Source: an uncultured Elusimicrobia bacterium | GTDB lineage: Bacteria > Elusimicrobiota > Elusimicrobia > UBA1565 > UBA9628 | Length of the DNA: 64,000 nucleotides | Reading direction: 5' to 3' | Assembly (NCBI GenBank): GCA_964510095.1 | Contig: CAZEAE010000002.1 | Span: 22,639-86,638, forward strand | Part shown: in pieces, positions 1 through 64,000 of the stretch | How the letters are laid out: each line of letters begins with the position of its first letter | How positions within the stretch are numbered: the first letter of the stretch is position 1 | The notes under the pieces: model-generated | Databases searched by the model: none | Told to the model about the DNA's origin: nothing | Seen by the model: only the letters and a program-made list of their open reading frames with translations | Position numbers and translations under genes: made by a program

Positions 1-760
1 AGAACACCACGCCGTCCAGGATGATCGCCATGTTCTTGCCGACGTTGGCCGCGGTGAGGTTGCCGAAGATGACGCCGGCCTCCGGCTTGAACTTGAAGGC
101 CACGACCGGGGCGCCGTAGCTCCCGCCGGTCTCTACGCGGGCGGTCTCGAGGCCCGCGCCGGTCAGCGGGACGTTCTTGCTGACGAGGTAGAGCGAGTTC
201 TCCTTGCCGCGGACGAGCTCGTCTGCTTCCGGCACGAGCTTGGCGGCGGAGCTGGAGACGGTGACGCGCGCCGAGCCCTCTCCGACGAAGGGGTTGCCGA
301 GCTCGGCGATCTTGCTCAGGGCTTTTTGGGCGGCCTCGGAGCCGTCTACCATGCGGAACTCGAGCATGGCGGTCTTGCCGACCATCTCTTTGGCCGCGGC
401 GGAATTGGTGATGCCGGGCAGCTGGACGACGATCCAGCGCTGCCCTTGGCGCGCGATCAGGGGCTCGGCGACGCCCAGCTGGTCGACGCGGTTGCGGATG
501 ATCTCGATGGCGCGGCTGAGGGCGTCGTTGAGGTCGGCCTTAGGGTCGAGCTTCGCGACATCTAGCTCCATGAGCAGATGGGTCCCGCCCTTGAGGTCGA
601 GGCCGAGGTTGAGCAGCCACTTCGGGCGCATCCGGTAGCTTTCCAGCTTCTGTCTTTCGGCGGCGTCGAGGCTGTACCAATTGACCGAGGGGTAAAGAAG
701 GAACAAGGCGACGACGACCGCCGCCAGGACCCCCAGCCACTTGAACTGCAGCTTGCTCAT
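1..760 (-). CDS. secD: Protein translocase subunit SecD, N-terminal portion; gene continues beyond window start
   Basis: Reverse-strand translation ends ...AGVIFGNLTAANVGKNMAIILDGVVF (SecD signature). ATG at 760 overlaps the yajC stop (ATGA). Classic yajC-secD order. Confidence 0.8.
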   Translation of the reverse strand, partial: MSKLQFKWLGVLAAVVVALFLLYPSVNWYSLDAAERQKLESYRMRPKWLLNLGLDLKGGTHLLMELDVAKLDPKADLNDALSRAIEIIRNRVDQLGVAEPLIARQGQRWIVVQLPGITNSAAAKEMVGKTAMLEFRMVDGSEAAQKALSKIAELGNPFVGEGSARVTVSSSAAKLVPEADELVRGKENSLYLVSKNVPLTGAGLETARVETGGSYGAPVVAFKFKPEAGVIFGNLTAANVGKNMAIILDGVVF

Positions 761-1071
761 GCGGCCGTGCCGTTCTTAGCCGCCGGAGCGGGGGTGGTCT
801 CAGAGGCGACCACCTTGCTGACGGCGGAGCGGGCCACCAGCAGCTTGACGTTCTCGGCGAAGCGGACCTCGAGGTCCTGGTCCTTGACGCCGATGATGGT
901 GCCGTAGAGGCCGCCGGTGGTCAGGACCTTGTCGCCCTTTTTGAGGCCCTCGAGCATGGCTTCATGCTCCTTGGCCTGCTTTTGTTGGGGGCGGATGAGC
1001 AGGAAGTAGAAGATGACGAAGATGGCCGCGATGGGGACCAGGCTCATGATCGGGTTTGGCTGTGGCTGCAT
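757..1071 (-). CDS. yajC: Preprotein translocase subunit YajC
   Basis: 104-aa ORF with N-terminal TM helix and ...FYFLLIRPQQKQ... motif of YajC. GGAGG SD upstream. Followed by secD. Confidence 0.85.
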   Translation of the reverse strand: MQPQPNPIMSLVPIAAIFVIFYFLLIRPQQKQAKEHEAMLEGLKKGDKVLTTGGLYGTIIGVKDQDLEVRFAENVKLLVARSAVSKVVASETTPAPAAKNGTAA

Positions 1072-1103
1072 GTGTTTCTCCTCTCTTTAAGCGTCAGATT
1101 CTA

Positions 1104-1787
1104 TCATTTCTTAGCGTCGAGGAACAGCTTCTCGTAGAGCAGGGCGGCGCCCAGGGCGCCTGCCAGCGGGCCGGCCCAATAGACGTACCAAGCGGCCCAA
1201 TTCCCGGTGACGATGGAAGGGCCGAAGGCGCGGGCGGGATTGAGGGCGCCTCCGGTCAAAGGGCCCAGCACAAGGACGCCCGCGAAGAGGGCCAGGCCGC
1301 AAGCCAAGGGCGTCGTGCCGCGCTTGGCCCGGTTGTCGATGGCGGTGGCGTAATAGGCCGTGACAAGGAAGAATGTCATGACGGCTTCGAGCAGGGTGGC
1401 TGCTTTGAAACCGATCCCGGTCAGGCCCACGCTTCCCAAGAAGGGGGGCGAGGCGACCTCAGGATGACGATGGAGGGCGGCGATCAGGAGCTGGCCGGCT
1501 AAGGCGGCGCCCAGCAGCTGGGACACGAGGTAAAAGACGCCCTTGATGAGGTCGATGCGGCGCATCAAGAGCAGGGAGAGGGTCAAGGCGGGGTTGAAAT
1601 GTCCGCCGGATACCGTCCCGTAGGCGTAAGCCATCACGGCGTAGGCGCTGCCGTAGGCGAGAGCGGGGCCGAGGGAGCTCGCTGATCCCGGCGTCAGGCC
1701 CGCCGCGCAAGCCGCCGCGGCCGCGGCGAAGACCAAGGCGAAGGTCCCGATGAACTCAGCGAGGTAGGCTTTGAGGTGTCCGCTCAT
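1104..1787 (-). CDS. aqpZ: Aquaporin Z (MIP family water channel)
   Basis: Two NPA boxes (HFNPALT and LNPARAF). GTFxLVF N-terminus typical of AqpZ. ATG at 1787 chosen; an in-frame TTG at 1805 is the alternative. Confidence 0.85.
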   Translation of the reverse strand: MSGHLKAYLAEFIGTFALVFAAAAAACAAGLTPGSASSLGPALAYGSAYAVMAYAYGTVSGGHFNPALTLSLLLMRRIDLIKGVFYLVSQLLGAALAGQLLIAALHRHPEVASPPFLGSVGLTGIGFKAATLLEAVMTFFLVTAYYATAIDNRAKRGTTPLACGLALFAGVLVLGPLTGGALNPARAFGPSIVTGNWAAWYVYWAGPLAGALGAALLYEKLFLDAKK

Positions 1788-1814
1788 CTCCGCCGATGAT
1801 ACCAAAAAGCAAAG

Positions 1815-1877
1815 ACGGTGTCAGGCTTTCCGGTTCACATATCGCGGGAATACCGCGAGCGGAAAGCCTGACACCGT
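1815..1877. repeat. REP-like palindromic element: 19-bp inverted arms (acggtgtcaggctttccgg / ccggaaagcctgacaccgt), each matching the distal half of the inverted repeats flanking the RAYT at 19314-20254
   Basis: Near-perfect inverted repeat (18/19) with a 25-nt spacer that itself contains a small hairpin (cgcgg gaata ccgcg). Intergenic, between the peroxiredoxin stop and the aqpZ start. The GGTGTCAGGCTTTCCGG core also occurs in the RAYT flanks. Confidence 0.6.
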
Positions 1878-1887
1878 TGTTGCGCTA

Positions 1888-2475
1888 TCAGACCGGCGAG
1901 GCGAAATACTCCTTCGATTTGACGGGGTCGGCCTTCATGGTCTTCTTGCCCTTGGTCCAGTTAGCCGGGCAGACCTCGCCGCTCTTCTCGACCTGCTGGA
2001 AGGCGGAGAGCACGCGCAGGGTCTCGTCGACGCTGCGTCCCACGGGAAGGTCGTGCACGACGGAGTATGCCACCTTGCCCTTGGGGCTGATCAGGAACAG
2101 GCCGCGCAGCGCGACCCCGCCGGCCGTGAGCACGCCGTAGCTGCCCGCGATCTTCTTGGTGACGTCGGCCAGGAGGGGGTAGCTGAGCTCGCCCAGGCCG
2201 CCTTCCTTGCGGGCGGTGTTGATCCAGGCCAGGTGGCTGAACTGGCTGTCCACCGAGCAGCCGAGGATCTCGCAGTTGAGCTTCTTGAACTCATCGTGCG
2301 CGTCGCTGAAAGCGACGATCTCGGTGGGGCAGACGAACGTGAAGTCCAGCGGATAGAAGAACAGGGCCACCCACTTGCCCTTGTAGTCGGCCAGCTGGAT
2401 CTCCTTGAACTGCTTGCCGACCACGGCGGTCGTCTTGAAGTCGGGCGCGTCTTGCTGCACGAGCGTGTCGTTCAT
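1888..2475 (-). CDS. ahpC: 2-Cys peroxiredoxin (AhpC/TSA family)
   Basis: Peroxidatic Cys motif FTFVCPTEI and resolving Cys near the C-terminus (EVCPANW). 195 aa. Confidence 0.9.
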
Positions 2476-2486
2476 TGTTTTCTCCT

Positions 2487-2927
2487 TTATTTGGGGCGTT
2501 TAGAGCAGGCGGCGCAAAGGCCGTGGAAGTGCACGGAATGCCCTTGCGGGCGGAAGCCCGCGGGTAGAGAACAGCGCAGGGCATCGAGCTCCCGGGCGAA
2601 GACGTCCTCGATCTTGCCGCAGTCGGAACAGACGGCGTGATGATGCACGCCGGTCAGGGCGTCATAGCGGGCCTGGTTGGAGGGGGAATGCACCTCTTGC
2701 ACCAGCCCCAGCTTTCCCAGGGTCTGCAGCGTCTTGTAGACCGTCGCCAAGGAAAGGCTGGGGTAGCGCGGCTTGAGCGACTTATACAGCGTTTCGGCGC
2801 TGGGATGGTCGTGAGAGGCCGCCAAGCGCTCATAGATCGCCAGACGCTGCACGGTCAGGGGCAAGCCGGCCCCCTTGAACAGGCTGGCCACCTCCGCGCG
2901 CGCCTTAGGCTGCAAAGCCGTCTTCAT
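2487..2927 (-). CDS. Fur-family transcriptional regulator, probably the peroxide sensor PerR by context
   Basis: 146 aa. Fur-family winged-helix N-terminus, HHHxxC and CxxC metal sites ([13 protein letters not shown]...C at C-terminus). Sits between dps and the peroxiredoxin. Confidence 0.8.
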
Positions 2928-3385
2928 CTAGAGGCGCGCAGCATCCAGGCAGTCTTCTGATGGGCGCTCTGCAGCCCGGTGAGGAAATCCGCGGTGGCGA
3001 AGTCGCTCTCCTCGCCAGCGGCCGCGATATCGGCGCCCAGCGTACGGACCAAGGCCTCATGGTCGGCTTGCAGTTCAGCGAGCATGTCCGAGGCCGACGG
3101 CGCGGCGCCGAGGCGTTCCTTGAGCCGGGCGAAGCGGAGAAGCTCGGCATTGGAGCCTAGCGCGCGGCCGCCCAGCGCGCGGGAGCGCTCGGCCACATCG
3201 TCGAGGACGAGCGCCAGCTCGGCATACTGCGTCTCGAAAAGCTTGTGCAGCTCGCTGAAGTTCGGGCCGGTGACGTTCCAATGGAAGCCGCGGGTCTTCA
3301 TCGTCAGGACATGCTCGTCAGCCAGAAGCTGGTCCAGGCGCGTCAACATCGCGGGCTTGGTCCTCTCGGCATGGGTGGTTCTCAT
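2924..3385 (-). CDS. dps: DNA starvation/stationary-phase protection protein Dps (ferritin-like)
   Basis: 153 aa. Dps ferroxidase-site context (HWNVTGPNFSELHKLFE...DDVAERSRALGG). ATGA overlap with downstream regulator. AGGAG SD upstream. Confidence 0.85.
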   Translation of the reverse strand: MRTTHAERTKPAMLTRLDQLLADEHVLTMKTRGFHWNVTGPNFSELHKLFETQYAELALVLDDVAERSRALGGRALGSNAELLRFARLKERLGAAPSASDMLAELQADHEALVRTLGADIAAAGEESDFATADFLTGLQSAHQKTAWMLRASR

Positions 3386-3396
3386 AGCGCCTCCTA

Positions 3397-3412
3397 GATA
3401 ATAATCTTTATC
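3397..3412 (-). promoter_or_regulatory. Fur/PerR-box-like palindrome GATAATAATCTTTATC just upstream of the dps start
   Basis: Inverted arms GATAA/TTATC resembling the GATAAT-repeat Fur box, in the AT-rich leader of the dps-regulator-peroxiredoxin operon. Confidence 0.3.
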
Positions 3413-3460
3413 AACAAATAAACTATAGCAGATAAAGCCGTCGCCGTCAATAGGGGGGAC

Positions 3461-3497
3461 TGCAACAAAAAGGCCCCGCTCCGGTAGGAGCGGGGCC
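3461..3497 (-). terminator. Rho-independent terminator downstream of hppA
   Basis: Minus-strand hairpin GGCCCCGCTCC-GGTA-GGAGCGGGGCC followed by a U-tract (TTTTTGTTG), 15 nt after the hppA stop. Confidence 0.55.
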
Positions 3498-3511
3498 CTT
3501 CTCGCGGCGTT

Positions 3512-5656
3512 CTAGAGGAAGAGCGGCGCCAGCACCAGCGTGATCGTGGCCAAGAGCTTGATGAGCACATGCAAAGACGGCCCTGCCGTGTCCTTGAAGG
3601 GGTCGCCCACGGTGTCGCCGACGACGGCCGCCTTGTGCGGGTCGGAGCGCTTGCCGCCGTGCGCGCCCGTCTCGATGTACTTCTTCGCGTTGTCCCAGGC
3701 GCCGCCCGAGTTGTTGAAGAACAGCGCCATCAGGATGCCGGCGATGGTGCCGACCATCAGGAGGCCGGCGACGACCTCGGCGGCGATCGTAGGGTCCTCC
3801 GGCGTGATGAAGCTGCGGAAGACCAGGCCGGTGACGATGGGGCCGCCGACGGCGAGTATGCCCGGCAGGACCATGGCCTTGAGCGCGCCCACGGTGACGA
3901 TGTCGACGCACTGGCCGTAGTCGGGGTCCTCGGTGCCCTTCATGATGCCGGGCTTCTCCTTGAATTGACGGCGGACCTCGTTGATGACCGCGTAGGCGGC
4001 CGTGCCGACGGCGCGGATCGCCAAGGAGGAGAACAGGAACACCATCATGGCGCCGATCAGGCCGCCGACGAACACCTCGGGCTTGGCGAGGTTGACGGCC
4101 ATATGGACGCCGGTGTAGTTGTAGATCTCGTCAAGGTAGGCGGAGAACAACAGGAACGCGGCCAAGGCGGCCGAGCCGATGGCGTACCCCTTGGTCAGCG
4201 CCTTGGTGGTATTGCCGACGGCGTCCAGGCGGTCGGTCTTCTTGCGGATCTCCTCGGGCTGGCGGGACATCTCGACGATGCCGCCGGCGTTGTCGGTGAT
4301 CGGGCCGAAGGTGTCCATCGCCAGGATGTAGGCGGCGGTGCCGAGCATGCCCATCGTGGCCACTGCGGTGCCGAAGAGCCCGCCGACGCCGGGCAAGGCC
4401 AGGAGGCCGAGCTTGTAGGAGGCGAGGATGGCCACCGAGATGACGATGACCGGGATGGCCGTGCACTCCAAGCCGACGGCGATGCCGGCGATGATGTTGG
4501 TGGCGGGGCCCGTCTCGGAGGCCTGGGCGATCATCTGCACCGGGCGGTACTTGTACTCCGTGTAGTACTGGGTGATGTACACGAAGGCCTGAGCGGTCAG
4601 GATGCCGATGACGCCGCAGGCGGTGTAATACATCCAAGCGTCGGGGGCCCGCTCGGAGGACAGCATCACGTAGGCGGCGCCGGCAAATCCGATGGCGGCC
4701 AGCACCGAGGTGAGATAATAGCCGCGGTTGAGCGCGTCCATCGGGTCGGCGTCTTCCTCCGTCTTGACGATCATGATGCCGAAGATGGAGGCCAGGATGC
4801 CCAGCGCGCGCGCGACCAGCGGGAACACGACGCCTTTCCAGCCGAAGTACGGGATCAGGCCGACCCCCAGGATCATCGCGCCGATGTTCTCGGCGGCGGT
4901 GGACTCGAAGAGGTCGGCGCCGCGGCCGGCGCAGTCTCCCACGTTGTCTCCCACCAGGTCGGCGATGACGGCGGGGTTGCGGGGGTCGTCCTCGGGGATG
5001 CCGGCCTCGACCTTGCCGACGAGGTCGGCGCCGACGTCGGCGGCCTTCGTGTAGATGCCGCCGCCGAGCTGGGCGAAGAGGGCGACGAAGCTGGCGCCGA
5101 AGCCGTAACCGACGATCATGAAGGGGATCTTGGCGTAGTCATAGCCCATGAACTTGAGGACGCTGAAGAGGCCCCCGACGCCGAGCAAGGAGAGGGCCGT
5201 GACGAACAGGCCGGAGACGGCGCCTCCGCGCAGCGCGATGCGCAGGGCGTCGTTGAGGGAGGTCCGGGCGGCCGAGGCCGTGCGGATGTTGGTCCTGATA
5301 GAGACCCACATGCCGATATAGCCGGCGATGACGGAGCAGGCCGCTCCCATGACGAAGGAGATCGTAGTGAAGATGGCCAACTGCATCGGCGCCGCGGGAT
5401 CGTGCTCGTTATGATGGCGGACGAAGGCATAAAGGACGAAGATGATCACCGACAAGACGCTGGCGAAGGTGATGATCGTATTGTTCTGGCGCTTGAGGAA
5501 GGCCTCGGCGCCGGCCTTGATGGCGTCGGAGATCTTGCGCATCTCGGGGGTGCCGGTGTCCTTGGCCAGGACCCACTGGATCAGCCAGTAGGCGACGGCG
5601 AGGGCGATGACGCAGATCGTGAAAACGAGGCCGAGGGCGGGTTTCATCGAGTCCAT
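3512..5656 (-). CDS. hppA: Membrane-bound H+(or Na+)-translocating pyrophosphatase
   Basis: 714 aa, about 16 TM segments. Signature motifs GGIYTKAADVGADLVGKVE and DNVGDCAGRGADLFES of V-PPases. Confidence 0.95.
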   Translation of the reverse strand: MDSMKPALGLVFTICVIALAVAYWLIQWVLAKDTGTPEMRKISDAIKAGAEAFLKRQNNTIITFASVLSVIIFVLYAFVRHHNEHDPAAPMQLAIFTTISFVMGAACSVIAGYIGMWVSIRTNIRTASAARTSLNDALRIALRGGAVSGLFVTALSLLGVGGLFSVLKFMGYDYAKIPFMIVGYGFGASFVALFAQLGGGIYTKAADVGADLVGKVEAGIPEDDPRNPAVIADLVGDNVGDCAGRGADLFESTAAENIGAMILGVGLIPYFGWKGVVFPLVARALGILASIFGIMIVKTEEDADPMDALNRGYYLTSVLAAIGFAGAAYVMLSSERAPDAWMYYTACGVIGILTAQAFVYITQYYTEYKYRPVQMIAQASETGPATNIIAGIAVGLECTAIPVIVISVAILASYKLGLLALPGVGGLFGTAVATMGMLGTAAYILAMDTFGPITDNAGGIVEMSRQPEEIRKKTDRLDAVGNTTKALTKGYAIGSAALAAFLLFSAYLDEIYNYTGVHMAVNLAKPEVFVGGLIGAMMVFLFSSLAIRAVGTAAYAVINEVRRQFKEKPGIMKGTEDPDYGQCVDIVTVGALKAMVLPGILAVGGPIVTGLVFRSFITPEDPTIAAEVVAGLLMVGTIAGILMALFFNNSGGAWDNAKKYIETGAHGGKRSDPHKAAVVGDTVGDPFKDTAGPSLHVLIKLLATITLVLAPLFL

Positions 5657-5756
5657 GAGGGGGTGTCTCCGAGTGCTATTTAGTAGCGTTCTGTGTCTTT
5701 AGGACGGACATTCAATCAAATTCTGTCCATGAAATCAAGAAAGGCCCGGCGGCGCC

Positions 5757-6254
5757 TCAATAAACCGAGTCCCATTCCCGGCGGATGAGCGAGAATTCCA
5801 CGCGGCGGTTCTTCTCACGACCCTCCTCGGTATCGTTGGAAGCCACCGGTTGCGAAGCGCCGTAGCCCTTGAAGCGGATCGAGGGCGGCGGGACGCCTTT
5901 CTTGACCAGGTAGCCCTTGACGGCCTTGGCGCGGCGCTCCGAGAGCTGCTGGTTGTAATCCGCTCCGCCTTCGCTCGAGGTGTGGGCCGTGATGCGGATC
6001 TTCAGGCTCTGGTGGCTCAGCAGGAACTCGGCGATGAGGTCGAGCGCCGGATAGCCGTCGGCGCGCAGCTGGGCGGAGTCGAAGTCGAAGCCGATCTTGG
6101 GCAGCTGGCCCGTATCGATGCGTTTCTGGATGGCGGAGAGCTCCACGCTGGCGCGGATCTCCTTGTGCCGGGCCGCCGCGGCGCCTGGCGCGTCGTCTTG
6201 GGCCGCTAGCGAAGCGGCCAAGAGCATGCAAACGATCGACAATCCTTTCCTCAT
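5757..6254 (-). CDS. OmpA-family protein (signal peptide + OmpA-like peptidoglycan-binding domain)
   Basis: N-terminal signal peptide. C-terminal OmpA_C-like motifs (TSSEGGADYNQQLSERRAKAV...RRVEF). Confidence 0.8.
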   Translation of the reverse strand: MRKGLSIVCMLLAASLAAQDDAPGAAAARHKEIRASVELSAIQKRIDTGQLPKIGFDFDSAQLRADGYPALDLIAEFLLSHQSLKIRITAHTSSEGGADYNQQLSERRAKAVKGYLVKKGVPPPSIRFKGYGASQPVASNDTEEGREKNRRVEFSLIRREWDSVY

Positions 6255-6260
6255 AAGTGT

Positions 6261-8039
6261 CTACCTCTCATATCCGAGTTCGCGCAGCCGGACGCGGATG
6301 GCCTCGACTAAGGGCCGGTCGGCCGGCCGGGTCAGCAGGCTCCCGTACCATTCAAGGTTCATGGCGTAAGCTTTCAAGACATAGATGTCCTGCGTTCGGG
6401 CCTGGACATCCGCGCGCGACAGCCCCGCGCTGGCGGCAAGCAAACCGCGCCCCCCGGCCTCGAGCGCGGCATGAGGGGCCTTCTTGGCTCCGCCCAGGGC
6501 GACCCAAACCCCTTTAGGCGCGGCGTCGGGGAAGCGGTCGCGTATCTCGTCGCGCAGCACGGCCTCGATCAGGATGGCGCGCCCCGGGTTGAGAGACTCC
6601 CATCGGTCCCATTCCTTGGAGAAGCCTCCGGTGCCGAAGGGGACGTGGAGCTCCGGGTGGCGCTCCCGCAGCGCGCGCAGGTAGGGCAGGAAGGTGAAAT
6701 GGGAGGGATAAAGGAGGACGCGGCTTCCGACGAGCTCCGGACGCCGTATCTGAAGGTACGTCATCGCGAAGATGGAGTCGTCGGAGGCTAGGACGAGGAG
6801 GTCTCCGTCGCGCGAGCCGCGGAGCAGGTCGATGCCGTAGTCGTAGAGCGGCTGCCGTTTGGACAGGTCGACGGGGCGCAGCAAGAGAGGGATGAAGACG
6901 GCGGCGGCGATCAGCCCGAAGGCCAGCGGCTTGCGCACCCTGCCCAGCAGCTCATCGAGAGCGGGGCCGCAGAGCGCGAAGAGCGCCAGCTCCGGGAGCA
7001 CATGATACTTGACCACCAGGGCCTGCGCGTAATCCAGGCTGCAGACGATCATCTGCTGGCTGGCGGCGATGATGAAGAGGACGGCCGTGCCGCCTAGCCA
7101 GGCCAGCCAAAGCCCGAGCAGGGGCCTAGGACCTTTCCTCCAGAGCGTCCAAGCTCCCGCCGCGGCCAAGGCCAGCCCCGGCAAGGAAAGGTCGCGCCAG
7201 AGGGAGCCAAGGAACCAAGAAGCCTGCATCTGCAGACGCGTGAAGTCGAAGCCCGCGGCGCCGAGGAAGCCGGTGCCTGCGACCATCCTGTTGTACCCGC
7301 CATAATGGGTCCTTAGGAAGAGCCCCGGCAGATCACGCCAATCGGTGATCGCATAGGGGTTGAACAAGGGCGGCGCGCCGTAGGAGAGCCTGAGGCCCAG
7401 GATCAAATAGGGGATGGCGATGGCCGCCAGGAGGGCGCCGAGGAACCATGTCCATTGACGCCCTTTCGGCCAGGCCTTCTTCAGCCAGACCCAGAGGCCG
7501 ACGGCCGGCAAGATGAAGACGTAGGTCGGATGATGGCCCAGCCCCAGGCCGAGGCAGGCGGCCAGGGCCAGCAGCGCCTTCTGCGACCTGTCCTCGCTCC
7601 AGACGATGGCGGCGTGGACGCTCAGCAGCGCCAGCAGGTCGTTGAGGGCCCGGACCTCGGCGACCTCGGCGTAGATCCAGTACAGCTCTGAAAATGACAT
7701 GAGCGCTGTCGCGGCCAGCGCGGAGAGGGGCCGGCAGCCGGTGCGGCGCAGGATCAGGTAGAAGACCCCGGCGGCGGCGGCGTGGCAGAGCCCGGAGAGG
7801 CCGTTGACGGCGGCTTCGGGCGGGCCCGGCAGCAAGGTCATCAGATACCCTAGTGCTACTGAAAGAGGGAAGCCCGGAGGATGCGGCACGCCCCAGGTCA
7901 AGGCGGCAAGGACGTGCTCGGCGCTGTCGCCGGGGCCGAAGGTGCGGCAGCGGAAGTACCAGTAGACGGCGGCCAAGACCAGCGAGAGGGCGGCGGCGGC
8001 TCGCCCGTCCGAATGAGCGAAGGGCTCAGCCTTCTTCAT
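6261..8039 (-). CDS. Polytopic membrane protein, GT-C-fold glycosyltransferase-like (DUF2723/PMT-like)
   Basis: 592 aa. About 11 N-terminal TM helices with an early extracytoplasmic acidic loop, plus a soluble C-terminal domain. Family assignment recalled from architecture, not verified. Confidence 0.5.
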   Translation of the reverse strand: MKKAEPFAHSDGRAAAALSLVLAAVYWYFRCRTFGPGDSAEHVLAALTWGVPHPPGFPLSVALGYLMTLLPGPPEAAVNGLSGLCHAAAAGVFYLILRRTGCRPLSALAATALMSFSELYWIYAEVAEVRALNDLLALLSVHAAIVWSEDRSQKALLALAACLGLGLGHHPTYVFILPAVGLWVWLKKAWPKGRQWTWFLGALLAAIAIPYLILGLRLSYGAPPLFNPYAITDWRDLPGLFLRTHYGGYNRMVAGTGFLGAAGFDFTRLQMQASWFLGSLWRDLSLPGLALAAAGAWTLWRKGPRPLLGLWLAWLGGTAVLFIIAASQQMIVCSLDYAQALVVKYHVLPELALFALCGPALDELLGRVRKPLAFGLIAAAVFIPLLLRPVDLSKRQPLYDYGIDLLRGSRDGDLLVLASDDSIFAMTYLQIRRPELVGSRVLLYPSHFTFLPYLRALRERHPELHVPFGTGGFSKEWDRWESLNPGRAILIEAVLRDEIRDRFPDAAPKGVWVALGGAKKAPHAALEAGGRGLLAASAGLSRADVQARTQDIYVLKAYAMNLEWYGSLLTRPADRPLVEAIRVRLRELGYER

Positions 8040-9163
8040 TGTCCGGCGTTATAGACCTCGAAGAAGGCCTTGCGCCGCTCCGCGAAGTTCCCTTCCGCCA
8101 GAGCGGTGCGCATGATGGCCATGATCTCGTCCATGAAGTGCAGGTTGTGGTAGGAAAGCAGCTGGTATATGACGAGCTCGCGCGCCCGGTACAGATGGCT
8201 CAGGTAGGCGCGGGTGTAGCGCTTGCAGACGAAGCAGGCGCAGTCGGCGTCGAGCGGCTCGAACTTGCGGCGCTGAGGGGCGTTCTGGATGTTGAATTTG
8301 CCGCGCCGGGTCATGATCTGCCCGTTGCGCGCGACCCGGGTAGGCCAGACGCAGTCCATCATGTCGACGCCGAGGCTCACGGCCTGCCAGACATCGTCGG
8401 GCGTGCCGACGCCCATGAGGTAGCGGGGTTTATCGGCCGGCATGTGCGAGATCGCCCCGTCCAAGGTGGACCAGGTGAGGTCCTTGGGCTCGCCGATGGA
8501 GAACCCGCCGATGGAGACGCCGTCCCAGGGGACTTTTTCCTGGAGATGCTCGACGGCGCGCTTGCGGAGGTCGGGGAAGAAGCCGCCCTGGAGGATGGGG
8601 AAGAAGAGCGGCTTGTGCCCGGCGTCCTTGGCGCGGTTCAAGGCGGTGACGGAGCGGTCGGTCCAGGTCATGGTGCGGTTCAAGGCCTGCTCGGCCTGGG
8701 CTTCGGTGGAGGGGTAAGGGGGGCATTCGTCGAGAGTGGTCCAGCAGTCGCTGCCGAGGTCGGATTGGATCTCGATGACCTTCTCGGCGGTGAGGCGGTG
8801 CTCGCTGCCGTCGATGTGGGAGCGGAAGGTGACGCCTTCATCGTCGACTTTCCGGAGGTCGGACATGCTCAGCACCTGAAAGCCGCCGGAGTCGGTCAGG
8901 ATCATGCCCTTGTAGTCCATGAACTTATGGAGGCCGCCGGCGGCCTTGATGAGGTCGGTGCCGGGGCGGAGGTACAGGTGATAGGAGTTGGAGAGGATGG
9001 CCTTGGTGCCGAGGCGTTCCAAGTCCTCTTGAGAGATGGCTTTGACCGAGGCTTGGGTGGCCACGGGCATGAAGACGGGGGTCTCGACGTCGCCGTGGCC
9101 GGTGGAAAGGACGCCGCTGCGGGCTTTGCCGTCTTTGTCTTTGGCCAGTACCTTGAAGCTCAT
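8036..9163 (-). CDS. tgt: Queuine tRNA-ribosyltransferase (tRNA-guanine transglycosylase)
   Basis: 375 aa. Conserved Tgt motifs (LTDSGGFQV, zinc site CxCxxC...H: CACFVCKRYTRAYLSHL). Confidence 0.95.
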   Translation of the reverse strand: MSFKVLAKDKDGKARSGVLSTGHGDVETPVFMPVATQASVKAISQEDLERLGTKAILSNSYHLYLRPGTDLIKAAGGLHKFMDYKGMILTDSGGFQVLSMSDLRKVDDEGVTFRSHIDGSEHRLTAEKVIEIQSDLGSDCWTTLDECPPYPSTEAQAEQALNRTMTWTDRSVTALNRAKDAGHKPLFFPILQGGFFPDLRKRAVEHLQEKVPWDGVSIGGFSIGEPKDLTWSTLDGAISHMPADKPRYLMGVGTPDDVWQAVSLGVDMMDCVWPTRVARNGQIMTRRGKFNIQNAPQRRKFEPLDADCACFVCKRYTRAYLSHLYRARELVIYQLLSYHNLHFMDEIMAIMRTALAEGNFAERRKAFFEVYNAGQ

Positions 9164-9190
9164 GGAGTGAGGGAAGGCTAGTCTAGCAAA

Positions 9191-10765
9191 TCATGAAGGA
9201 GGAACCAGCTTTATGAGCTTATCGGTCGCCATGTCGTATTGATACAGATCCTCATAGCTGTAGGATCGGCGGACCGTGCTCCCGAACCGCTCGATGACGC
9301 CGGCGCGCTCGCCGGTCATCCAGGGCGTTTGAAGATTGATGGTCATGCCTTTGCGTCCGGTTTTGAGCTTGAGGGCTGAATCGAACCCCCATGGTTCATC
9401 CAAGAAAAACATGTCCGCGCCGTAGAAGCTCGGCTGGTTCCAAAGGACCAGGAGCGTGGCCGAGCCCGGCAGCTCGGCGGTCCTGCGGCTTATCCTTTCG
9501 ACACCCTCCATCTGAGCCTTCCACGCATCCCCCCAGTGCCGCGCCATGGTCCAGTTCGTCGCGGTGAATACACCCACGGTCATGGCCAGCAAGGCCCCTT
9601 GGACCGAGCCGGAACCTTTGAGGCCCATCGGCGCGGAGATGCGCCGGGAGACCTCTAAGATCGCGGCGGCCAGCAGCAGCCCCGCGCTTAAGCCCGCGCC
9701 CCCATTGACGCGGCCCGCCAGGCCTAAAATCTTCACGCCGTAGCCCCCGAGGGCATAGGGGACATAGGCCGCCAAGAACCCCAACACGCCCATCCAAAGG
9801 ATCACCACAAGCGAGCCATGGGCTGCCGCCTCTCGATGTTTCAAGGCAGTCTTCCGCGTTGGAGCAACGGCGGGTTCCGCCGCCATCAAGAACCTGGCGA
9901 CGGCGATGGTGAACACCGCCCAAAGAATGAGCCCCGCTGGGGTCGACTCTTTGAGCGACCATGCCGATGCATCGGCGCAGACCCGCAGCATCCCCAAGGT
10001 CAGGCAATCCAACCCGTCTCCCATCACTTTCAACATGAGAGGGACAGAAAGCGCCAGGGTCTTTGGATTTTCATACCCCATGACCAGTTGCATCCCTTTC
10101 TTCGCCCAAAATAGGACGATGAGCAAGACGACGCCGAAGGGCGCCAGGCTCCCGAGGGCTTCGCGCGCTGAAGCGCGGAGCGTTCGGCCGGCGACCCGCG
10201 CGTTGGCCAGCACGGCCGCACCCGACATCAGCGGCAGCAGGACACCGGCTTCGTAGCACAATGCGCCTGCTAGATAGGCGGTCATGCTGGCGGCCAGGCC
10301 GGCGCGCTTGCCGGTCTCGAGCCATCCCCAATGAAGCACCATGCTCAGAAGGATCAAAGCCTGGGCCGCGGGCTGGGCAATATTGGTCACCCAGTGATGC
10401 GTGGCGGCATGGACGGGATAAATCAGGGCTAGGCAGGCGGCCAGCAATGCGAAGGCCTCGTTCTTTAGGACTTTTTTAAGGAAAATATAAAAAAGGACTC
10501 CGCCGGCCGCATCGAAAGCCGGCAAGGCAAGATGATAGAGAAGCGGTTTTTCTCCCGCCAGATGGTGGAGCAAGGCGAAAATGGGGATCGACGCGGGGCG
10601 GGCGCCATAATTCGAGCGTGCCACCGCAAGCACGGTGTTCCAAAGGCCCGGATGTTTCCCTAGATCCTCCAGCAAGACCCAATCATCATGATAAAAGCCG
10701 AGTCTTGATGAAAAGATCCCGAACGAGATGACCTCGAGGGCGATGATGACGACGATGGGGCGCAA
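9191..10765 (-). CDS. Polytopic membrane protein of unknown function (possible GT-C-like glycosyltransferase); TTG start
   Basis: 524 aa, very hydrophobic with at least 10 predicted TM helices. Lies between tgt and the protease. No confidently recognised motif. Confidence 0.4.
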   Translation of the reverse strand: MRPIVVIIALEVISFGIFSSRLGFYHDDWVLLEDLGKHPGLWNTVLAVARSNYGARPASIPIFALLHHLAGEKPLLYHLALPAFDAAGGVLFYIFLKKVLKNEAFALLAACLALIYPVHAATHHWVTNIAQPAAQALILLSMVLHWGWLETGKRAGLAASMTAYLAGALCYEAGVLLPLMSGAAVLANARVAGRTLRASAREALGSLAPFGVVLLIVLFWAKKGMQLVMGYENPKTLALSVPLMLKVMGDGLDCLTLGMLRVCADASAWSLKESTPAGLILWAVFTIAVARFLMAAEPAVAPTRKTALKHREAAAHGSLVVILWMGVLGFLAAYVPYALGGYGVKILGLAGRVNGGAGLSAGLLLAAAILEVSRRISAPMGLKGSGSVQGALLAMTVGVFTATNWTMARHWGDAWKAQMEGVERISRRTAELPGSATLLVLWNQPSFYGADMFFLDEPWGFDSALKLKTGRKGMTINLQTPWMTGERAGVIERFGSTVRRSYSYEDLYQYDMATDKLIKLVPPS

Positions 10766-10771
10766 ATGGGT

Positions 10772-11824
10772 CTATCGGACCGCGACGGTCTCGGCGCTCG
10801 CCGAGACAAGCAGGGCCCGGATCGTAGCCGCGGCATCGGCGCTCAGAGAACCGGAGGACAGGGCGGCCTTCAGGCCGTCTCGGATGCTGGCCGCAGGCAC
10901 GGTATAAGAAAGCTCGGTCCAGATCTCGGGGCTGTTGAGGCGCTGCATCTCGGTCAAATACGCGGAGCTCGACACCTTGGGCGATTTGGGGATGCGCCCC
11001 GTCCAGACGATGCCCACCACGTCGCCGGTGTTGCGGTCCACGAAGGCCGAGCCCGAATCCCCGTGGGACACCTCGCAGCCGCTGGCGAAGGACCACACCT
11101 TGTCCGGGCCCGGGTTGAAGTCGTCGGGGTCGGCCATCTTGCGGAACTCGTTGCGCTTGGAGAAAACGCGGCAGTCGGAATCCTGGTTGGCCATCATGAC
11201 CCCTCGAGGGTTGTTGGCGACGCCAAAACCGATGGTCAGCAGCTCTTGCCCCGGATAGATCTCGGCGTCGTAGGCGAAATTCCGGCCGAGCCCCGCCAGG
11301 ACGGCCGCGTCCGCGGCGCCGACGCGTATGGCGAAGACCGCCAGGTCGATCTCCTTCCAATCGCCGTAGACCTTTTCGCACGGGAAGCTCTTGCCCAGCA
11401 GGACGAAATCGGCGCGGACGCCGCAGCCCATCGCCCGCATCACATGGTGGTTGGTGGCCATCATATGGTGGCCGTTGAAGATCCCCAGGTAAAAAGCCGT
11501 GCCGCCGCCGTAATTGGCGGTGGCTTTGGCCGCGCGCTGGAAAACCGCGCTCTCGCGGCCCAAAGAGCCCGCCGTCACCGGCTTCTTGCCCCATTCATCG
11601 CCCAGCTGATAGTCCTTGTTGAGGAAGCCCGCGGCCGTGCCCATGTTCGAGATGCTGGTGTGCCTCAGGTGGACCGTCGGCGCGGGAACGGGAACGGCTG
11701 TGAGCGCGACCGGGGCGGGCTGGACGCGCGCCTGCTGGAGGAATGCTTCTAGGGAAGGCAGGGGTTCCGCCGAGACCAGCAGAGGAGCGCCGCACAGTGT
11801 CAGGACCGCCAGGAATTTGTTCAT
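10772..11824 (-). CDS. Secreted trypsin-like serine protease (S1 family)
   Basis: Signal peptide. Catalytic triad context: H in GHHMMATNHHV, D in KEIDLAVF, S in GDSGSAF. Confidence 0.75.
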   Translation of the reverse strand: MNKFLAVLTLCGAPLLVSAEPLPSLEAFLQQARVQPAPVALTAVPVPAPTVHLRHTSISNMGTAAGFLNKDYQLGDEWGKKPVTAGSLGRESAVFQRAAKATANYGGGTAFYLGIFNGHHMMATNHHVMRAMGCGVRADFVLLGKSFPCEKVYGDWKEIDLAVFAIRVGAADAAVLAGLGRNFAYDAEIYPGQELLTIGFGVANNPRGVMMANQDSDCRVFSKRNEFRKMADPDDFNPGPDKVWSFASGCEVSHGDSGSAFVDRNTGDVVGIVWTGRIPKSPKVSSSAYLTEMQRLNSPEIWTELSYTVPAASIRDGLKAALSSGSLSADAAATIRALLVSASAETVAVR

Positions 11825-11881
11825 GCTCTCAGGATAGCGGCATTCAGGGACGGCTCCCAGGGTCGAAAGGTGGAACGCGGC

Positions 11882-11899
11882 CTAGGTCTAAAGACCTAG
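11882..11899. promoter_or_regulatory. Perfect palindrome CTAGGTCT-AA-AGACCTAG in the divergent promoter region between the protease and vapB
   Basis: 8-bp inverted arms, followed by an AT-rich stretch (aataataatgtgatgattatag) 90 bp upstream of vapB. Candidate operator for antitoxin autoregulation. Confidence 0.25.
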
Positions 11900-11991
11900 A
11901 ATAATAATGTGATGATTATAGATCCGCAACTTGGTCCCTGGGACCTCCTGGGTCTTGTGGTGCAGGCGTTTTTTGAATACACTGTAGGCAT

Positions 11992-12246
11992 ATGAAGAAG
12001 GCATATAGGCAGTACACTATCAGGAGCGTGCCCGCGGCCCTCGACGCTGTGCTGCGCGAGAAGGCAAGGCGCCAGCGCAAGAGCCTCAATCAGGTGGCCT
12101 TGGAGGCTCTCTCCGGAGGAGCCGGAGTCCTGGCTGAGACCCGTTATAGCGATCTCGACGGCTTCTTCGGCTCCTGGATCTCGGACAAGGCGGTGGATCA
12201 GGCGCTCGAGGACCAGCGGCGGATCGACGAAGGGATCTGGTCTTGA
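11992..12246 (+). CDS. vapB: Type II antitoxin, VapB/ribbon-helix-helix-like
   Basis: 84 aa. Basic N-terminal region (RSVPAALDAVLREKARRQRKSLNQVALEAL) typical of RHH/Arc-type antitoxins. 4-nt overlap with the PIN toxin gene. Confidence 0.7.
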   Translation: MKKAYRQYTIRSVPAALDAVLREKARRQRKSLNQVALEALSGGAGVLAETRYSDLDGFFGSWISDKAVDQALEDQRRIDEGIWS

Positions 12247-12626
12247 GGGTCGCGCTCGACACCAACGCCTACCGTGCCGCCGCCGAGGGGGACGCCAAGA
12301 CCGTAGAGGTGCTCCAACGCGCGGAAGAGGTGCGTCTTCCGTTCGTCGCCTTAGGCGAGTTGCGCGCCGGTTTCGCCGCCGGGACGCAGGGCCGCAAGAA
12401 CGAGGCCCGGCTCACGGAGTTCCTCAATACTCCGCGCGTCAGCATCCTCTATGCTGACGAGCAGACGACGCATCATTACGCGTCGCTCTTCGCGGAGTTG
12501 CGGCGTCAGGGGACGCCTATCCCGACCAACGATCTCTGGATCGCCGCGCTGGTGGTCCAGCATGACCTGCTTCTGCTCACCGGCGACGCTCACTTCTCGA
12601 AGATCTCTCGGATCGTCCGCCTATAG
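12243..12626 (+). CDS. vapC: PIN-domain toxin VapC (TTG start overlapping the vapB stop)
   Basis: 127 aa. PIN acidic residues (ALDTNAY..., ...LLTGDAHF). Confidence 0.8.
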   Translation: MRVALDTNAYRAAAEGDAKTVEVLQRAEEVRLPFVALGELRAGFAAGTQGRKNEARLTEFLNTPRVSILYADEQTTHHYASLFAELRRQGTPIPTNDLWIAALVVQHDLLLLTGDAHFSKISRIVRL

Positions 12627-13460
12627 GCTGAGCGCGCCCCAAGCGATCCTGAGATGGATCGAGGAGTTCTCCAGGGTCTCGTGCAGCAGCTGGAACTTGG
12701 ACGCCCGGCAGCCCGTCTTCCACTTCCCGTCCTCGAAGGCCAAGGTCGGCTCCTCCAGCCAGATCGCGCGCCCGGCGGGGAAACCTCGGGCGGCCAGGCG
12801 CCTCAGGCGGTCGGCGTTGGGCTCGAGCTCGGCGGGCAGGATGATGCCCCGTCGCCGGCTCCACTTGACCATGAAGGTCAGCCCGCGCAGCTCGTCGTAC
12901 TCGTAGAAGCGCGGGAAGAACGGGCTCAGCCAATCCTCGTTGAGCACCTTGCCCTTGGCGCTGCAGACCAGCTTGTGCTTGAGCAGGTAGTCCGCCCCCT
13001 TGTCGAGGAACGTCTCTTCTTCAGGGCTCAGGTCCTTGGCGCCGATCATCGCTTCCATCGGCGGCAGCGTGGAGACGATCGAGCTCTTGGCTGATCCTGA
13101 GTAGGCGCCATCGGCGCAATTGAGCCCGCCGTCAGGCAGCTGGTATTTGAGGAACCACGGCCGCACCCAAGGAAGCTCCTTGTCGACGTCCACGCCGTAG
13201 GCCTGCAGGACCTGGTACATCGTGCCCCAGCCGCAGTGGCACATGATCTCCCGGTAAGGGTCGGTCGTCTCCGGGGCGGGGTCCTCCGAGGGCAGGAAAA
13301 AGCGCCGGTAATGGCCTTGGATGTCGGCCACCATCTTCTTGACGGTGGGCTCAGGGATCTCTTTGACGCGGCCTAGCTCCCATAACAGGGTCATATGCCA
13401 CCACGGCGAGTCCCACTTCGGCCAATAAGGGTCGGTGTCTTTCACGAGTTGCGCTTTCAT
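12621..13460 (-). CDS. Hypothetical Trp-rich protein, translationally coupled to queA
   Basis: 279-aa ORF whose ATG overlaps the queA stop (ATGA). W-rich motifs (WPKWDSPWWHMTLLWELG) and CHCGWG. No family recognised. Confidence 0.6.
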   Translation of the reverse strand: MKAQLVKDTDPYWPKWDSPWWHMTLLWELGRVKEIPEPTVKKMVADIQGHYRRFFLPSEDPAPETTDPYREIMCHCGWGTMYQVLQAYGVDVDKELPWVRPWFLKYQLPDGGLNCADGAYSGSAKSSIVSTLPPMEAMIGAKDLSPEEETFLDKGADYLLKHKLVCSAKGKVLNEDWLSPFFPRFYEYDELRGLTFMVKWSRRRGIILPAELEPNADRLRRLAARGFPAGRAIWLEEPTLAFEDGKWKTGCRASKFQLLHETLENSSIHLRIAWGALSL

Positions 13461-14491
13461 AAAATCAGCATCGCGTCGCCGTAAGAATAGAGGCGGTAGC
13501 GCTCTTTGATCGCTTCAGCGTAGGCGGCCAGCAATTTCTCTCGGCCCAGAAATGCGCTGGCCAGCAGCAGCGGCGTCGAGCGCGGCAGATGAAAGTTGGT
13601 GATCAAAGACGAAGCGGCCAAAAACTCGAAGCCCGGCGTAATGTAGAGCTCCGTCCAGCCTTCCCCGGGGCCGAAGCCCTCCGGGCGGCGTGCCAGCGTC
13701 TCCAGCGTGCGGGTGCTCGTCGTGCCTACCGACACCACCCGCCTGCCGGCCTTTTTCGCGGCGGCGATGGCCTCAGCCGGACCCGCAGGTAGACTATACC
13801 ATTCCGGGAGCATGATATGAAGGGCTGCGTCATTGGCCTGGATAGGTCGGAATGTGCCGCGCCCCACGTGCAGAGTCGCTTCCGCGGTGATCACGCCCTT
13901 GGCGCGCAGCTCTGTCAGGAGCCTTTCGGTGAAGTGCAGGCCGGCCGTCGGCGCCGCGATCGATCCGGTGTCCTGGGCGTAGACCGTCTGGTAGCGTTGG
14001 GCGTCAGGCGTGGCGTCCGGCTGGGCCTTCTTTTTTTTGAGGATGTAGGGCGGCAGCGGCGGCAAGCCGTGTTTTTCCAAGTAGGCCCTGATGTCGGGCC
14101 GATCAAAAGTCAGCTCATATTCCCCATCGGCGTTGGTGGTCTCGACGGTCGCATGCAGCCCGCCTTCGAACTCCAGCTTCATGCCCGCCCGGAAGCCCGA
14201 GGCCAGCGCGCACCAGCGGCCCGGCTCAAGCTCCTTGACCAGCAGCAAGTCCGCCTTGCCGCCCGTGCTTTTCTTGCCGTGCAGCCGGCAGGAGAACACC
14301 TTCGTGCGGTTGAGGACGACGCAGTCGCCCGGGGCCAGATATTCCGGCAGGTCGCGGAAATTCCGGTGGGCCCAGGCGCCCGTGCCGCGGCGCACGACCA
14401 AGAGGCGCGAGGCGTCGCGCGGCTCGGCCGGCACCGAGGCGATCAGTTCCTCGGGATACTCGAAGTCGAAGTCGGATGCGGGCAGCTTCAC
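13457..14491 (-). CDS. queA: S-adenosylmethionine:tRNA ribosyltransferase-isomerase
   Basis: N-terminus (V/M)KLPASDFDFEYPEELIA matches QueA. GTG start at 14491 overlaps the stop of the upstream methyltransferase (GTGA). The 561-aa track ORF is an artefactual 5' extension. Confidence 0.9.
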   Translation of the reverse strand: MKLPASDFDFEYPEELIASVPAEPRDASRLLVVRRGTGAWAHRNFRDLPEYLAPGDCVVLNRTKVFSCRLHGKKSTGGKADLLLVKELEPGRWCALASGFRAGMKLEFEGGLHATVETTNADGEYELTFDRPDIRAYLEKHGLPPLPPYILKKKKAQPDATPDAQRYQTVYAQDTGSIAAPTAGLHFTERLLTELRAKGVITAEATLHVGRGTFRPIQANDAALHIMLPEWYSLPAGPAEAIAAAKKAGRRVVSVGTTSTRTLETLARRPEGFGPGEGWTELYITPGFEFLAASSLITNFHLPRSTPLLLASAFLGREKLLAAYAEAIKERYRLYSYGDAMLIL

Positions 14492-15228
14492 GGCCGCGGT
14501 CTCCACAGTATCGCCGCCGTGCGATAGGCAAAATCGATCGTCCCCTGCTTTTGGTGCCTTTCGAAGAGCTCTTCGAGCTCTCCTTCGAAGGAAGGCCGGT
14601 CGGCGACGCTCAAGGCGGCATAGGAGCTGGAGAACACCCGTCCGAAGAACCCCTCCAGGCCCAGCTTTTGAAGGTTGGGGAACTCCGCGAAGAAGGCGTC
14701 GTGCGCGCCGCGCTTGATGGCCGCGATCGTGTCGGGCCCGCTGCGCAGCCCCGCGTATTCCGCCGAATGGCGGCGTAAAAGCACCTCGTAGTCGCGCATG
14801 GCCGGCGTATCGGCCCGGAGGTTCCAAAAGGCGCAGCAGGAGCCCCCCGGCTTGAGGATGCGCGAGGCCTCGACCTGCGCCTTGGCTAGGTCGAGCCAGT
14901 GGAAGGATTGTCCCGCGCTGAGCAGGTCGAAGGCGCCCGAGGGCAATCCGGTGGCCTCGGCGGCGGCCAGCACGTAGGTCTCCGGCCCCGAAACCCGCGC
15001 TTGGGCCAGCATGTCCAGGTTGGGGTCGACGCCGGTCACCCGGTAGCCTCGCGCCGTCCAGAGCCGAGTCGAGATCCCCGTCCCGCAGCCTATGTCGACG
15101 ATCGCGGCACTCGGCTTGAGCCCTGCAGTCTTCTCGATCCAATCGAACAGCGCGGGAGGATAAGACGGCCGCCAGCGCGCATAGCCCTGCGCCAAGCCGT
15201 TGAACCGCTGGCGCGGATCCACGCTCAT
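14488..15228 (-). CDS. Class I SAM-dependent methyltransferase
   Basis: Motif I VDIGCGTGIST and motif post-I. ATG at 15228 overlaps the upstream stop (ATGA). 246 aa. Confidence 0.85.
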   Translation of the reverse strand: MSVDPRQRFNGLAQGYARWRPSYPPALFDWIEKTAGLKPSAAIVDIGCGTGISTRLWTARGYRVTGVDPNLDMLAQARVSGPETYVLAAAEATGLPSGAFDLLSAGQSFHWLDLAKAQVEASRILKPGGSCCAFWNLRADTPAMRDYEVLLRRHSAEYAGLRSGPDTIAAIKRGAHDAFFAEFPNLQKLGLEGFFGRVFSSSYAALSVADRPSFEGELEELFERHQKQGTIDFAYRTAAILWRPRP

Positions 15229-16352
15229 TCGTCCACCACCGAGAGGACCGCCCCGGGGAAATAGAACGAGAGTATCTGCTCGTAGCGCCGGCCCTTGTCG
15301 GCCTGCAGGCGCGCGCCCCACTGGCAAAGCCCGACGCCGTGGCCGTTGCCGCCGCCTTGGAATTCGTAGCCCCTCTTGCGTCGGACCACCTGCCGGATGC
15401 GCGAGCTCCTGAGCTCGGTGTTGCCCAGCTGCTTGCGCAAGTCCGTGGCGCGCAGGCTCATCGTCTCGCTGCCGATCTTGGCGGAGAACACCCGGATCAT
15501 CCCGGCGGCGTCGCGCTTGGCGGCCTTGAGCCACTTCAAGCCGCCGCCGATCATCCGGCGCGACTGCAGCGCCTCCAGGATGTCCGAGTCTTGGAAGAAG
15601 ACGTTCCAGCGGAAGTGGGGGGAGGCCGCGCAGTAGCGGTCCTTCACGCCTTTGAGCGGCCGCGGCGACTCGGCGCCCGAGGGCCATACGGCGCTCTGGT
15701 CCTGCGTGCGGCCGCCGCAGCAGGCATGGTAGTAGACGCTGAGCAGCTGCCCCTTGTAGCCCAACACCTCGCCGCGGGTCTCGTGCACGGCACGGCGCAC
15801 GTTCTCGTAGACCGGCCCAAGGCCGCCGTACATCTGGGAACGGGTGTCGGAGGTCAGATCGAAGCCGGAGCGCCGGTACTTGCCCATGTTGTAGTAGGCG
15901 AAGGTCCGGGCCACCACGGCCTGCGCCTTCAAAGACTCCAGCGGCCATTGCGGCTCCATCTCATACGGCAAGACCCCGAGGAGGTATTCCTCCATGGCCA
16001 GTTCGGCGATGACGGTCACCGTCTCGCCTGAGTTGGCGCGCAGCAGCAGGGTGCCGCGATAGCGCTTGGACCCGATCATCAGCGTCGCCTCAGCGTCTCC
16101 CGGGATCAGCCGGGTCTCCGATGCCAGCCGAAGGCTGCCCAGGCGCAGGTCGGAGCCTTCGGCGTCGAGCGGGTACTTTTGATGCGGCGTCAGCGCGTGC
16201 ACGGAGCGTCCATCTTGGGCCGAGAACTTGCCCTCCGGCACCAGGACGAGGCGCCGCGCCTGATGGGCGACGGCGATCGAGATGCTCTTCTCGGTGTAGG
16301 GAGCCGCCGCGGCCGGGCCGGCCAGGGCCAGGAGGAGCAAGCCGAGCGTCAC
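15225..16352 (-). CDS. SpoIID/LytB-domain protein
   Basis: Signal peptide. SpoIID signature [13 protein letters not shown] near the C-terminus. Confidence 0.85.
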
Positions 16353-17374
16353 AACAGCTCGAGGTTCTTGCGGGGCGCCGTCAGCCCCAGGTGCGTGTAG
16401 GCCTTGGGAGTGGCCACCCGGCCGCGGGGGGTGCGCGCGATGAAGCCGGACTGGATCAAGAACGGCTCGGTGACGTCGGTGAGCGTGTCGAGCTCCTCCG
16501 AGACGGCGATGGCCAGGTTCTCGACTCCGACGGGGCCGCCGTCGAATTTCTCGATGATGGCCAGCAGGAGCCGCTTGTCCATCGCGTCCAAGCCCTCGTG
16601 GTCGACCTCGAGCGATTCCAGCGCGTAGCGGGCGATCTTGCCGCCGATGACGCCGTCGCCTTTGACTTGGGCGAAGTCGCGGACCCGGCGCAGCAGCCGG
16701 TTGGCGATGCGCGGCGTGCCCCGGCAGCGGCGCGAGATCTCGCTGGCTCCTTCTTTGTCGGTCTCGATGCCCAAGATCGCCGCGGACCGGGCGACGATAG
16801 CCTCGAGCTCCTTGGGTTCATAGAAGCCAAGGTTGCCGATGATGCCGAAGCGGTCGCGCAGCGGCCCGGTCAGCAGGCCGGCCCGGGTCGTAGCACCGAT
16901 GAGCGTGAAGGGAGGGATGGAAAGCTTCAGCGTCGAGGCGGAGGGGCCCTTGCCGGTGGAGATATAGAAGGTGTAATCCTCCATCACGGGATAGAGGGCT
17001 TCCTCCACCAAGGGGCTCAGGCGATGGATCTCGTCGATGAAGAAGACGTCCCCCTCATTGAGGTCCGTGAGCAGCGCGGCCAGGTCGCCGACGCGCTCAA
17101 GGATGGGCCCCGAGGAGGTCCGCAGATTGACGCCGAGCTCCCGCGCGAGGATATTGGCCAAGGTGGTCTTGCCCAACCCCGGAGGGGAATAGAAGAGGCA
17201 GTGGTCGAGCGGCTCCTTACGCTTTCGCGCCGCCTCGATGAAGACTCCGAGGTTGTCCTTGAGCTTCTGCTGGCCGATGAATTCGGCCAAGCTCTTCGGG
17301 CGCAGGGCCCGGTCGAAGGCCTCTTCTTCCGCTTTGGGCGCCCTAGACAGCACGGAGTCGGGTTCCTTGGCCAT
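16349..17374 (-). CDS. ruvB: Holliday junction branch-migration ATPase RuvB
   Basis: Walker [12 protein letters not shown], sensor motifs, 341 aa. Confidence 0.95.
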
Positions 17375-17997
17375 CAGAGCCTCTTGAGCGCCAGGCGCAC
17401 GATCTGCTCGGCGGGAAGGTCTTGGGCGCCCTTCTCCTCGGCCAAAGCCAAGAGGGCGGCGCGCGCTTCGGCGGGCTTGTACCCCAGCGAGGAAAGAGCG
17501 TTGAGGGCCTGGGACATGGCGCTGGTGCCCGCGGCTTCGGAGGCCGGGGTCTTCAGCCGCTCGGCGCCCGGCATCTGCACGCTCTCGAGCTTATCCTTAA
17601 GGGCATCGACCAGCCGCTCGGCGGTCTTCTTCGAGAAGCCGAAGACGCCGGTCAGCATCTTGGCGTCCTGATCGAGGATGGCGCGGCGGAAGTCCGGCAG
17701 GGACTTCGACGCCTTGTCGAGATACTCCAGAGCCTTCTTGGCTCCGGTGCCGGGCACCTCGTCTTTGATCGTGGAGAACAAGGACTTCTCGGCGGGCGTG
17801 GCGAAGCCGTAGAGCGTGGCCCCGCCGCCGTACATGCCGAAGGACTCGACGGTAAGCAGGAAAGCCTCATGGCCGGGGGCCGGCAGCGCGCGGGCCGTCG
17901 CTTGGGTCACGAGGACCTCGTAGCCGACGCCGGCGGCCTCCAGAACGACGCGCTCGCCGTCTTGCGAGAGCACGACGCCGCGCAGCGAGGCGATCAC
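17374..17997 (-). CDS. ruvA: Holliday junction DNA helicase subunit RuvA
   Basis: MIASLRGVV... N-terminal OB domain, HhH motifs, 207 aa. Overlaps the ruvB start and the ruvC stop. Confidence 0.9.
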
Positions 17998-18506
17998 TTC
18001 GCGCCTCCGAAGCGCTCAAGGACTTTCATCCGGCTCATCCGGCTGGCGCGCAGGTGGCAAAGCGCGATGGCGGCGGCGTCGGCCACGTCGTCGGGCTTGA
18101 GCATGGCCTCGAGGTTAAGGGCCTTCTGGAGCACCTTCTGCATCTGCGCCTTGTCAGCGCTGCCGCTGCCGGTCAAGGCCGATTTGACGGTGCGCGGGTT
18201 GTACTCATGGATGGGGCAGGCCTTCTGGCCGGCGGCCAGGAGGATGACGCCGCGCGCCTGCAGCGTGGCGCGGATGGTGTTGGCGGTCTTCACGAAGAAC
18301 ATCTCCTCGATGGCCACATGGTCCGGCTGGTGCTCTTCGATCAGCGCGCTGATGGCGCGGTGGATGGTCACCAGGCGTTCGGCAAGAGGCGTGCCAGCGG
18401 AGGTGCGGATGAGCCCCGACGCGGCCAGGACGGGCGTGCCTTCGGAGGACTCGAGCACGGCCCAGCCGGTCTCCGATACGCCCGGGTCGATGCCGAGGAC
18501 GATCAT
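17994..18506 (-). CDS. ruvC: Crossover junction endodeoxyribonuclease RuvC
   Basis: MIVLGIDPGVSETGWAVLE N-terminus with catalytic Asp. 170 aa. Confidence 0.9.
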   Translation of the reverse strand: MIVLGIDPGVSETGWAVLESSEGTPVLAASGLIRTSAGTPLAERLVTIHRAISALIEEHQPDHVAIEEMFFVKTANTIRATLQARGVILLAAGQKACPIHEYNPRTVKSALTGSGSADKAQMQKVLQKALNLEAMLKPDDVADAAAIALCHLRASRMSRMKVLERFGGAK

Positions 18507-19286
18507 TTAGCCGAGCTTGGCGAGGACTTGGTCGGAGATGTCGAAGTTGGCATACACGTTCTTGACGTCGTCCAATTCCTCGAGCAGCTCGATGAGCTTG
18601 AGCAGCGTGCGCGCGTCCTCCTCGTTGACCGGGACCAGGTTGTCGGGGATCTGGGAGACCTCGGCGGACGTCCACTTGACGCCTTTGGCGGCCAGCCCTT
18701 CCTTGACCTTGTCCAAGTCGAAGGGGGGGGTAAAGACCTCGTAGGCGTCGTCGCCGGCCTTGAAATCCTCGGCGCCCAGGTCCAGGGCCAAGCCCATCAG
18801 GGTGTCCTCGTCGGGCGCGCCCTCTTTGCTCACGACGATCAGGCCGCGGGTCTTGAACATCCAAGCCACGCAGCCGGCCGCGCCCTTGGTGCCGCCGTTC
18901 TTGGCCAGGACGGTGTAGACATCGCCGCCGGTGCGGTTGCGGTTGTCGGTGGTCACCTCGATGAGCAGCGCGACCCCGCCGGGGCCGTAGCCCTCGTAGG
19001 CCAGCTCTTCGTAGGCCGCGCCTTCCAGTTCGCCGGTGCCTTTCATGATGGCGCGCTTGATGGTTTCGGCCGGCATCATCACGTCTTTGGCGTCGCCGAC
19101 GGCCTTGCGCAGGCGGGGGTTGCCGTTGACGTCGCCGCCGCCCAGCTTGGCCGCGATGGAGATCTCGCGGGAGCACTTGGTCCAGGCCTTGCCGCGCTTG
19201 GCGTCCGTCGCGCCCTTCTTGCGCTTGATATTAGCCCAATGCGAGTGACCGCCCATAGCGCCTCCTAGGTCGAAGAAATCAAGCAA
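18507..19286 (-). CDS. yebC: YebC/PmpR-family probable transcriptional regulator
   Basis: 259 aa. Conserved N-terminus GHSHWANIKRKKGATDAKRGK. Confidence 0.9.
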   Translation of the reverse strand: MLDFFDLGGAMGGHSHWANIKRKKGATDAKRGKAWTKCSREISIAAKLGGGDVNGNPRLRKAVGDAKDVMMPAETIKRAIMKGTGELEGAAYEELAYEGYGPGGVALLIEVTTDNRNRTGGDVYTVLAKNGGTKGAAGCVAWMFKTRGLIVVSKEGAPDEDTLMGLALDLGAEDFKAGDDAYEVFTPPFDLDKVKEGLAAKGVKWTSAEVSQIPDNLVPVNEEDARTLLKLIELLEELDDVKNVYANFDISDQVLAKLG

Positions 19287-19313
19287 AGTATATCAGAAAA
19301 AGCAGTGGGCGGG

Positions 19314-20254
19314 ACGGTGTCAGGCTTTCCGGTATTACCGGTATTACCGGTATTGCATGGAACAAAATCGCACCCTCGATCGTATAAGAGATATGGGGAG
19401 ACCACCAAGAATCCATTTCCCGGGCGCCATCTTCCACCTTATCTCGAGAGGCAACGACAAACAAGACATCTACCTCGATGATGAGGACCGCCGTCGATTT
19501 ATCTCGATCTTGACGATGATGAAGAAACGGCATCCTTTCCAGCTCTATGCATATTGCCTGATGACCAACCATTTTCACCTGCTGGTGGAAGTCGACCGCT
19601 GCGAGGCCAAGGTTTTTATGCACGCAATTCTGACCAGCTACTCACATTACTTCAATGGTCTTCACAATCGGGTCGGCCATCTCTTTCAGGGCCGCTATAC
19701 GTCGCTGCTTTGCCAGAGGGACTCCTACTTGATCAGGCTGATCCAATATATCCACCTCAACCCGGTCGCCGCAGGGATGGTCTCGCATGCCTCCGGTTGG
19801 CCATGGTCGGGACATCATGACTACCTCTCCGAGCGCCCGGGATTGACCGATACATCTTTCCCATTAAGCCTCTTCGGCGCGGATCGCAAGGAGAGTCTAG
19901 ATGCCTACAAGGAGCTTGTTTCGCAGCCGCGCTGCGTGCTTCCCAGCACGCAAGAAATTCAATCGTTCACGCCTGAGCTGTTCGAACCCTTAGGGATGGG
20001 TAAGTCCTTGCAGCTGGTGGCGCTGGAGACAGCTAAAGCCACGGGGATCTCCGAAGGCTTTCTAAGAAGCAACAGTCGGGCGCGATGTTTGACACCCGTA
20101 CGGCGGAGATTTCTGGAACAGGCGCTTAGGGAGGGGTATTCGGCTGCCGAAGTGGGATCGTTTCTCAACCGGTCCCCAGTAGCGATTTCGCGGTTGCTGG
20201 CTCGTCAGGCCTAATTACCGGTAATACCGGTAATACCGGAAAGCCTGACACCGG
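19314..20254 (+). mobile_element. REP-associated tyrosine transposase unit: RAYT gene bracketed by about 40-bp inverted REP arms
   Basis: Left arm acggtgtcaggctttccggtattaccggtattaccggtatt (19314-19354). Right arm is its reverse complement (20213-20254, about 39/41 identical). A further partial copy of the same REP lies at 1815-1877. Confidence 0.7.
19357..20214 (+). CDS. REP-associated tyrosine transposase (RAYT, IS200/IS605 TnpA-like HUH Y1 enzyme)
   Basis: HUH motif in CLMTNHFHLLVEV. Catalytic Tyr context GHLFQGRYTS. Size and architecture of TnpA-REP. Immediately flanked by inverted REPs. Confidence 0.85.
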   Translation: MEQNRTLDRIRDMGRPPRIHFPGAIFHLISRGNDKQDIYLDDEDRRRFISILTMMKKRHPFQLYAYCLMTNHFHLLVEVDRCEAKVFMHAILTSYSHYFNGLHNRVGHLFQGRYTSLLCQRDSYLIRLIQYIHLNPVAAGMVSHASGWPWSGHHDYLSERPGLTDTSFPLSLFGADRKESLDAYKELVSQPRCVLPSTQEIQSFTPELFEPLGMGKSLQLVALETAKATGISEGFLRSNSRARCLTPVRRRFLEQALREGYSAAEVGSFLNRSPVAISRLLARQA

Positions 20255-20276
20255 CTATTTGCTAGAATGGCGCCTA

Positions 20277-20348
20277 GGGCCCGTAGTTCAAAGGATAGAG
20301 CACGTGGCTTCGAACCACGGGATCCGGGTTCGATTCCTGGCGGGCCCA
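20277..20348 (+). tRNA. tRNA-Arg (anticodon TCG); CCA not encoded
   Basis: Cloverleaf by hand: acceptor GGGCCCG/CGGGCCC, D-arm GTTC-AAAGGATA-GAGC, anticodon stem CGTGG/CCACG with loop CTTCGAA (U33-TCG-A37), T-arm CCGGG-TTCGATT-CCTGG, discriminator A. TAGAAT -10-like hexamer 9 nt upstream. Confidence 0.85.
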
Positions 20349-20399
20349 TGTTTTTGCCGTTTTTTGGCTTAAATATTGAAATATTTCCGTAAAGGGCGG

Positions 20400-21500
20400 A
20401 TGGTACTCTTCGGGGGCATGCTCCTCTTAGCTTCCGTGGTCATGGCCGCGCCGTCCATTCAGGCTCCGGCTGACCCTGCCGCAGCTCTCGGCCGCCGCGC
20501 GCTGGCGTTCTTGGCCGGCAGGGCCGCCGACCCCGATCCCGAGGTGAGGGCCGCCGTGGCCGCTGCCTGGGGGGAGATCGGCAACCCCGCCGCCAAGCCC
20601 TTGCTCGAGAAAGCGGCGGCCGACCGCAACGACTACGTCCGCATCGAAGCCGCCGCCAGCCTCGAGCTGTTGGGGGCCCGGGGCGCGCATGTCTTGGAGG
20701 AGATCGTTTCAAAGTCCTCGGCCACGACGGGCGCGCATCTGTCCCCGGCCGAAGAGATGCGCGTGCTGGCGCATGACAAGGCCCGCGTCGCCGCCATCCG
20801 GAAATTAGCCGGCATGGGCAGCGAGCGTGTCGTGGCGCTCCTGGAGAAGACCCTCGAGGACCGTTCGCCCTCCGTGCGCGACGCCACCGCCGTGGCGCTA
20901 TGCCGGCTCGGCTTCGACGAGTTCTCGTCAAGGTTCCTCGAAGCCCTCTCCGATCCCGACGAGTCGGTCCGCTCCGCCGCCGCCAAGGCCCTTGGCGAGA
21001 TCGCCCTTCCCGCCGCCGCGGAACCCCTGATGCGCATCGCCGGAGAGGATTCCGCGGCCGTGCGCGCCGAGGTCATGCGGTCCTTGGGCGCTCTGGAGGA
21101 CGACATCGTGGTCGACACCCTGGTCAAGGGGGTCCAGGACGACAAAGCGCGCGTCCGGCTCATGGCGGCGGGGGGGCTGGCGCGCCACGCATCCTCTTCG
21201 GCCGCGATGCCCATGCTGCGCCGCCTCGCCAAGGACGAAAAGACCCCCGACCTGGCGCTCAAGGCGATGGAAGGCCTGGCCCGGCGAGGCGAGACCGTGG
21301 GGCTTTCTCTGGCGGAGCGCACGCTATCCGGCCCGGATATCGACGGCCGGATGATCGCCCTCGACGTCATCGCGGCCGTGCGCACCGACGCGGCTTTGGA
21401 ACTGCTCAAGGGCGCGATGGAGCGAGACGCCGCGCCCAGGGTGCGCGTGCAGGCCGCCGCCTTGATCGTCAAACGCCTCCAAAAAGGCGGGGCCCAATGA
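20400..21500 (+). CDS. HEAT-repeat protein with signal peptide (PBS-lyase-type HEAT repeats)
   Basis: Repeated ...DPDPEVRAAAA.ALGEIG.P.A..PL... units. ATG at 20400 gives a signal peptide (the track's TTG at 20376 is an extension). Stop overlaps the protease start (ATGA). Confidence 0.7.
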   Translation: MVLFGGMLLLASVVMAAPSIQAPADPAAALGRRALAFLAGRAADPDPEVRAAVAAAWGEIGNPAAKPLLEKAAADRNDYVRIEAAASLELLGARGAHVLEEIVSKSSATTGAHLSPAEEMRVLAHDKARVAAIRKLAGMGSERVVALLEKTLEDRSPSVRDATAVALCRLGFDEFSSRFLEALSDPDESVRSAAAKALGEIALPAAAEPLMRIAGEDSAAVRAEVMRSLGALEDDIVVDTLVKGVQDDKARVRLMAAGGLARHASSSAAMPMLRRLAKDEKTPDLALKAMEGLARRGETVGLSLAERTLSGPDIDGRMIALDVIAAVRTDAALELLKGAMERDAAPRVRVQAAALIVKRLQKGGAQ

Positions 21501-24500
21501 GGCGCGCGGCCTTCTCCCTGGCCTTCGCCGCGCTGTCCTGCCTGACGGCGGCCCCCGCCCAGGCGATCAAGGCGCCTCCCGGGGCGGCCAAGGACGCCAA
21601 GCGCTTCGCCCGCCAGCCGGCCCTTCAGGTGGGCGCGCCCGCGTCGGCGGTCCGCCGCTTCACTTCCTTCAACCAAAGGCATGGCGGGGGCTGGAAGATC
21701 CGCTTCGACGGGCGGACGGGCGTCGCCTCGGCCCTCGTCGAAGGAAGCGCCCCGGCTCCCCTCGGCCCGCCCGCGCCCGCGGCGCAATCCTTCCTCAACG
21801 AGAACTTCGACCTGCTGGGCATCGATCCCCGCACGCTCGAGGTCGAGCGGCAGAACGAGGTGGACGGGCACAAGCACGTGCTCTTCCGCCAAACATACCG
21901 CGGCCTGCCCGTCGAGTTCGCCCGCGTCAAGGTGCACTTCTCCGGACGCGGCGACGTCCTCGGCGTCAATTCCGATTACCAGCCGGGCCTCGACCTCAGC
22001 GTGACGCCCTCCGTCCCGGAGCAGGCGGCGGCAGACGTCGTGCTGCGCGACAGCGGATTGCCCGTGCTCCCTGACGGCCGGCTGGTCGTCTATCCCGCCG
22101 CGCAAGGCGCCAGGCTCGCTTGGAAGTTCACCGTGCGCGGCAAGCAGGCGCTTTGGCGCTATTACATCGACGCCCAGACCGGCGAACTGCTTTTTCGCTT
22201 CAATGACCTGCGCTTCCAGACGCCGCCCGTCTGCCTCACCTCGGGCACGATCATGGGGATGGTCTACGACGTCGACCCCAGCACGTCGCCCGGACCGGTG
22301 ATGCGCCCCTTCAACAACCAAAAGGTCTACGTGGTCGACGGCTCCACCTTCGCGGTCACCAGCGGCGCGCCCACCTACGGCCAGGGCTTCTTCTGCAGCG
22401 GCACCAAGGGGAAGATCATCACCTCGCTCCAAGGCCCGTTCGTCAACGTCGGAAATTTTCGCGGCCCCAGCGCCCATTATGACAACGGCAACGGCGTCTG
22501 GAGCACGCTGGCGACGCCGATCTCGTCCCCGCATCCGTATCCTAATAACGTCGTCCTGACCTCCACGATCAATATCGCCGCTTCGGCCCCTCTGGCGGTC
22601 AAGGTCCTGCCGGTCTTCAACAACTTCAACGTAGGGCGCTTCGACTCGAGCGTCCAGGACGGCGGCGATGTCACGGACAGCGACCAGGTGGCCGTCCTCG
22701 ACGCCAACGGGAACCCCGTCTCCTTCTATATCGGAAACCGGGGCAGCTTCAACGGCGCCGCCGTCCACGGACAGCTGCTGCGCCTTCGTCTTTCCTCCAA
22801 CGACTCGGGGACGAACTTCGGCTACGACGTCAGCCTGTCGAGCTACCTGACCGTCAGCAACCCCACCGACTACGGCGCCGATGGCTCCAGCTTGACTTGG
22901 AAGCCCGAGAACACCACCGCCGGCCTGCGCGGGGAGATCAACCTCTTCTATCACCTCAACAAGATGCACGACTACTTCGTCTCGGACGTCGATCGCTCGA
23001 GCATCGCGTCGATCAGCAACAAGCCGCTGGTGGCCATGGCCCATGCCGGCCCCGACCTGAACAACGCCTTCTATGACCCCGTCTACGACGGCCTGATGTT
23101 CGGCGACATCTCGAACCTCGTCCCGATCGACGCGCTGACCGACGACGCCACCGTGCCGCGCCACGAGTACACCCACTACGTCGTCGAGAAGATCTGGCCC
23201 ATCCAGAATTTCGGCCAGGCGGGCGCCATCTCGGAAGCCATCGCCGATTATTTCTCGGCCAGCTCCCTGGAACACAGCGCCATCGGGACGTACTACAAGC
23301 AATCCATCGGGCTGGGCGGCGCCCTCCGAGAGCTGGACTGCCAGACGCACCCTCCCTGCAAGTCGCTCAACGGGAACACCGACTGGGAGGGCGAGATCCA
23401 CGAGGACAGCATCTTCCTCAGCCAGGCGCTTTGGGACATCCGGCGCGACCGCATCACCGCGCTGGGCCCGGCCGCGGGGAGGTCTTGCGTGGACAACCTC
23501 TTCTTCCAAAGCCTGTTGTTCTTCCCGGAAAGCTTCACCGAGGTGCTCGATGCTATGAAGCGGGTCGACAGCGCCGGCATCGTGGCCGCTTGCGGCGGGG
23601 CCAACGCGACGCAATCGGTCATCAACGCTAAATTCGCCCTCCATGGCCTTCAACTCGCCAGCGGCGATGCCTTCGAAGGCTCGCGCGGCAACAACGGGTT
23701 CGAGACCGCCGTCGACATCAGCACGTACCCCTCGCTCAACGGCACCGTCTCGCCCGCCGGAGACATGGACTTCTACACCTTCGGCGCGGGAGCGGGCCCG
23801 GTGCAGATCACCCTCACCCTGCCCATCGACGGCCCTTTCCATAAGGTCTACGCGCTGACCCTTTTCGACCGCAACCATAAGCAGGTGGCCTACGCCCAGC
23901 CGCCGCTGGACGGGCAGCATACCCTCTTCGACGGCGCCGCCTGCGACCAGAGCGACTGCCTGACGACGGCCTCCAAGGTGGTCCTGACCTACAACAACCC
24001 CGCCGCCAGCCAGCTCTTCCTGCAGATAGCCGGCGGGCCGGCGGCGGGAGGGTCGAACTCCGGCGTCAACTCCTCCCTCCCCTACCTGTTGGAGACGACC
24101 TACAGCAAGGCCGCGGCGCTCTCCGGCCGCGTCGTTTCCGCGAAGTTCGACAACGACCGCATCAGCTTCGCCGTGAACGTGACGAGCCACCCTCAGATCC
24201 AAGACTACCGCTTCGCCTACGCGCAGCTGCGCGACCATTCGACGAGCATCATGGCCAATACGCTCACGCATGTCCCAGCGCAGGCCGGGGACTTCCTGAC
24301 GATGACCTCCTCGGAGAACGCCTCGGGCAGGATCACGGGCGAGGTCACCCTCGTGCCGGGCTTCGCGGCGCGCTTCCCCGCCGTGGGCACCATCCACGTG
24401 GAGGTCTTCGGCTACAACGTGGCGGGGAGCACCGTCTCGCTGGGTTTGTCCAACCCGCTGAACCTGACCACCACGAAGTCCGAGCTGAAGGCCTTCAACA

Positions 24501-24760
24501 ACATCTTCAACCCCGCCAAAGGCGATAAGACCACGGCCAAATTCGACGTCCAAAGCGGCGGCCGCGTGACGATCAAGCTCTACTCGATGAGCGGGGCCTT
24601 GATCGCGACGCTTTTCGATGGGGAGGTCGAATCCGGCAAAGGCTCGGTGGATTGGTCGGGGCGCAACCTCTCGGGCAGCGTGGTGGCTAGCGGCATCTAT
24701 CTGCTCCGCATGGAAGGCCCGGGCATCTCCAAGACGCAAAAGATCGCCATCGTCAAATGA
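21497..24760 (+). CDS. Secreted thermolysin-like zinc metalloprotease with PPC domain and T9SS-type C-terminal sorting domain
   Basis: Signal peptide MRRAAFSLAFAALSCLTAAPAQA. HEYTHYV (HExxH) plus downstream EAIADYF (ExxxD third zinc ligand) as in M4/M36 gluzincins. PPC-like segment (GDMDFYTF). Last about 90 aa (FNPAKGDKTTAKFDV...VTIKLYSMSGALIATLFDGE...SGIYLLRMEG...KTQKIAIVK) match the Por-secretion-tail/FlgD-Ig-like CTD pattern. Confidence 0.8.
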   Translation: MRRAAFSLAFAALSCLTAAPAQAIKAPPGAAKDAKRFARQPALQVGAPASAVRRFTSFNQRHGGGWKIRFDGRTGVASALVEGSAPAPLGPPAPAAQSFLNENFDLLGIDPRTLEVERQNEVDGHKHVLFRQTYRGLPVEFARVKVHFSGRGDVLGVNSDYQPGLDLSVTPSVPEQAAADVVLRDSGLPVLPDGRLVVYPAAQGARLAWKFTVRGKQALWRYYIDAQTGELLFRFNDLRFQTPPVCLTSGTIMGMVYDVDPSTSPGPVMRPFNNQKVYVVDGSTFAVTSGAPTYGQGFFCSGTKGKIITSLQGPFVNVGNFRGPSAHYDNGNGVWSTLATPISSPHPYPNNVVLTSTINIAASAPLAVKVLPVFNNFNVGRFDSSVQDGGDVTDSDQVAVLDANGNPVSFYIGNRGSFNGAAVHGQLLRLRLSSNDSGTNFGYDVSLSSYLTVSNPTDYGADGSSLTWKPENTTAGLRGEINLFYHLNKMHDYFVSDVDRSSIASISNKPLVAMAHAGPDLNNAFYDPVYDGLMFGDISNLVPIDALTDDATVPRHEYTHYVVEKIWPIQNFGQAGAISEAIADYFSASSLEHSAIGTYYKQSIGLGGALRELDCQTHPPCKSLNGNTDWEGEIHEDSIFLSQALWDIRRDRITALGPAAGRSCVDNLFFQSLLFFPESFTEVLDAMKRVDSAGIVAACGGANATQSVINAKFALHGLQLASGDAFEGSRGNNGFETAVDISTYPSLNGTVSPAGDMDFYTFGAGAGPVQITLTLPIDGPFHKVYALTLFDRNHKQVAYAQPPLDGQHTLFDGAACDQSDCLTTASKVVLTYNNPAASQLFLQIAGGPAAGGSNSGVNSSLPYLLETTYSKAAALSGRVVSAKFDNDRISFAVNVTSHPQIQDYRFAYAQLRDHSTSIMANTLTHVPAQAGDFLTMTSSENASGRITGEVTLVPGFAARFPAVGTIHVEVFGYNVAGSTVSLGLSNPLNLTTTKSELKAFNNIFNPAKGDKTTAKFDVQSGGRVTIKLYSMSGALIATLFDGEVESGKGSVDWSGRNLSGSVVASGIYLLRMEGPGISKTQKIAIVK

Positions 24761-25908
24761 GGCTCCCTTCGCTCGCCGCCTTCCTGCTTTGCCTCGCGGC
24801 GCCCGCCGCCGCGGGCGACGCCGGCGTCACCGGCGCGCCGGTCCTGCAGATGCCGATGGGAGCGCGCGCCTTGGGCATGGGGGGGGCCTTCGCCGCCGTC
24901 GGCACCGATGCTTCGGCCTTGTTCTATAATCCCGCCGGCTTGGCGCGCCTCAACGCGCACGAGGTCGGATTCTCCTTCATCAGCGGCCTCGACGACAACA
25001 ATCTCCAGCAGATCGCCTACGGCGGCCCGATCGCCTTCACCGGCATCTCCGGCAACGGCTACGCCAGCGTGGGCTCCAGCCTTTTGTTCTCGCAGAGCGG
25101 CACCCTGGAGTACAACAAGCTCAATGCCGACGGCTCCTTGAACGCGACGGAGCAGGTGAGCGCCGGCTCGGATTTCGTGGGCAGCCTGGCCTACGGCGAG
25201 CGGGTAGGCGCCACCTCCCTCGACTTGCGCGACGGCAGCTACAGCATCAACCATTTCGTCGGCGTCTCGGGAAAATTCCTGCGGTCCACGCTCGTCGAAC
25301 AGTACGCCGCCTCCACCTTCGCCGCCGACATCGGCTACCTCATCCACTCGCCCGAGGCCGGCCTGAGCGGGGCATTCTCCGTGGCCAACCTCGGCAAGGG
25401 GCTCAAGTACGTCGATGAAACGGACCCGCTCCCGTTGACCCTTCGCCTCGGGACCGCTTACCAGGGAGGGGTCCCGTCGGTGCACACCTACACCGTGGCC
25501 ATGGACGGGGATTACGTCCTCTACGACAAGCAGTGGCACGTCAACACAGGCGTCGAGTATTTTTGGCAGAAGAACTACGGCTTCCGGCTGGGGTATCAGT
25601 TCCACCGCGACAACATGGGGCTGACGATGGGCTTCGGCACGCGGTGGCGCGGCCGCGTCCTGTTCGATTATGCGCTGGTCTTCGCCGATTCGCTGAGCAA
25701 CTCCCACCGGGTCACGCTTTCCTATCGCTTCGGCGGCGTGACTCCCACCGTCAGAGGACGGGAGCGGCGACCGTTCATCGAGAGCGTGCCCGAGCGCGAG
25801 CAGCTGAGGAACCAGGAAGAGGACAAGCCCGTCATCGAGATGCCGCCCGCGCGGCCGCGGGCCGTGCCGCGAGAGCGCTCCAACGGCGTCCCCGGGTGGA
25901 TCTACTGA
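24757..25908 (+). CDS. Outer-membrane beta-barrel of the FadL/OMPP1 superfamily, PorV-like
   Basis: Signal peptide. N-terminal signature GARALGMGGAFAAVGTDASALFYNPAGLA (FadL/PorV-type hatch motif). Alternating beta-strand pattern with C-terminal aromatic. ATGA overlap with the CTD-bearing protease gene. Confidence 0.65.
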   Translation: MRLPSLAAFLLCLAAPAAAGDAGVTGAPVLQMPMGARALGMGGAFAAVGTDASALFYNPAGLARLNAHEVGFSFISGLDDNNLQQIAYGGPIAFTGISGNGYASVGSSLLFSQSGTLEYNKLNADGSLNATEQVSAGSDFVGSLAYGERVGATSLDLRDGSYSINHFVGVSGKFLRSTLVEQYAASTFAADIGYLIHSPEAGLSGAFSVANLGKGLKYVDETDPLPLTLRLGTAYQGGVPSVHTYTVAMDGDYVLYDKQWHVNTGVEYFWQKNYGFRLGYQFHRDNMGLTMGFGTRWRGRVLFDYALVFADSLSNSHRVTLSYRFGGVTPTVRGRERRPFIESVPEREQLRNQEEDKPVIEMPPARPRAVPRERSNGVPGWIY

Positions 25909-27383
25909 TGTTCGAAACAGCCGAGCTCGATGAGAAGGTGTCGAAGGCCGACTACAGGCGCCTGGAGCCTGAGCTGCGCTCGGAGCTCGTCGCCGCCCAA
26001 AAAGCCTTAGCGGCCTCGCCGCTCTCCTTGGTCGTCTTGATCGGCGGCGTCGAGGGCGCAGGCAAGACCGAGTTCGCCAACCGTCTGCTCGGCTGGCTCG
26101 ACGCGCGCGGCATCGAGGTCTACGCCGGCGAGGGTCCCACCGAGGATGAGCGCGCCCGGCCTGCGTTCTGGCGATTCTGGCGGCTCTTGCCGCCGAAGGG
26201 CAAGTGCGCGGTGCTGCTCACATCATGGTACACGACCCCGATCATCGACCGGGTCTTCAAACGCACCAAGCGCGGCCGCTTCGATCGCGAGCTGGCGCGC
26301 ATCACCGCCTTCGAAAAGATGCTCTCCAGCGAAGGGGTCGTGGTCGTCAAGCTCTGGATGCACTTGTCCGAAAAAAACCAAAAGCGCCGCTTCAAGGAGC
26401 TGGAGGCCGACCCGGACACCTCTTGGAGGGTCACCGCCCGGGACTGGCGGTTCCACGGCCGTTACGACCGCTTCCGCCAGGTCTGCGAGCAGGCCCTCAT
26501 GCAGACGAACCCCGCCAACGCGCCCTGGCACATCATCGGCGCCGCCGACCGCCGCTTCCGAGACCTCACCGGAGCGCGCCTGGTCTTGGAAGCCTTGCGC
26601 GCACGGCTTCACGGGATATCCGCCGCCAAGCCGGGTCGCGACGGGCAGCCGCGGGCCACCCACAACGGCAAGGACCTCATCGGCGCGCTCGACTTGACGC
26701 TGCGGCTGCCCGATGACGCGTACAAGGATCTCCTTGAGACCCTGCAGGGCCGCCTTGGCCGGCTGACCCGGAAACTCCGCGAAAGGGGCCGCTCGCTCAC
26801 GTTGGTCTTCGAGGGGACCGACGCGGCCGGCAAGGGCGGGGCGATAAGGCGCCTGACCGAGGCGATGGACGCGCGCCTCTACCGCGTCCAATCCGTGGCC
26901 GCGCCCACCGACGAGGAGCGGGCCCATCCCTACCTTTGGCGGTTCTGGCGCCACCTCCCGGGCGCCGGCCGCGCGACGATCTTCGATCGCTCCTGGTACG
27001 GGCGAGTGCTCGTGGAACGCGTGGAGGGCTTCGCCAGCCCTGAGGAGTGGCAGCGCGCCTACGGCGAGATCAACGCCTTCGAGGAACAGCTCGGAGAGGC
27101 GGGGAACATCGTGCTCAAGTTCTGGCTGGCGATCAGCCCTCAGGAGCAGCTCAAGCGTTTCAAGGACCGCGAAGTGACGCCTTATAAGCAATATAAGATC
27201 ACCCCGGACGACTGGCGCAACCGCAAGAAGTGGACCGCCTACAGGAAGGCGGCCTGCGAGATGATCGAACTCACGGGCCTGGAGCGCGCGCCCTGGACCC
27301 TGATCGAAGCCGAAGACAAGAATTGGGCGCGCATCAAGATCCTGGAGACGGTGGTCGCCGCGCTGCGCCGCGAGCTTCGTTGA
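25908..27383 (+). CDS. ppk2: Two-domain polyphosphate kinase 2 (PPK2, polyphosphate:AMP/nucleotide phosphotransferase type)
   Basis: 491 aa with two PPK2 repeats, each with a Walker A (GVEGAGKT / GTDAAGKGG) and lid motifs (WYTTPI / SWYGRVL). ATG overlaps the upstream stop (TGATG). Confidence 0.9.
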   Translation: MFETAELDEKVSKADYRRLEPELRSELVAAQKALAASPLSLVVLIGGVEGAGKTEFANRLLGWLDARGIEVYAGEGPTEDERARPAFWRFWRLLPPKGKCAVLLTSWYTTPIIDRVFKRTKRGRFDRELARITAFEKMLSSEGVVVVKLWMHLSEKNQKRRFKELEADPDTSWRVTARDWRFHGRYDRFRQVCEQALMQTNPANAPWHIIGAADRRFRDLTGARLVLEALRARLHGISAAKPGRDGQPRATHNGKDLIGALDLTLRLPDDAYKDLLETLQGRLGRLTRKLRERGRSLTLVFEGTDAAGKGGAIRRLTEAMDARLYRVQSVAAPTDEERAHPYLWRFWRHLPGAGRATIFDRSWYGRVLVERVEGFASPEEWQRAYGEINAFEEQLGEAGNIVLKFWLAISPQEQLKRFKDREVTPYKQYKITPDDWRNRKKWTAYRKAACEMIELTGLERAPWTLIEAEDKNWARIKILETVVAALRRELR

Positions 27384-27420
27384 GCCGGCATGACGACGGC
27401 CGGGCGCTTGGCTAGGCTCA

Positions 27421-27448
27421 TTGACAAAACGCGCCATCCGCTTATACT
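27421..27448 (+). promoter_or_regulatory. Sigma70-like promoter (TTGACA-16 nt-TATACT) positioned for a leaderless ABC-transporter transcript
   Basis: The -10 hexamer ends 6 nt before the GTG start at 27455. No SD sequence. Confidence 0.4.
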
Positions 27449-27454
27449 TTCTCC

Positions 27455-28387
27455 GTGGCCTTGATCGAGACGCACAGCCTGCGCCGGGAGTTCGGCGACA
27501 CCGTCGCGGTCGATGACGTCAAGCTGACCATTGAAAAGGGCGCGGTCTTCGCGCTGGTCGGGCCCAACGGCGCGGGCAAGACGACCCTATTAAGGATGAT
27601 CGCCGCCTTGCTCGAGCCGACCGCGGGCACCGCGCTGATCGGGGGATTCGACATCATCGAGTCGCCGCGCCTCGTGCACGGCTGCCTGGGCTACCTGCCG
27701 GATTTCTTCGGCCTCTACGACGACCTGACGGCTCGGGAGTACCTGACCTATTTCTACCTGGCCTACCGGCTGAACCCGGACCTGCTGGAGCAGCGCATCG
27801 ACTCGGTCCTCTTCCAGGTGGGCTTGAGCGACCGCCGCGAAGCGCCCATCGAGACCTTGTCGCGAGGCATGCGCCAGCGCCTGGGTCTGGCGCGCACGCT
27901 GCTGCACGAGCCGCAGCTGCTGCTGCTCGATGAGCCGGCCTCCGGGCTGGACCCCGGCGCGCGCCATGAGCTCCAGGAGCTCCTCCGTTCGCTGGCGCGC
28001 TCGGGCAAGACGATCGTCGTCTCCTCGCACATCCTCGCCGAGCTGGAGGATTACTGCTCCCATGTCGCTATCTTGAACCGCGGCCGCCTTGTCTTCTCCG
28101 GCACGGTCAAGGAGGCGCGGCTCAGCCTCGCCAAGGGAAAGCGCTATCGTCTTCGCGTGCTGGGAGACGCCGCCAAGACTCGCGACCTGGTCCTGCTGGA
28201 CCCCTCCGCCAAGGATTGGCGGCCCGACGGCGCGGAATGGTCCTTCGAGTTCTCGGGCGACGACGCCGCGGCGGCGTCGCTGCTCAAGGTCCTGGTGGAC
28301 TCGGGCGTCGGCATAAGCATGTTCTGCGAAGCCGCCGGGACTATCCAGGACAGCTATCTCGCCATGCTCGGGCGGGAGACCCATTGA
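27455..28387 (+). CDS. ABC transporter ATP-binding protein
   Basis: Walker A GPNGAGKTT, signature LSRGMRQRL, Walker B LLLLDEP, H-loop. GTG start. Confidence 0.9.
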   Translation: MALIETHSLRREFGDTVAVDDVKLTIEKGAVFALVGPNGAGKTTLLRMIAALLEPTAGTALIGGFDIIESPRLVHGCLGYLPDFFGLYDDLTAREYLTYFYLAYRLNPDLLEQRIDSVLFQVGLSDRREAPIETLSRGMRQRLGLARTLLHEPQLLLLDEPASGLDPGARHELQELLRSLARSGKTIVVSSHILAELEDYCSHVAILNRGRLVFSGTVKEARLSLAKGKRYRLRVLGDAAKTRDLVLLDPSAKDWRPDGAEWSFEFSGDDAAAASLLKVLVDSGVGISMFCEAAGTIQDSYLAMLGRETH

Positions 28388-28428
28388 ACGCCTTCACCCG
28401 GCGCTTCCCGGAGATCGAGCGCTACGCC

Positions 28429-29682
28429 ATGAGCGAGGCGCGGCCCGGCCGGCTGGTGACGGCGGCAGTCACCTCTTTGGTGGTCGGGGGCTGCCTTTAC
28501 GCCTCGACGGCCGCATCCTCTAGCCAGGACTCCGGCGGCGCCCTCTTCGGCGCCGCTTTCTGGCTGCAGGCCATGATCCTCCTGCTCTACGGGACCTCCC
28601 GGACGACGGGCAGCGTGCTGACCGAACGGCTGGAGAAGACCTGGGACCTCCAGCGGCTGACGCCTATGTCGTCTTGGGAATTGTCCATCGGAAAACTGCT
28701 GGGAGCGCCGATCCTGGCCTTCTACCTCGCCGCGCTCTTCATCCCCTGGGCCGCGGCCGGGCTGGCGACTTCCTCGACGCTGCCCATGAGGGAGGTGATG
28801 TGGGATTACCTCCTGCTTGCCGGGACCACGTTCTTCTCCTTGTCCTTGGGCTTGCTCGTCTCCTCGCACGGGGAAGGCTCGGTGGGGGGAGCCTCCGCCG
28901 GCACGGCGGGGGCGCTGATGGGCGCATTCGGGCTCTCGTTCCTCGGCTCGGCGATGACCTCCACCGGCGCAAGCAAGGGGGGCACGCTGATCCCTTTCTT
29001 CGGACGCCCGTGCCCGCTCGAGTTCGTCATCCTCTTCAGCGCCGTCTTCTTCGGGGCTTGGGCCTTGGCCGGCGCGCGGTGGCGCCTGGGCCGCGAACTC
29101 CTCGAGCCCCGGCGCGCCTGGCGCCTGCCGGCGTTCATCCTCTCCCTAGCCGCCTATGAGCGGGCCTTGGGGGTCCCGCCCTTCATGACGCTGATCGCCC
29201 CCGGCGTCGTCATGTACTTCGCCGGCGTCCTGGATGGAGCGGCCGCCGACCGATGGAAGGCTTGGCTGGCCGCGCCGCCGCGGCTATGGTGGGACCGGAT
29301 GCCGTCCTGGATCGGCGGGGCGGCCGCCTGCGTCTGCGCCGCTTGCGTCCTCGCGACGCTCGATCAAGGGCCGCAGACACAAAGCTCACCGGCGACCGTG
29401 CGGTTCTATCCGCTGATCCTCTGCGGCTTCATCATCCGCGACCTTGCCTTCCTCCAGCTCTGCCGCTTCAGCAAGAGCCGCAGCCCGGAGGTCATGGCGA
29501 TGATCTTCATCGGCCTGGCCTACGCCCTCCCCTCTATCGTCCTGGGCGCGGCCAAGGCAAGCGTGCTCCTCTACCTCTTCATGCCGGCGCCCTCGGAGAG
29601 CCTCCCCATCCTGGCCAACCTCGCCCCGGGCTGGCTGCAAGCCGCCGGCGTCTGCCTGCTCCTCAAGAACCGCCGGGGCTAG
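28429..29682 (+). CDS. ABC-2-type transporter permease (start uncertain: ATG 28429 or TTG 28384)
   Basis: Highly hydrophobic multi-TM protein immediately after the ABC ATPase. The track ORF's N-terminal 56 aa overlap the ATPase gene and are rejected. Confidence 0.65.
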   Translation: MSEARPGRLVTAAVTSLVVGGCLYASTAASSSQDSGGALFGAAFWLQAMILLLYGTSRTTGSVLTERLEKTWDLQRLTPMSSWELSIGKLLGAPILAFYLAALFIPWAAAGLATSSTLPMREVMWDYLLLAGTTFFSLSLGLLVSSHGEGSVGGASAGTAGALMGAFGLSFLGSAMTSTGASKGGTLIPFFGRPCPLEFVILFSAVFFGAWALAGARWRLGRELLEPRRAWRLPAFILSLAAYERALGVPPFMTLIAPGVVMYFAGVLDGAAADRWKAWLAAPPRLWWDRMPSWIGGAAACVCAACVLATLDQGPQTQSSPATVRFYPLILCGFIIRDLAFLQLCRFSKSRSPEVMAMIFIGLAYALPSIVLGAAKASVLLYLFMPAPSESLPILANLAPGWLQAAGVCLLLKNRRG

Positions 29683-31511
29683 TTCTTCTCGGCGCGGGCG
29701 CGCAGGCTCTCGTTGAGGATCTTCTTGCGCAGACGGATGCTCTGCGGCGTCACCTCGACGAGCTCGGTCTCGTCGATGAATTCGATGGACTGCTCGAGCG
29801 TGAGGATGGTGGGCGGCGCGAGGTCGATGGCGTCATCGGTGGCCTTGGAGCGCATGTTCGACATGGCCTTCTCCTTGCAGGGGTTGACCACCAGGTCGTT
29901 GCTCCGCGAGTTCGACCCGACGATCATGCCCGGATAGACCTCGGTGCCGGTGTCGATGAAGAAGGCGGATCGCTCCGCCAGCTTGGAGAGGGCGTAGCCG
30001 GTGGAACGGCCCTTCTCCTTGGCCACGAGCACGCCTTGGGGGCGCTCCGCCGGGTCGGCGCCTTTGGGCCCGTAGCCGTGGAAGCTGTGGTGCATCATCC
30101 CCTGGCCTTTGGTCGTCGTCATCAGCTCGCTCTTGAAGCCCATGAGGTTGCGCGACGCGACCACGTATTCCAGGCGCACCCGCGTCGTGCCTTCGGGGGT
30201 CATGTTGAGCATCTGCCCGGCGCGGCTGCCCAGGTTCTCGATGACGGTGCCCTGGTGCTCGGAGGGAACGTCTACGACGAGGTGCTCCATGGGTTCATGA
30301 AGCTGGCCGTCGACGTCCTTGAAGATGACCTCGGGCCGGGAGACGGCCAGCTCGAAGCCCTCGCGGCGCATCGTCTCGATGAGGATGGAGAGATGCAGCT
30401 CGCCGCGCCCGGAGACCTTGAAGTTCCCTTCGCCTTCCATCTGTTCGATCTTGAGGCCCACGTTGATCTGCTGCTCCTTGAGCAGCCGCTCCTTGATATG
30501 GCGGCTGGTGACGAACTTGCCTTCGAGGCCTGCGAAGGGGCTGTTGTTGACCATGAACTCCATCGACAGCGTCGGTTCGTCGATATCGAGGGGGGGCAGC
30601 GGCTTAGGGTCCTCGCCGGAGGCCACGGTGTCCCCGACGTTGATGGTCTCCAGGCCCGCCACGGCGACGATGTCGCCGGCGAAAGCCTTGTCGACGTCTC
30701 GGCGCGCCAGCCCGAAATACTGCTGGAGCATCGTGACCTTGCCGGTCAGGACCTGGCCGGTGGATTTGACCAGGGCGAGGGTCTCCCCCTTGGCGATGGT
30801 GCCGTTCAAGATGCGGCCCATGCCGATCTTTCCGATGTAGCTGCTGTAGTCGAGCATCGTCACGAGCATCTGCAGCGGCTTGGAGGGATCGACCATCGGG
30901 CCGGGGACGGAGTCCAGGATGGTGTCGAAGAGCGGCGTGAGGTCCTTGCCGACGTTGTCGACCGTGAGGCTGGCCCAGCCGGCTTTGCCGGCGGCGTAGA
31001 CGACCGGGAACTCCATCTGGGGATCGGAGGCGCCGAGGTCGATGAAGAGGCTGAAGATGCGGTCCAACGCCTCATTGGGCCGGATGTGAGGGCGGTCCAT
31101 CTTGTTGATGACGACGATGGGATGCAGGCCGAGGGCCAGCGCCTTGCGCAGCACGAAGCGCGTCTGCGGCATGGGGCCTTCGACGGCGTCGACGAGCAGC
31201 AGGCAGCCGTCGACCATCTTGAGGATGCGCTCCACTTCGGAGCCGAAGTCGGCGTGACCGGGCGTGTCGACGATGTTGATCGTCACGCCCTTGTACGGCA
31301 CCGAGGTGTTCTTGGCAAGGATCGTGATGCCGCGCTCGCGTTCCAGAGGATTGGAGTCCAGGACCTGCTCCTGCGCCGCGTCGACCTTCACATGGAAGGA
31401 CCCGGTCTGCTTGAGCATGGCGTCGACGAGCGTCGTCTTGCCATGGTCGACGTGGGCGATGATGGCGATGTTGCGCAGGTCCTTGCGGCGGTTCTCGGCG
31501 GCGTTGGTCAT
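29679..31511 (-). CDS. typA: Translational GTPase BipA/TypA
   Basis: 610 aa. G1 [10 protein letters not shown]3 [11 protein letters not shown]-like domains. N-terminus [30 protein letters not shown]. Confidence 0.95.
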
Positions 31512-33745
31512 TTTGTTGGAGTGTCCTTTTGAGTAGAGGCTGTTAAACCTTGGAGCGTCTTATAAGAATCCTGGCCGAAGGGATCGCCCGGCTCGGGCGG
31601 GCCCAGCACGGTGAAGAAGTCCATCATGGATTGAGGGATCAGGATGTGGCTCTCCGGGCCGGTGGCCAGGACGATGTGGTGCAGGTTCATGTCCACGAAG
31701 AGCCCTTGATGCTTGCCCACCTTGACGATCTTGCCGAAATTCCGGGAATTGGCCCAGAGATTCTTCGCGCCGTCGATCACGCTCTGGAAGACGTCGGCCG
31801 TGGCCCAGCCGAAAACGACGGAGCTGGCCCCCATCGTCGCCATGAGCTTGCCGAAAGAGAGCCCCAGGACGCCGAGGCCGATCCAGAAGCTCGCCCCGTA
31901 GACCACGGCGCGCGCCCCCAGGCGGATGACCATCGTAGACTGCCGGCTCCAGCCGTTGCGTTGAGCGAGGCCGTTGATGAAGCCGGTCAGCCAGCGCTCG
32001 GTGGTCCGCGAGGCGACGAGAACGGCGGCGGCTTGCAGGTAAGGCAAGGCGGCGCCGATGCCGATCCAAGCGGTGAGGGCGGGCATGACGAAGGTCAGGC
32101 CAAGCCCCAGGCCCATCCAGACGGCGGCGGACTTCATGTCGATCTCAGCCGTCTTCTGCTTGGCCAGGGAGAGGAAGTCCTTCAAGCCGAAGCGCGGCAA
32201 GGCCCGGCGCTCCTCCTTGGTCTTGTACTCGCGCTCGACCACGATGACCTTCCCGGCCAATTCATTGTAGGTGATCGTGGTGGTCTCACCGACCGAAGGC
32301 TTGAGCACGACGTTCTGCAGCGTCATGTCCTCCACAAGATAGGTCTCTCCATCGATCCGGATCCGCTCTCCTTGCTGGAAAGGAGCGTTGAGCAGCAGCA
32401 TCACGCCGCGCATGAGGTTGCCGATCACCTTCTTGGCCGCTAAGGTGGCGAATACGGCGCCGATGCCGGCGGTCGCCAGCAGCGCCGTGGCGGAAACGCC
32501 GGCCGTGTGGAGGCCGATCACGCCCGCCGAGGTCCAAACGACGACGTAGGCGAGCCGCCGCCACAAGCCCTCATGCGTCGGGTCGATCCAGCCCTTGGTC
32601 TTGAGCCATGTGACCAGTCGGCCGGCGTAGCGCGAGACGAAGACGGCGCCGACGATGGCGCCTCCCGTGCCCGTGAAAGGCGCGACGAAGGCCCAAGCGG
32701 AACTGGCCAGCGCCTGCGTCGAATAGCCGGCCGACTCGAGCCCGGCGCCCAGGCCCGCGAGCCACAGCGCCGAAGTGGCGCCGGCGCGAAGGATCCGCGT
32801 CGTCTTCGCCGACCACTCGAAGGCGGCGGAGGTCTTGTCTATGGCGCGGTTGAGCAGGACGTTGAGACCGTAGGTAGCCGCCACGACGCCGGCTCCCGCC
32901 AGGTAAGGCTTGGAAACGGCGAACAGCTCGGGCAAAGCGGTCGGGATGGACACGGAGCCGATGACGGCGGCGACCATGGAGACCTTCTGCAGCGACTCCT
33001 TGACGGCCGGGCTCCATTTGGCCCAGTCGGCGAGCTTGCCGGCCGCGGCCTTGGCCGCCCGCGCCGAGGCGTAGATGGAGAGGGCGAATCCTCCGATCCA
33101 AGCATAAGGCGCGGCTACCGCGGCGAGCTGGGCGAACCAGGCGAAAGGAGCGGAGACTCCGGCGGCCGCGACGGCGAATGCCGGCACCGACGGTTTCTGC
33201 GAGGGCGCCGACGGCGCGCCGACGGCGCGAAGCAGAGGCGCGCCGAGCGATGCCGCGGCCGGCGTCGCCTCGGAAGCGGGGGCCGCGCGGCTGGCGGACC
33301 AGAAGGACTCCCAGCGAGAAGCAACGGACGTCCCGGCGGCGGCGTCATCCTGGGGGTTCTCGAGGATGGCGCGGCCCGTCTCGAGCTGGGCGGCGGCGCC
33401 GAGCGCTGCCAGCGGCTCCGGCACGAAGGCGGCGGCCTGCGCGTCGAGGGCCGAAGCGGCGGCGGCGTCCAGGGCGGCCGCCGGTGAAGGCGCGACGGCC
33501 AGCGAAGGGGAGGGGCTCAGCGAGGGCGTCAGCGAAAGGGCGAGGCTGGGCGTCAGCGTCCCGGGCAACGATGCCGCGAGGGACCCTGGGCGAGCATTGC
33601 CGCCGAGTGTCAGCCCGTTGGGCGCGAGGCGGATGGAGACCGGCCGCATGACGGCCTGGGCGGCCCAGACGCTGCTGGGGCCGAGGCAAGGAGACACGGC
33701 GACCAAGGTGGCTAAGAGGAAGCGGCTGACGATGGGATTTTTCAT
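31508..33745 (-). CDS. Large mechanosensitive ion channel family protein (MscS-like) with signal peptide and low-complexity Ala/Ser/Pro N-terminal region
   Basis: 745 aa. MscS beta-domain signature ...[43 protein letters not shown]... preceded by several TM helices. A second TM block with an MscS-like C-terminal beta segment follows. Confidence 0.75.
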
Positions 33746-33837
33746 GGTCCGATTATAGCTGTTGGCGACGCGGCCCTAGAACGGTCGAAAGTCCCAGGGC
33801 GCAGCCGGTAAAGGACCTAGGAGAGTTGGGACCCTAC

Positions 33838-33893
33838 AAAAAAAATGAAAGCCACCTCTAGATGCCGTACAAGTTGAGGGGCGGTGGCTTTCA
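33838..33893 (-). terminator. Probable rho-independent terminator downstream of the CBS gene (minus strand)
   Basis: 11-bp perfect stem TGAAAGCCACC/GGTGGCTTTCA with an imperfect inner stem (CCTC/GAGG). On the transcribed strand it is followed by a U8 tract (plus-strand A8 at 33838-33845). Confidence 0.4.
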
Positions 33894-33953
33894 ACGACAT
33901 TCTACCACAAACCGGCCTGCGATGCAAGCGCGAAAGGGAGCCAGGCCCGCGCG

Positions 33954-34376
33954 CTACTTGATCTCGTCGGCGAAGCTCTGCAGGTATTTTTCGTCGCTGG
34001 CCAGCTCGCCGAGGACCTTCGCCAGGTCGGTGAGCGAGACGATGCCGACGACCTTGCCTCCCTCGGTGATGGGCAGGTGCCGGAACTGGCCCTTGGCCAA
34101 GCACTGGAAGACGCTGGCCAAAGGCTGGGAGGCCTCGACGGTGACGAGCTTGCGCGTCATCACGGCGCCGACGGTCGTCGTGACCGGGTCGAGGCCCTCG
34201 GCCACGACCTTGCGCGCCAGGTCGCGCTCCGTGAAGATCCCGTCCGGCTGGGTCTTCTCTCCGACGAAGACCGAGCCGATGTTGGCCTTCTTCATGATCT
34301 GCGCCGCCTTGGACACGGTGGTGTCGGGCGGCACGCTGATCACGTCGCGCATCAGGACCTTGGCTGTCTCAGGCAT
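33954..34376 (-). CDS. CBS-domain pair protein
   Basis: 140 aa with two CBS motifs (..VISVPPDTTVSKAAQIM...NIGSVFV.. and ..AVMTRKLVTVEASQPLASVFQ...RHLPI). Confidence 0.85.
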   Translation of the reverse strand: MPETAKVLMRDVISVPPDTTVSKAAQIMKKANIGSVFVGEKTQPDGIFTERDLARKVVAEGLDPVTTTVGAVMTRKLVTVEASQPLASVFQCLAKGQFRHLPITEGGKVVGIVSLTDLAKVLGELASDEKYLQSFADEIK

Positions 34377-34386
34377 AGGGCACCTC

Positions 34387-35898
34387 TCAGAGTGCGAAGC
34401 TCAGAAGATATTCTTTCTTGCGATCCAGGATGGAGCGGAGGTCCTGGCCGGGCGCAGGCGTCGTCACGGCGGCGACGCCGTGGGCGTATCCCAAGCCGCC
34501 TTCGGCTAGAGCCCCGAGGTCCCATATGACGGGCGCCTCCTGGTCCACGGCGGCGGCCAGCAAGGCCGCCGACTCCTGTGGAGGCGCGGTCTTCTCGGGA
34601 TCGACGGCTTCCTCAGGAGGCGGCGGAGGGGGGGCTTCCTCGTACATGAAGAGCTTCGGCCGGCCGGGGTTGCTGGGGTTGGGCCGCACCACGATGCCGG
34701 GCCGGCCGTCGTCCAAGCGCACCAGGCTGCCCACGGGATAGAAGCCGACGCAATTGACCAGCAGCTTGACCAAAGCCGCCTCGTGACGGTCGCCGCGCGC
34801 GTTGACCAAGGAGGCGAGCATCCGGTCGCGCCGCTGCTTCTTCCAGTAGAAGCGCTCGCTGAACCGGGAGAGGTCGTAATCGTCGGCCAGCGCCAGGATC
34901 CGGTGATAGACGTCCGGGTGGTAGCCGCCCTCGACGGGGGGCGGGCAGTCATGATGATAGGCCGCCAGCAGGCCGACCTGCGGCGACACATCCTCGTTGC
35001 GGGTCAGAAGGAGGTATCCCCAATCGGCATGATCGCGCGCGATCTTCCTTTCCGCCAGGCTCAACGGCGTATGATCCTGAGTCCATTCGACGGGGATGGT
35101 CAAGCGGCCCAGGTCATGCAGCATAGCCATGATGGTGACGGTGTTGATCTGCCCCGAGTTGAGGCCGTGGGCATCGCCTAGGGCGCAGGACAACACCGCG
35201 ACATTGACGCTATGGGCCAGGTGCGGGTCGAGCCCCTGGCCGAGCAGCGGCAGGAGGAGGAACGGCTCATACCCTTTGCTGCGGATCGTGGCCGTCATGT
35301 CGTCGACCAGGCGGAAGAGCGGCTTGAGGTCCGGCTGCTTGCCGCCCTGGAACTCGTCGCGCACGAGACCCAGGACGCCGACGGCCTTCTCGTACCAGTC
35401 GAGCAAGGTCTTCTTGCGCGTGAGCTTGTTCTTGCTGGCCAGGTCGTCGACTTCGGCCTCCACGATGTGCATCGTCCGGACGCCCTTCTGGTCGAGGAGC
35501 TCGGCGGGGTGGTCGGAACTGGGCTTGGTGGCCTCCGCGTTGAGGATCTGGAAGAAGATGAGCAGGTCGGCCATCGTCAGGCCCTTCATGATGGTCAGGT
35601 ACTTCACCCGGCACTTGGAAAAACGGTCGACCAGCATCTGGTTGTTGGCCGTCTCCTCGATCGACATCGCCCCTTCGATATAAAGCAGCTCGTCCATGAA
35701 GCCGAAGCCCAGGTCTTCCTGCTCCTCCAGGATCGGGGTGAGGGTCTCCAGGAGCTTCGTCAGGACCCCGACCACCTCGGAGTGCGTCGGAGGGTAGAGC
35801 CTGATGTTGTTGAAGGCGAAATTCATCAGCCGCAGCGCGGCCGTCATCTGATTCCAGCGCTGGTTGTCCGCTCGCGAGCGTCGGACGCGGCGAGCCAT
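34387..35898 (-). CDS. HD-domain signalling protein (HD-GYP-like, GYP degenerated to GYH)
   Basis: C-terminal HD motif ...AMLHDLGRLTIP... and ...YHHDCPPPVEGGYHPD... 503 aa with an N-terminal uncharacterised domain. Confidence 0.65.
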   Translation of the reverse strand: MARRVRRSRADNQRWNQMTAALRLMNFAFNNIRLYPPTHSEVVGVLTKLLETLTPILEEQEDLGFGFMDELLYIEGAMSIEETANNQMLVDRFSKCRVKYLTIMKGLTMADLLIFFQILNAEATKPSSDHPAELLDQKGVRTMHIVEAEVDDLASKNKLTRKKTLLDWYEKAVGVLGLVRDEFQGGKQPDLKPLFRLVDDMTATIRSKGYEPFLLLPLLGQGLDPHLAHSVNVAVLSCALGDAHGLNSGQINTVTIMAMLHDLGRLTIPVEWTQDHTPLSLAERKIARDHADWGYLLLTRNEDVSPQVGLLAAYHHDCPPPVEGGYHPDVYHRILALADDYDLSRFSERFYWKKQRRDRMLASLVNARGDRHEAALVKLLVNCVGFYPVGSLVRLDDGRPGIVVRPNPSNPGRPKLFMYEEAPPPPPPEEAVDPEKTAPPQESAALLAAAVDQEAPVIWDLGALAEGGLGYAHGVAAVTTPAPGQDLRSILDRKKEYLLSFAL

Positions 35899-37712
35899 TA
35901 GGCGCGGCCCTCTTTCTTCAGCGTGGCCAAGGAATCCCTCGCCGCGGCCTTGATCTCCTTGTCGCGCCCGGTGATGATCTCATACCAGGTGCGCCGGGCC
36001 GTAGCCTTGAGGAAGGCCAGCGAGGCGTTGGTGGGGAAGCGGCCTAGGGCGGTGACGATGGAGACCTTGACCTCCTCGTGCGGCGTCGCTCCGAAAGCCC
36101 CGATGAGCATCTCGTCTAGCCCCGGGTGGTTGAGCAGCGACAGCGCGATGATGGCCGGGGTCGTCTCCTCGGGCGCGCCGGAGACGATATAGGCGATCAG
36201 GCCGACGATGGCCTTCGGCCCTCCGGTCTTGCCGAGTATCTTGGCTGCGGCCTCCCTGACTTTGTGGTGAGAGTGCCCTATCAAAGGGACCAGCGCATCC
36301 AGATTCTCCTCGCCGCCGATGTCGGCTAGGACGGCGATGACGTTCACGATGATGAACCAGTCCTCGTGGCCCAAAGCCGCCCTGAGGGCTTTGGTACCGA
36401 AGCGCCGTCCCAGCGCCGCCAACAACGCGCAGAGCTTGGCGCGGTGGCTCTTGTCCTGGACCTTCTGCATCTCGCCCAGCAGCATGGGCATGACCCCTTC
36501 GCCGAGGAATACGAGGAATTCCGCGACCTTGGCGAAGGCGTCAGAATCCTTCTCCAAGGCGGCTAGATGCGCGACGATGCGTTCGGCCACGGCGGGGGAG
36601 GCGATCTTCTCTTCGATGAGCTTGCGCAGGAGGGGCAGGAAGGCGGTGAGCCTGGCATCCCTCGCCATGAGCGTCCAGCGCTCATGTTCCTTCATGAGCG
36701 ACTCGATCTGCCCGTCGCGCCCCAGCTCCATCAGCAGCCGGCCATAAGCCTCGATGACGTACTTCGGCTTGCGATCGTCTTCGGGCGCCGCCAGCATCGC
36801 CTGCGCTTTGGCCAGCGACCACAGCATGGCGGCGTTCTTCTCATGCGTCTGATGCACGCCCAGGCTGTCGCGGTCGGCCTTGAGCATGACCCCGGCCCAG
36901 GAGACCACGGTCGGGCGGTCCCAGCCCGGACGGCCCTTCGCGGCGGTGCGCGGGCGCCCCTGCCATCGCGGCGGCCGCCGGACCAGCGCGGAAAACTCCT
37001 CAAAGCGCGCCCGGATCCGGGGATCGTAGCAGGACCAGGGCATGGCCGCCTCGAATTCCTCCAGGGGGAGCTCGCGGTTGCGGCAGCTGTCGAGGAGCTC
37101 GGTGACCTCTTCAGCCTCCTTGCCCTGAAGCCCCTCGTTCTGCTGGAAGAGCAGGCCCAGGAAGTCCGGCAAGGTCTTGGCGCGGGCGAAGGCCTCCACT
37201 TGCGCCTCGCTGAGCTGCCCCGGCATCTCATGCTTCTCCTCTTGCTCGCCGGTGACGACGAAATTGAGGATGAAGGTCATCTGCAGGCCGTCGATGCGGA
37301 CCTCCTGGACGCTCTTCTGGATATCGCTGAGGGTCGTCTTCTCATCGGGCTTGGCGACCAGGATCTTCAGGAACTCGACCATGCCCTCCTTGGTCAAGCG
37401 ATTGGTCAAAAGGAGCTGGCCGATGCCGAGCGTGTGCAGCGCGACGGCGAAAGCCGTCACATCGGGGCTGTCGGTCAGCTCGACCTCGTCGACCGTGATG
37501 ATCTTGGCTTTGACGTCCAAGACGAGCGTCGTCTCCTGCCCCAGCGTCTTAAGAAGCACCTGGGTCACCCTTTCGGCCAGCTGGAGGATGATGGGATGGC
37601 CTGCCTTATAAAGCGAGGTGGTCTTGGCGCTCGTCGCCAAAGAGCCGATCAAGACCTCCACCGAGGCCAGTTTTTGCCGCGAGGCCTGCTGTTCCGCCGT
37701 GTGCTCCGCCAC
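35898..37712 (-). CDS. HEAT-repeat protein
   Basis: 604 aa. C-terminal PBS-lyase-type HEAT repeats (GHEDWFIIVNVIAVLADIGGEEN..., HSHHKVREAAAKILGKTGGPKA...). Confidence 0.7.
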   Translation of the reverse strand: MAEHTAEQQASRQKLASVEVLIGSLATSAKTTSLYKAGHPIILQLAERVTQVLLKTLGQETTLVLDVKAKIITVDEVELTDSPDVTAFAVALHTLGIGQLLLTNRLTKEGMVEFLKILVAKPDEKTTLSDIQKSVQEVRIDGLQMTFILNFVVTGEQEEKHEMPGQLSEAQVEAFARAKTLPDFLGLLFQQNEGLQGKEAEEVTELLDSCRNRELPLEEFEAAMPWSCYDPRIRARFEEFSALVRRPPRWQGRPRTAAKGRPGWDRPTVVSWAGVMLKADRDSLGVHQTHEKNAAMLWSLAKAQAMLAAPEDDRKPKYVIEAYGRLLMELGRDGQIESLMKEHERWTLMARDARLTAFLPLLRKLIEEKIASPAVAERIVAHLAALEKDSDAFAKVAEFLVFLGEGVMPMLLGEMQKVQDKSHRAKLCALLAALGRRFGTKALRAALGHEDWFIIVNVIAVLADIGGEENLDALVPLIGHSHHKVREAAAKILGKTGGPKAIVGLIAYIVSGAPEETTPAIIALSLLNHPGLDEMLIGAFGATPHEEVKVSIVTALGRFPTNASLAFLKATARRTWYEIITGRDKEIKAAARDSLATLKKEGRA

Positions 37713-37794
37713 GTTCGAAGTGTAACAAGGACTTCAGGATTTTACAAGACCTCACGATAACCGAATAACCGAGGGCCTGGCACCGATTTAAATA

Positions 37795-37800
37795 TATAAT
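37795..37800 (+). promoter_or_regulatory. TATAAT -10 hexamer 6 nt upstream of the pepP ATG (leaderless configuration)
   Basis: tatataat ends at 37800 and the ATG begins at 37807. No SD. No clear -35. Confidence 0.35.
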
Positions 37801-37806
37801 ACGTCC

Positions 37807-39132
37807 ATGGAACCCTATCTCGGTCATCGCAAAGCTTTGGAGCGCCGCCTGCCCGACGGGCTGATCCTCCTTTCCGGCGGCACCATGCTCACGCGCAATC
37901 ATGACGTCGATTTCGTGTTCCGGCAGAAATCCCACTTCCTCTATCTGACCGGCGTCGAGGAGCCCGGCTGCCATCTTCTGATCGACCCCAAACGGCGCCG
38001 ACACACCCTCTTCATCCCTCGGATCGACAATCACCACCGGGTCTGGCTGGGCCATGTGCCGGGGCCGCAGGAGGCGCGGCGGCTCTTCGGCATCGACCGG
38101 GTGGCCTACACCGACGAGCTCCCGGCCGCTCTGCGCCGGGCAAAAGCCGGCTATCGCAAGACCTACCTCGATGCCATCTCGGCTTCCCGCCACAAGCAGG
38201 CCCTGCGCGGCGTCGCCGCGGCGCCGGCCCTGCTCGAGGACGCGCTCCAGGAACTGCGCGCCTGCAAGACGCCGGGCGAGCTTGCGCTGCTGAAGCAGTC
38301 CAACGCCGTCAGCGGCCAGGCGCACCGCGAGGTGATGCGCTCGGTGCGTCCCGGCCAATATGAATTCGAGGCGCAGGCCGTCTTCGAGGCGGCATGCCTG
38401 CGGCGCGGCTTTCGGCACTTGGGCTATCCCTCGATCGTCGCAACGGGCACCAACGGCGCCGTCCTGCACTACCACCGCAACGCCGCCAAGATCAAGGACG
38501 GCGACCTCCTCCTCATCGACGCCGGCGCCGAGCTCAAAGGCTATACCGCCGACATCACTCGCACCTTCCCGGCCAACGGGCGCTTCACCCGGCGCCAGCG
38601 CGACATCTACTCCATCGTGCTCGCCGCCCAGAAATCCTGTATCGCCCGCTCGCGCCCGGGGATCGTCTCGGCCGACCTCCATCTGCACTCGATGACGGTC
38701 ATCGCCGAGGGGCTTAAGGACCTCGGCATCCTTCGCGGCGACACCGCCGGGCTCGTCGAGGGGGGCGCGGTCCGGTTGTTCTACCCTCATGGGTTGACCC
38801 ACATGCTCGGCTTGGACGTCCATGACGTCACGGGGGGGCGCAAGCGGCGCATGCCCAACCCCACGAAGGTCCCGGTGCGCTTCGTCGCGCGCCTGGAGCC
38901 GGGGTTCGTCATCACCATGGAGCCGGGGATCTATTTCATCGGGGCCCTGCTTCAAGACCCCGCGCTCCGGCGCAAGCACCGCGCCTCGGTCGACTTCGCC
39001 AAGGCCGACGGCTTCCTTGATTTCGGAGGCGTGCGCATCGAAGACGATATCGTGATCCGTCCCGGCGCGCCCCTGAACCTGACGGATGTCCCCAAGGAGA
39101 TCGCGGATGTGGAAGAAGCCTGCCGCCGCTAG
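37807..39132 (+). CDS. pepP: Xaa-Pro aminopeptidase (M24B)
   Basis: 441 aa. N-terminal creatinase-like domain. M24 metal-ligand motifs (HYHRNAAKIKDGDLLLIDAGAELKGYTADITRTFP, ...HGLTHMLGLDVHD..., EPGIY). Confidence 0.9.
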   Translation: MEPYLGHRKALERRLPDGLILLSGGTMLTRNHDVDFVFRQKSHFLYLTGVEEPGCHLLIDPKRRRHTLFIPRIDNHHRVWLGHVPGPQEARRLFGIDRVAYTDELPAALRRAKAGYRKTYLDAISASRHKQALRGVAAAPALLEDALQELRACKTPGELALLKQSNAVSGQAHREVMRSVRPGQYEFEAQAVFEAACLRRGFRHLGYPSIVATGTNGAVLHYHRNAAKIKDGDLLLIDAGAELKGYTADITRTFPANGRFTRRQRDIYSIVLAAQKSCIARSRPGIVSADLHLHSMTVIAEGLKDLGILRGDTAGLVEGGAVRLFYPHGLTHMLGLDVHDVTGGRKRRMPNPTKVPVRFVARLEPGFVITMEPGIYFIGALLQDPALRRKHRASVDFAKADGFLDFGGVRIEDDIVIRPGAPLNLTDVPKEIADVEEACRR

Positions 39133-40207
39133 CCTCCTAGCCCTCGGCTTGGCCGCTTCCGCCGCGGCTCAGGACGTCGGCATGAAGGTCGGCTTCTCCG
39201 CCCGCCCGCTCGGAGGGATGTCGTTCTGGGTCGCTACGCGCGCCGCTTCCGTGATCTTCGAGACCGGGGAAAGCGACGCGGTGTCCCAGCCTTGGGACAG
39301 CGTCCTCATACAAGGAGAAAGCCCCGATCAGGGGGTCGACTTCGAATTCTCGCGCCGGCTGGCCTCGGGCGCCTGGGGCGCCTGGACGCCTGCCCAGATC
39401 ACGCGCCGTACGGCGGACGGACGGTTTTGGGCCCGCGCCCGGCTTGCGAAGGCCTCGCCGGGCAGCCTCCGCCTTCGCGGGCTCGACGCAGGCGTGCAAT
39501 CCGGCCATTGGCTCGAGATATACACGGTGGAGGCCTTCGATTCGGGAGCCGTCACCCAGGAGGCGCCAGGGCCGGCGCCTGCCGAGCCGCCTTCCGCCCC
39601 GCCCGCGCCGCGTCCGTTGGTGCATGGACGGCAGGAATGGGCCGCCCGGGAGCCCAAGGAGCCTTATACCCCTCACGCACCCGACCGGCTGACGCTGCAC
39701 CATACGGCCGGAAGGCAGACGGCCTCCCTCCAAGCTTCTCTCGATGAGGTCCGATTCATCCAGGATTTCCACCAGAACGGGCGGGGCTGGAGCGACATCG
39801 GCTACCACTTTTTGGTCGACCCCGCGGGCAACATATTCACGGGCCGCCCCGAGACGGTCCAGGGCGCCCACGTCAAGGAGAGCAACAAGGGCAACCTCGG
39901 CATCTCCCTGCTCGGCAATCACCATCCGCCCAAGGATCATCCCGTCACGCCCGCCGCGCTCGACGCCGTCACGGCGCTAGGGCGATTCCTCATCGGCGCG
40001 TACCTCATCCCCGCCGGAACCCTGCGCGGCCATCGCGATTTCAACTCCGGGACGGAATGCCCGGGGGACCTAGCCTACATGCGCTTGGGGGAGCTTCGCG
40101 GCCGCTTATCGCAGACGGGGGCCAAGCTCTCGGCGCCGCGCAAGCGCTTCCACGTCCCGTCTTGGGCGTCGAGCGCGCTGGATTGGGACGCGGGGCTCAG
40201 GCCCTGA
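39107..40207 (+). CDS. N-acetylmuramoyl-L-alanine amidase (Amidase_2/PGRP domain) with signal peptide
   Basis: Signal peptide MWKKPAAASLLALGLAASAAAQ. Amidase_2 zinc-site context (LTLHHTAG..., GWSDIGYHFLVD, GHRDF...TECPG). Confidence 0.85.
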   Translation: MWKKPAAASLLALGLAASAAAQDVGMKVGFSARPLGGMSFWVATRAASVIFETGESDAVSQPWDSVLIQGESPDQGVDFEFSRRLASGAWGAWTPAQITRRTADGRFWARARLAKASPGSLRLRGLDAGVQSGHWLEIYTVEAFDSGAVTQEAPGPAPAEPPSAPPAPRPLVHGRQEWAAREPKEPYTPHAPDRLTLHHTAGRQTASLQASLDEVRFIQDFHQNGRGWSDIGYHFLVDPAGNIFTGRPETVQGAHVKESNKGNLGISLLGNHHPPKDHPVTPAALDAVTALGRFLIGAYLIPAGTLRGHRDFNSGTECPGDLAYMRLGELRGRLSQTGAKLSAPRKRFHVPSWASSALDWDAGLRP

Positions 40208-40988
40208 AACCGGAGGCCGCGGCCCAGAGGATGGCGCCGCCGGCCAGCAGCCGATAGACCACGTAGGGGCGCAGGCTGAGGCTCCCCAGATTCGCAAGGA
40301 AGAACCGCACCGCCGCAAACCCCATGACCGCGGAGACGGCGATGCCCCAAAGGAAGGGGCCCGACGCGTCGCCGATCTGCAAATGGCGGAGCTTGAGCAG
40401 GCAGGCCCCCGCCGTGATCGGCGTCGATAGGAGGAATGAATAGCGCGCGGCCTCGGCCCGCGATAAGCCAAGCGCCAGGCCCGCGGTCAGGGTCACGCCG
40501 GAGCGCGATACCCCGGGGCAGATCGACAAGGCCTGCGCCAACCCGATGCCGACGGCGCCCGAGAGCCCTAATTGATCGAGAGCGCGCTTCTTGGTCCCCC
40601 AGCGGTCGGCCAGTTCCATGAGGACGGCGAAACCCATCAAGGCTGTGGCGATGCGCCAAGGCTGGCGGAAAGCATGCTCCGCCTGATCCTCCAGGATCAA
40701 GCCCGCGGCGACGGCGGGCAAGGTGGCGAGCACGAGAAGCCCCAAGAACCGCGCTTGGGCTCCGCGACGGTCGCGCGCCGCCCCGCGGAGGATGTCCAGC
40801 CAGTCGCGCCAAAAACAGCTCACCACGGCGGCCAGCGTGCCGATATGCAGGGCCACATCGAAGGTGAGCCCAGGGTCCTCCCAGCCAAGGACCCAAGGCA
40901 GCAGCGTCAGATGGGCCGAGCTGGATACGGGCAAGAACTCGGTCAAGCCTTGGACGGCGCCGAAGACCGTGGCCTGGCCGTAGGTCAA
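40197..40988 (-). CDS. uppP: Undecaprenyl-diphosphatase
   Basis: 263 aa. N-terminal motif VFGAVQGLTEFLPVSSSAHL and about 8 TM helices. TTG start. Confidence 0.9.
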   Translation of the reverse strand: MTYGQATVFGAVQGLTEFLPVSSSAHLTLLPWVLGWEDPGLTFDVALHIGTLAAVVSCFWRDWLDILRGAARDRRGAQARFLGLLVLATLPAVAAGLILEDQAEHAFRQPWRIATALMGFAVLMELADRWGTKKRALDQLGLSGAVGIGLAQALSICPGVSRSGVTLTAGLALGLSRAEAARYSFLLSTPITAGACLLKLRHLQIGDASGPFLWGIAVSAVMGFAAVRFFLANLGSLSLRPYVVYRLLAGGAILWAAASGFRA

Positions 40989-42634
40989 GGCTTTTCCGGC
41001 AGGACCTTGGGGATCATCACGAAGTCACGCTTCGAGGCCGAGCCCCGCGCGCCGACCCACGGCCGGTTGCGCGCGGCCGCATCCGCCAAGGCGTGGCGCT
41101 CCGCGGCCTCGACCTCCCGGAACGGGGGAGAGATCTCGTCGATGTACTTCGGCTGGTAGTCGGGGTGGCTGACTTCCAGCGTATAGCCCTTTCCGCCGGC
41201 GAGGGCTTCCACCGACACCTTGAAGCGGCCGGCGTCTCCGGTCGTCGCCTCCCCGCGCTGATTGCCGGAAGGATCCTTGAACGCGAGCTTGGCCGCATAG
41301 ACTGATTCCAGACTGATGAGATCGTAGACCGAGCCTTCGAAGACCCACATCGCCGCCGGAGCGGCTTTCGCGGCTTTGGGAGCTTCGGCCGGGCTGGGCT
41401 TGGACGGCGCCGTCGCTTGGCTGGCGGCCGGCTTGGCAAGCTCCGGCGGCTTCGGCGGATCCATGGGGTTGGGCCTATCCATCGGCTTCGGCGATTCGGT
41501 GGCGACGGTGGTGCGGGTCAGCGTAGGGGCGGCCGCGGGCGCAGGTACGGGCGCGGCTACGGGCGCGGGCTTAGGCACGACCACCGGACTGAGCACGGGA
41601 GCAGGGGCGGGCGCGGGAGGCTTCACGACGGGCGCCGTTACAGCCGTCAACGGCGCGACCGGCTCTGGCACCACGGCGATGGGTGGAGCTGGGGGAGGCG
41701 CGACGGCCTGCGGGGGCTTTTCGCCTGGCGGCGGGATGCGCACCGTATCCGAACCCTTCGGGAAAGGCGAGCGCACCGGCCCCTGGCGTCCTTCCGGCGC
41801 GACGGGGCGCATGACCAGCGCCATCGCGACGAGGAAGCCGATGCCGACGACGACCGCGCCGCCGATGAGCCAATGGTTCATCGTCACGCGCGGGCGCGGC
41901 AAGGAGGTATTGGTCGTCGGGGCCGTTTTGGGCGCGGCGGGTTTAGCCTTGGGCGTCGGCACGGGCGGCGGCGAGATGGGTTTAGCTCGGTCAGGGCGGC
42001 GCGCCGGAACCGGAGGAGGCGTGGGGGTCCGCGGCGCAACGGGCGTCGGAGTAGGCGTAGGTGGAGGGGGAGGGGTCCGCGGCGCGGGAGCCGGAGGTGG
42101 AGCGGCGGGCTTAGGCGGCTCCTTCGCCGGGACCTTCGTCTTCTCCGGCGGTTTCGCTGGAGGCTTCGCGCTTCCGGGTATAGAAGGAAGCTCATCGGCA
42201 TGCAAGCCGATCTCGGGCGGCGGCCCCGTCACCTTACCCAAGGTGGGGATGGAGAACCCGGGGATGCTGTCGTTAGGCTGCACCTTCATCGGCGCGCGCG
42301 GGACGGCCCTGACCGGTTTTTCCGCGGGGGCGACCTCGGGTTGAGCCTCAAGGTCTTCTGGCGGCTCCGGCTCCTTTGGCTTGGGGGCCTCGGGAGGTTT
42401 GGGGGGCGCTTTGACGGGCTTAGCCGCCGGCAATTGAGGGGTGGCGGCCTTTTTTTCCACCGACGGCGGAGCCTCGACTTTCACGGCCGGAGGCAGCTGC
42501 GGGGTCTCTACTTTGACCGGCTCCGGCGGGTCGTCGGTGATGCGTTTAAAGGCGATGAAATCCCAATGACAAGAAGCGCACCTGGTGGCTTCGTCGTCGA
42601 CTTGGGCACCACAACTTGGACAGCGGGAGATCAT
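40985..42634 (-). CDS. Zinc-ribbon / proline-rich bitopic membrane protein with C-terminal carboxypeptidase-regulatory-like beta domain
   Basis: N-terminal CPSCG...CASCH zinc ribbon. About 230-aa Pro/Ala/Lys-rich repeats (PPKPPEAPKPKEPEPP...). One TM helix (LIGGAVVVGIGFLVAMALV). C-terminal segment GRFKVSVEALAGGKGYTLEVSHPDYQPKYIDEI. Confidence 0.6.
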   Translation of the reverse strand: MISRCPSCGAQVDDEATRCASCHWDFIAFKRITDDPPEPVKVETPQLPPAVKVEAPPSVEKKAATPQLPAAKPVKAPPKPPEAPKPKEPEPPEDLEAQPEVAPAEKPVRAVPRAPMKVQPNDSIPGFSIPTLGKVTGPPPEIGLHADELPSIPGSAKPPAKPPEKTKVPAKEPPKPAAPPPAPAPRTPPPPPTPTPTPVAPRTPTPPPVPARRPDRAKPISPPPVPTPKAKPAAPKTAPTTNTSLPRPRVTMNHWLIGGAVVVGIGFLVAMALVMRPVAPEGRQGPVRSPFPKGSDTVRIPPPGEKPPQAVAPPPAPPIAVVPEPVAPLTAVTAPVVKPPAPAPAPVLSPVVVPKPAPVAAPVPAPAAAPTLTRTTVATESPKPMDRPNPMDPPKPPELAKPAASQATAPSKPSPAEAPKAAKAAPAAMWVFEGSVYDLISLESVYAAKLAFKDPSGNQRGEATTGDAGRFKVSVEALAGGKGYTLEVSHPDYQPKYIDEISPPFREVEAAERHALADAAARNRPWVGARGSASKRDFVMIPKVLPEKP

Positions 42635-42668
42635 CTTCGGGCGGGAGGCCCGACCTCATTCTAGCTTT

Positions 42669-45600
42669 TTATTCCCGCTTCTTGCGAGTCAACCCGAGGA
42701 TGTAGGGCAGGTTCGAGTGCATGGCCAAGAAGCCGATGGACAATGCGGCCGCCGCTTGCAGGCCGAGCCTCAGCAAGTAGCGCGACATGGGGTCGTCCTT
42801 GGACTTGTTGTCGGCATCGAGTTCGTAGCGGTGCTGAGCCGGGGGCAGGTAGGTGTAGCCGTAGTCCTCGCCCTCCGGGCGGGGGGCGGCCGCGGGCTGG
42901 GAGGCCGTCGCAGGAGCGGAGGTCGAGCCGGCGTCGCGGCTGCGCTCCGCTATCGGAGCTTCCTCGGCGTTCGACTTGAAGACCGGGGCCTTGGGATTGA
43001 AAGTGGGCATGCCGGCGGAGCCGCCGGCCGGACCGCCGGTGGGGCCTTGCCCGTTGCGGACCTCAAGAGGCGACTTGCGTTCTTTCGAGCCATCGAAACG
43101 CGAGGCTAGAGAAGGCGTAGGCTCATGACCGCCGGCCAGGGCGCCCTCATTGGGGGTCATCAAAGATTTGGGGCGAGGCGCCGCCAGGTCCGGCGCGCTA
43201 GCCGCGGCGATCGAGCGCGGCGCCGCAGGGCTGATGTCGGCTGGAGCCGGAGTTCCGTTCATGGCCATCTGATTCGAGGGTGCAGGGTCCTGAGAGGCTC
43301 CGCCGCCGCCACCACCGCCTCCACCGCCACCGCCGCCTCCACCACCGCCACCGCCTCCACCACCGCCCCCACCGCCGCCTCCAGCACCGCCCCCACCGCC
43401 GCCGCCCGAAGTGTCGCCGGATTTGTTCCCGCCGCCCTTATCTCCGCCGGCAGGGGCGGCACCGCCGCGCGATGCGGTCGTATCCCTATTGTCAGCCGCG
43501 GGGCGAGTCGTCTCGGGGGCTTTCTGCTGGACCTGCTGCGGAGGCTCAGGGCGCCGCTCTGGCTCGACTTCGGGCTCCGGCTTTTCCGGCAGGTCCGGAG
43601 GCTGCGGGGGTTCGTTATGGATCACGCGGGGAACTTCTTCCTCCAACTTGCGAGGCTCCTCTTTGGGGGCTTCCTTGGGGATATGGGTTTCTTCAGGGGG
43701 CTTCACGAAGACGGAGGCGTAAGGCAACACCACGGTGCTGCCGGTCAACGGCTTCTTGACCACATCCTTGACCTTCTCCCAGACGGACTTGGGCTTGATG
43801 GGCTCTTCGCCCTTGAGTTTGGGGGTCTCCTTGACCGCCGGCGTATCCTTGGCCACCGGTTTTTCCTTGGCCGCGGCTTCATCCATGAATGATCGGCGAG
43901 GGATCTTGACGCGTGGCTTCCCATCGGGACCAAATTCTCCCTCGACGATCTTGGGCGCCTCCGACTTGATGCGCGGCTTGCCGTCAGGGCCGAACTCGCC
44001 TTCGACGATCTTGGGGCTTTCCGCCTTGACCCGCGGCTTGCCGTTGGGGCCGAATTCTCCCTCGACGATCTTGGGAGCCTCCGATTTGACGCGCGGCTTG
44101 CCGTTGGGGCCGAATTCGCCTTCGACGATGAGCTTGGGAGTCGCTTCCAGCGGGCGCTCGAGGACGGCCTTGGGTTCGATGATCTCGCCGGCGGCTTTTT
44201 TGACGCGCGGCCGGCCATTGGGGCCGAACTCTCCTTCCACGATCTTGGGGGCTTCGTTCTTGACGCGGGGCTGGCCGTTGGGACCGACCTCGCCCTGCAC
44301 TATTTTGGGCGCTTCGCTCTTGACGCGCGGCTTGCCGTCGGGGCCGAACTGGCCTTCGACGATCTTGGGGGCGGCCTTCGAGAAGGGCTTGCCGTCGGGG
44401 CCCAGCAGCGCCGGGGCTTCGCCGGAGAGCGGCCGGCCGTCAGGCCCCAAAAGTCGGGGCTTCGCCGCCCCCGCCGTTTCGGCCGTCACCTCGATGATGC
44501 CGCCTTTTTTGGGCGCCTGGACCTCGAGGACCGGAGCCGCCTCCTTGACTATCTTGGCCGACGGCGGCAAGGACCCCTCCGCGACCGCGACCGCGGCGGC
44601 GGGCCCGCCCGTCCCGGCGGCGCCGCCCTTTTCTCCCGCCGTCATCTTGAAATTGGCCTTCCCCTCGCCTACGCCCTCGATCGCCCCGGCCTGCACCTTG
44701 GCCGCGCCTTCCGCGTTGATCTTGGCGGCCTCGACCGTGGCCGTCTGCAGCGCCTTGTCGGCCTTTTTGGATTCGAATACGCTCATGAAGCCTTCTTTGA
44801 AGGTGGTCAGCAGGCTCTTGGCCGCGGGAGCCGCCGCCGGCCCGCCCGTCGCTGTCGCGTCGGGCACGCCGCCTTGAGCGGCCGGCTGCGCTTGCGCGCT
44901 GGCGGATTCCGCGGCGGCCTTGGCCTGAGCCTCGGCCGCCTTTCCGGCCTGAGCGGTATCCTTCAGCCCCTTCTCAAGCTCCAGCAGCTTGGCCTTCTCG
45001 ATGCCCAGGGCCTTGGCTTCGGCGGCCGCGGCCCGCTTATCGCGCATGCCTTTGGCCATGACCGCCAGGAAGGCCAGGTCCGACAGGTTGTGCGACACCT
45101 GCATCGTGGCTTTGTCGTCCCAGGCCTTGTCCCCCGTCACGGCGTCGGCGACGTTCATCGTCGTGCGCCCCAGGCCGTCCGCCGCGCTGGCGACGAAAGG
45201 CACGACCATCAGCAGGGTGACCGTCGTGTCCAGGGCCTGCAGGCCCTTCACGCCCCAAACCGCCGCCTTGGCGCCGTTGGCGAAGGCCGCCGTGGCTTTG
45301 ATGGCGACGATCGCCTCGCCTAAGCCGAACGTCGCCAGCACCAAGGGATTGAGCAGGCTCTCCGCCACGTTCTCCACCGCGCCTACGACCACTCCGGCCG
45401 TGGTATAGCCGTTCTCGATGAGCCGCTTGCCGTAGGTGCTGGCGCCGTACTCGTTGCGGACCGTCTGCGCCGCCTCTTTGGCGGTGATCGGAGCGTTGAC
45501 GGACTGCTCGATGACGTCGGGAGACATCGGGAAGGGCTGGTCCTCCAGATTCTTGCGCCGGAGCTCGCGGACCTTGTCGTAAAGCCTCCGCCGGGCTCCC

Positions 45601-48149
45601 GGAGTCAAGCGGTCGATATGCCCTTGGTCGTCGACCAGCAGGTTGGCCAGAGGGTTCTTCGACATGCTGCCGACCATCTCCAGACTGGCGGTGTCGTTGC
45701 CGAAAGCGGCGACGGTCATCTGGGGGATGGCCACGAGGCTCGTGTAGGCCGTCTTGCCCACGTTGCCGCAGAAACCGAGGACATCACTGAGGATGGGGAC
45801 CTTCATGATCCCCGAACCGACCCCGCCCAGCCAGGATTCGCCCTCCTTCACCGTCACGTCCTTGATGAAGTCCTTCTTCGTTTGGTTCCAGCCGCCCTGC
45901 GCCGCCGAGCCCTTCCAGGCCGACTCCTTCAGCCAGATCTTCTTGATGTCGTTGGTATAAGCCCAAGGGCCCCAGCCGTGGTCCTCGGTGTCGTCGGAGG
46001 CGGCCCATTCGCGCCGCGTGCCCCACGGCGTGTACTCCCGCCAGGCGCCGGGGTGCTCCTGGGAGGGCGTGCCATCCGAGCCCAGCGTGATGGCGCCCAT
46101 CAGCGTGAAGCTGGTCTTTCCGGGCTGTTTGTAGGTCTCCAAGAACTGTCCGGCGATGATCTTCTTCTGGCCGTTGCTGCGCTCGAAGATCAGCTTGTAG
46201 TTGCCCTTCTCGTCGACGCAGAAGCGGATCGCCGCCGGACCGTCGGCCAGGTCCGTCGGCTTGTATTCGTCCGCGTCGAATAGGAAGTTGCCCAGCGCGA
46301 CCTTGCGGGTGCCGTCCTGATCGGCGACCCCCAGGATCTTGAGGAGCTCCTCGGCCAGCGCCCTGCTGGCCTTGGCGCGCTCCTCTCCGCGCGCGATCTT
46401 GAGCAGGCCGGCCAGCGAGACGTCATAGGTCAGGAATTTCCCTTTAGGGTCGATGATCTTGTTGACGTGGGACGAGAGGATCAGGATGCTGTTGTCGTTG
46501 CCCAGCACGATCCGGTTGATCGTGATCGAGCCGTCATCGTTGAGCGTGCCGTACTGGAACTTATATAGCGGCGCGTCGGTCTTGCCTAGGTTGAGGTTGG
46601 TGATCTTGGTCGAGCGATCCTCGGAGGTGGCGATCTCCGTGCCGCGGCTGAAGTCCGTCATCGTCCGGACCCCGCCGTTGTCCTCGACCTTGGTCTCCAC
46701 CGAGCCGTCGGGATTGAAGACCTTGATCCGGGTCACCTTCTTGGCGATGTCGGCGAATTCCTCCCGCAGGACCCGGCCCGTCTTCTCGTCGATGATCCGC
46801 GTCTGGGCGAGCCGGAGCTGCCTCTCCGCGTCGAAGAACGCCCGGGTGCGGACCTCTTTTCCGGTGACGGGGGACCGGGCCACGCTGAGCGCGGAGTCGT
46901 CGTCGCGGCCCTGCCCCTGGAATCTGGAAGTGCCGTCCTTGTAGTGGTATTGGAAGCCGAGGAAGACCGTCCCGCTCTCCTGCTGAGCCGAGAAGACGAT
47001 CTTGGTGACGGGGGGCTCGGCGGGAGCCCCGACCTCCCAGGCCTCGAAAACGGTCCCCACCGGGATCGCTTGCGAGAGGAAGGCTTGCTGGAGGAAGACC
47101 TTGTACATGGCCATGTCGACCATATAGAGGGCCAGCGGCATGTTGGTCTCGGCGATGACCTTCATGCGGCGCTGCTCTTCGGCGGCGTCCTTGGCCGGGC
47201 CCTTGATGCCGTTCGTCTCCAGGAGGAACCTGCGGGTCTGCTCCAGATGGGCGATGAGGCTCGGCAGGCCGACGAACGCGTCGGGGTCGCCATGGGAAGC
47301 CAGGATCGCCTCACGGGCGCCGCGCAGCAGGGACCTCCGTTTGTCCAAGCGGTCCGCGGTGAAGAGGCGCTCCTTGGCGTCGGGGAGGAGGTTGAGGAAG
47401 GGGGAGGCGGCGTCCTCGGCGGCATCCGACAATCCGGGCCCCTTGACGTTCTTCACCGCGCCCTGGACGCCGGGCGCCGGAGGGCTGAGGTCCAGATCCT
47501 TGGGCTTGCCGCTCTGAGCGTTGGGGTTGCGGGGATCGGCGAATTCGATGGGGCTCTCGGCAAGCCCCTTCTGGACTTTGGCGAGCCGGGCCTGCGCGTC
47601 GGGGAGGCCGCCGAGGCGCTGCTGCAGGTTCTCGAAGATGCGCGCGGCTTGGCTCGGGTCGGCTGCGGCATCGCGCAAGCCGCCGACCAGGGCCGCCACG
47701 GTGGCTCCATCGCCTTGCTTCGGCCCGGCGCTGACGGCCTCGACGAGCGCCGTGACCTGAGGGTTGGGCTGGCCGCTGCCCCCGAGCGTCAAGCTCTTGG
47801 TGCTCTCGAGCAGGGCTGAGACCTTCTTCACGTCATCGCGGACTTTCGCCTGCTCGGAGGCCAGCATCGAGCCTTCGGCGAGCATGGCCTCGACGCGCTT
47901 GAGGCGCTTCTCCAGGTCCGCGACCGAGGCTTTCTTCTTGCCGCGCAGATGCGCCAAGAGGTCTTCATTGAGGCTCTGCAGCTCGCCGCGCGCCTGCATC
48001 ACCGTGCCGGAGTTCAACGTGATCGTGGGCGCGCCGGCCATGGCCAGCTGCTGGTCGGAGGCGAGGGAGGGGCCGGCGCCGAAGGCCAGGACGGCCGCCA
48101 ACGACAGCGCCGATAGGGGTCTGGGTCTTTCGGTCCCGGCCATGCCCAC
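42669..48149 (-). CDS. Giant (1826 aa) signal-peptide-bearing, C-terminally TM-anchored protein of unknown function with poly-Gly tract and tandem 20-aa repeats
   Basis: N-terminal signal peptide. Coiled-coil and unknown globular regions. 8-9 tandem repeats SEAPKIVEGEFGPNGKPRVK. Lys/Pro/Glu-rich linker. 35-residue Gly homopolymer. C-terminal TM helix LLRLGLQAAAALSIGFLAMHSNLPYILGL followed by TRKKRE. Confidence 0.75.
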   Translation of the reverse strand: MGMAGTERPRPLSALSLAAVLAFGAGPSLASDQQLAMAGAPTITLNSGTVMQARGELQSLNEDLLAHLRGKKKASVADLEKRLKRVEAMLAEGSMLASEQAKVRDDVKKVSALLESTKSLTLGGSGQPNPQVTALVEAVSAGPKQGDGATVAALVGGLRDAAADPSQAARIFENLQQRLGGLPDAQARLAKVQKGLAESPIEFADPRNPNAQSGKPKDLDLSPPAPGVQGAVKNVKGPGLSDAAEDAASPFLNLLPDAKERLFTADRLDKRRSLLRGAREAILASHGDPDAFVGLPSLIAHLEQTRRFLLETNGIKGPAKDAAEEQRRMKVIAETNMPLALYMVDMAMYKVFLQQAFLSQAIPVGTVFEAWEVGAPAEPPVTKIVFSAQQESGTVFLGFQYHYKDGTSRFQGQGRDDDSALSVARSPVTGKEVRTRAFFDAERQLRLAQTRIIDEKTGRVLREEFADIAKKVTRIKVFNPDGSVETKVEDNGGVRTMTDFSRGTEIATSEDRSTKITNLNLGKTDAPLYKFQYGTLNDDGSITINRIVLGNDNSILILSSHVNKIIDPKGKFLTYDVSLAGLLKIARGEERAKASRALAEELLKILGVADQDGTRKVALGNFLFDADEYKPTDLADGPAAIRFCVDEKGNYKLIFERSNGQKKIIAGQFLETYKQPGKTSFTLMGAITLGSDGTPSQEHPGAWREYTPWGTRREWAASDDTEDHGWGPWAYTNDIKKIWLKESAWKGSAAQGGWNQTKKDFIKDVTVKEGESWLGGVGSGIMKVPILSDVLGFCGNVGKTAYTSLVAIPQMTVAAFGNDTASLEMVGSMSKNPLANLLVDDQGHIDRLTPGARRRLYDKVRELRRKNLEDQPFPMSPDVIEQSVNAPITAKEAAQTVRNEYGASTYGKRLIENGYTTAGVVVGAVENVAESLLNPLVLATFGLGEAIVAIKATAAFANGAKAAVWGVKGLQALDTTVTLLMVVPFVASAADGLGRTTMNVADAVTGDKAWDDKATMQVSHNLSDLAFLAVMAKGMRDKRAAAAEAKALGIEKAKLLELEKGLKDTAQAGKAAEAQAKAAAESASAQAQPAAQGGVPDATATGGPAAAPAAKSLLTTFKEGFMSVFESKKADKALQTATVEAAKINAEGAAKVQAGAIEGVGEGKANFKMTAGEKGGAAGTGGPAAAVAVAEGSLPPSAKIVKEAAPVLEVQAPKKGGIIEVTAETAGAAKPRLLGPDGRPLSGEAPALLGPDGKPFSKAAPKIVEGQFGPDGKPRVKSEAPKIVQGEVGPNGQPRVKNEAPKIVEGEFGPNGRPRVKKAAGEIIEPKAVLERPLEATPKLIVEGEFGPNGKPRVKSEAPKIVEGEFGPNGKPRVKAESPKIVEGEFGPDGKPRIKSEAPKIVEGEFGPDGKPRVKIPRRSFMDEAAAKEKPVAKDTPAVKETPKLKGEEPIKPKSVWEKVKDVVKKPLTGSTVVLPYASVFVKPPEETHIPKEAPKEEPRKLEEEVPRVIHNEPPQPPDLPEKPEPEVEPERRPEPPQQVQQKAPETTRPAADNRDTTASRGGAAPAGGDKGGGNKSGDTSGGGGGGGAGGGGGGGGGGGGGGGGGGGGGGGGGGGGASQDPAPSNQMAMNGTPAPADISPAAPRSIAAASAPDLAAPRPKSLMTPNEGALAGGHEPTPSLASRFDGSKERKSPLEVRNGQGPTGGPAGGSAGMPTFNPKAPVFKSNAEEAPIAERSRDAGSTSAPATASQPAAAPRPEGEDYGYTYLPPAQHRYELDADNKSKDDPMSRYLLRLGLQAAAALSIGFLAMHSNLPYILGLTRKKRE
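43300..43406 (-). repeat. In-frame (GCC/ACC/TCC)n microsatellite encoding a 35-residue polyglycine tract (one Ala) in the giant protein
   Basis: Plus strand reads ccgccgccgccaccaccgcctccaccgccaccgcc... for about 105 nt. Minus-strand codons GGC/GGT/GGA. Confidence 0.8.
43903..44420 (-). repeat. Tandem 60-bp coding repeats (about 8 copies, degenerate at the 3' end) encoding the 20-aa unit SEAPKIVEGEFGPNGKPRVK
   Basis: Repeating plus-strand unit cgcggcttgccgttggggccgaattc[gt]cc[ct]tcgacgatcttggg[ag]gc[ct]tccga[ct]ttgac, near-identical in the first four copies. Confidence 0.8.
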
Positions 48150-48282
48150 AGTGTAGTCCTTAAGGTCCTAGAGCGTCAGTGTCCTAAGGCCCAGAGGACC
48201 ATAGGTCCAAGGGCCTAGGAGGCAGGATTAGTATAACCGGAAAGGCGGGAAATGCAAGCGGGCCGGCGGCGCGAGCGAGAAG

Positions 48283-49182
48283 CTAGCCCTGGGTCGTCAA
48301 GGAGGCGAGCCGTTCCTCGAATCTGACCCGGGGGACGGCGCCTTCTTCCTTTAAGAGGAAATACTTGCTGGCCTTTTGGGACAGGATCGTGAGGAACTTG
48401 GCGGGCACGCCGGCGCGCCGATAGGCCGCCAGCTTGTGATGACCGTCGAGGACGAAGCCGGCGAAGAAGGAGTGCAGGTTCTTGTTCTGCCCTTTCTTGA
48501 CGGCTTCCGGGATGCCGCGCTGATACATGCCCAGCATCAGGATGCGCGGACGGTCGCCGTTGGTGATCATCGATTGATAGAGCTTGATGTATTCCTCTTT
48601 CAGCGCGGCGCGCGGCACCAGAGGGATGACGAAATCGAACTGCTTTTCCATGACGCCGGTGTCGGCGTTGCGGAAGATCCGGGGCCGCTGGCTCTCGTAG
48701 TGCTCCCAGCCGGACAGAAGGCCTTCTTCCTTCGGGTCCGAGATGTCCCAGAGCTCCATGAACTCGCTGTTGAAGAAATAAGAGCCTTCGTCCTCGCTGT
48801 CATAAGGTCCGCCCAGGTTGATGGAGGTCTCGAAGACCTCGTACTCGCCCTTCTCCATGAGGTCGAGCATCGGGGAGAGTTCCTGGACCATCGATTCGTC
48901 GATGGGACGGGGGAGCTGGATGGTCTTGGGGAGGTTGGCGATCTTCTTCTGGCTGGAGAGCCGCGGCTCGTGCAGGCACTTGAACCAGAAATGGCAGGTA
49001 TCGCAGTCGTTGCCGATCTCGAACTTGCGGGAGCCATTGATCTCAAGGAAGATGGAATTGGCTTCGCCGTGCTTCTTCTCCACGCCGATCTTGAAGAAAC
49101 CCTTGCCCTGGTTCAGCTTGACCTTCATCAGGCCGTCGGCCAACCGGGTGACCTCCAGCTTCGGAGCCGTTTCTGATTTCAT
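48283..49182 (-). CDS. Hypothetical protein (299 aa, no signal peptide, Cys cluster GNDCDTCHFWFKCLH), first gene of the giant-protein operon
   Basis: Clean ORF with slightly lower GC (about 60%) than its surroundings. No recognisable family. Confidence 0.55.
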   Translation of the reverse strand: MKSETAPKLEVTRLADGLMKVKLNQGKGFFKIGVEKKHGEANSIFLEINGSRKFEIGNDCDTCHFWFKCLHEPRLSSQKKIANLPKTIQLPRPIDESMVQELSPMLDLMEKGEYEVFETSINLGGPYDSEDEGSYFFNSEFMELWDISDPKEEGLLSGWEHYESQRPRIFRNADTGVMEKQFDFVIPLVPRAALKEEYIKLYQSMITNGDRPRILMLGMYQRGIPEAVKKGQNKNLHSFFAGFVLDGHHKLAAYRRAGVPAKFLTILSQKASKYFLLKEEGAVPRVRFEERLASLTTQG

Positions 49183-49248
49183 GAAAAGAGGATACCGCTA
49201 AAGCGTCCGGATGTCAAGCAACCGGAGGCGGCTGACATGCGCGACGCC

Positions 49249-49277
49249 TTGACAGATTCGGCCGCGAGGAGCATACT
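49249..49277 (+). promoter_or_regulatory. Sigma70-like promoter TTGACA-17 nt-CATACT placed for a leaderless PAS-kinase transcript
   Basis: The -10 hexamer ends 6 nt before the ATG at 49284. No SD. Confidence 0.4.
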
Positions 49278-49283
49278 TAGCCC

Positions 49284-50342
49284 ATGGCCGAGCGGACCTT
49301 CGAGGATGCCCTGCTCCGCGAGGCTTTCGCGCTCTCGGAAGAGCCTCTGGCGGCGCTCGACGCGGGACGCAAGATAAGGCTCTTCAGCCGCGGCGCGGCG
49401 CGCCTGCTGGGGCGCGACGCCTGCGGCCAGCCGGCTTCAAGCCTGTTCGCGGAACCTTCCGCCTGCGAGGACCTCCTGCTGCTGGCCGCCGAAAGCGGCT
49501 CGCTGTCTGGCTGCGAGGCTTGGCTCAAGCACAGCAACGGGGGGAGGCTTCGGCGCCGTGTCGGTGTCCGAACGCTCGAGGGAAAAGGGGCTCCCGCCGG
49601 CTGGCTATTGAGCTTCGAGGCCTCGGCGCCGCGGCAGGGAGCGGCGGCGAAAGGCGAAAAGACCGGCGCGCTCGTCCAGCTCGAGCGTTTTGCCGCGGTC
49701 GGCCGCATGGCCGCTTCCTTCGCCCATGACGTGCGCGGGCCGCTCCATGTGATAGCTTCCGCCTCCGAATCGGCGCTTTCCGGCATGCCTGAGGCCCACC
49801 CCCTGCGCCCCGCGCTCGACATGATCGGCCGCAATGCCGTTCATGCGGCGCTCTCGGCGCAGTCTCTGCTCGATTTCGCCAAGACCGGCAGCGCCCAGCT
49901 GAAGACCGAACCGCTGGATCCGGTCGTCTCCGCCGCGCTGAACCTGGCGGAGAAGGACTGCCTCGACGCCGGCATCAAGGTCCAGCGCGCCTTGGGGGAC
50001 CCGCCGGCGCTGCCCTTGGACGCCCGCCTCCTGCAGGGGGTGTTCTATAACCTGATCACCAACGCCCGGCAAGCGATGGCCCGCGGAGGGACCTTGACGG
50101 TCAGCACCGGCCGCGACCGCCGCGGCACCTTCGCCGTCGTGGCGGACACGGGAGCGGGGATGTCGGCCGAGACCCTGGGCCGAGCTTCGAAGGCATTTTT
50201 CACGACCAAAAGCTCCGGCACGGGCCTGGGTCTCTACGCTTGCCGCCTCATCCTGGCCGAGCATCAGGCCGAGCTCATCCTGGAGTCGGCCAAAGGACGC
50301 GGCACCTCGGCGCGCATCCGTTTCCAAGACTCGACTCAATAA
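49284..50342 (+). CDS. Cytoplasmic PAS-domain sensor histidine kinase
   Basis: No TM. N-terminal PAS-like region. H-box FAHDVRGPL. HATPase_c N/G boxes (YNLITNARQAM, DTGAGM, GTGLGLYACR). Confidence 0.85.
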   Translation: MAERTFEDALLREAFALSEEPLAALDAGRKIRLFSRGAARLLGRDACGQPASSLFAEPSACEDLLLLAAESGSLSGCEAWLKHSNGGRLRRRVGVRTLEGKGAPAGWLLSFEASAPRQGAAAKGEKTGALVQLERFAAVGRMAASFAHDVRGPLHVIASASESALSGMPEAHPLRPALDMIGRNAVHAALSAQSLLDFAKTGSAQLKTEPLDPVVSAALNLAEKDCLDAGIKVQRALGDPPALPLDARLLQGVFYNLITNARQAMARGGTLTVSTGRDRRGTFAVVADTGAGMSAETLGRASKAFFTTKSSGTGLGLYACRLILAEHQAELILESAKGRGTSARIRFQDSTQ

Positions 50343-50410
50343 ATCCGCAATACCGTTCTCCTATATTTAGAACGCTCACGGTTCAACAATCTAAAGGAAC
50401 GGAGAAATCG

Positions 50411-51208
50411 ATGCCTGAAGAGTCCCTCTGGCTGCGGCCCAGAGCCGCGGCGGCCCTCTCGCTGCTCCTGGTATTGAAGGCCCTGCCGGCTGCGGCCGCT
50501 CCGGCCGCCCAAGCCGTGCTCCGGCTGGACGGACGGCTGACGGACGCCTCTCAGGCTCCGCTGGCCGGCAACTATCTGCTGCGGTTCGGGATCTGGGACG
50601 CGCCTCGGGACGGCAGTGAGGTCTGGAGCGAGTCGCTCTACGTCAGCGCCAAGGACGGCTTCTATACGGCGCTTCTCGGGCGGCTCAAGCCTCTGCCCAC
50701 TACGGTGATGGATTCGGCCTACCGCCTAGAGGTCTCGGCTCCGCCCGGGACCGGCTGGCTGTCCCAGTCCTTGAAGGCGCCGACCCTGAGCCGGGGCGCC
50801 CCGGCGGAGCCGCAGTTCACTCCCGATCCCGGTCTGCGGGTCGAATCCGACCCGATCCAAGCCTCCGCGCCGGCGCCGGCATCGGAGCCGGTGAGGACCC
50901 CTCGGCCCGCGCCCACGGCGCCCCCGGCATCGTCCTCGGTCGTCGTGCTGCCCGACGCGGCGGCCTTGGCCAAGGAATTGGCCGCGGTCAAGGAAGAGCT
51001 GGACCGGCGCAAAACGGCGGGTTTCGAGACCAGGATCTACCAGGTCCTGGCCGGCGACACCCTGCGCAGCGTCGCCGTCAAGCTCTATGGCGACGCCGAG
51101 CGCTGGATAGACCTCTATCAAGCCAACGACGACCGGATATCGCGCGGCGGCGAGCTGATCGCAGGCCAGCGCCTGCTGGTCCCGCGCGAGGGCGCGATCA
51201 AGAGATAA
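50411..51208 (+). CDS. Secreted LysM-domain protein
   Basis: Signal peptide. Ala/Pro-rich linker. C-terminal LysM YQVLAGDTLRSVAVKLYGDAERWIDLYQANDDRI...GQRLLVP. GGAG SD. Confidence 0.75.
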   Translation: MPEESLWLRPRAAAALSLLLVLKALPAAAAPAAQAVLRLDGRLTDASQAPLAGNYLLRFGIWDAPRDGSEVWSESLYVSAKDGFYTALLGRLKPLPTTVMDSAYRLEVSAPPGTGWLSQSLKAPTLSRGAPAEPQFTPDPGLRVESDPIQASAPAPASEPVRTPRPAPTAPPASSSVVVLPDAAALAKELAAVKEELDRRKTAGFETRIYQVLAGDTLRSVAVKLYGDAERWIDLYQANDDRISRGGELIAGQRLLVPREGAIKR

Positions 51209-51214
51209 TCCGCG

Positions 51215-54200
51215 ATGAACGACTGGGACGAAGAAGCCCTGCGGGAGATCGGCAGCCTCGACGCCGCCCGTTTGGCTATCCGGGGGGCGCTGGCCACCAT
51301 CCGCGACCTCCAGGACATCAACTCCCAGGCCAAGGCGGAGATCCAGGACGAAGCCAGCAAGCGCAAGCATGTCGAAGCCAAGGCCGCCGAGCTCGCCGCC
51401 CAGCTGGAGCAATGGAAGAAGGAAGCCGAACAATGGGCGCAGGAGCGCGCCGAGCGGGCCAAGAACGAAGGCCAGTGGCGCGACTCCGCTCGCGCGCAGG
51501 TCCGCGCCGAGGAACGCGCGCGCATCGAGGAAGCGCGCGTCCGCGTCGATGAGGAGCTGGGCCGCCTGCGCGCCGAGCTGGAGAGCATGGTCCTGCTGCA
51601 GAAGGAGAAGGACCAGAAATGGTCGCTCCTCAAAAAGCAGGTCGAGGCCCGCGACGCCGAGCTGCTGGCCGCCCAGCGCGAGAAGCTCGACCTCAACAAC
51701 CGGTTCGCCCACGACGCCGATATGCTCGAGCGCATGCGCCAGCAGCGCGACCGCGAGATCGCCGCCTCCATCCGCAGCCGCGAGCTCGAGCTCGAGGACA
51801 AGCAGCGCGAGATCCAGGCGCTCAGATCCCAGGGCGACGAGCTCAAGCAGGTCCTGGCCGCCTCCGCTCAGGACCAGGAGCTCAAGAGCAAGGCCGCCGA
51901 AGAGAAGTTCATCCGCGACTACCGCGCCAAGGAACAAGCGCTCGTCGAAAAATACGCCAAGCGCGAGGCGGAGCTGCAGTCCTCTTGGTCCGAGCTGGAG
52001 AACGGGCTCTGGGCCAGGACCAAGGACGCGCGCGAGAAGCTGGACAAGGCCGTCCACAGCCAGTTCGAGGAGCGCGCCCGCTCCCTGGCGGACCGCACCA
52101 AGGAAACCGAGTCGCACCTGGCCGCGCGGGCCAAGGAGCTCGAAGAGTCTTTCATCCGCAAGTGCGCCGAGGCCGAGGCGCTCTACGCCCAGCGCGAGCA
52201 CGCCCTGCAGGAAGGCTGGCGCGACAAGGAGTCCAAGTCGATCCTGCGCTTCGAGGAAGAGCTGGCTCACGAGAAAGCCCTGGTCCAAGAGCAATCCGCG
52301 GCTCGAGGGAGGTCCGCGGAGGCCCTGCTCGATGAGAAGCTCCGCGAGCTCGCGCTGAAGGCCGAGCAGCTCGACGCCGAATTCCGCCACCGGACTTCGC
52401 TGGCGCTGGAGGATCATGCCCGCAAGGACGCCGAGCGCTTGCGCGCCCAAGACGATTTCGTGGCCCAGAAGGCCGCCGAGCTCGACGGCGAGCATCGCGC
52501 CAAGATCTCCGAGCTCAATGAGAAGGACGTCGTCCGCCAGGAGGCCTTCAACCTCAAGGAGACGGCCGCCTCTCAAGAGCTCAATCAGAAGAAGCTCGAT
52601 CTTCTAGAGCAGCACGAGCGCGCCGTCGAGCTGGAAAAATCCGCCCTTCACGAGCAGCTGGAGCAGAAGGCGCGCACCCTTGACGAGGCCTTCCGGGCCA
52701 AGGTCCTGGAGACCGAGCGCGCCCAGGCCGCCCTCGAGGAGCAGTATCGGAACTGGAAGGCCTCCGTGGTCGCCGACTACGCGCTGAAGGAGAAGGACCT
52801 CGACAAGCGCTGGCATACCAGGGAGCAGGAGCTTCTGCGCAACCATGCCATCGCCATGGAGACCCAGCGCGGCGATTTCCACATCGAGTCGCAGAAGACG
52901 CGCGACCAGTTCGAGCAGCAGCGCAAGCGCTCCGAGCTGGATTTCTTCGCCAGGGAAGCCAAGGCGAAGGATGCCTACGAGCGCCTGGAGCGAGAGCTCA
53001 AGGAGACCTGGGCCGCTCGCGAGGACGAGCTTCATAAGCTCCATGAGGCCCATCTCGAAGCCGCCCGCGAGCAGCACCGCAAGGAGCTCCGGCTTCACGC
53101 CGAGCACGCCGCCAACGAGACGGGGCGCGTCCGCACCGCCGGCGCGCTTGAAGCCAACGCCCTGCGCGAGGCCCACCAGAAGGACGCCGCGGCCAAGGAC
53201 CGCCAGCTGGCCGACAAGGAGCTCTTGCGGCAGGCTGAAGCCGATGCCGGCCAAGCCGCCGTCGCCAAGATCCGCGAGAAGCTGGCGGAAGCCGAGCGCA
53301 TGCACCAGGCCCTCACCCAGGACTTTTGGGCGCGCGAGCGCTCCTGGGAAGCCGAACGCCAGGGCGCGCGCGACCAGCAGAAGCAGCTCGACGCGGCGCG
53401 CGAGCAGAAATTCTTCGAGCTGGAGCGCTCGCTGCAGAGCGTCTGGAGCCGCAAGGAGGCCGAGGCGGCGGCCGCCCACCAAGCCGCCCTGGAGAAGCAG
53501 CACGCCTTGTTCCTGGAAGACCTGGCCCAGCGCGAGGAGGCCCATCGCCTGGCCTTCGACGAGCACAAGAAGCTGTCGGCCGTCGACCTCGAGCTGCAGA
53601 AGAAGGACTGGATGGACCGCCAAAGCCTCAGCCTCATCCAGGAGAAGGAGCGCCTGCAGGCCGAGAACCACCGCGTCCACGAGCAGCTGCAGAACGAAGG
53701 GCGCGCCCGAGAGAAGGAGCTGTCCGACCGGCGCAAGGCGCTGGAAGCCCATCACCACTTCGAGACCGAGCAGCAGACGAAGGAATGGAACAAGCGCGAG
53801 GCGCATCTGCGCCAGCAGCAGGCCGTCGACCTAGCCAAGGCCCGCGCCGAGCTCGACATCTCGCTGCGCGAGCGCGAGACTTCCTTGAACGAGCGCTACC
53901 TGGCCCTGGAGAAGGAGCTGCACGCCAACTGGGCCTCCAAGCAGCAGGCCGCCGACGAGCAGGGCAAGGCTCGGCTGGCCCAGGACCTCCACGCTCTGGA
54001 AGAGCGCGCCGCCCAGCGCCTCAAGCAGCTGGAAAGCGAGTTCCTCCTGCGAAAAGACGCCGAACTCTCCTCCCAGCGCAACGAGGTCGAAATCGAGCTT
54101 CAGCGCCGCCTCTCCGAGGTCGAGGCCAAGAAGGGCGAGCTCGAGCACGAATTCCTAGAGCGCCAGAAGCGCGCCGATCATGCCTATCTCGAGCGGGAGA

Positions 54201-57200
54201 AGGGCCTCGACCACGAATGGAAGGAGCGCGAGGCCCAGCTCATGGCCCGCATCGAGGACGAACGTCAGGAATACCGCGCCAAGCTGCAGATGGAGATCGA
54301 CCGCGTCCGCTCCGAGGCCGCCGCCCGCCTGCGCCAGAAGGAATTGGCGCTGGAGACCGAGAAGAGCGCGGCTATGGCGAAGGTCCAAGCGCAGCTCGAC
54401 GAGCAGCGCGCCGTCCTGGAGCATGAGAGCGCCCAATGGCTGGCCGCCCATAAGAAGACCATGGATTCCGAGCGCGAGACCCTGCAGGCCCAGACGCGCC
54501 GGGAGTTCGCCTCCGTGGCCGCCACGCTCAAACAGAAGGAAGACGAGCTGGGCAAGCGGCGCGAAGCCCTCGACGAGCACATCCGCCGCCGAGAAGCCGA
54601 ACTCGTCTCCCAGGCGCGCTCGAAGGAGAAGGAATTCGTCGAGCAGCAGCAGGCGCTGTCGGCCAAGGACCGAGCCGCCCTCGACGCGCTTTATCGGGAT
54701 CGCGAATCGTCGCTGCAGAAGAGCTACGTGGCGTTGGAAGCGGAGCTCAAAGGTTCCTGGGCGCAAAAGGACGCGCAGCTCAAGGCCGAGGGCGAGCAGC
54801 GCATGACCCACCATTTCAAGCTGCTCGACGAGCAATTCAGGGAAAAAGAAGCCCGGCTCGGTGAAGAGACCCGACGCAAGAACGAGGCTCTGCTCGAGGG
54901 CGAGCTGAAGTCGCTGCGCGCCGACTGGACGAAGCGCCGCGACGCCCTGGAGGCCGACAAGGCCCAGCGAGAGGCGGAACTGCGCCAACGCGAGCGGTCT
55001 GCCGAAGAAGCGCGCGCCGCGCAGGCCGCCGCGCTGCAGGCGGAGTCCGCCGCCGCCTTGGAGGCGGAGAGGCGCGCCCTCGAAGCGGAGCGCCAGGAGC
55101 TCGCGATCGCGGCCGCCAAGCGCGCCGCCGAGCTCGACCGCGCGAAGGCCGACATGGACAGGGAGCTGGCGCGCCAGCGCCTGGCGCAGGAACAGCAATC
55201 CCATAAGAGCGAGCTGGAACGCGCGGCGGCCTTCGAGAGGGAGAAGGCCGAGCTGGCCCGGCTGCTGGAGTCGCGCAAGGCCGAGCTCGACGCGGCCCGG
55301 GAAGCGCTGGACGCCTCCTATCAGGACAAGCATGCCGTGCTGGACTCCGAGATGGTCCGCCTCGCCGAACAGACCCAGAAGGCGCGCCTGGCCTTCGAGG
55401 CCCAGGCGCATCAGCGCGAGCTGGAGCGCGCCGCCGCCCTGGAGAAGGAGAAAGCCGGCCTCGAGACGGCCAAGCACGCGCTGGAGGCCGCCGGCCGCGT
55501 CAAGCAATCCGCGCTGGAAGCCGAGCGCAAGCGCTTGGCCGAAGAAGCTCAGAAGACGCGCTTGGCCTTCGAGCAGCAGGCCCGGCAGAAGGAGGTCGAG
55601 CGCGCGGCCGCCTTCGAGGCCGCCCAGGCAGAGCTCAAGGCCGCCAAGGAATCCGTCGAGGCCGAGCGCATCCGGCTCGCCGAGGAAGCCGAAAGGGGCC
55701 GGCGCGCCGCCGAGCAGTCGGCCCACGACGGCGAGAAAGCGCACCGCGCGCGGCTCGAAGAGGAGCGCGCGGCGATGGCCCGCGAATTCGAGGAGAAGCG
55801 CCGTCAGCTCGAGGCCGACCTGCGCGCCCGCGCCCAGCTGGTCGCCCGCGAGGAGAACCGCCTGGAGTCCGAGGTCGCCGTCAAGCTGGAAGAGCTCGAC
55901 GCCGCCAAGGCCGCCCTCGCCGTCTCCTTCCGCGCCAAGGAGCGTGAGCTCAACTCGACCGCCGAGGCCGCCCAGCGGAAGACGGAACAGCGGCTGCAGG
56001 CGGATCGCCTGAACCTGGAAAGCGAACGCACGGCTTTCAAGGAGAGCGTCGCCAACGGTAAAGCCGAGCTCGAGCGGGCTCAGGAGTCCTGGGAGGCCGA
56101 TCATCGCGAGAAGACGGCGGCCTGGCAGAAGGAGCAGCAGCAGCGTCTCAAGGAGGCGCAGGCGGTGCTGGAAGCCGAACGCCTGGCCTTGAAAGCCAAA
56201 GCTGCCGCGCTCGACGAGGTCAAGCGCGGAGAGCTTGACGCCGCGCGGGCCGAGTTGGAGGCCGCGCTCGAGACCGAACGGCAGAGGCTCGGGCGCGAGC
56301 GCGCCGAAGCGCAAGCCGAGGCCCTCAAGCTGCGCGCCGAGATCGAGAAGGCAAAACGCTCGGCGGAAAAACAGGACGCCGAGCGGCTGCGCCGCGCCGC
56401 TGCCGCCGAGGTCGCATCGGCGGAAGCCAAGGCAAAGGAGCTGGCGCAGGCCAAAGCCTCCTTGGACAAGGATTTCGACGACCGAGTGGCGCAAGCCCAG
56501 GCCGCCGCCGACGAGGAGCATCGCGCCCTGGAAGCCGAGCGCGCCTCCTGGCGGCAGGAATCCGCCAAAGCCCGCGCCTCCGCCGAGGCCGAGTTCAAGA
56601 GCCGCGAACGCCGTCTGGCCGACGACCTGCGCCGGGCGCAGGCCGCCGAAGCCGCGCTGGCGACTCAGGCCGCGGAGAACGCCGGACGCCTGGAGCGCGA
56701 GTTCAGCGACCGGACGGCGGAGCTCGAGGCCCGGACATCCGCCGCCGAGGCGGCGCGCCGGAAGCTCGAGCACGAGCTGGAGGCCGAGAAACGGCGGCTG
56801 GGCGACGCGCTCGAAGACGCCCGGGCCCAGACCGAGGCGCTCATCGAAGTGCGCGCCCGCCTGCTGCGCAAGCCCGCCAAGGGAGAAGCCGCCTCCGCCA
56901 TCATCGAGGCGGAGCTGGAGAACCTCCGCGAATCGCAGGCGGCTCTCGAGGCCGAGCGGGAGAAGCTGGAGAAACAGCGCGCCGAGACCCAGGCTGAGGC
57001 CGCCCGCCTGCGCGCCGAGGCCGAGAAGGACAAGCGGAACTCCGAGCGCCAGGCCGCCGAGCGCCAGCGCCAGGCGCTCGCCGCGGAGTCCGCCGCCGCC
57101 GAGGAGCGGGTCAAGGAGCTCGAAGAGGCCCGCCAGGCGCTGGAGAAGGATTTCGAGGAACGCTCCGCCGAGGCGCAGGAGGCGGTGGAGGCGCAGCGGC

Positions 57201-58240
57201 GCGAGTTGGCCGCCGAACGGGCCGCTTGGCGCGCGGAGGCGGCCAAGGCCCGGGCCGCCGTCGAAGCCGAGCTCAAGGCCAAGGAGCGCCGGCTCTCTTC
57301 AGGCCTGCGCAGCGCCGAAAGCAGCGAGAGCGTGTTGGCCGCCCAGTTCCGGCAGAAGGAAGCGCTCCTCGCGATGGAAACAGCCAAGCAGGCGGCGGAG
57401 CTGGAAGCCCGCGCTTCGGCGGCCGAAGCCGCCCGGAAGAAGCTCGAGGCCGAGCTCGAGGGCGAGCGCCGGCGCTTGGCCGAGGCCATCGAGGACGCGC
57501 GCAGCCAGGAGTCCGCGCTCAAGGAGGTCCGCGCCCGCCTGCTGCGCAAGCCCGCTAAGGGCGAGAGCGGCGCCTCCAACGCGGCGGAGCTCGAGAACCT
57601 CGTCTTCGGCGTGGCGCACCAGATCCGCAACCCCTTGGGCATCATCCGCAGCCTGGCGGAGTCGCGCCGCGGGCGCATGCTCGCCAGCTCAGGAGAGCGG
57701 CAGTCCCTCGACGCCATCCTGCGCGCCATCACGAACCTTTCGGAGCGCCTGGAGGACCTCGTCGACTTCTCGCGGCCCCTGCAGCTGAGCTTCAAGAAAC
57801 AGACTCCCGCCAAGCTGCTGACGGAGCTGCGCGAGCGCGTCGCGGCGCGCTGCCAGGCGCAGCAGGTGAGCCTGAGCGCCGAGAGCCCCGAGGACCTGCC
57901 GCCCGTCAACGTCGACAAGGCGAGCCTGCTGGAAGCCCTGCTCAACGTCGCCGTCAACGCTCTGGAAGCCATGCCGCAGGGCGGGAAGCTGAGCCTATCG
58001 GCCCGGCGCGACGCCGGCCGCGGCGAGATCGTCTTCACCCTTGAGGACACCGGCCCCGGCGCCGATCCCGAGCATCTGCCCCAATTAGGGACGCCTTTCT
58101 ACACCACCAAGCCCGGAGGCGTCGGCCTGGGTTTGGCCGCCGCGCGCCGCATCCTCGCCGCCCACGGCGGGACGTTGGAATTGTCTAGTCAGAAAGGGAA
58201 AGGCTGCCGAGTCGAGTGCCGCCTTCCGGAGGCCGGTTGA
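51215..58240 (+). CDS. Giant (2341 aa) cytoplasmic coiled-coil protein fused to a C-terminal histidine-kinase transmitter (HisKA + HATPase_c)
   Basis: About 2100 residues of uninterrupted E/R/A/K/Q/L-rich heptad-like sequence with no signal peptide or TM. C-terminus has H-box ELENLVFGVAHQIRNPLGIIRSL, N-box LLNVAVNALEAM, G1 DTGPGA, G2 GGVGLGLAAARR. Begins 6 nt after the LysM stop. Stop 2 nt before the response-regulator ATG. Confidence 0.85.
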   Translation: MNDWDEEALREIGSLDAARLAIRGALATIRDLQDINSQAKAEIQDEASKRKHVEAKAAELAAQLEQWKKEAEQWAQERAERAKNEGQWRDSARAQVRAEERARIEEARVRVDEELGRLRAELESMVLLQKEKDQKWSLLKKQVEARDAELLAAQREKLDLNNRFAHDADMLERMRQQRDREIAASIRSRELELEDKQREIQALRSQGDELKQVLAASAQDQELKSKAAEEKFIRDYRAKEQALVEKYAKREAELQSSWSELENGLWARTKDAREKLDKAVHSQFEERARSLADRTKETESHLAARAKELEESFIRKCAEAEALYAQREHALQEGWRDKESKSILRFEEELAHEKALVQEQSAARGRSAEALLDEKLRELALKAEQLDAEFRHRTSLALEDHARKDAERLRAQDDFVAQKAAELDGEHRAKISELNEKDVVRQEAFNLKETAASQELNQKKLDLLEQHERAVELEKSALHEQLEQKARTLDEAFRAKVLETERAQAALEEQYRNWKASVVADYALKEKDLDKRWHTREQELLRNHAIAMETQRGDFHIESQKTRDQFEQQRKRSELDFFAREAKAKDAYERLERELKETWAAREDELHKLHEAHLEAAREQHRKELRLHAEHAANETGRVRTAGALEANALREAHQKDAAAKDRQLADKELLRQAEADAGQAAVAKIREKLAEAERMHQALTQDFWARERSWEAERQGARDQQKQLDAAREQKFFELERSLQSVWSRKEAEAAAAHQAALEKQHALFLEDLAQREEAHRLAFDEHKKLSAVDLELQKKDWMDRQSLSLIQEKERLQAENHRVHEQLQNEGRAREKELSDRRKALEAHHHFETEQQTKEWNKREAHLRQQQAVDLAKARAELDISLRERETSLNERYLALEKELHANWASKQQAADEQGKARLAQDLHALEERAAQRLKQLESEFLLRKDAELSSQRNEVEIELQRRLSEVEAKKGELEHEFLERQKRADHAYLEREKGLDHEWKEREAQLMARIEDERQEYRAKLQMEIDRVRSEAAARLRQKELALETEKSAAMAKVQAQLDEQRAVLEHESAQWLAAHKKTMDSERETLQAQTRREFASVAATLKQKEDELGKRREALDEHIRRREAELVSQARSKEKEFVEQQQALSAKDRAALDALYRDRESSLQKSYVALEAELKGSWAQKDAQLKAEGEQRMTHHFKLLDEQFREKEARLGEETRRKNEALLEGELKSLRADWTKRRDALEADKAQREAELRQRERSAEEARAAQAAALQAESAAALEAERRALEAERQELAIAAAKRAAELDRAKADMDRELARQRLAQEQQSHKSELERAAAFEREKAELARLLESRKAELDAAREALDASYQDKHAVLDSEMVRLAEQTQKARLAFEAQAHQRELERAAALEKEKAGLETAKHALEAAGRVKQSALEAERKRLAEEAQKTRLAFEQQARQKEVERAAAFEAAQAELKAAKESVEAERIRLAEEAERGRRAAEQSAHDGEKAHRARLEEERAAMAREFEEKRRQLEADLRARAQLVAREENRLESEVAVKLEELDAAKAALAVSFRAKERELNSTAEAAQRKTEQRLQADRLNLESERTAFKESVANGKAELERAQESWEADHREKTAAWQKEQQQRLKEAQAVLEAERLALKAKAAALDEVKRGELDAARAELEAALETERQRLGRERAEAQAEALKLRAEIEKAKRSAEKQDAERLRRAAAAEVASAEAKAKELAQAKASLDKDFDDRVAQAQAAADEEHRALEAERASWRQESAKARASAEAEFKSRERRLADDLRRAQAAEAALATQAAENAGRLEREFSDRTAELEARTSAAEAARRKLEHELEAEKRRLGDALEDARAQTEALIEVRARLLRKPAKGEAASAIIEAELENLRESQAALEAEREKLEKQRAETQAEAARLRAEAEKDKRNSERQAAERQRQALAAESAAAEERVKELEEARQALEKDFEERSAEAQEAVEAQRRELAAERAAWRAEAAKARAAVEAELKAKERRLSSGLRSAESSESVLAAQFRQKEALLAMETAKQAAELEARASAAEAARKKLEAELEGERRRLAEAIEDARSQESALKEVRARLLRKPAKGESGASNAAELENLVFGVAHQIRNPLGIIRSLAESRRGRMLASSGERQSLDAILRAITNLSERLEDLVDFSRPLQLSFKKQTPAKLLTELRERVAARCQAQQVSLSAESPEDLPPVNVDKASLLEALLNVAVNALEAMPQGGKLSLSARRDAGRGEIVFTLEDTGPGADPEHLPQLGTPFYTTKPGGVGLGLAAARRILAAHGGTLELSSQKGKGCRVECRLPEAG
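56271..57578 (+). repeat. Diverged internal tandem duplication (about 650 bp x 2) within the coiled-coil kinase gene
   Basis: Two about 215-aa segments share collinear similarity (...LDKDFDDRVAQAQAA...ARLLRKPAKGEAAS vs ...LEKDFEERSAEAQEA...ARLLRKPAKGESGAS). The second copy ends exactly where the HisKA dimerisation region begins. Confidence 0.6.
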
Positions 58241-58242
58241 TC

Positions 58243-59436
58243 ATGGCTAAGGTATTGGTCGTAGACGACGAAGCGGACATGCGGCTGGCCTTGCGCACCG
58301 TGCTCGAGCAAGGAGGTCACTCCGTGGAAGAGGCGGGCGACGGCCCCGCCGCGCTGGAGCGCGTGGCGCGGGGGGGGCTCGACTTGGTCCTGCTCGACAT
58401 CCGCCTGCCCGGCATGGACGGCCGGCAGATCCTGCGGCGGATCCGGGAGCAGACCGCGGATCTGCCCGTCATCATGGTCAGCGGCTACGGCAGCGTGGAC
58501 TCCGCCGTCGAGGTCCTGCAGCTGGGCGCCAGCCACTATCTGGCCAAACCCTTCAGCAACAAGGAGCTCAGCGACACCATCGCCCGCGTCCTGGACCCCC
58601 AGCTGGCGCAGGAAGGAGCGCTGCGCCGCCGGCTTTCCCAGAAAGTCAGCGCGCTGGGCGCGGAAAGCCCGCCGCGGGCGGCGCAGGCGAGCTCCTTGCC
58701 CGTCTCGGCCCTGGCTATGGGCTTGGCGGCGGTCGTCCTGCTCGGCGGCCTCCGGTGGGCCTGGCGCTCGGAGAGCGGCGGCAGCACGACGATACCTTAC
58801 CTGCATCCGACGGCGATCTGCTGGGTCGGGGATACCCTCTGGAGCGCGGATTGGTTCACGCAGACGATCTACGAACAAAGGCTCAAGGGCTCGAAGCTCG
58901 AGCTGGTGCGCTCGGTGCGGCTCCCAGAGACGCACGTCACCGGGCTGACCGTGGTCGGAGACCGCCTTTACCTGACCGACTCATGGAAGAAAGTCGTCGA
59001 AAAGCGGCGGATCGACGCGACCCTCTCCCTGGTGGAATCCTCGCCCAGCCCCGGCTCCAAGCCCTCGGGCCTCTTCTGGGACGGCCGCTACCTCTGGTCG
59101 AGCGATTCGGCCACCGGGCGCTTCTATCAGCACGACGTCGATGGAAGCCTGAGCGTGCTGGCCTCCTACAAGAGCCCGGGGAAGACTCCGGCCGGCATGT
59201 ACAAGGACGCCCAGTACTTCTGGTCGGCCGACGCCGACACCCGCATGCTCTACCAGCACAGGCTCGACAACGAGCTGCGGGTCGTGGCGCGCTACAGCCT
59301 GCCGGCGCTCGACGAGGGCACGCAAGCCCTATCCTGCTTCACCTTCAAGGATGGACTGTTGTGGCTGGGCCGCGACGGCCGCGCCAAACTGCTCCGCTCG
59401 GAACTCAAGGCCTTCCGGAAGCTCTCGGCGTCCTAG
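58243..59436 (+). CDS. Response regulator with N-terminal REC domain, one TM segment and a C-terminal W/Y-rich beta-propeller-like repeat domain
   Basis: REC motifs (VLVVDDEADMRLAL, D54 in LVLLDIRLPGMDG, PVIMVSGYG, K in LAKPF). Hydrophobic segment LAMGLAAVVLLGGL. Five or more repeats of type YLWSSDSATGRFYQHD / YFWSADADTRMLYQHR. Confidence 0.8.
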   Translation: MAKVLVVDDEADMRLALRTVLEQGGHSVEEAGDGPAALERVARGGLDLVLLDIRLPGMDGRQILRRIREQTADLPVIMVSGYGSVDSAVEVLQLGASHYLAKPFSNKELSDTIARVLDPQLAQEGALRRRLSQKVSALGAESPPRAAQASSLPVSALAMGLAAVVLLGGLRWAWRSESGGSTTIPYLHPTAICWVGDTLWSADWFTQTIYEQRLKGSKLELVRSVRLPETHVTGLTVVGDRLYLTDSWKKVVEKRRIDATLSLVESSPSPGSKPSGLFWDGRYLWSSDSATGRFYQHDVDGSLSVLASYKSPGKTPAGMYKDAQYFWSADADTRMLYQHRLDNELRVVARYSLPALDEGTQALSCFTFKDGLLWLGRDGRAKLLRSELKAFRKLSAS

Positions 59437-59549
59437 GGAAGCCCCGTCGAGGAATGGCCTTGACAGGACGGGGCAATCCTGTTATAAATGAGTGTTCATC
59501 TAACCTCTGGGTTATAGAACGCCGAGACATCAGTGGGGGGGTAAATACT

Positions 59550-59822
59550 ATGAGCGAAGATAGAGGTAGCGCCGGGGTCCTGTTTTTCCTTGTCGGAGCC
59601 GCCGTCGGAGCCGGGCTGGGCGTCTTGTTCGCGCCGAAGGCCGGGAAAGAGACCCGCGAGCAGATCGGCGACTGGCTGAAGGAGCGCCGGGAAGCCGGTT
59701 CGGACCTGCTGGAGAAGATCAAGGAAGAGGGCTCCAGCAAGAAGGAGGCGATCACCGCCGCCATCAAGGCCGGAAAGCAGGCCTATAACGAGTCCAAGCA
59801 CCACGAATCGGTCAACTCCTAA
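59550..59822 (+). CDS. YtxH-like small membrane-associated protein
   Basis: 90 aa: N-terminal hydrophobic GVLFFLVGAAVGAGLGVLFAPKAGKETREQI followed by a charged helix. GGGGG SD. The track's 355-aa ORF is a spurious 5' extension. Confidence 0.7.
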   Translation: MSEDRGSAGVLFFLVGAAVGAGLGVLFAPKAGKETREQIGDWLKERREAGSDLLEKIKEEGSSKKEAITAAIKAGKQAYNESKHHESVNS

Positions 59823-59838
59823 GACCCGTTCGTCCGAT

Positions 59839-59872
59839 GAAGGCCCCCCGAAAGGGGGGCCTTCTTTTTTTC
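59839..59872 (+). terminator. Strong rho-independent terminator
   Basis: GAAGGCCCCCC-GAAA-GGGGGGCCTTC perfect 11-bp GC stem followed by T8. Confidence 0.85.
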
Positions 59873-59911
59873 TGATTTTAAGAGTTGACAAGCCTCGCCG
59901 CTCCTGTTAGC

Positions 59912-60340
59912 ATGGAGAGCAGAACCATGGCCAGTCCGCCGACCACTTCGTCGCGCCCGCAGGATAAGATGATCTTCGTCATCGATGACGATGCCACGGT
60001 CCGCGACCTGCTCGAGCTCCTGATCGAAGGCGAGGGCTTCCGCTGCGAGACCGCCGCGGACGGCGAGGAGGGGCTGCAGAAGATCGGCAAGCTTCGGCCC
60101 GACCTGATCCTTCTGGACCTCATGCTGCCGCGCTACGGAGGCATCGAGATCCTTCGTCAGCTGCAGACCGGAGACACCGCCTCCATCCCGATCGTGGTCG
60201 TGACCGGACGCTACGCCGACGCCACGACCTCGGAAATGATCCGCCAGGAACCCAACGTCGTCGATTTCATCGAGAAACCGATCAACACCAAGCCCTTCGG
60301 GCTGCTGCTCCACAAGATCCTCCAGACCAAGCCGATCTAA
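59912..60340 (+). CDS. Single-domain response regulator (CheY-like REC only)
   Basis: REC motifs (IFVIDDDATVRDLL, DLILLDLMLPRYGG, IPIVVVTGR, EKPI). ATG at 59912 chosen (in-frame TTG 59885 and ATG 59927 are alternatives). TTGACA -35-like hexamer at 59885. Confidence 0.85.
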   Translation: MESRTMASPPTTSSRPQDKMIFVIDDDATVRDLLELLIEGEGFRCETAADGEEGLQKIGKLRPDLILLDLMLPRYGGIEILRQLQTGDTASIPIVVVTGRYADATTSEMIRQEPNVVDFIEKPINTKPFGLLLHKILQTKPI

Positions 60341-60954
60341 GGACGGCGCTTGGCCTTGAGCAGCGGCGGCAGCGAGGCTCCCGCGGAGATCGCCGCCTGG
60401 ATCCCCTCCTGCAAGGTCAGCGGCGTCGCCAGGACCGCCTCCTTGGGGACCAGGATGTAGTCGCCGATGTACATGTGGTTCGTCGGGATGTAAACGCAGA
60501 CCATGGCCGAGACGACCTCCCCATCGGCCAGGCTCACCTCGTTGGTCAGAAAACCCACGGAATAGACGCCGGGCCGGGGGAATTCCACGAGGACGACGCT
60601 CTTGAACGAATTCTTCCCGTTCGGCGAGAAGAGCTCCGCCACCTGCTTGATCGTCTTGTACAGCCAGTTGAAGATCGGGATGCGAAGGAGCAGCTCCTCG
60701 AAAAGGTCGAGGAGATGCTGGCCGACGATGTTGCTGGCCAGCGCGCCGGTGCCCAGGATGACCGCCACCGCCGTGATCAGCCCCAGGCCGGGGATGCGTT
60801 GACCCGAGACCTGCGTGAGCGGCATCACCAGGCCCTCGATGAAGGCCACGAGCCAGGCCAGCAGCATGAAGGTCAGGCCGAAGGGGGCTAGGACGAAGAG
60901 GCCGGTCAGAAACAGCCGCTGCAGCCGCCGCAGCGTCAGCAGCACGCTCTTCAC
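60337..60954 (-). CDS. DUF502-family membrane protein
   Basis: 205 aa. Two N-terminal TM helices and conserved ...PIFNWLYKTIKQV...VVLVEFPRPGVYSVGFLT... pattern of DUF502. Confidence 0.8.
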   Translation of the reverse strand: MKSVLLTLRRLQRLFLTGLFVLAPFGLTFMLLAWLVAFIEGLVMPLTQVSGQRIPGLGLITAVAVILGTGALASNIVGQHLLDLFEELLLRIPIFNWLYKTIKQVAELFSPNGKNSFKSVVLVEFPRPGVYSVGFLTNEVSLADGEVVSAMVCVYIPTNHMYIGDYILVPKEAVLATPLTLQEGIQAAISAGASLPPLLKAKRRP

Positions 60955-61772
60955 TTGGGACGCGCCCGGCGCACGATGCCGGCCTTCTCGATCATCTTGA
61001 GCGCGCCCTTGCCCAGGCTTTCACCGCCGTCGATGACGACGACCTCTCCGGTGATGTAGGCGCCCATCGGAGAAGCGAGGTAGAGGACCATGTTCGAGAC
61101 GTCCTTCTCGGAGCCGAACCGTTTGGAGGGCACGCTGTCGAGCAGCATCTCGCGCATCCACTCCTCGGGCCACAGGCGCTCGCGCGTCTGCGGGGTGTCG
61201 ATGAAGCCGGGGCATATGGCGTTGACGCAGACCCCGCGGGAGGCCCATTCCACGCCGAGGGTGCGCGTCATCGCCACGACCCCGGCTTTCGCGCTCGCCG
61301 AAGGAGCCAGGCCCGGCCCCCCGGTCCAGGCGTAGGCCGCCACCATGCTGATGATGCGCCCCTCCTTCTGCTCGAGCATGCGCCGGCCCGCCTCCAGCGC
61401 GCAGAAGAAGGAGCCGTGCAGGACGATGTCGATGACCTTCTTCCAGCGCACGGCGGTCAACGTCTCGCTGGGCCGGATGAAGTTGGCGGCGGCGTTGTTC
61501 ACCAGGATGTCGACGCGCCCGAACTCGCCGTCGACGCGATCGAAGAGGGCGCCGACCTGCTTGAAGTCGCTGATGTCGGTGGCGACCGCGATGGCGCGCG
61601 CGCCCTTGGCGCTGAGCTCCTTGGCCAAGGATTCGATGCGGTCGAGCTGCCGGGCCGCCAGCACGACGCTGGCGCCATGCGCCGATAATTCCTCAGCCAC
61701 GACCCGGCCGATGCCCGTGCCTCCTCCCGTCACCACGGCCACCTTGTCCTTCAAGAGACCTTTATCGAACAT
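60951..61772 (-). CDS. SDR-family oxidoreductase (short-chain dehydrogenase/reductase)
   Basis: Start MFDKGLLKDKVAVVTGGGTGIGR (TGxxxGxG), catalytic YxxxK, NNAA motif. The upstream 39 codons of the track ORF have no support. Confidence 0.85.
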   Translation of the reverse strand: MFDKGLLKDKVAVVTGGGTGIGRVVAEELSAHGASVVLAARQLDRIESLAKELSAKGARAIAVATDISDFKQVGALFDRVDGEFGRVDILVNNAAANFIRPSETLTAVRWKKVIDIVLHGSFFCALEAGRRMLEQKEGRIISMVAAYAWTGGPGLAPSASAKAGVVAMTRTLGVEWASRGVCVNAICPGFIDTPQTRERLWPEEWMREMLLDSVPSKRFGSEKDVSNMVLYLASPMGAYITGEVVVIDGGESLGKGALKMIEKAGIVRRARPK

Positions 61773-61773
61773 G

Positions 61774-62541
61774 CTAATCCTCCCAGCGTGGGCGCCGCTT
61801 GTCGCGCATGGCGCTGATGCCTTCCAAGGCTTCGGGGGTGGCGAAGAGGCGGTCGAACTCGGCTCGGCTGCGAAGCCAGCGGGCTTCATCCTCGGCGGCG
61901 CTCAGGCCGGAGAGGGCCCCCTTGATCGAGGCGTAGGCCGGCGGCGCCAGCTTGGCGAGCTGGCGCGCTTCCTTTTCGGCCTCGGCCCGCAGGTCAGCGG
62001 CCGGCACGACCTGATCGACGAAGCCGCCGGCAAGAGCCTCGGCCGCCCGCAGCGTCCGCCCGCGCAGCACCATCTCCTTGACCAGGCCGGGGTGCGTCGA
62101 GATCTCGCGCATCCGGCCGATCAAGGCCTCCGTGGGCGATAGTCCGAAGCGGACCTCCGACAGCGCGATGCGGCCATCATCGGAGATCAGCCGGAAGTCG
62201 CATCCCAGGGCCACGATCCAGCCCCCCAAGATCGCGCTGCCGCCGATGGCCGCCAGGGTGGGCTTGTCCAACGCCCGCAATTGGCGGTAGGCTCCCAGCA
62301 AGGTCATGAAAGGCTCGGCGCGCCGGTCCTCCGGCAGGGTCATCATCTCCGCCAGGTCGAGGCCCGTGGAGAAGTAGCGCGGGATGGAGGATGCCAACAC
62401 CAGGCAGCGCGTCTGAGGGTCGGCGCCGGCAGCCGAGATCTCCTGCCCGAGGCGTTGGAGCAGCGCCAGGTTGAGCACGTTGGCGGGAGGACTGTCCAAA
62501 GACACTATCCTCACCTTGGACTGCTGCGTCACCGAGATCAT
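61774..62541 (-). CDS. Enoyl-CoA hydratase/isomerase (crotonase) family protein
   Basis: 255 aa. Crotonase fold motifs (...AAIGGSAILGGWIVALGCDFRL..., oxyanion hole region). Confidence 0.9.
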   Translation of the reverse strand: MISVTQQSKVRIVSLDSPPANVLNLALLQRLGQEISAAGADPQTRCLVLASSIPRYFSTGLDLAEMMTLPEDRRAEPFMTLLGAYRQLRALDKPTLAAIGGSAILGGWIVALGCDFRLISDDGRIALSEVRFGLSPTEALIGRMREISTHPGLVKEMVLRGRTLRAAEALAGGFVDQVVPAADLRAEAEKEARQLAKLAPPAYASIKGALSGLSAAEDEARWLRSRAEFDRLFATPEALEGISAMRDKRRPRWED

Positions 62542-63425
62542 GGCTTCTCCTGGACCCGAAAGGACTTCATAAAACGGCGGTACACCGGCTCATAAGAATC
62601 GTAGAGCTCCGCGGGAGCGCTGAAGTTCAGCGTATAGTACCGATCGCCGCCGCTGGCCAAATAGGCCGTTTTGCTCTCCCCGGGCACCTGGAGGAAGCGG
62701 CCCGTCATGCCGCCGGCGGAAGCCTCCCCGCCGTCTTGGGCTCCCTGCCACTCTTTCTCCTTGATCATGGCGAAGCGCATCTCCTGGTATCCCGGCTGGC
62801 CCTTCTCCAGCCGGGTGACGACCAGCGTCACCTGTTTGCCTCCGCCGCGGCCTGGATCGAAAGCGACATAGATGGTCGGCGGCTCGTCGCGCCAGCCGTC
62901 GGTAAGATGCCAGCTCTTGGGATAATCGAAGGAGACCTCGCCTGGGACCGTGTAGCGGCGGAAGGTCCCGGAGGCCACGGCCGCTTTTCTCGGCTTGACG
63001 TCGACGCAGCGCGTGGGCTCAAGGGGGTCGTCGCTCCGGACCTTCTTTTGTCCGGGGGGACAGGCCCCGGCCTTGACGGGCTGCAGGGTCGACTTCTCGG
63101 GCGTCAAATACGGGCTGAACCCCGTACCTTCCAGCGCGGGCTTGAGATCCGGCTCGGAAGGAGCTTCCTGGCTCATCACGCAGCGATAAGGCTGCATCTT
63201 GTCGGGGGTCAAGACCGGCCGAGAGCCGCGCGGGCACTTTGGTCGCACCGCGAAGCCCTTGGGGCCCACGATCCCCTTGAGGCCCGTTTCTTTTTTCCCA
63301 GCCTCGACGCATTTGAAGGGCTCGTAGGGGTTCTCGGTCTGGACCCGGACCTGGCCCTCGGGGCAGTCGGGCTGGGCCGCCGCCGGCAGGGCGAGCCCCA
63401 AGATCAGCCCCGGCCAAAGGCTCAT
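62538..63425 (-). CDS. Hypothetical secreted protein with three N-terminal Cys-pair modules (CP.GQ...P.EP..CV)
   Basis: Signal peptide. Repeats CPEGQVRVQTENPYEPFKCV / CPRGSRPVLTPDKMQPYRCV / CPPGQKKVRSDDPLEPTRCV. C-terminal globular part. No family recognised. Confidence 0.55.
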   Translation of the reverse strand: MSLWPGLILGLALPAAAQPDCPEGQVRVQTENPYEPFKCVEAGKKETGLKGIVGPKGFAVRPKCPRGSRPVLTPDKMQPYRCVMSQEAPSEPDLKPALEGTGFSPYLTPEKSTLQPVKAGACPPGQKKVRSDDPLEPTRCVDVKPRKAAVASGTFRRYTVPGEVSFDYPKSWHLTDGWRDEPPTIYVAFDPGRGGGKQVTLVVTRLEKGQPGYQEMRFAMIKEKEWQGAQDGGEASAGGMTGRFLQVPGESKTAYLASGGDRYYTLNFSAPAELYDSYEPVYRRFMKSFRVQEKP

Positions 63426-63877
63426 TTGATCCCCAGGCGACCTCTCGCCATCGCCTTAAGATGCTCGGCAAGCTCGGCGTTGTTGGTCAGGATGTAGTGC
63501 AGGTCGACAAAAGCAAGCATGAAGACCAAGACCCTCCCCATCGCCACGGCCGTGGCGCCGCGCACTCCGTCTCGCAGCAGCGCGATCTCGCCTAGCAGGT
63601 CGCCTGGGCCCAGCGTCGCCAAGGTCGTCGAAGCGTTGCCCAGGCTCTTGCGTATCTCCACATGGCCGGAATAGAGGATGAAAAGGTCGCGGCCGGCGTC
63701 GCCCTGCTCTATGATGTGGAAATCGTTGGCCACGATGAAGAGGCCGCTATGGGGGAAAAGCTTGGTCGCATGCTCCCCCAAGAACTCGGGGAAGAAGCCG
63801 TCGAGCTTCAATGCCTGGGACAGGAAAGCCGCGCCGGCGTCGTCGATGGGCAGCCTCTCAGGGGCGACGCCGCTCAT
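63422..63877 (-). CDS. Cyclic-nucleotide-binding domain protein
   Basis: 151 aa. cNMP-binding beta-roll motifs (GDAGRDLFILYSGHVEI..., GPGDLLGEIALL..., RGATAVA). Confidence 0.8.
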   Translation of the reverse strand: MSGVAPERLPIDDAGAAFLSQALKLDGFFPEFLGEHATKLFPHSGLFIVANDFHIIEQGDAGRDLFILYSGHVEIRKSLGNASTTLATLGPGDLLGEIALLRDGVRGATAVAMGRVLVFMLAFVDLHYILTNNAELAEHLKAMARGRLGIK

Positions 63878-64000
63878 TTGGGACCAAGGATCTCGGGGTT
63901 GCGCATGGCCCCCGCGGCCGTCTCGCGGGTGATGATCTTTTTCTGATAGAGGTTCTTGATCGAGGCATCCTTCGATATCATGCCCGCCGACATACCGGAC
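63874..64000 (-). CDS. 3' end of an upstream gene; C-terminus resembles PilT/PilU-type retraction ATPases (partial)
   Basis: Translation ...SGMSAGMISKDASIKNLYQKKIITRETAAGAMRNPEILGPK* resembles the PilT C-terminal motif (LYxxGxISxExAxxxAxNP). Stop overlaps the next gene's start (ATGA). Only 42 codons are visible. Confidence 0.3.
   Translation of the reverse strand, partial: SGMSAGMISKDASIKNLYQKKIITRETAAGAMRNPEILGPK

What the first reader, a model, noticed from the sequence alone, without database searches (positions are those of the whole stretch)
49284..60340. Candidate novel signalling locus: PAS-HK, secreted LysM, giant coiled-coil HK, REC-TM-propeller, YtxH and stand-alone REC
Six co-oriented genes form a compact block (49284-60340) bounded by a leaderless-type promoter and a strong terminator. 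The block combines two kinases, two receivers, a peptidoglycan-binding (LysM) secreted protein and a YtxH membrane protein. The LysM to coiled-coil kinase to REC-propeller trio is tightly spaced (6 nt and 2 nt). The whole arrangement looks like a cell-envelope or peptidoglycan-linked phosphorelay with an unusual mechanical or scaffolding component, and the gene neighbourhood matches nothing I know.
Basis: inference. Interest (0 to 1): 0.75.

Follow-up and report, generated by a model that had tools for sequence, protein, structure and literature searches.

The report
Giant rod kinase, periplasmic-propeller response regulator
A groundwater Elusimicrobiota contig carries a conserved signalling pair that nobody has described: a histidine kinase on a 2,100-residue helical rod and a membrane-anchored response regulator whose only "output" is a five-bladed propeller in the periplasm, usually next to a peptidoglycan-binding LysM protein.

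Summary
The six genes and their domains are real. The strong terminator, however, lies inside the block, before the last gene. YtxH and the lone receiver each have their own promoter-like site, so the block reads as G1-G4 | G5 | G6.

The conserved core is smaller and stranger than proposed. The kinase (G3) and the REC-TM-propeller regulator (G4) are adjacent in 25 of 25 non-redundant related loci; every source-named G4 homologue is from Elusimicrobiota. A LysM protein accompanies them in about 15 loci.

The kinase varies from a bare 218-aa catalytic core to 4,222 aa. The extension is proline-free helix with 11-residue (non-heptad) periodicity. Different lineages expanded it from different repeat units.

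Paralogues fuse a cytoplasmic coil, sometimes with a degenerate receiver, directly to the same TM-propeller. This ties rod and propeller together.

Best reading: a plain two-component pair, not a phosphorelay, that couples a cytoplasmic rod to a wall-linked envelope complex, possibly signalling inside-out. It is a new variant of a known kind, and its function is inferred.

The parts
49249..49277 (+). Promoter-like site TTGACA-17-CATACT. It ends 6 nt before the G1 ATG, which fits a leaderless start. A mirror site on the - strand (49217-49189) serves the divergent 299-aa gene.
   Evidence: 3 sites found against 0.4 expected in shuffles
49284..50342 (+). G1: soluble 352-aa histidine kinase. It has a weak PAS-like N-terminus, H-box His148, and N, G1 and G2 boxes. 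It is an accessory gene, not part of the universal core.
   Evidence: G1-like kinases recur in L093, L131, L100, L106, L107, L108 and L133.
50411..51208 (+). G2: secreted 265-aa protein. It has a signal peptide, a roughly 100-aa N-terminal domain, a Pro-rich linker and a C-terminal LysM domain.
   Evidence: Full-length orthologues occur in L130, L131, L093, L088 and L089. In distant loci only the LysM domain is shared, fused to a barrel.
51215..57598 (+). G3 rod, residues 1-2128. It has a conserved head of about 40 aa (MNDWDEEALREIGSLDAARLAIRGALATIRDLQ), then helix with no proline up to residue 1886. A/E/R/K/Q/L make up 75% of residues. The hydrophobic period is 3.68 and there are internal duplications. 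No TM segment is present.
57599..58240 (+). G3 kinase core, residues 2129-2341. DHp with H-box FGVAHQIRNP (His2135); N box at 2244, G1 box at 2278 and G2 box at 2302.
   Evidence: It is orthologous to the bare 218-aa kinases that start at the same H-box.
58243..58602 (+). G4 receiver domain, residues 1-120. D8, D9, D52 and K102 are invariant in 28 homologues.
58603..58776 (+). G4 linker, residues 121-178: helix 126-139, a low-confidence stretch 139-153, and the TM helix at about 148-176.
58777..59436 (+). G4 periplasmic five-bladed beta-propeller, residues 179-397 (21 strands).
59460..59488 (+). Promoter-like TTGACA-17-TATAAA in front of YtxH. I read it by eye; the scan tool does not list it because the last base is not T.
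59550..59822 (+). G5: 90-aa YtxH-family membrane protein. Probably its own transcription unit.
59839..59874 (+). Intrinsic terminator: an 11-bp stem with 9 G-C pairs, a GAAA loop and a T-run. It lies between G5 and G6.
59885..59913 (+). Promoter-like TTGACA-17-(TG)TAGCAT in front of G6.
59927..60340 (+). G6: stand-alone 137-aa receiver with the acidic pocket, Asp, Thr and Lys present. Accessory gene with its own unit.
   Evidence: Lone receivers also flank the pair in L105, L108/L109, L004 and L122.

Best explanation
The real unit is an Elusimicrobiota-associated envelope module built on one two-component pair.

Components:
- G3 is a soluble HisKA kinase with no sensor domain. Its DHp helix is continued N-terminally by about 2,100 residues of proline-free alpha-helix ending in a conserved 40-aa head.
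- G4, translationally coupled with a 2-nt gap, is G3's cognate response regulator. It is a bitopic inner-membrane protein: receiver in the cytoplasm, one TM helix, five-bladed beta-propeller in the periplasm.
- G2 is a periplasmic partner that binds peptidoglycan.

Proposed working:
- The kinase phosphorylates Asp52 of G4.
- Like other receivers, G4 then changes its dimer or contact state.
- G4 has no cytoplasmic effector domain, so the consequence is one of two things. Either the TM-propeller re-arranges (inside-out signalling towards the LysM/peptidoglycan/outer-membrane partners), or the rod's docking to the membrane anchor becomes regulated.
- The rod acts as a length-selected scaffold or spacer that links the envelope anchor to something bound by its distant head.
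- G1, G5 and G6 are accessory genes. They recur nearby in some lineages but are separately transcribed or separately partnered.

Shown: domain identities, catalytic motifs, topology, fold, gene adjacency, rod periodicity and length variation, and the fusion paralogues.
Inferred: phosphotransfer from G3 to G4, the G2-G4 contact, the direction of signalling and the biological role.
For: 1. Pairing. A G3-type kinase sits immediately upstream of the regulator on the same strand in 24 of 25 non-redundant loci that have at least 600 bp of upstream DNA. In the 25th (L004) it is adjacent on the opposite strand. G4 identity in these loci falls as low as 32%. In L094 the pair stands alone among sugar-metabolism genes.

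2. Both partners look active. The H, N, G1 and G2 boxes are present, and D8/D9/D52/K102 are invariant.

4. The kinase has no input domain. The shortest orthologues (218-234 aa) start at the H-box.

5. Rod and propeller belong together. Among the best 150 cluster representatives of the propeller family, my composition-based sorting gives about 42 REC-TM-propeller and 23 coil(200-930 aa)-TM-propeller proteins. A further class of about 690 aa has a coil and a partial, degenerate receiver-like segment (hhalign aligns it to the C-terminal half of the receiver) in front of the TM-propeller. The two of these paralogues that carry a source name are from Elusimicrobia, and one comes from a genome that also has a G4 homologue.

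6. Rod length looks selected. Kinase length runs from 218 to 4,222 aa. The periodicity is 3.68 (power 19.9 against a shuffle maximum of 11.6). The top self-identity lag is 11 in the three closest homologues and third in the window, after the 226-aa duplication. Other lineages show independent repeat units of 67, 175 and 345 aa.

7. Envelope link. LysM proteins flank the pair in about 15 loci. In distant loci the LysM domain is fused to a PorP/TraF-like outer-membrane barrel next to giant fn3/CHU_C surface proteins. A coil-TM-propeller paralogue also sits next to a giant Kelch protein and a PorV-like barrel.
Against: - No experiment or transcript data exists for any member.
- I do not know of any receiver that transmits through a single TM helix to a periplasmic domain (my knowledge, plus empty literature searches).
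- LysM is missing from several loci with long flanks (L094, L115, L121/L123, L098/L099), so it cannot be obligatory.
- The window's G2 shares only its LysM domain with the barrel-LysM proteins of distant loci.
- AF2 on residues 1-600 as a monomer from a single sequence (pLDDT 73.7, pTM 0.34) gives helices of 39-121 residues separated by short breaks. The rod may therefore fold back rather than extend to about 310 nm.
- Shared ancestry inflates synteny among the closest loci.
Confidence: 0.45

Rival explanations
1. Outside-in sensing. The periplasmic propeller is the sensor, as the NHL propeller of the mycobacterial kinase PknD is thought to be. Ligand binding, perhaps of wall fragments presented by the LysM protein, changes how accessible the G4 receiver is. 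G4 then works as a gated phosphate sink or an allosteric partner of the sensor-less kinase. The true output goes through another regulator, such as G6 or an NtrC-type protein elsewhere.
For: - The kinase has no input domain of its own, so some input must come from a partner.
- Propellers of this family are always extracytoplasmic, behind a TM helix or signal peptide.
- Stand-alone receivers and second kinases recur next to the pair.
- An NtrC-type regulator sits in L131.
Against: - The minimal loci (L094, L110, L113, L119, L006) hold only one receiver, the one on G4.
- In the window G6 lies behind a terminator with its own promoter.
- The coil-TM-propeller paralogues have no phosphorylatable domain at all. 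The propeller-coil link therefore works without phosphotransfer.
Confidence: 0.25
2. The propeller is a periplasmic enzyme of the glutaminyl-cyclase type (N-terminal pyroglutamate formation on secreted proteins) or a related lyase/lactonase. The receiver and kinase only tune its amount, place or activity.
Against: - There is no sequence-level match to the cyclase family. No Pfam family matched at E up to 10, though HMMER's filters drop most matches above about 0.1. No cyclase appears among the 26 PDB profile hits. Identity in the structural alignments is 11-16%.
- The invariant residues are mostly Trp, Asp and Gly of the blade repeats.
- The same propeller hangs on long coils in paralogues, which fits a binding module better than an enzyme.
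Confidence: 0.1
3. One reading: all six genes form one co-transcribed multi-step phosphorelay in which two kinases feed two receivers.
For: All six are co-oriented and tightly packed. Each of the six gene types recurs near the pair in at least some other loci.
Against: - No Hpt domain or hybrid kinase is present.
- A terminator and promoter-like sites separate G5 and G6.
- G1's homologue in L131 has its own NtrC-type regulator.
- YtxH/DUF502 synteny is limited to close relatives.
Confidence: 0.1
4. Chance neighbourhood: unrelated signalling genes that happen to lie together, with the giant ORF an ordinary coiled-coil protein fused by accident to a kinase.
For: Two-component genes are abundant, and a receiver alone finds thousands of relatives.
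Against: Kinase and regulator are adjacent in 25 of 25 loci down to 32% identity. The rod-kinase fusion recurs in many lineages with independently expanded repeats.
Confidence: 0.03

Closest known systems
Classical HisKA/REC two-component systems of the AtoS-AtoC, ZraS-ZraR and NtrX type
   Same: The kinase cores of G3 and G1 score best against AtoS and ZraS (E 1e-45 and 1.9e-39). The G4 receiver scores best against RpaB, NtrX, AtoC and NtrC, and its top Foldseek hits are NtrX. All catalytic motifs are present. Some G4 homologues are even annotated 'sigma-54-dependent Fis family transcriptional regulator'.
   Different: G4 has no AAA+ or HTH output. A TM helix and a periplasmic propeller take their place. 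The kinase has no TM or sensor domain and carries 0 to about 4,000 residues of rod instead.
Bacterial (plant-type) glutaminyl cyclases (PDB 3mbr, 3nok, 3nol) and the E. coli YjiK C-terminal domain (3qqz)
Polar hub proteins HubP (Vibrio) and FimV (Pseudomonas): periplasmic LysM, one TM helix and a large repetitive cytoplasmic region (from my knowledge of the literature)
   Same: The same three ingredients in the same compartments: LysM on the wall, a single-pass membrane link and a very large repetitive cytoplasmic part that organises other proteins.
   Different: Here the ingredients are split over three proteins (G2, G4, G3). The link contains a kinase-receiver interface, and the periplasmic part of the membrane protein is a propeller. 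No sequence relationship was tested.
Caulobacter PodJ: cytoplasmic coiled coils, one TM helix and a periplasmic peptidoglycan-binding region, acting as scaffold for the kinase PleC (from my knowledge)
   Same: The architecture matches the coil-TM-propeller paralogues. It also shows a coiled-coil scaffold tied to a histidine kinase and to the wall.
   Different: PodJ recruits a separate kinase. In G3 the coil and the kinase are one polypeptide. PodJ's periplasmic domains are of other types. Homology was not tested.
Type IX secretion accessories: PorXY, and type-B CTD cargo with PorP/SprF-like anchors (PMC9143113, PMC12152298)
   Same: In distant loci the pair sits directly after a giant fn3/CHU_C protein and a PorP/SprF- or TraF-like barrel. 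The window itself has an M4 protease with a Por_Secre_tail-like end next to a PorV-like barrel at 20900-25908.
   Different: PorX is REC + PglZ and cytoplasmic. The window's G2 has no barrel. The Pfam matches to T9SS families are weak. No paper in the held library mentions Elusimicrobia together with T9SS or PorV.
Non-heptad bacterial rod proteins (Streptomyces Scy/FilP) and receiver-plus-coil proteins (Myxococcus AglZ, FrzS) (from my knowledge)
   Same: Very long helical rods with non-heptad periodicity, and two-component domains attached to a coil.
   Different: In G3 the coil is on the kinase, not on the receiver. The length range (0 to more than 4,000 aa within one orthologous family) is far wider.

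Membership tests
HisKA-type histidine kinase (G3, G1) | DHp domain with a phospho-acceptor His in an H-box | tested here: met
   G3 His2135 in FGVAHQIRNP, HisKA 33.4 bits (cut-off 26.9). G1 His148 in FAHDVRGP, HisKA 21.8 bits, below the cut-off but with the motif present.
HisKA-type histidine kinase (G3, G1) | HATPase_c domain with N, G1 and G2 boxes | tested here: met
   HATPase_c scores 79 and 62.6 bits. The N, DxGxG and GxGLG motifs were located in both proteins.
Response regulator receiver (G4, G6) | CheY-like fold with an acidic pair, phospho-Asp, Ser/Thr and Lys | tested here: met
Cognate kinase-regulator pair (G3 to G4) | Specific phosphotransfer | not testable with these tools
   Only genomic evidence is available: a 2-nt gap in the window and adjacency in 25 of 25 loci.
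Multi-step phosphorelay | An Hpt domain, or a hybrid kinase carrying a receiver | tested here: not met
   No Hpt and no receiver on either kinase in the Pfam or NCBIfam scans of the block.
LysM peptidoglycan-binding domain (G2) | Match to the LysM profile | tested here: met
   The window protein scores 17.1 bits, below Pfam's 20.9. NCBIfam LysM gives E=2.8e-8 over residues 189-259. Orthologues score 21.0-50.3 bits. Peptidoglycan binding itself was not tested.
YtxH (G5) | Match to PF12732 above the cut-off, with an N-terminal hydrophobic helix | tested here: met
   59.2 bits against a cut-off of 37.5. The hydrophobic segment covers residues 6-31.
Plant/bacterial-type glutaminyl cyclase | Five-bladed beta-propeller fold | tested here: met
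Plant/bacterial-type glutaminyl cyclase | Sequence membership in the family | tested here: not met
   No cyclase family appeared among the Pfam matches of 13 family members at E up to 10 (most matches above about 0.1 are filtered out). No cyclase appears among the PDB profile hits at E up to 1.
Plant/bacterial-type glutaminyl cyclase | Catalytic Glu and substrate-binding residues | not tested
T9SS PorX-type regulator / PorP-anchored type-B cargo system | REC + PglZ regulator, and a PorP/SprF barrel next to CTD cargo | tested here: not met
   G4 has no PglZ domain. The window's G2 lacks a barrel. Barrel-LysM and CHU_C cargo occur only in distant loci, with weak Pfam scores.
HubP/FimV- or PodJ-like polar scaffold | A single polypeptide with a wall-binding periplasmic domain, a TM helix and a large cytoplasmic scaffold; polar localisation | not tested
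   This is an architectural analogy from memory. Here the parts lie on three proteins. Neither sequence comparison nor localisation could be done.

The most novel reading that the evidence does not exclude
This is an inside-out two-component system. A cytoplasmic rod-shaped kinase, with a length tuned lineage by lineage (up to several hundred nm if extended, comparable to the size of these small cells), reads a cytoplasmic or geometric cue through its distant head. By phosphorylating a membrane-spanning receiver, it switches a periplasmic propeller that holds wall- and outer-membrane-bound partners. That would be a bacterial, integrin-like link between an internal filament and the envelope, and the first response regulator whose output lies outside the cytoplasm.
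Probability: 0.25. Interest if true: 0.9.

Novelty: new variant of a known kind. Interest (0 to 1): 0.68.

Why it matters
Textbook two-component signalling runs from an outside sensor on the kinase to an inside effector on the regulator. In this family the kinase has no sensor, and the regulator's only non-receiver domain lies in the periplasm.

Either phosphorylation is used to act outward across the membrane, or a receiver is used as a regulated docking site for a giant cytoplasmic rod. Both would extend what receivers are known to do.

The rod's range within one orthologous family is also unusual. It runs from nothing to more than 4,000 residues and was built from unrelated repeat units in different lineages. 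That is a natural experiment on length-selected proteins (rulers, spacers, scaffolds) in very small cells.

The family is large: about 105 full-length clusters at 90% identity, and 1,069 propeller-family representatives at E<=1e-10. Databases currently call it only 'response regulator'. The recurring LysM, barrel and giant-surface-protein neighbours give a first handle on envelope organisation in a phylum with almost no cultured members.

Tried and rejected
- The genome-contig scan with the full G4 alignment was wasted. The tool chose receiver-only peptide patterns and returned 80 unrelated regulators from many phyla. Those loci (L008-L087) were not used.
- A 13-sequence propeller alignment was too divergent for the metagenome scan. 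An 8-sequence version worked.
- The full-length G3 homologue search was swamped by long PAS kinases. Only three relevant hits appeared (1,506, 3,956 and 1,824 aa), so lengths were taken from loci instead.
- The G2 homologue search gave only 6 full-length relatives.
- There is no sigma-54 promoter anywhere near G2/G3: 45 loose matches in the window against 56 expected. This was tested because L131 has an NtrC-type regulator.
- There are no DNA-level tandem repeats in the giant genes of L133, L099 or the window. The repeats are visible only at the protein level.
- Rfam found only a tRNA at 20277-20348.
- PADLOC gave only generic receiver similarity, so this is not a known defence system.
- Foldseek of the rod model gave no significant match (best E 0.01), only generic antiparallel coils such as EnvC and SMC arms.
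- The afdb50 library was unavailable.
- No propeller paralogue was found elsewhere in the window.
- The 556-aa BBP2_2 barrel that follows the LysM gene in L130 and L131 has no homologue in the window.
- Literature searches for Elusimicrobia + histidine kinase + coiled-coil, for membrane-anchored response regulators, for receiver + periplasmic + propeller, and for Elusimicrobia + T9SS found nothing relevant.
Full report
**1. Source and gene content**

The window matches a contig from an ENA groundwater metagenome, ERZ1292641 (record name Hain_H51_02um), whose gene calls place the same genes at the same boundaries. G+C is about 66%.

The finding's interval holds six + strand genes:
- G1, 49284-50342: a soluble kinase. 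HATPase_c scores 62.6 bits. HisKA and PAS_8 fall below Pfam cut-offs.
- G2, 50411-51208: signal peptide, a domain of about 100 aa, a Pro-rich linker and LysM.
- G3, 51215-58240: 2,341 aa, with HisKA and HATPase_c only at residues 2129-2340.
- G4, 58243-59436: receiver (108.3 bits), one hydrophobic segment, then a 220-aa C-terminal domain.
- G5, 59550-59822: YtxH, 59.2 bits.
- G6, 59927-60340: a lone receiver, 82.5 bits.

The 6-nt and 2-nt gaps are exact. GC3 of 0.83-0.89 supports the frames of five genes. G5's frame was not checked, because the coordinates used were off by one. The long antisense ORFs have the composition of frame shadows.

**2. Transcription signals**

- A TTGACA-17-CATACT site ends 6 nt before the G1 start codon, which fits a leaderless start. 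A mirror site serves the divergent 299-aa gene.
- The only strong terminator is an 11-bp stem at 59839-59864 followed by a T-run. It lies between YtxH and G6.
- A TTGACA-17-TAGCAT site follows the terminator at 59885-59913.
- TTGACA-17-TATAAA at 59460-59488, read by eye, precedes YtxH.

The likely units are therefore G1-G4, G5 and G6. No Hpt domain or hybrid kinase is present, so 'phosphorelay' is not the right word.

**3. The G4 family**

A search of 5.8 billion proteins gave about 105 full-length homologues, at 99% down to 32% identity. Every one that carries a source name comes from Elusimicrobia/Elusimicrobiota. Below them only receiver-only matches remain. The names are generic: 'response regulator', and in two cases 'sigma-54-dependent Fis family transcriptional regulator'.

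In an alignment of 28 members, D8, D9, E10, D52 and K102 are invariant, as are Trp/Asp/Gly positions of a five-fold repeat in the C-terminal domain.

**4. G4 structure**

AlphaFold2 with that alignment gave pLDDT 89.7. The model is:
- a receiver at residues 1-120;
- a helix at 126-139;
- a low-confidence stretch at 139-153;
- a TM helix at 155-176;
- 21 strands at 179-395.

At the sequence level the domain belongs to no described family. No Pfam family covers it, and no cyclase family appeared among the matches of 13 members even at E up to 10. A PDB profile search finds only weak YWTD, Vgb-lyase and NHL repeat matches, with E around 1e-6.

**5. Neighbourhood conservation**

I used exact-protein look-ups and a metagenome scan with a propeller-only alignment. 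I then searched the six-frame ORFs of all loci with the window's proteins.

Kinase adjacency:
- Of 25 non-redundant loci with at least 600 bp upstream of the regulator gene, 24 have a G3-type kinase immediately upstream on the same strand.
- The 25th (L004, from an assembly whose G4 homologue NCBI names Candidatus Liberimonas, 32% identity) has it adjacent on the opposite strand.
- Four shorter contigs end inside such a kinase.
- In L094 the pair stands alone between glycoside hydrolases, an ABC ATPase and a methyltransferase.

LysM adjacency:
- A LysM protein lies beside the pair in about 15 loci.
- It is upstream of the kinase in the window, L006, L104, L110-L113, L119 and L132. It is downstream of the regulator in L088, L089, L091, L093, L130 and L131.
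- In L004 it lies beyond the opposite-strand kinase.
- Several loci with long flanks lack it (L094, L115, L121/L123, L098/L099).

Two forms of the LysM protein:
- In the window's clade it is a 250-267-aa protein homologous over its full length.
- In distant loci only the LysM domain is shared. There it is fused to a PorP/SprF- or TraF_2-like outer-membrane barrel and preceded by a giant fn3/CHU_C/FlgD_ig protein.

Accessory genes:
- G1-like kinases, lone receivers, YtxH and DUF502 recur, but in changing positions and only in parts of the family.
- In L131 the G1 homologue is followed by its own NtrC-type regulator.

**6. The kinase**

Orthologous cores share the H-box FG[VMI]AHQ[IV]RNP. The shortest proteins (218-234 aa in L110, L113, L119 and L094) start right at it, with no sensor and no TM segment.

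Other members are much longer:

| Locus | Kinase length (aa) |
|---|---|
| L006 | 287 |
| L004 | 459 |
| several loci (L121, L107, L104, L115; L101 cut by a contig end) | 774-949 |
| P0069 locus (kinase domain unverified, no Pfam record) | 1,207 |
| L132 (plus a separate 1,265-aa coil gene) | 1,484 |
| L130 | 1,776 |
| window | 2,341 |
| L131 | 2,434 |
| L093 | about 2,550 |
| L109 (cut by a contig end) | at least 2,177 |
| L099 (cut by a contig end) | at least 3,161 |
| L133 | 4,222 |

Properties of the window's extension:
- It has no proline in its first 1,886 residues, and 75% of residues are A/E/R/K/Q/L.
- It has no TM segment.
- Its dominant hydrophobic periodicity is 3.68 residues, close to 11/3. 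Normalised power is 19.9, against a maximum of 11.6 in 200 shuffles. Nothing is seen at 3.50.
- Self-identity peaks at lag 11 in L093, L130 and L131. In the window lag 11 ranks third, after the 226-aa duplication and lag 58.

Other lineages show periods of 3.53-3.60 and strong protein-level repeats of 67 aa (L132b), 175 aa (L133) and 345 aa (L099). The window has duplications of about 226, 276 and 51 aa. None is visible as a DNA tandem repeat. The rod therefore appears to have been lengthened independently from different units, which points to selection on length or shape rather than sequence.

A head of about 40 aa (NPWDEE..AARLALRGA.ATIRDLQ) is conserved at the far end in the window, L130, L131, L132a and L104. 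It matches no family.

AF2 on residues 1-600 (single sequence, monomer; pLDDT 73.7, pTM 0.34) gives six helices of 39-121 residues with short breaks. Only generic antiparallel coils match it. Whether the rod is extended (about 310 nm at 0.15 nm per residue) or folded back is open.

**7. Fusion evidence**

An exhaustive HMMER search of 1.84 billion cluster representatives with the propeller alone found 1,069 proteins at E<=1e-10. I sorted the best 150 with a composition-based script:
- about 42 are REC-TM-propeller;
- 23 are a cytoplasmic coil of 200-930 aa, then TM, then propeller;
- about a dozen, of roughly 690 aa, have a coil plus an unassigned domain before the TM-propeller;
- about 34 have a short tail or signal anchor;
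- 34 are multi-repeat secreted proteins.

The sequences confirm the coil-TM-propeller layout. The two that carry a source name are from Elusimicrobia. One (P0201) is from the GWA2_69_24 genome, which also has a G4 homologue.

A profile-profile comparison aligns the unassigned domain of P0229 to the C-terminal half of the G4 receiver. The conserved Lys is replaced, and the phospho-Asp region was not aligned, so this looks like a partial, degenerate receiver.

The same membrane-anchored propeller is thus joined to a cytoplasmic coil in one of three ways: covalently, through a relic receiver, or through a live kinase-receiver interface. One coil-TM-propeller gene lies between Wza/Wzc-type export genes and a giant Kelch protein with a PorV-like barrel. 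This repeats the link to giant surface proteins and barrels.

**8. Interpretation**

Firmly supported:
- G3 and G4 are a conserved, apparently active kinase-regulator pair.
- G4 is bitopic, with a periplasmic five-bladed propeller.
- The rod is a variable, non-heptad helical extension of a sensor-less kinase.
- LysM and outer-membrane partners are frequent neighbours.

Inferred:
- G3 phosphorylates G4.
- The propeller contacts G2, the wall or a barrel.
- The direction of information flow.

I favour a regulated trans-envelope coupling in which the rod is a scaffold and the G3-G4 interface is the switchable joint, perhaps signalling inside-out (0.45). The main rival is outside-in sensing by the propeller, with G4 as a gated sink (0.25). 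Chance juxtaposition is excluded for the core.

**9. Comparison with known systems**

- The catalytic domains are ordinary AtoS/NtrC-type two-component parts.
- The propeller shares its fold, but no sequence family, with bacterial glutaminyl cyclases.
- The overall logic (LysM on the wall, a single-pass link, a huge repetitive cytoplasmic part) resembles the polar hubs HubP/FimV and the scaffold PodJ. This is from my knowledge of those proteins and was not tested here.
- The barrel and giant-cargo neighbours resemble PorP-anchored type-B cargo of type IX secretion (PMC9143113). The T9SS family matches are weak, and G4 is unlike PorX.

I found no paper or curated family describing a receiver fused to a periplasmic domain, or this kinase family. 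I rate it a new variant of a known kind, with interest 0.68.

Noticed in passing
window 42669-48149 (-): A giant 1,826-aa secreted protein lies divergently upstream of the block, beyond the 299-aa gene. It has a signal peptide, no Pfam family, about eight 20-aa repeats (PKIVEGEFGPNGKPRVKSEA; a 60-nt array at 43904-44369), a run of about 34 glycines (43300-43406) and a hydrophobic C-terminal tail. It may be a surface protein comparable to the giant cargo next to the pair in distant loci. It is not conserved in L130.
   Followed up: partly
window 48283-49182 (-): A 299-aa cytoplasmic protein with a Cys-rich motif and no Pfam or NCBIfam family. It is transcribed divergently from G1 from a back-to-back promoter pair. 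Homologues sit next to the giant kinase in L093 (E 8e-55) and L130 (E 7e-126).
   Followed up: partly
window 20900-25908 (+): A 1,286-aa thermolysin-like (M4) protease with a FlgD_ig/Por_Secre_tail-like C-terminus, followed directly by a 383-aa PorV/UPF0164-like barrel. This looks like a type-IX-style cargo/shuttle pair on an Elusimicrobiota contig. The barrel is homologous to the barrel part of the LysM-barrel proteins that flank the kinase-regulator pair in distant loci.
   Followed up: partly
window 49189-49277 and 59885-59927: Three TTGACA-17-N6 promoter-like sites end 6-14 nt before start codons (the 299-aa gene, G1 and G6). This suggests a habit of leaderless or near-leaderless mRNAs in this organism.
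   Followed up: no
L004 8681-11203: The locus from the assembly whose G4 homologue NCBI names Candidatus Liberimonas carries two tandem REC-TM-propeller paralogues (405 and 400 aa). A lone receiver precedes them, and a chemotaxis-like cluster (CheW, MCP, CheR, CheB, Hpt) lies on the other strand.
   Followed up: no
L132 1756-9992: Here the rod is split into two genes. A 1,265-aa coil protein carries the conserved N-terminal head, and a 1,484-aa coil-kinase overlaps it by 16 nt. FtsA and FtsZ lie 4-6 kb downstream.
   Followed up: no
L133 1-9998; L099 2-9484: These are the largest family members: 4,222 aa, and at least 3,161 aa (cut by a contig end). They show strong protein-level repeats of 175 and 345 residues but no DNA-level tandem repeat.
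   Followed up: partly
window 37807-42634: Wall-related neighbours on the far side of the giant secreted protein: an Amidase_2 (N-acetylmuramoyl-L-alanine amidase) protein at 39086-40207, and a 549-aa zinc-ribbon protein at 40985-42634.
   Followed up: no
window 60337-63877 (-): The downstream convergent genes are DUF502, an SDR, an enoyl-CoA hydratase, an unassigned 295-aa protein and a cNMP-binding protein; the source contig continues with a T2SSE ATPase beyond the window end. DUF502, a gene of about 300 aa and T2SSE keep their order in L130, and the last two also in L131. This synteny looks like shared ancestry rather than function.
   Followed up: no

What the first reader, a model, noticed from the sequence alone, without database searches (positions are those of the whole stretch)
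51215..58240. A 2341-aa cytoplasmic coiled-coil rod fused to a histidine-kinase core
About 2100 consecutive residues are E/R/A/K/Q/L-rich coiled coil with no TM helix, signal peptide or recognisable sensor domain. Intact HisKA and HATPase_c modules (H-box AHQIRNPL, N, G1, G2 boxes) follow at the C-terminus. If helical throughout, the rod would span roughly 300 nm. Known coiled-coil kinases have signalling helices of tens of residues, not thousands, and I do not recognise this architecture. Possible roles are a cytoskeletal/scaffold-tethered kinase, a spatial ruler, or a filament-forming kinase. The 6-nt and 2-nt spacings to the flanking LysM and response-regulator genes indicate it is expressed as part of the operon.
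Basis: partly seen in the sequence, partly recalled or inferred. Interest (0 to 1): 0.85.

Follow-up and report, generated by a model that had tools for sequence, protein, structure and literature searches.

The report
Giant helical-rod histidine kinase of Elusimicrobia
This is a real 2341-residue cytoplasmic protein, a roughly 310-nm alpha-helical rod ending in a two-component kinase module, from a small undescribed family found only in Elusimicrobia; it sits in an operon whose response regulator has its output domain outside the cytoplasmic membrane.

Summary
Window 51215-58240 (+) is one uninterrupted 2341-aa ORF with uniform coding signal. Residues 1-2110 are helix-forming, with one proline and no TM helix, signal peptide or known domain. 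A Pro/Gly linker and an intact HisKA + HATPase_c core follow.

There are three corrections:
- The rod has an 11/3 (hendecad) hydrophobic period, as in FilP/Scy, not a heptad period.
- The rod joins the kinase through a flexible linker, not a continuous signalling helix.
- The residue after the phospho-acceptor His is Gln in every His-bearing member read, not the acidic residue needed for autokinase activity.

The protein belongs to a small family seen only in Elusimicrobia MAGs. Kinase-bearing members range from 826 to 3956 aa. Relatives of 399-880 aa keep only the N-terminal module.

The predicted operon is: small soluble HK, exported LysM protein, giant protein, REC-TM-beta-propeller response regulator, YtxH.

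My best reading is a self-associating scaffold that positions a transmitter acting on an inside-out, envelope-directed regulator. The anatomy and the family are shown by tool results. The mechanism is inferred. I class it as a new variant of a known kind, of moderately high interest.

The parts
49249..49277 (+). Sigma-70-like promoter match (TTGACA, 17-nt spacer, CATACT) just upstream of the first gene of the predicted operon.
   Evidence: 3 promoter-like sites were found in 48900-60500, against 0.5 expected from shuffles. This is a consensus match only.
49284..50342 (+). Small soluble histidine kinase of 352 aa: weak PAS-like N-terminus, HisKA and HATPase_c. H-box is A-H-D-V-R-G-P.
   Evidence: Pfam and translation. 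Orthologues occupy the same first position in L013, L015, L016 and L017, with H-[DE]-x-R-T.
50411..51208 (+). Exported LysM protein of 265 aa: signal-peptide-like N-terminus, Pro-rich linker and C-terminal LysM domain.
   Evidence: LysM NF008399, E 2.8e-8. A weak or faint LysM match is recorded on the neighbouring protein in L013, L015 and L016 and is found directly in L002 and L009; the L014 neighbour has no Pfam hit on record.
51215..58240 (+). The giant rod-transmitter protein, 2341 aa.
51215..51349 (+). Conserved N-terminal head (aa 1-45): WDEEALREIxxLDAARLAIRGALATIRDLQDIN, the most conserved stretch of the family.
   Evidence: Invariant columns in alignments A1 and A3. A profile of the first 315 positions hits only 51 of 1.84 billion representative proteins.
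51215..54004 (+). Conserved N-terminal rod module (aa 1 to about 930), colinear with the stand-alone 766-880-aa proteins of related Elusimicrobia.
   Evidence: L004 aligns with query aa 3-923 (44 % identity), P0139 with 1-907, and L005-L007 and P0141 with 1-786. All of these end there without a kinase.
54005..57544 (+). Lineage-specific rod extension (aa 931-2110): richer in Ala, Glu and Arg and built from diverged internal duplications.
   Evidence: The hydrophobic period is still 3.6-3.66 residues.
56168..57526 (+). Two tandem units of about 226 aa (aa 1652-1878 and 1879-2104), 52-60 % identical in protein and at most 74 % in DNA.
57545..57580 (+). Pro/Gly linker RKPAKGESGASN (aa 2111-2122) between the rod and DHp helix 1.
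   Evidence: A Pro- and/or Gly-containing stretch precedes the H-box in the relatives read.
57599..57775 (+). HisKA/DHp domain. His2135 is encoded at 57617-57619, followed by Gln2136, with Asn2139 at His+4.
57914..58234 (+). HATPase_c catalytic domain with N, G1 (DTGPG), F (PFYTTK) and G2 (GVGLGL) boxes.
58243..59436 (+). Response regulator of 397 aa: REC (aa 4-113, with D8, D9, D52, S80 and K102), one TM helix (about aa 154-175) and a five-bladed beta-propeller (about aa 179-395).
   Evidence: AF2 gives pLDDT 92.5. Foldseek matches bacterial and plant glutaminyl cyclases at TM-score 0.65-0.72. The family comprises 32 clusters, and every one that carries a source name is labelled Elusimicrobia.
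59550..59822 (+). YtxH-like small protein of 90 aa, the last gene of the predicted operon.
   Evidence: Pfam YtxH, E 5.5e-16. YtxH follows the locus in L001 and L010-L017.
59839..59874 (+). Intrinsic-terminator-like hairpin: an 11-bp stem with 9 G-C pairs, followed by a T run.
59969..60340 (+). Single-domain CheY-like receiver downstream of the terminator, with its own promoter-like site at 59885-59913. It is possibly part of the same signalling network.

Best explanation
The ORF is a genuine single gene. It encodes a member of an undescribed family seen only in Elusimicrobia: very long cytoplasmic alpha-helical rods with hendecad (11/3) periodicity.

The ancestral, self-sufficient part is the N-terminal head plus about 800-900 residues of rod. 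Related genomes encode that part alone. In this lineage, internal duplications lengthened the rod to about 2110 residues, which is about 310 nm if fully extended. After a short flexible Pro/Gly linker it ends in an AtoS/ZraS-type HisKA + HATPase_c transmitter.

The gene is third in a five-gene predicted operon: small soluble HK, exported LysM protein, giant protein, REC-TM-beta-propeller response regulator, YtxH.

Proposed mechanism:
1. The rod dimerises. A DHp domain requires a dimer, and the rod probably forms a nearly unsupercoiled two-stranded coiled coil of the FilP/Scy kind. It may assemble further into a scaffold.
2. The rod thereby fixes where the transmitter sits in the cell. It does not transmit a conformational signal.
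3. The transmitter acts on the REC domain of the membrane-anchored regulator encoded 2 nt downstream. Because the residue after the His is Gln in every His-bearing member, it may act mainly as a phosphatase or a weak kinase. The small canonical HK of the operon would then supply the phosphoryl groups.
4. The phosphorylation state of REC is relayed across the inner membrane to the glutaminyl-cyclase-like propeller. The propeller works in the periplasm alongside peptidoglycan-binding LysM proteins and, in relatives, AMIN-domain and outer-membrane-barrel proteins.

Shown by tool results: the ORF, its domains, the periodicity, the family, the synteny and the fold of the regulator. Inferred: the oligomeric state, the scaffold role, the cognate pairing, the phosphatase bias and the envelope target.
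For: Gene and domains.

Rod properties: hendecad periodicity in this protein. Among relatives, the window-type members peak at 3.64-3.66 and the more distant P0002-type members (P0002, P0003, L009) at 3.56-3.58, all strongly periodic. The rod is uniformly helix-forming, and AF2 models aa 1-420 as all-helical.

Single-ORF architecture reproduced in independent assemblies: L013 2635 aa, L014 3661 aa, L015 2265 aa, L016 2262 aa, L009 3366 aa, P0002 3956 aa, P0156 3751 aa, P0155 1725 aa and P0175 826 aa.

Kinase-less relatives at the syntenic locus: P0094 399 aa, L004 880 aa and L005-L007 about 770 aa.

Degenerate intermediate: P0001 (1506 aa) has His replaced by Gly, a degenerate G2 box and no regulator downstream.

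Regulator placement: it lies directly downstream of the giant gene in all 9 loci where I could look: the window, L002, L003, L009, L012-L016, and L017 where the giant gene is fragmented.

Phyletic pattern: the small HK, LysM protein, transmitter and regulator are present together or absent together.

Linker.

His+1 residue: it is Gln in 13 of 13 His-bearing members. It is Glu or Asp in 75 of 76 of the nearest non-family HKs. Willett & Kirby 2012 (PMC3510030) showed that this acidic residue is needed for kinase but not phosphatase activity, and that Thr/Asn at His+4 is needed for phosphatase activity.

Regulator fold.

Operon boundaries.

Background on hendecads, including Ala-rich cores in the dimeric FilP and Scy: PMC9858780.
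Against: - No experiment or multimer model supports dimerisation, filament formation or localisation.
- The hydrophobic stripe is weak. Strong hydrophobic residues make up 19 % of the rod and only 27-43 % of the positions on the hydrophobic face. Parts of the rod could be single helices.
- The CA domain is fully conserved across the family. That would be unexpected for a pure phosphatase. The effect of Gln at His+1, as opposed to Ala, was not looked up.
- The window's own small HK lacks Thr/Asn at His+4, but its orthologues have Thr. The complementary kinase/phosphatase picture is therefore not general.
- The AF2 model of the N-terminus has pTM 0.26 and shows a possible break at aa 215-227. 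Fold-back geometries are not excluded.
- A 98 %-identical copy in another assembly (P0135) carries a +1 frameshift at aa 934. This could be a sequencing error or a natural truncation.
Confidence: 0.55

Rival explanations
1. The rod is itself the sensor: a mechanical or geometric gauge ('spatial ruler'). Strain or end-to-end contact would be transmitted along the coiled coil to switch the kinase.
For: The protein has no other sensor domain. At about 310 nm the rod is comparable to the width of a small cell (length; cell size from my own knowledge of Elusimicrobium). The hydrophobic phase stays coherent over stretches of 400-600 residues.
Against: The Pro/Gly linker decouples the rod from DHp helix 1. 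Rod length varies about six-fold among kinase-bearing relatives, from about 580 to about 3700 residues, through lineage-specific duplications. Relatives keep the rod without any kinase.
Confidence: 0.12
2. The rod is not a coiled coil. It is a giant 11-mer-repeat amphipathic helix of the apolipoprotein, LEA or perilipin kind that coats the inner face of the membrane. The kinase would then report membrane state, for example stress or curvature.
For: An 11/3 periodicity is the hallmark of such helices. A YtxH gene always follows the locus; YtxH is a membrane-anchored small protein, and one orthologue gives a weak Apolipoprotein Pfam hit. The partner regulator is membrane-anchored.
Against: The rod has a net charge of -51, which is unfavourable on anionic bacterial membranes. 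The hydrophobic stripe is narrow, with about two large hydrophobic residues per 11 plus Ala. There is no Pro punctuation and no Pfam Apolipoprotein or LEA match.
Confidence: 0.1
3. The rod folds back on itself, as an SMC-like antiparallel hairpin or a bundle of several segments. The particle would be much shorter than 310 nm, and the conserved N-terminal head would lie next to the transmitter and regulate it.
For: The head and the transmitter are the two most conserved parts in kinase-bearing members of both subfamilies. AF2 shows a low-confidence break at aa 215-227. There are about 20 changes of hydrophobic phase along the rod.
Against: The N-terminal module exists alone in relatives, so it does not need a C-terminal partner strand. 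The rod has only one Pro and very few Gly-rich breaks. There is no length symmetry between the halves.
Confidence: 0.13
4. Assembly or annotation artefact: there are really two genes, a coiled-coil gene of about 930 aa and a separate coiled-coil kinase gene, fused by an indel or a mis-join.
For: P0135, a 98 %-identical copy from another assembly, shifts frame at aa 934. Natural kinase-less relatives end at the equivalent of aa 790-925. A low-coverage assembly (L017) shows the gene in pieces.
Against: The window ORF is uninterrupted with uniform GC3. L013, L015, L016 and P0001 run colinearly through the junction: their alignments cover query aa 1-1533, 1-1573, 1-1253 and 4-1061. There are no near-identical repeats that could cause a mis-join.
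Confidence: 0.04

Closest known systems
FilP and Scy of Streptomyces (bacterial intermediate-filament-like proteins with hendecad coiled coils)
   Same: Both are long cytoplasmic alpha-helical rods with a hydrophobic period near 11/3 and a high Ala content. They are dimeric and little supercoiled (background from PMC9858780; periodicity and Ala content here).
   Different: No sequence similarity was detected. The DivIVA-like N-terminal motif RGYDxxEVD is absent. This rod is 1.6 to 3 times the length of Scy (about 1300 aa, from my own knowledge). It carries a C-terminal two-component transmitter. It comes from a different phylum.
AglZ and FrzS of Myxococcus xanthus (two-component receiver domain fused to a long coiled coil) - from my own knowledge, not tested here
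   Same: A two-component module is fused to a long cytoplasmic coiled coil that serves localisation or scaffolding rather than sensing.
   Different: Those proteins carry an N-terminal (pseudo-)receiver. Here the module is a C-terminal HisKA + HATPase_c transmitter. Their coils are heptad-type and myosin-like. They are not homologous to this protein.
Scaffold-localised cell-cycle kinases of Caulobacter: PleC recruited by the coiled-coil protein PodJ, DivJ by SpmX, and the pseudokinase DivL - from my own knowledge, apart from the PDB hit
   Same: In both, a HisKA-type kinase or phosphatase has an output that depends on where a coiled-coil scaffold places it. A kinase and a phosphatase act on one receiver. 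DivL is among the closest solved relatives of the transmitter (4q20, E 1.8e-21).
   Different: There the scaffold and the kinase are separate proteins. Here they are one polypeptide. The downstream regulator here is a transmembrane protein.
AtoS, ZraS and NtrB-type class I histidine kinases
   Same: The DHp + CA core aligns best with these kinases: ZraS 9jfj at E 5.5e-30 and the NCBIfam AtoS model at 154 bits. The H-x-x-R-N-P-L H-box, the FxTTK F-box and the G2 box are shared.
   Different: All scores fall far below the equivalog cutoffs. There are no TM, HAMP or PAS input domains. Gln replaces Glu at His+1. The input side is a 2110-residue rod.

Membership tests
Class I (HisKA-type) histidine kinase transmitter | DHp/HisKA domain with a phospho-acceptor His in an H-box | tested here: met
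   Pfam HisKA scores 33.4 bits against a cutoff of 26.9. His2135 aligns with the His of ZraS and KinB.
Class I (HisKA-type) histidine kinase transmitter | HATPase_c domain with N, G1, F and G2 boxes | tested here: met
   Pfam HATPase_c scores 79 bits. The boxes are visible in the alignments.
Class I (HisKA-type) histidine kinase transmitter | Acidic residue (Glu or Asp) immediately after the His, required for autokinase activity (Willett & Kirby 2012, PMC3510030) | tested here: not met
   The residue is Gln2136. It is Gln in 13 of 13 His-bearing family members. It is Glu or Asp in 75 of 76 of the nearest non-family HKs.
Class I (HisKA-type) histidine kinase transmitter | Thr or Asn at His+4, required for phosphatase activity | tested here: met
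   Asn2139 in the H-box H-Q-I-R-N-P.
Class I (HisKA-type) histidine kinase transmitter | Adjacent cognate response regulator with an intact receiver | tested here: met
   The REC domain scores 108 bits, and D8, D9, D52, S80 and K102 are present. The gene starts 2 nt downstream. This adjacency is conserved in all 9 loci examined.
Class I (HisKA-type) histidine kinase transmitter | ATP-dependent autophosphorylation and phosphotransfer | not testable with these tools
   This needs biochemical assays.
Canonical heptad coiled coil or signalling helix feeding a DHp domain | Hydrophobic periodicity of 3.5 residues | tested here: not met
   The peak is at 3.66 residues (z 21.3). At 3.5 residues z is 5.3. 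The strongest autocorrelation lag is 11.
Canonical heptad coiled coil or signalling helix feeding a DHp domain | Helix continuous into DHp helix 1 | tested here: not met
   The linker RKPAKGESGASN (aa 2111-2122) contains Pro and two Gly, and the first sustained drop in helix-former content along the rod falls here (aa 2108-2139, 53 %). This rests on sequence alone. No structural model was made of this junction.
FilP/Scy-type bacterial IF-like hendecad proteins (DivIVA-like superfamily) | Extended hendecad periodicity with an Ala-rich core | tested here: met
   The period is 11/3 and coherent across the 2100 residues. Ala is 20 % of the rod. About two large hydrophobic residues occur per 11 positions, spaced 7 and 4 apart.
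FilP/Scy-type bacterial IF-like hendecad proteins (DivIVA-like superfamily) | N-terminal DivIVA-like motif RGYDxxEVD (search pattern GY[DN]xx[QE]V[DN]) | tested here: not met
   The pattern is absent. There is no Pfam DivIVA hit.
FilP/Scy-type bacterial IF-like hendecad proteins (DivIVA-like superfamily) | Self-assembly into filaments or networks | not testable with these tools
   This needs purified protein and electron microscopy.
Apolipoprotein, LEA or perilipin 11-mer amphipathic helices | 11-mer periodicity | tested here: met
Apolipoprotein, LEA or perilipin 11-mer amphipathic helices | Profile match, Pro-punctuated 22-mers, and a lipid-compatible (neutral or cationic) interface | tested here: not met
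   There is no Pfam match. The rod has one Pro in 2100 residues. Its net charge is -51.
SMC, Rad50 or MukB-type long coiled-coil ATPases | ABC-type ATPase head domains flanking an antiparallel coil with a hinge | tested here: not met
   No SMC_N or other ABC-ATPase head-domain match was found on the giant protein.
The family defined here (Elusimicrobia rod proteins) | N-terminal head WDEEAxREIxxLDAARLAxRGALATIRDLQD followed by a hendecad rod | tested here: met
   Alignments A1 and A3. 51 hits among 1.84 billion representatives. All 6 genome hits are Elusimicrobia MAGs.

The most novel reading that the evidence does not exclude
The rod is a genuine cytoskeletal filament or scaffold of Elusimicrobia that carries its own two-component transmitter. 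With the diffusible small kinase of the operon, it would set up a spatially patterned phosphorylation state of a transmembrane response regulator. The glutaminyl-cyclase-like propeller of that regulator would then act in the periplasm on peptidoglycan- and outer-membrane-associated partners (LysM, AMIN and beta-barrel proteins). That would be a cytoskeleton-coupled, inside-out two-component pathway controlling envelope growth or division. Neither the input type (a scaffold) nor the output type (a periplasmic domain on a receiver protein) has been described before.
Probability: 0.25. Interest if true: 0.8.

Novelty: new variant of a known kind. Interest (0 to 1): 0.62.

Why it matters
If the reading is right, it would matter in four ways:
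- It adds a third way of feeding a histidine kinase, besides ligand-binding sensor domains and accessory proteins: covalent attachment to a structural rod hundreds of nanometres long.
- The family holds what may be among the longest hendecad helices known, with 2100 to about 3700 residues. That makes it a natural test bed for non-heptad coiled-coil structure.
- The graded series within one clade captures the gain or loss of a signalling module on a structural protein. The series runs from 399-880-aa rods without a kinase, through a 1506-aa form with a dead transmitter and no regulator, to 826-3956-aa forms with transmitter and regulator.
- The partner regulator (REC, TM helix, periplasmic beta-propeller) implies phosphorylation-controlled signalling from the cytoplasm outward. 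That is rare and mechanistically unexplored.

All of this lies in a phylum with almost no cell biology.

Tried and rejected
- Whole-protein self-BLAST returned only the identity hit, because contained HSPs are culled. I replaced it with chunk-against-chunk BLAST.
- A heptad-register scan gave only a weak signal, with the register jumping by +4. That led me to the hendecad analysis. No standard coiled-coil predictor (COILS, MARCOIL, DeepCoil) was available.
- Pfam at E up to 1 on three rod segments gave only noise hits, CueP and MtrF.
- NCBIfam gave only sub-threshold matches to the kinase core.
- A profile of the N-terminus against PDB sequences gave only coiled-coil noise: FtsB, vimentin and a nucleoprotein, all at E of about 0.01 or worse.
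- The DivIVA-like motif is absent.
- A pure single-alpha-helix (ER/K) domain is rejected. Glu-to-Lys/Arg pairs at i and i+4 are only mildly enriched (z 3.5). The rod has 19 % strong hydrophobic residues and a z-21 hydrophobic periodicity.
- The AF2 monomer model of aa 1-420 is helical but has pTM 0.26. I did not use it for a fold search.
- Exact-sequence cluster look-up of the window protein and of the L013, L015 and L016 giants found nothing. So I recovered no database names for them.
- Literature searches for a hendecad or long-coiled-coil histidine kinase, or for Elusimicrobia coiled coils, found no description.
The metagenome-contig scan was not used.


Full report
**1. The observation**

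Window 51215-58240 (+) is a single ATG-initiated ORF of 2341 codons with no internal stop. Third-position GC is 0.88 overall and 0.85-0.91 in every 900-nt block, the signature of real coding sequence in this 67 % GC genome.

Pfam finds HisKA at aa 2129-2187 and HATPase_c at aa 2234-2340, both above their gathering scores, and nothing else. The last 261 residues align over their whole length with solved kinase cores: ZraS at E 5.5e-30, then KinB and DivL. The H-box His and the N, G1, F and G2 boxes are all in place.

The first 2100 residues are 75 % A/E/R/K/Q/L and contain one proline. Hydrophobicity never approaches TM-helix values; the maximum 19-residue Kyte-Doolittle mean is 1.15. Only one 30-residue window (aa 533-562, 57 %) falls below 60 % helix-favouring residues before aa 2108. 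AF2 models aa 1-420 as two long helices with no globular packing (pTM 0.26).

The best internal DNA repeat is only 74 % identical, and TRF finds no array. Repeat-driven misassembly is therefore unlikely.

**2. Three corrections to the anatomy**

First, the rod is not a heptad coiled coil. The hydrophobic power spectrum peaks at 3.66 residues (z 21), against z 5 at 3.5. Autocorrelation peaks fall at lags 11, 22, 33, 44, 55 and 66, with side peaks at 7, 18, 29 and 40. The 11/3 signal stays coherent over the whole 2100 residues. A heptad-register scan shows the expected repeated +4 register jumps. Large hydrophobic residues are spaced 7 and 4 apart, about two per 11 positions, and Ala makes up 20 % of the rod. 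This is the pattern described for the dimeric, barely supercoiled hendecad coils of FilP and Scy (PMC9858780).

Second, the rod does not run into the kinase as a continuous helix. RKPAKGESGASN (aa 2111-2122) intervenes, and the relatives I read have a Pro- and/or Gly-containing stretch before the H-box.

Third, the H-box reads A-H-Q-I-R-N-P. The residue after the His is Gln in all 13 His-bearing family members. In the nearest non-family kinases it is Glu or Asp in 75 of 76. Willett & Kirby showed for four HisKA kinases that this acidic residue is needed for kinase but not phosphatase activity. They also showed that Thr/Asn at His+4, present here as Asn2139, is needed for phosphatase activity (PMC3510030).

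**3. The family**

Searching with the whole protein found three long relatives that have no Pfam domain on record other than HATPase_c: P0001, P0002 and P0003. A scan of one genome per species with the N-terminal alignment returned six loci, all in Elusimicrobia MAGs. A profile of the first 315 positions hit only 51 of 1.84 billion representative proteins.

Kinase-bearing members are:
- the window protein, 2341 aa
- L016, 2262 aa
- L015, 2265 aa
- L013, 2635 aa
- L014, 3661 aa
- L012, at least 1294 aa (cut by the contig end)
- P0175, 826 aa
- P0155, 1725 aa
- P0003, at least 1824 aa (cut by the contig end)
- L009, 3366 aa
- P0156, 3751 aa
- P0002, 3956 aa

All share the head motif LDAARLAxRGALxxxxxLQD and a strong non-heptad periodicity.

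Rod length changes through lineage-specific segmental duplications of 150-550 residues. In the window these include two 226-residue units that are 52-60 % identical.

Several relatives at the syntenic locus consist only of the N-terminal module and end at the equivalent of window aa 790-925. They are P0094 (399 aa), L005-L007 (about 770 aa), L004 (880 aa) and P0139 (867 aa).

P0001 (1506 aa) is an intermediate. It keeps the transmitter fold, but Gly replaces the His, the G2 box is degenerate, and no regulator gene follows.

The single-ORF architecture of the window is reproduced colinearly through the aa 930 junction in L013, L015, L016 and P0001. One 98 %-identical copy from another assembly (P0135) has a +1 frameshift at aa 934. 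A low-coverage assembly shows the gene in fragments. I read both as assembly errors, but a natural truncation in that strain cannot be excluded.

**4. Genomic context**

A promoter-like site at 49249-49277 precedes a small soluble HK (49284-50342). An 11-bp GC-rich hairpin with a T run at 59839-59874 follows a previously unlisted YtxH gene (59550-59822).

The predicted unit is: small HK, exported LysM protein (50411-51208), giant protein, response regulator (58243-59436), YtxH.

The same five genes in the same order occur in two GenBank MAGs, L015 and L016. L013, L014 and L017 have the same genes with minor permutations. L013 and L014 add an AMIN-domain protein and a BBP2_2 outer-membrane barrel. 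In the more distant subfamily (L002, L009), the upstream protein has weak outer-membrane-barrel-like matches and a C-terminal LysM domain, and the regulator again follows the giant gene.

The kinase-less loci lack the small HK, the LysM protein and the regulator. So the transmitter, the regulator, the small HK and LysM are gained or lost together.

The flanking genes are housekeeping genes syntenic with an Elusimicrobia MAG: BipA, an MscS-like channel, an M24 peptidase, DUF502, SDR and ECH.

**5. The partner regulator**

The regulator has a canonical receiver with D8, D9, D52, S80 and K102. It then has one hydrophobic helix and a 220-residue domain rich in Trp and Asp. With 31 homologues, AF2 gives pLDDT 92.5: a helix at aa 154-175 followed by an all-beta propeller. 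The only full-length structural matches are the five-bladed glutaminyl cyclases of Xanthomonas, Zymomonas, Myxococcus and papaya, at TM-score 0.65-0.72. One distant sequence hit is named glutamine cyclotransferase by its source.

The receiver must face the cytoplasmic kinases, so the propeller is predicted to be periplasmic. This regulator family comprises 32 clusters, and every one that carries a source name is labelled Elusimicrobia. In every locus I examined it lies directly downstream of a giant rod-kinase gene.

**6. Interpretation**

The conserved, self-sufficient part of the family is the head plus about 800-900 residues of hendecad rod. The transmitter is an accessory that comes with its own regulator. 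The flexible linker and the six-fold variation in rod length argue against the rod being an allosteric transmission element or a fixed ruler.

The most economical reading is a structural scaffold, dimeric at least at its C-terminal end because a DHp domain is a dimer. The scaffold would determine where the transmitter acts. The invariant Gln at His+1, together with a canonical small kinase in the same operon, suggests the tethered transmitter may work chiefly as a phosphatase or a weak kinase on the membrane-anchored regulator. This would resemble spatially separated kinase/phosphatase pairs, but the fully conserved ATP-binding domain cautions against calling it a pure phosphatase.

The output is a periplasmic propeller encoded beside peptidoglycan-binding proteins, and in relatives beside outer-membrane proteins. 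This points to the cell envelope.

These functional steps are inferences. Nothing here tests oligomeric state, localisation, catalysis or topology.

**7. Rivals**

- A mechanosensor or ruler.
- An apolipoprotein- or LEA-like membrane-coating amphipathic helix. The 11-mer period and the YtxH neighbour favour it. The net charge of -51, the narrow hydrophobic stripe, the absence of Pro punctuation and the absence of a profile match count against it.
- A fold-back geometry that brings the head to the kinase.
- A two-gene artefact.

Each remains possible at low probability. The tests that would separate them are listed under decisive next steps.

**8. Novelty**

The kinase core is an ordinary AtoS/ZraS-type transmitter. 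What appears undescribed is the input side and the regulator. The input side is an Elusimicrobia-restricted hendecad rod of up to about 3700 residues with a conserved head. It has no Pfam, NCBIfam or PDB relative and lacks the DivIVA-like motif of FilP and Scy. The regulator combines REC, a TM helix and a propeller. Full-text searches found no report of either. An older survey found almost no bacterial coiled-coil domains longer than 250 residues outside SMC-like proteins (PMC1322226).

I class it as a new variant of a known kind: a two-component transmitter on a novel structural input, paired with a novel output.

Noticed in passing
window 58243-59436 (+): This response regulator has a canonical REC domain, one TM helix and a predicted periplasmic five-bladed beta-propeller resembling bacterial and plant glutaminyl cyclases (AF2 pLDDT 92.5; Foldseek TM-score 0.65-0.72). 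The family comprises 32 clusters, and those carrying a source name are all labelled Elusimicrobia. It lies downstream of a giant rod-kinase in every locus examined. An 'inside-out' receiver protein of this kind seems to be undescribed.
   Followed up: yes
window 42669-48149 (-): This 1826-aa protein has no Pfam or NCBIfam match. It has a signal-peptide-like N-terminus, about nine tandem PKIVEGEFGPDGKPRVKSEA repeats, a poly-Gly run of about 35 residues and a C-terminal TM anchor. A gene of 1805 aa sits at the same position in L015.
   Followed up: partly
window 48283-49182 (-): This 299-aa protein has no known domain. It is transcribed divergently from the operon and is conserved at that position in L004, L006, L010, L011, L013, L015, L016 and L017, whether or not the rod protein carries a kinase. 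It may be functionally tied to the rod protein.
   Followed up: partly
window 59550-59822 (+): A 90-aa YtxH-like gene (Pfam E 5.5e-16) is hidden inside a longer spurious ORF. It is followed by a strong terminator-like hairpin at 59839-59874. YtxH follows the rod locus in most relatives, including those without a kinase.
   Followed up: yes
window 49284-50342 (+): The small soluble HK of the operon has H-D-V-R-G in its H-box. The acidic residue is present, but Gly replaces Thr/Asn at His+4. That is the reverse of the giant protein, which has H-Q-I-R-N. Its four orthologues have Thr at His+4, so the complementarity is specific to this genome.
   Followed up: partly
P0135 (another assembly); equivalent to window position about 54015: A 98 %-identical copy of the giant gene in a public assembly shifts frame (+1) at aa 934 and ends at 980 aa. 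This is close to where the natural kinase-less relatives end. It is either a sequencing error or a natural truncated allele.
   Followed up: partly
L001 (P0001, 1506 aa): This close relative keeps the transmitter fold, but Gly replaces the phospho-acceptor His (AGQVRRP), the G2 box is degenerate, and YtxH follows instead of a regulator. It looks like a pseudokinase stage in the loss of the signalling module.
   Followed up: partly
window 20900-24760 (+): This 1286-aa thermolysin-like (M4) peptidase has FTP and PepSY propeptide motifs and a C-terminal FlgD_ig-type domain. It is followed by a protein with a weak UPF0164 match (E 1.3e-4).
   Followed up: no
window 59969-60340 (+): A single-domain CheY-like receiver has its own promoter-like site (59885-59913), just after the operon terminator. 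No counterpart appears at this position in the relatives' gene lists.
   Followed up: no
L013 12509-15071 and L014 12268-17575: In relatives, the operon also encodes a BBP2_2 outer-membrane beta-barrel and an AMIN-domain protein. In L002 and L009 the upstream protein has weak outer-membrane-barrel-like Pfam matches and a C-terminal LysM domain. This hints at a complex spanning the envelope.
   Followed up: partly
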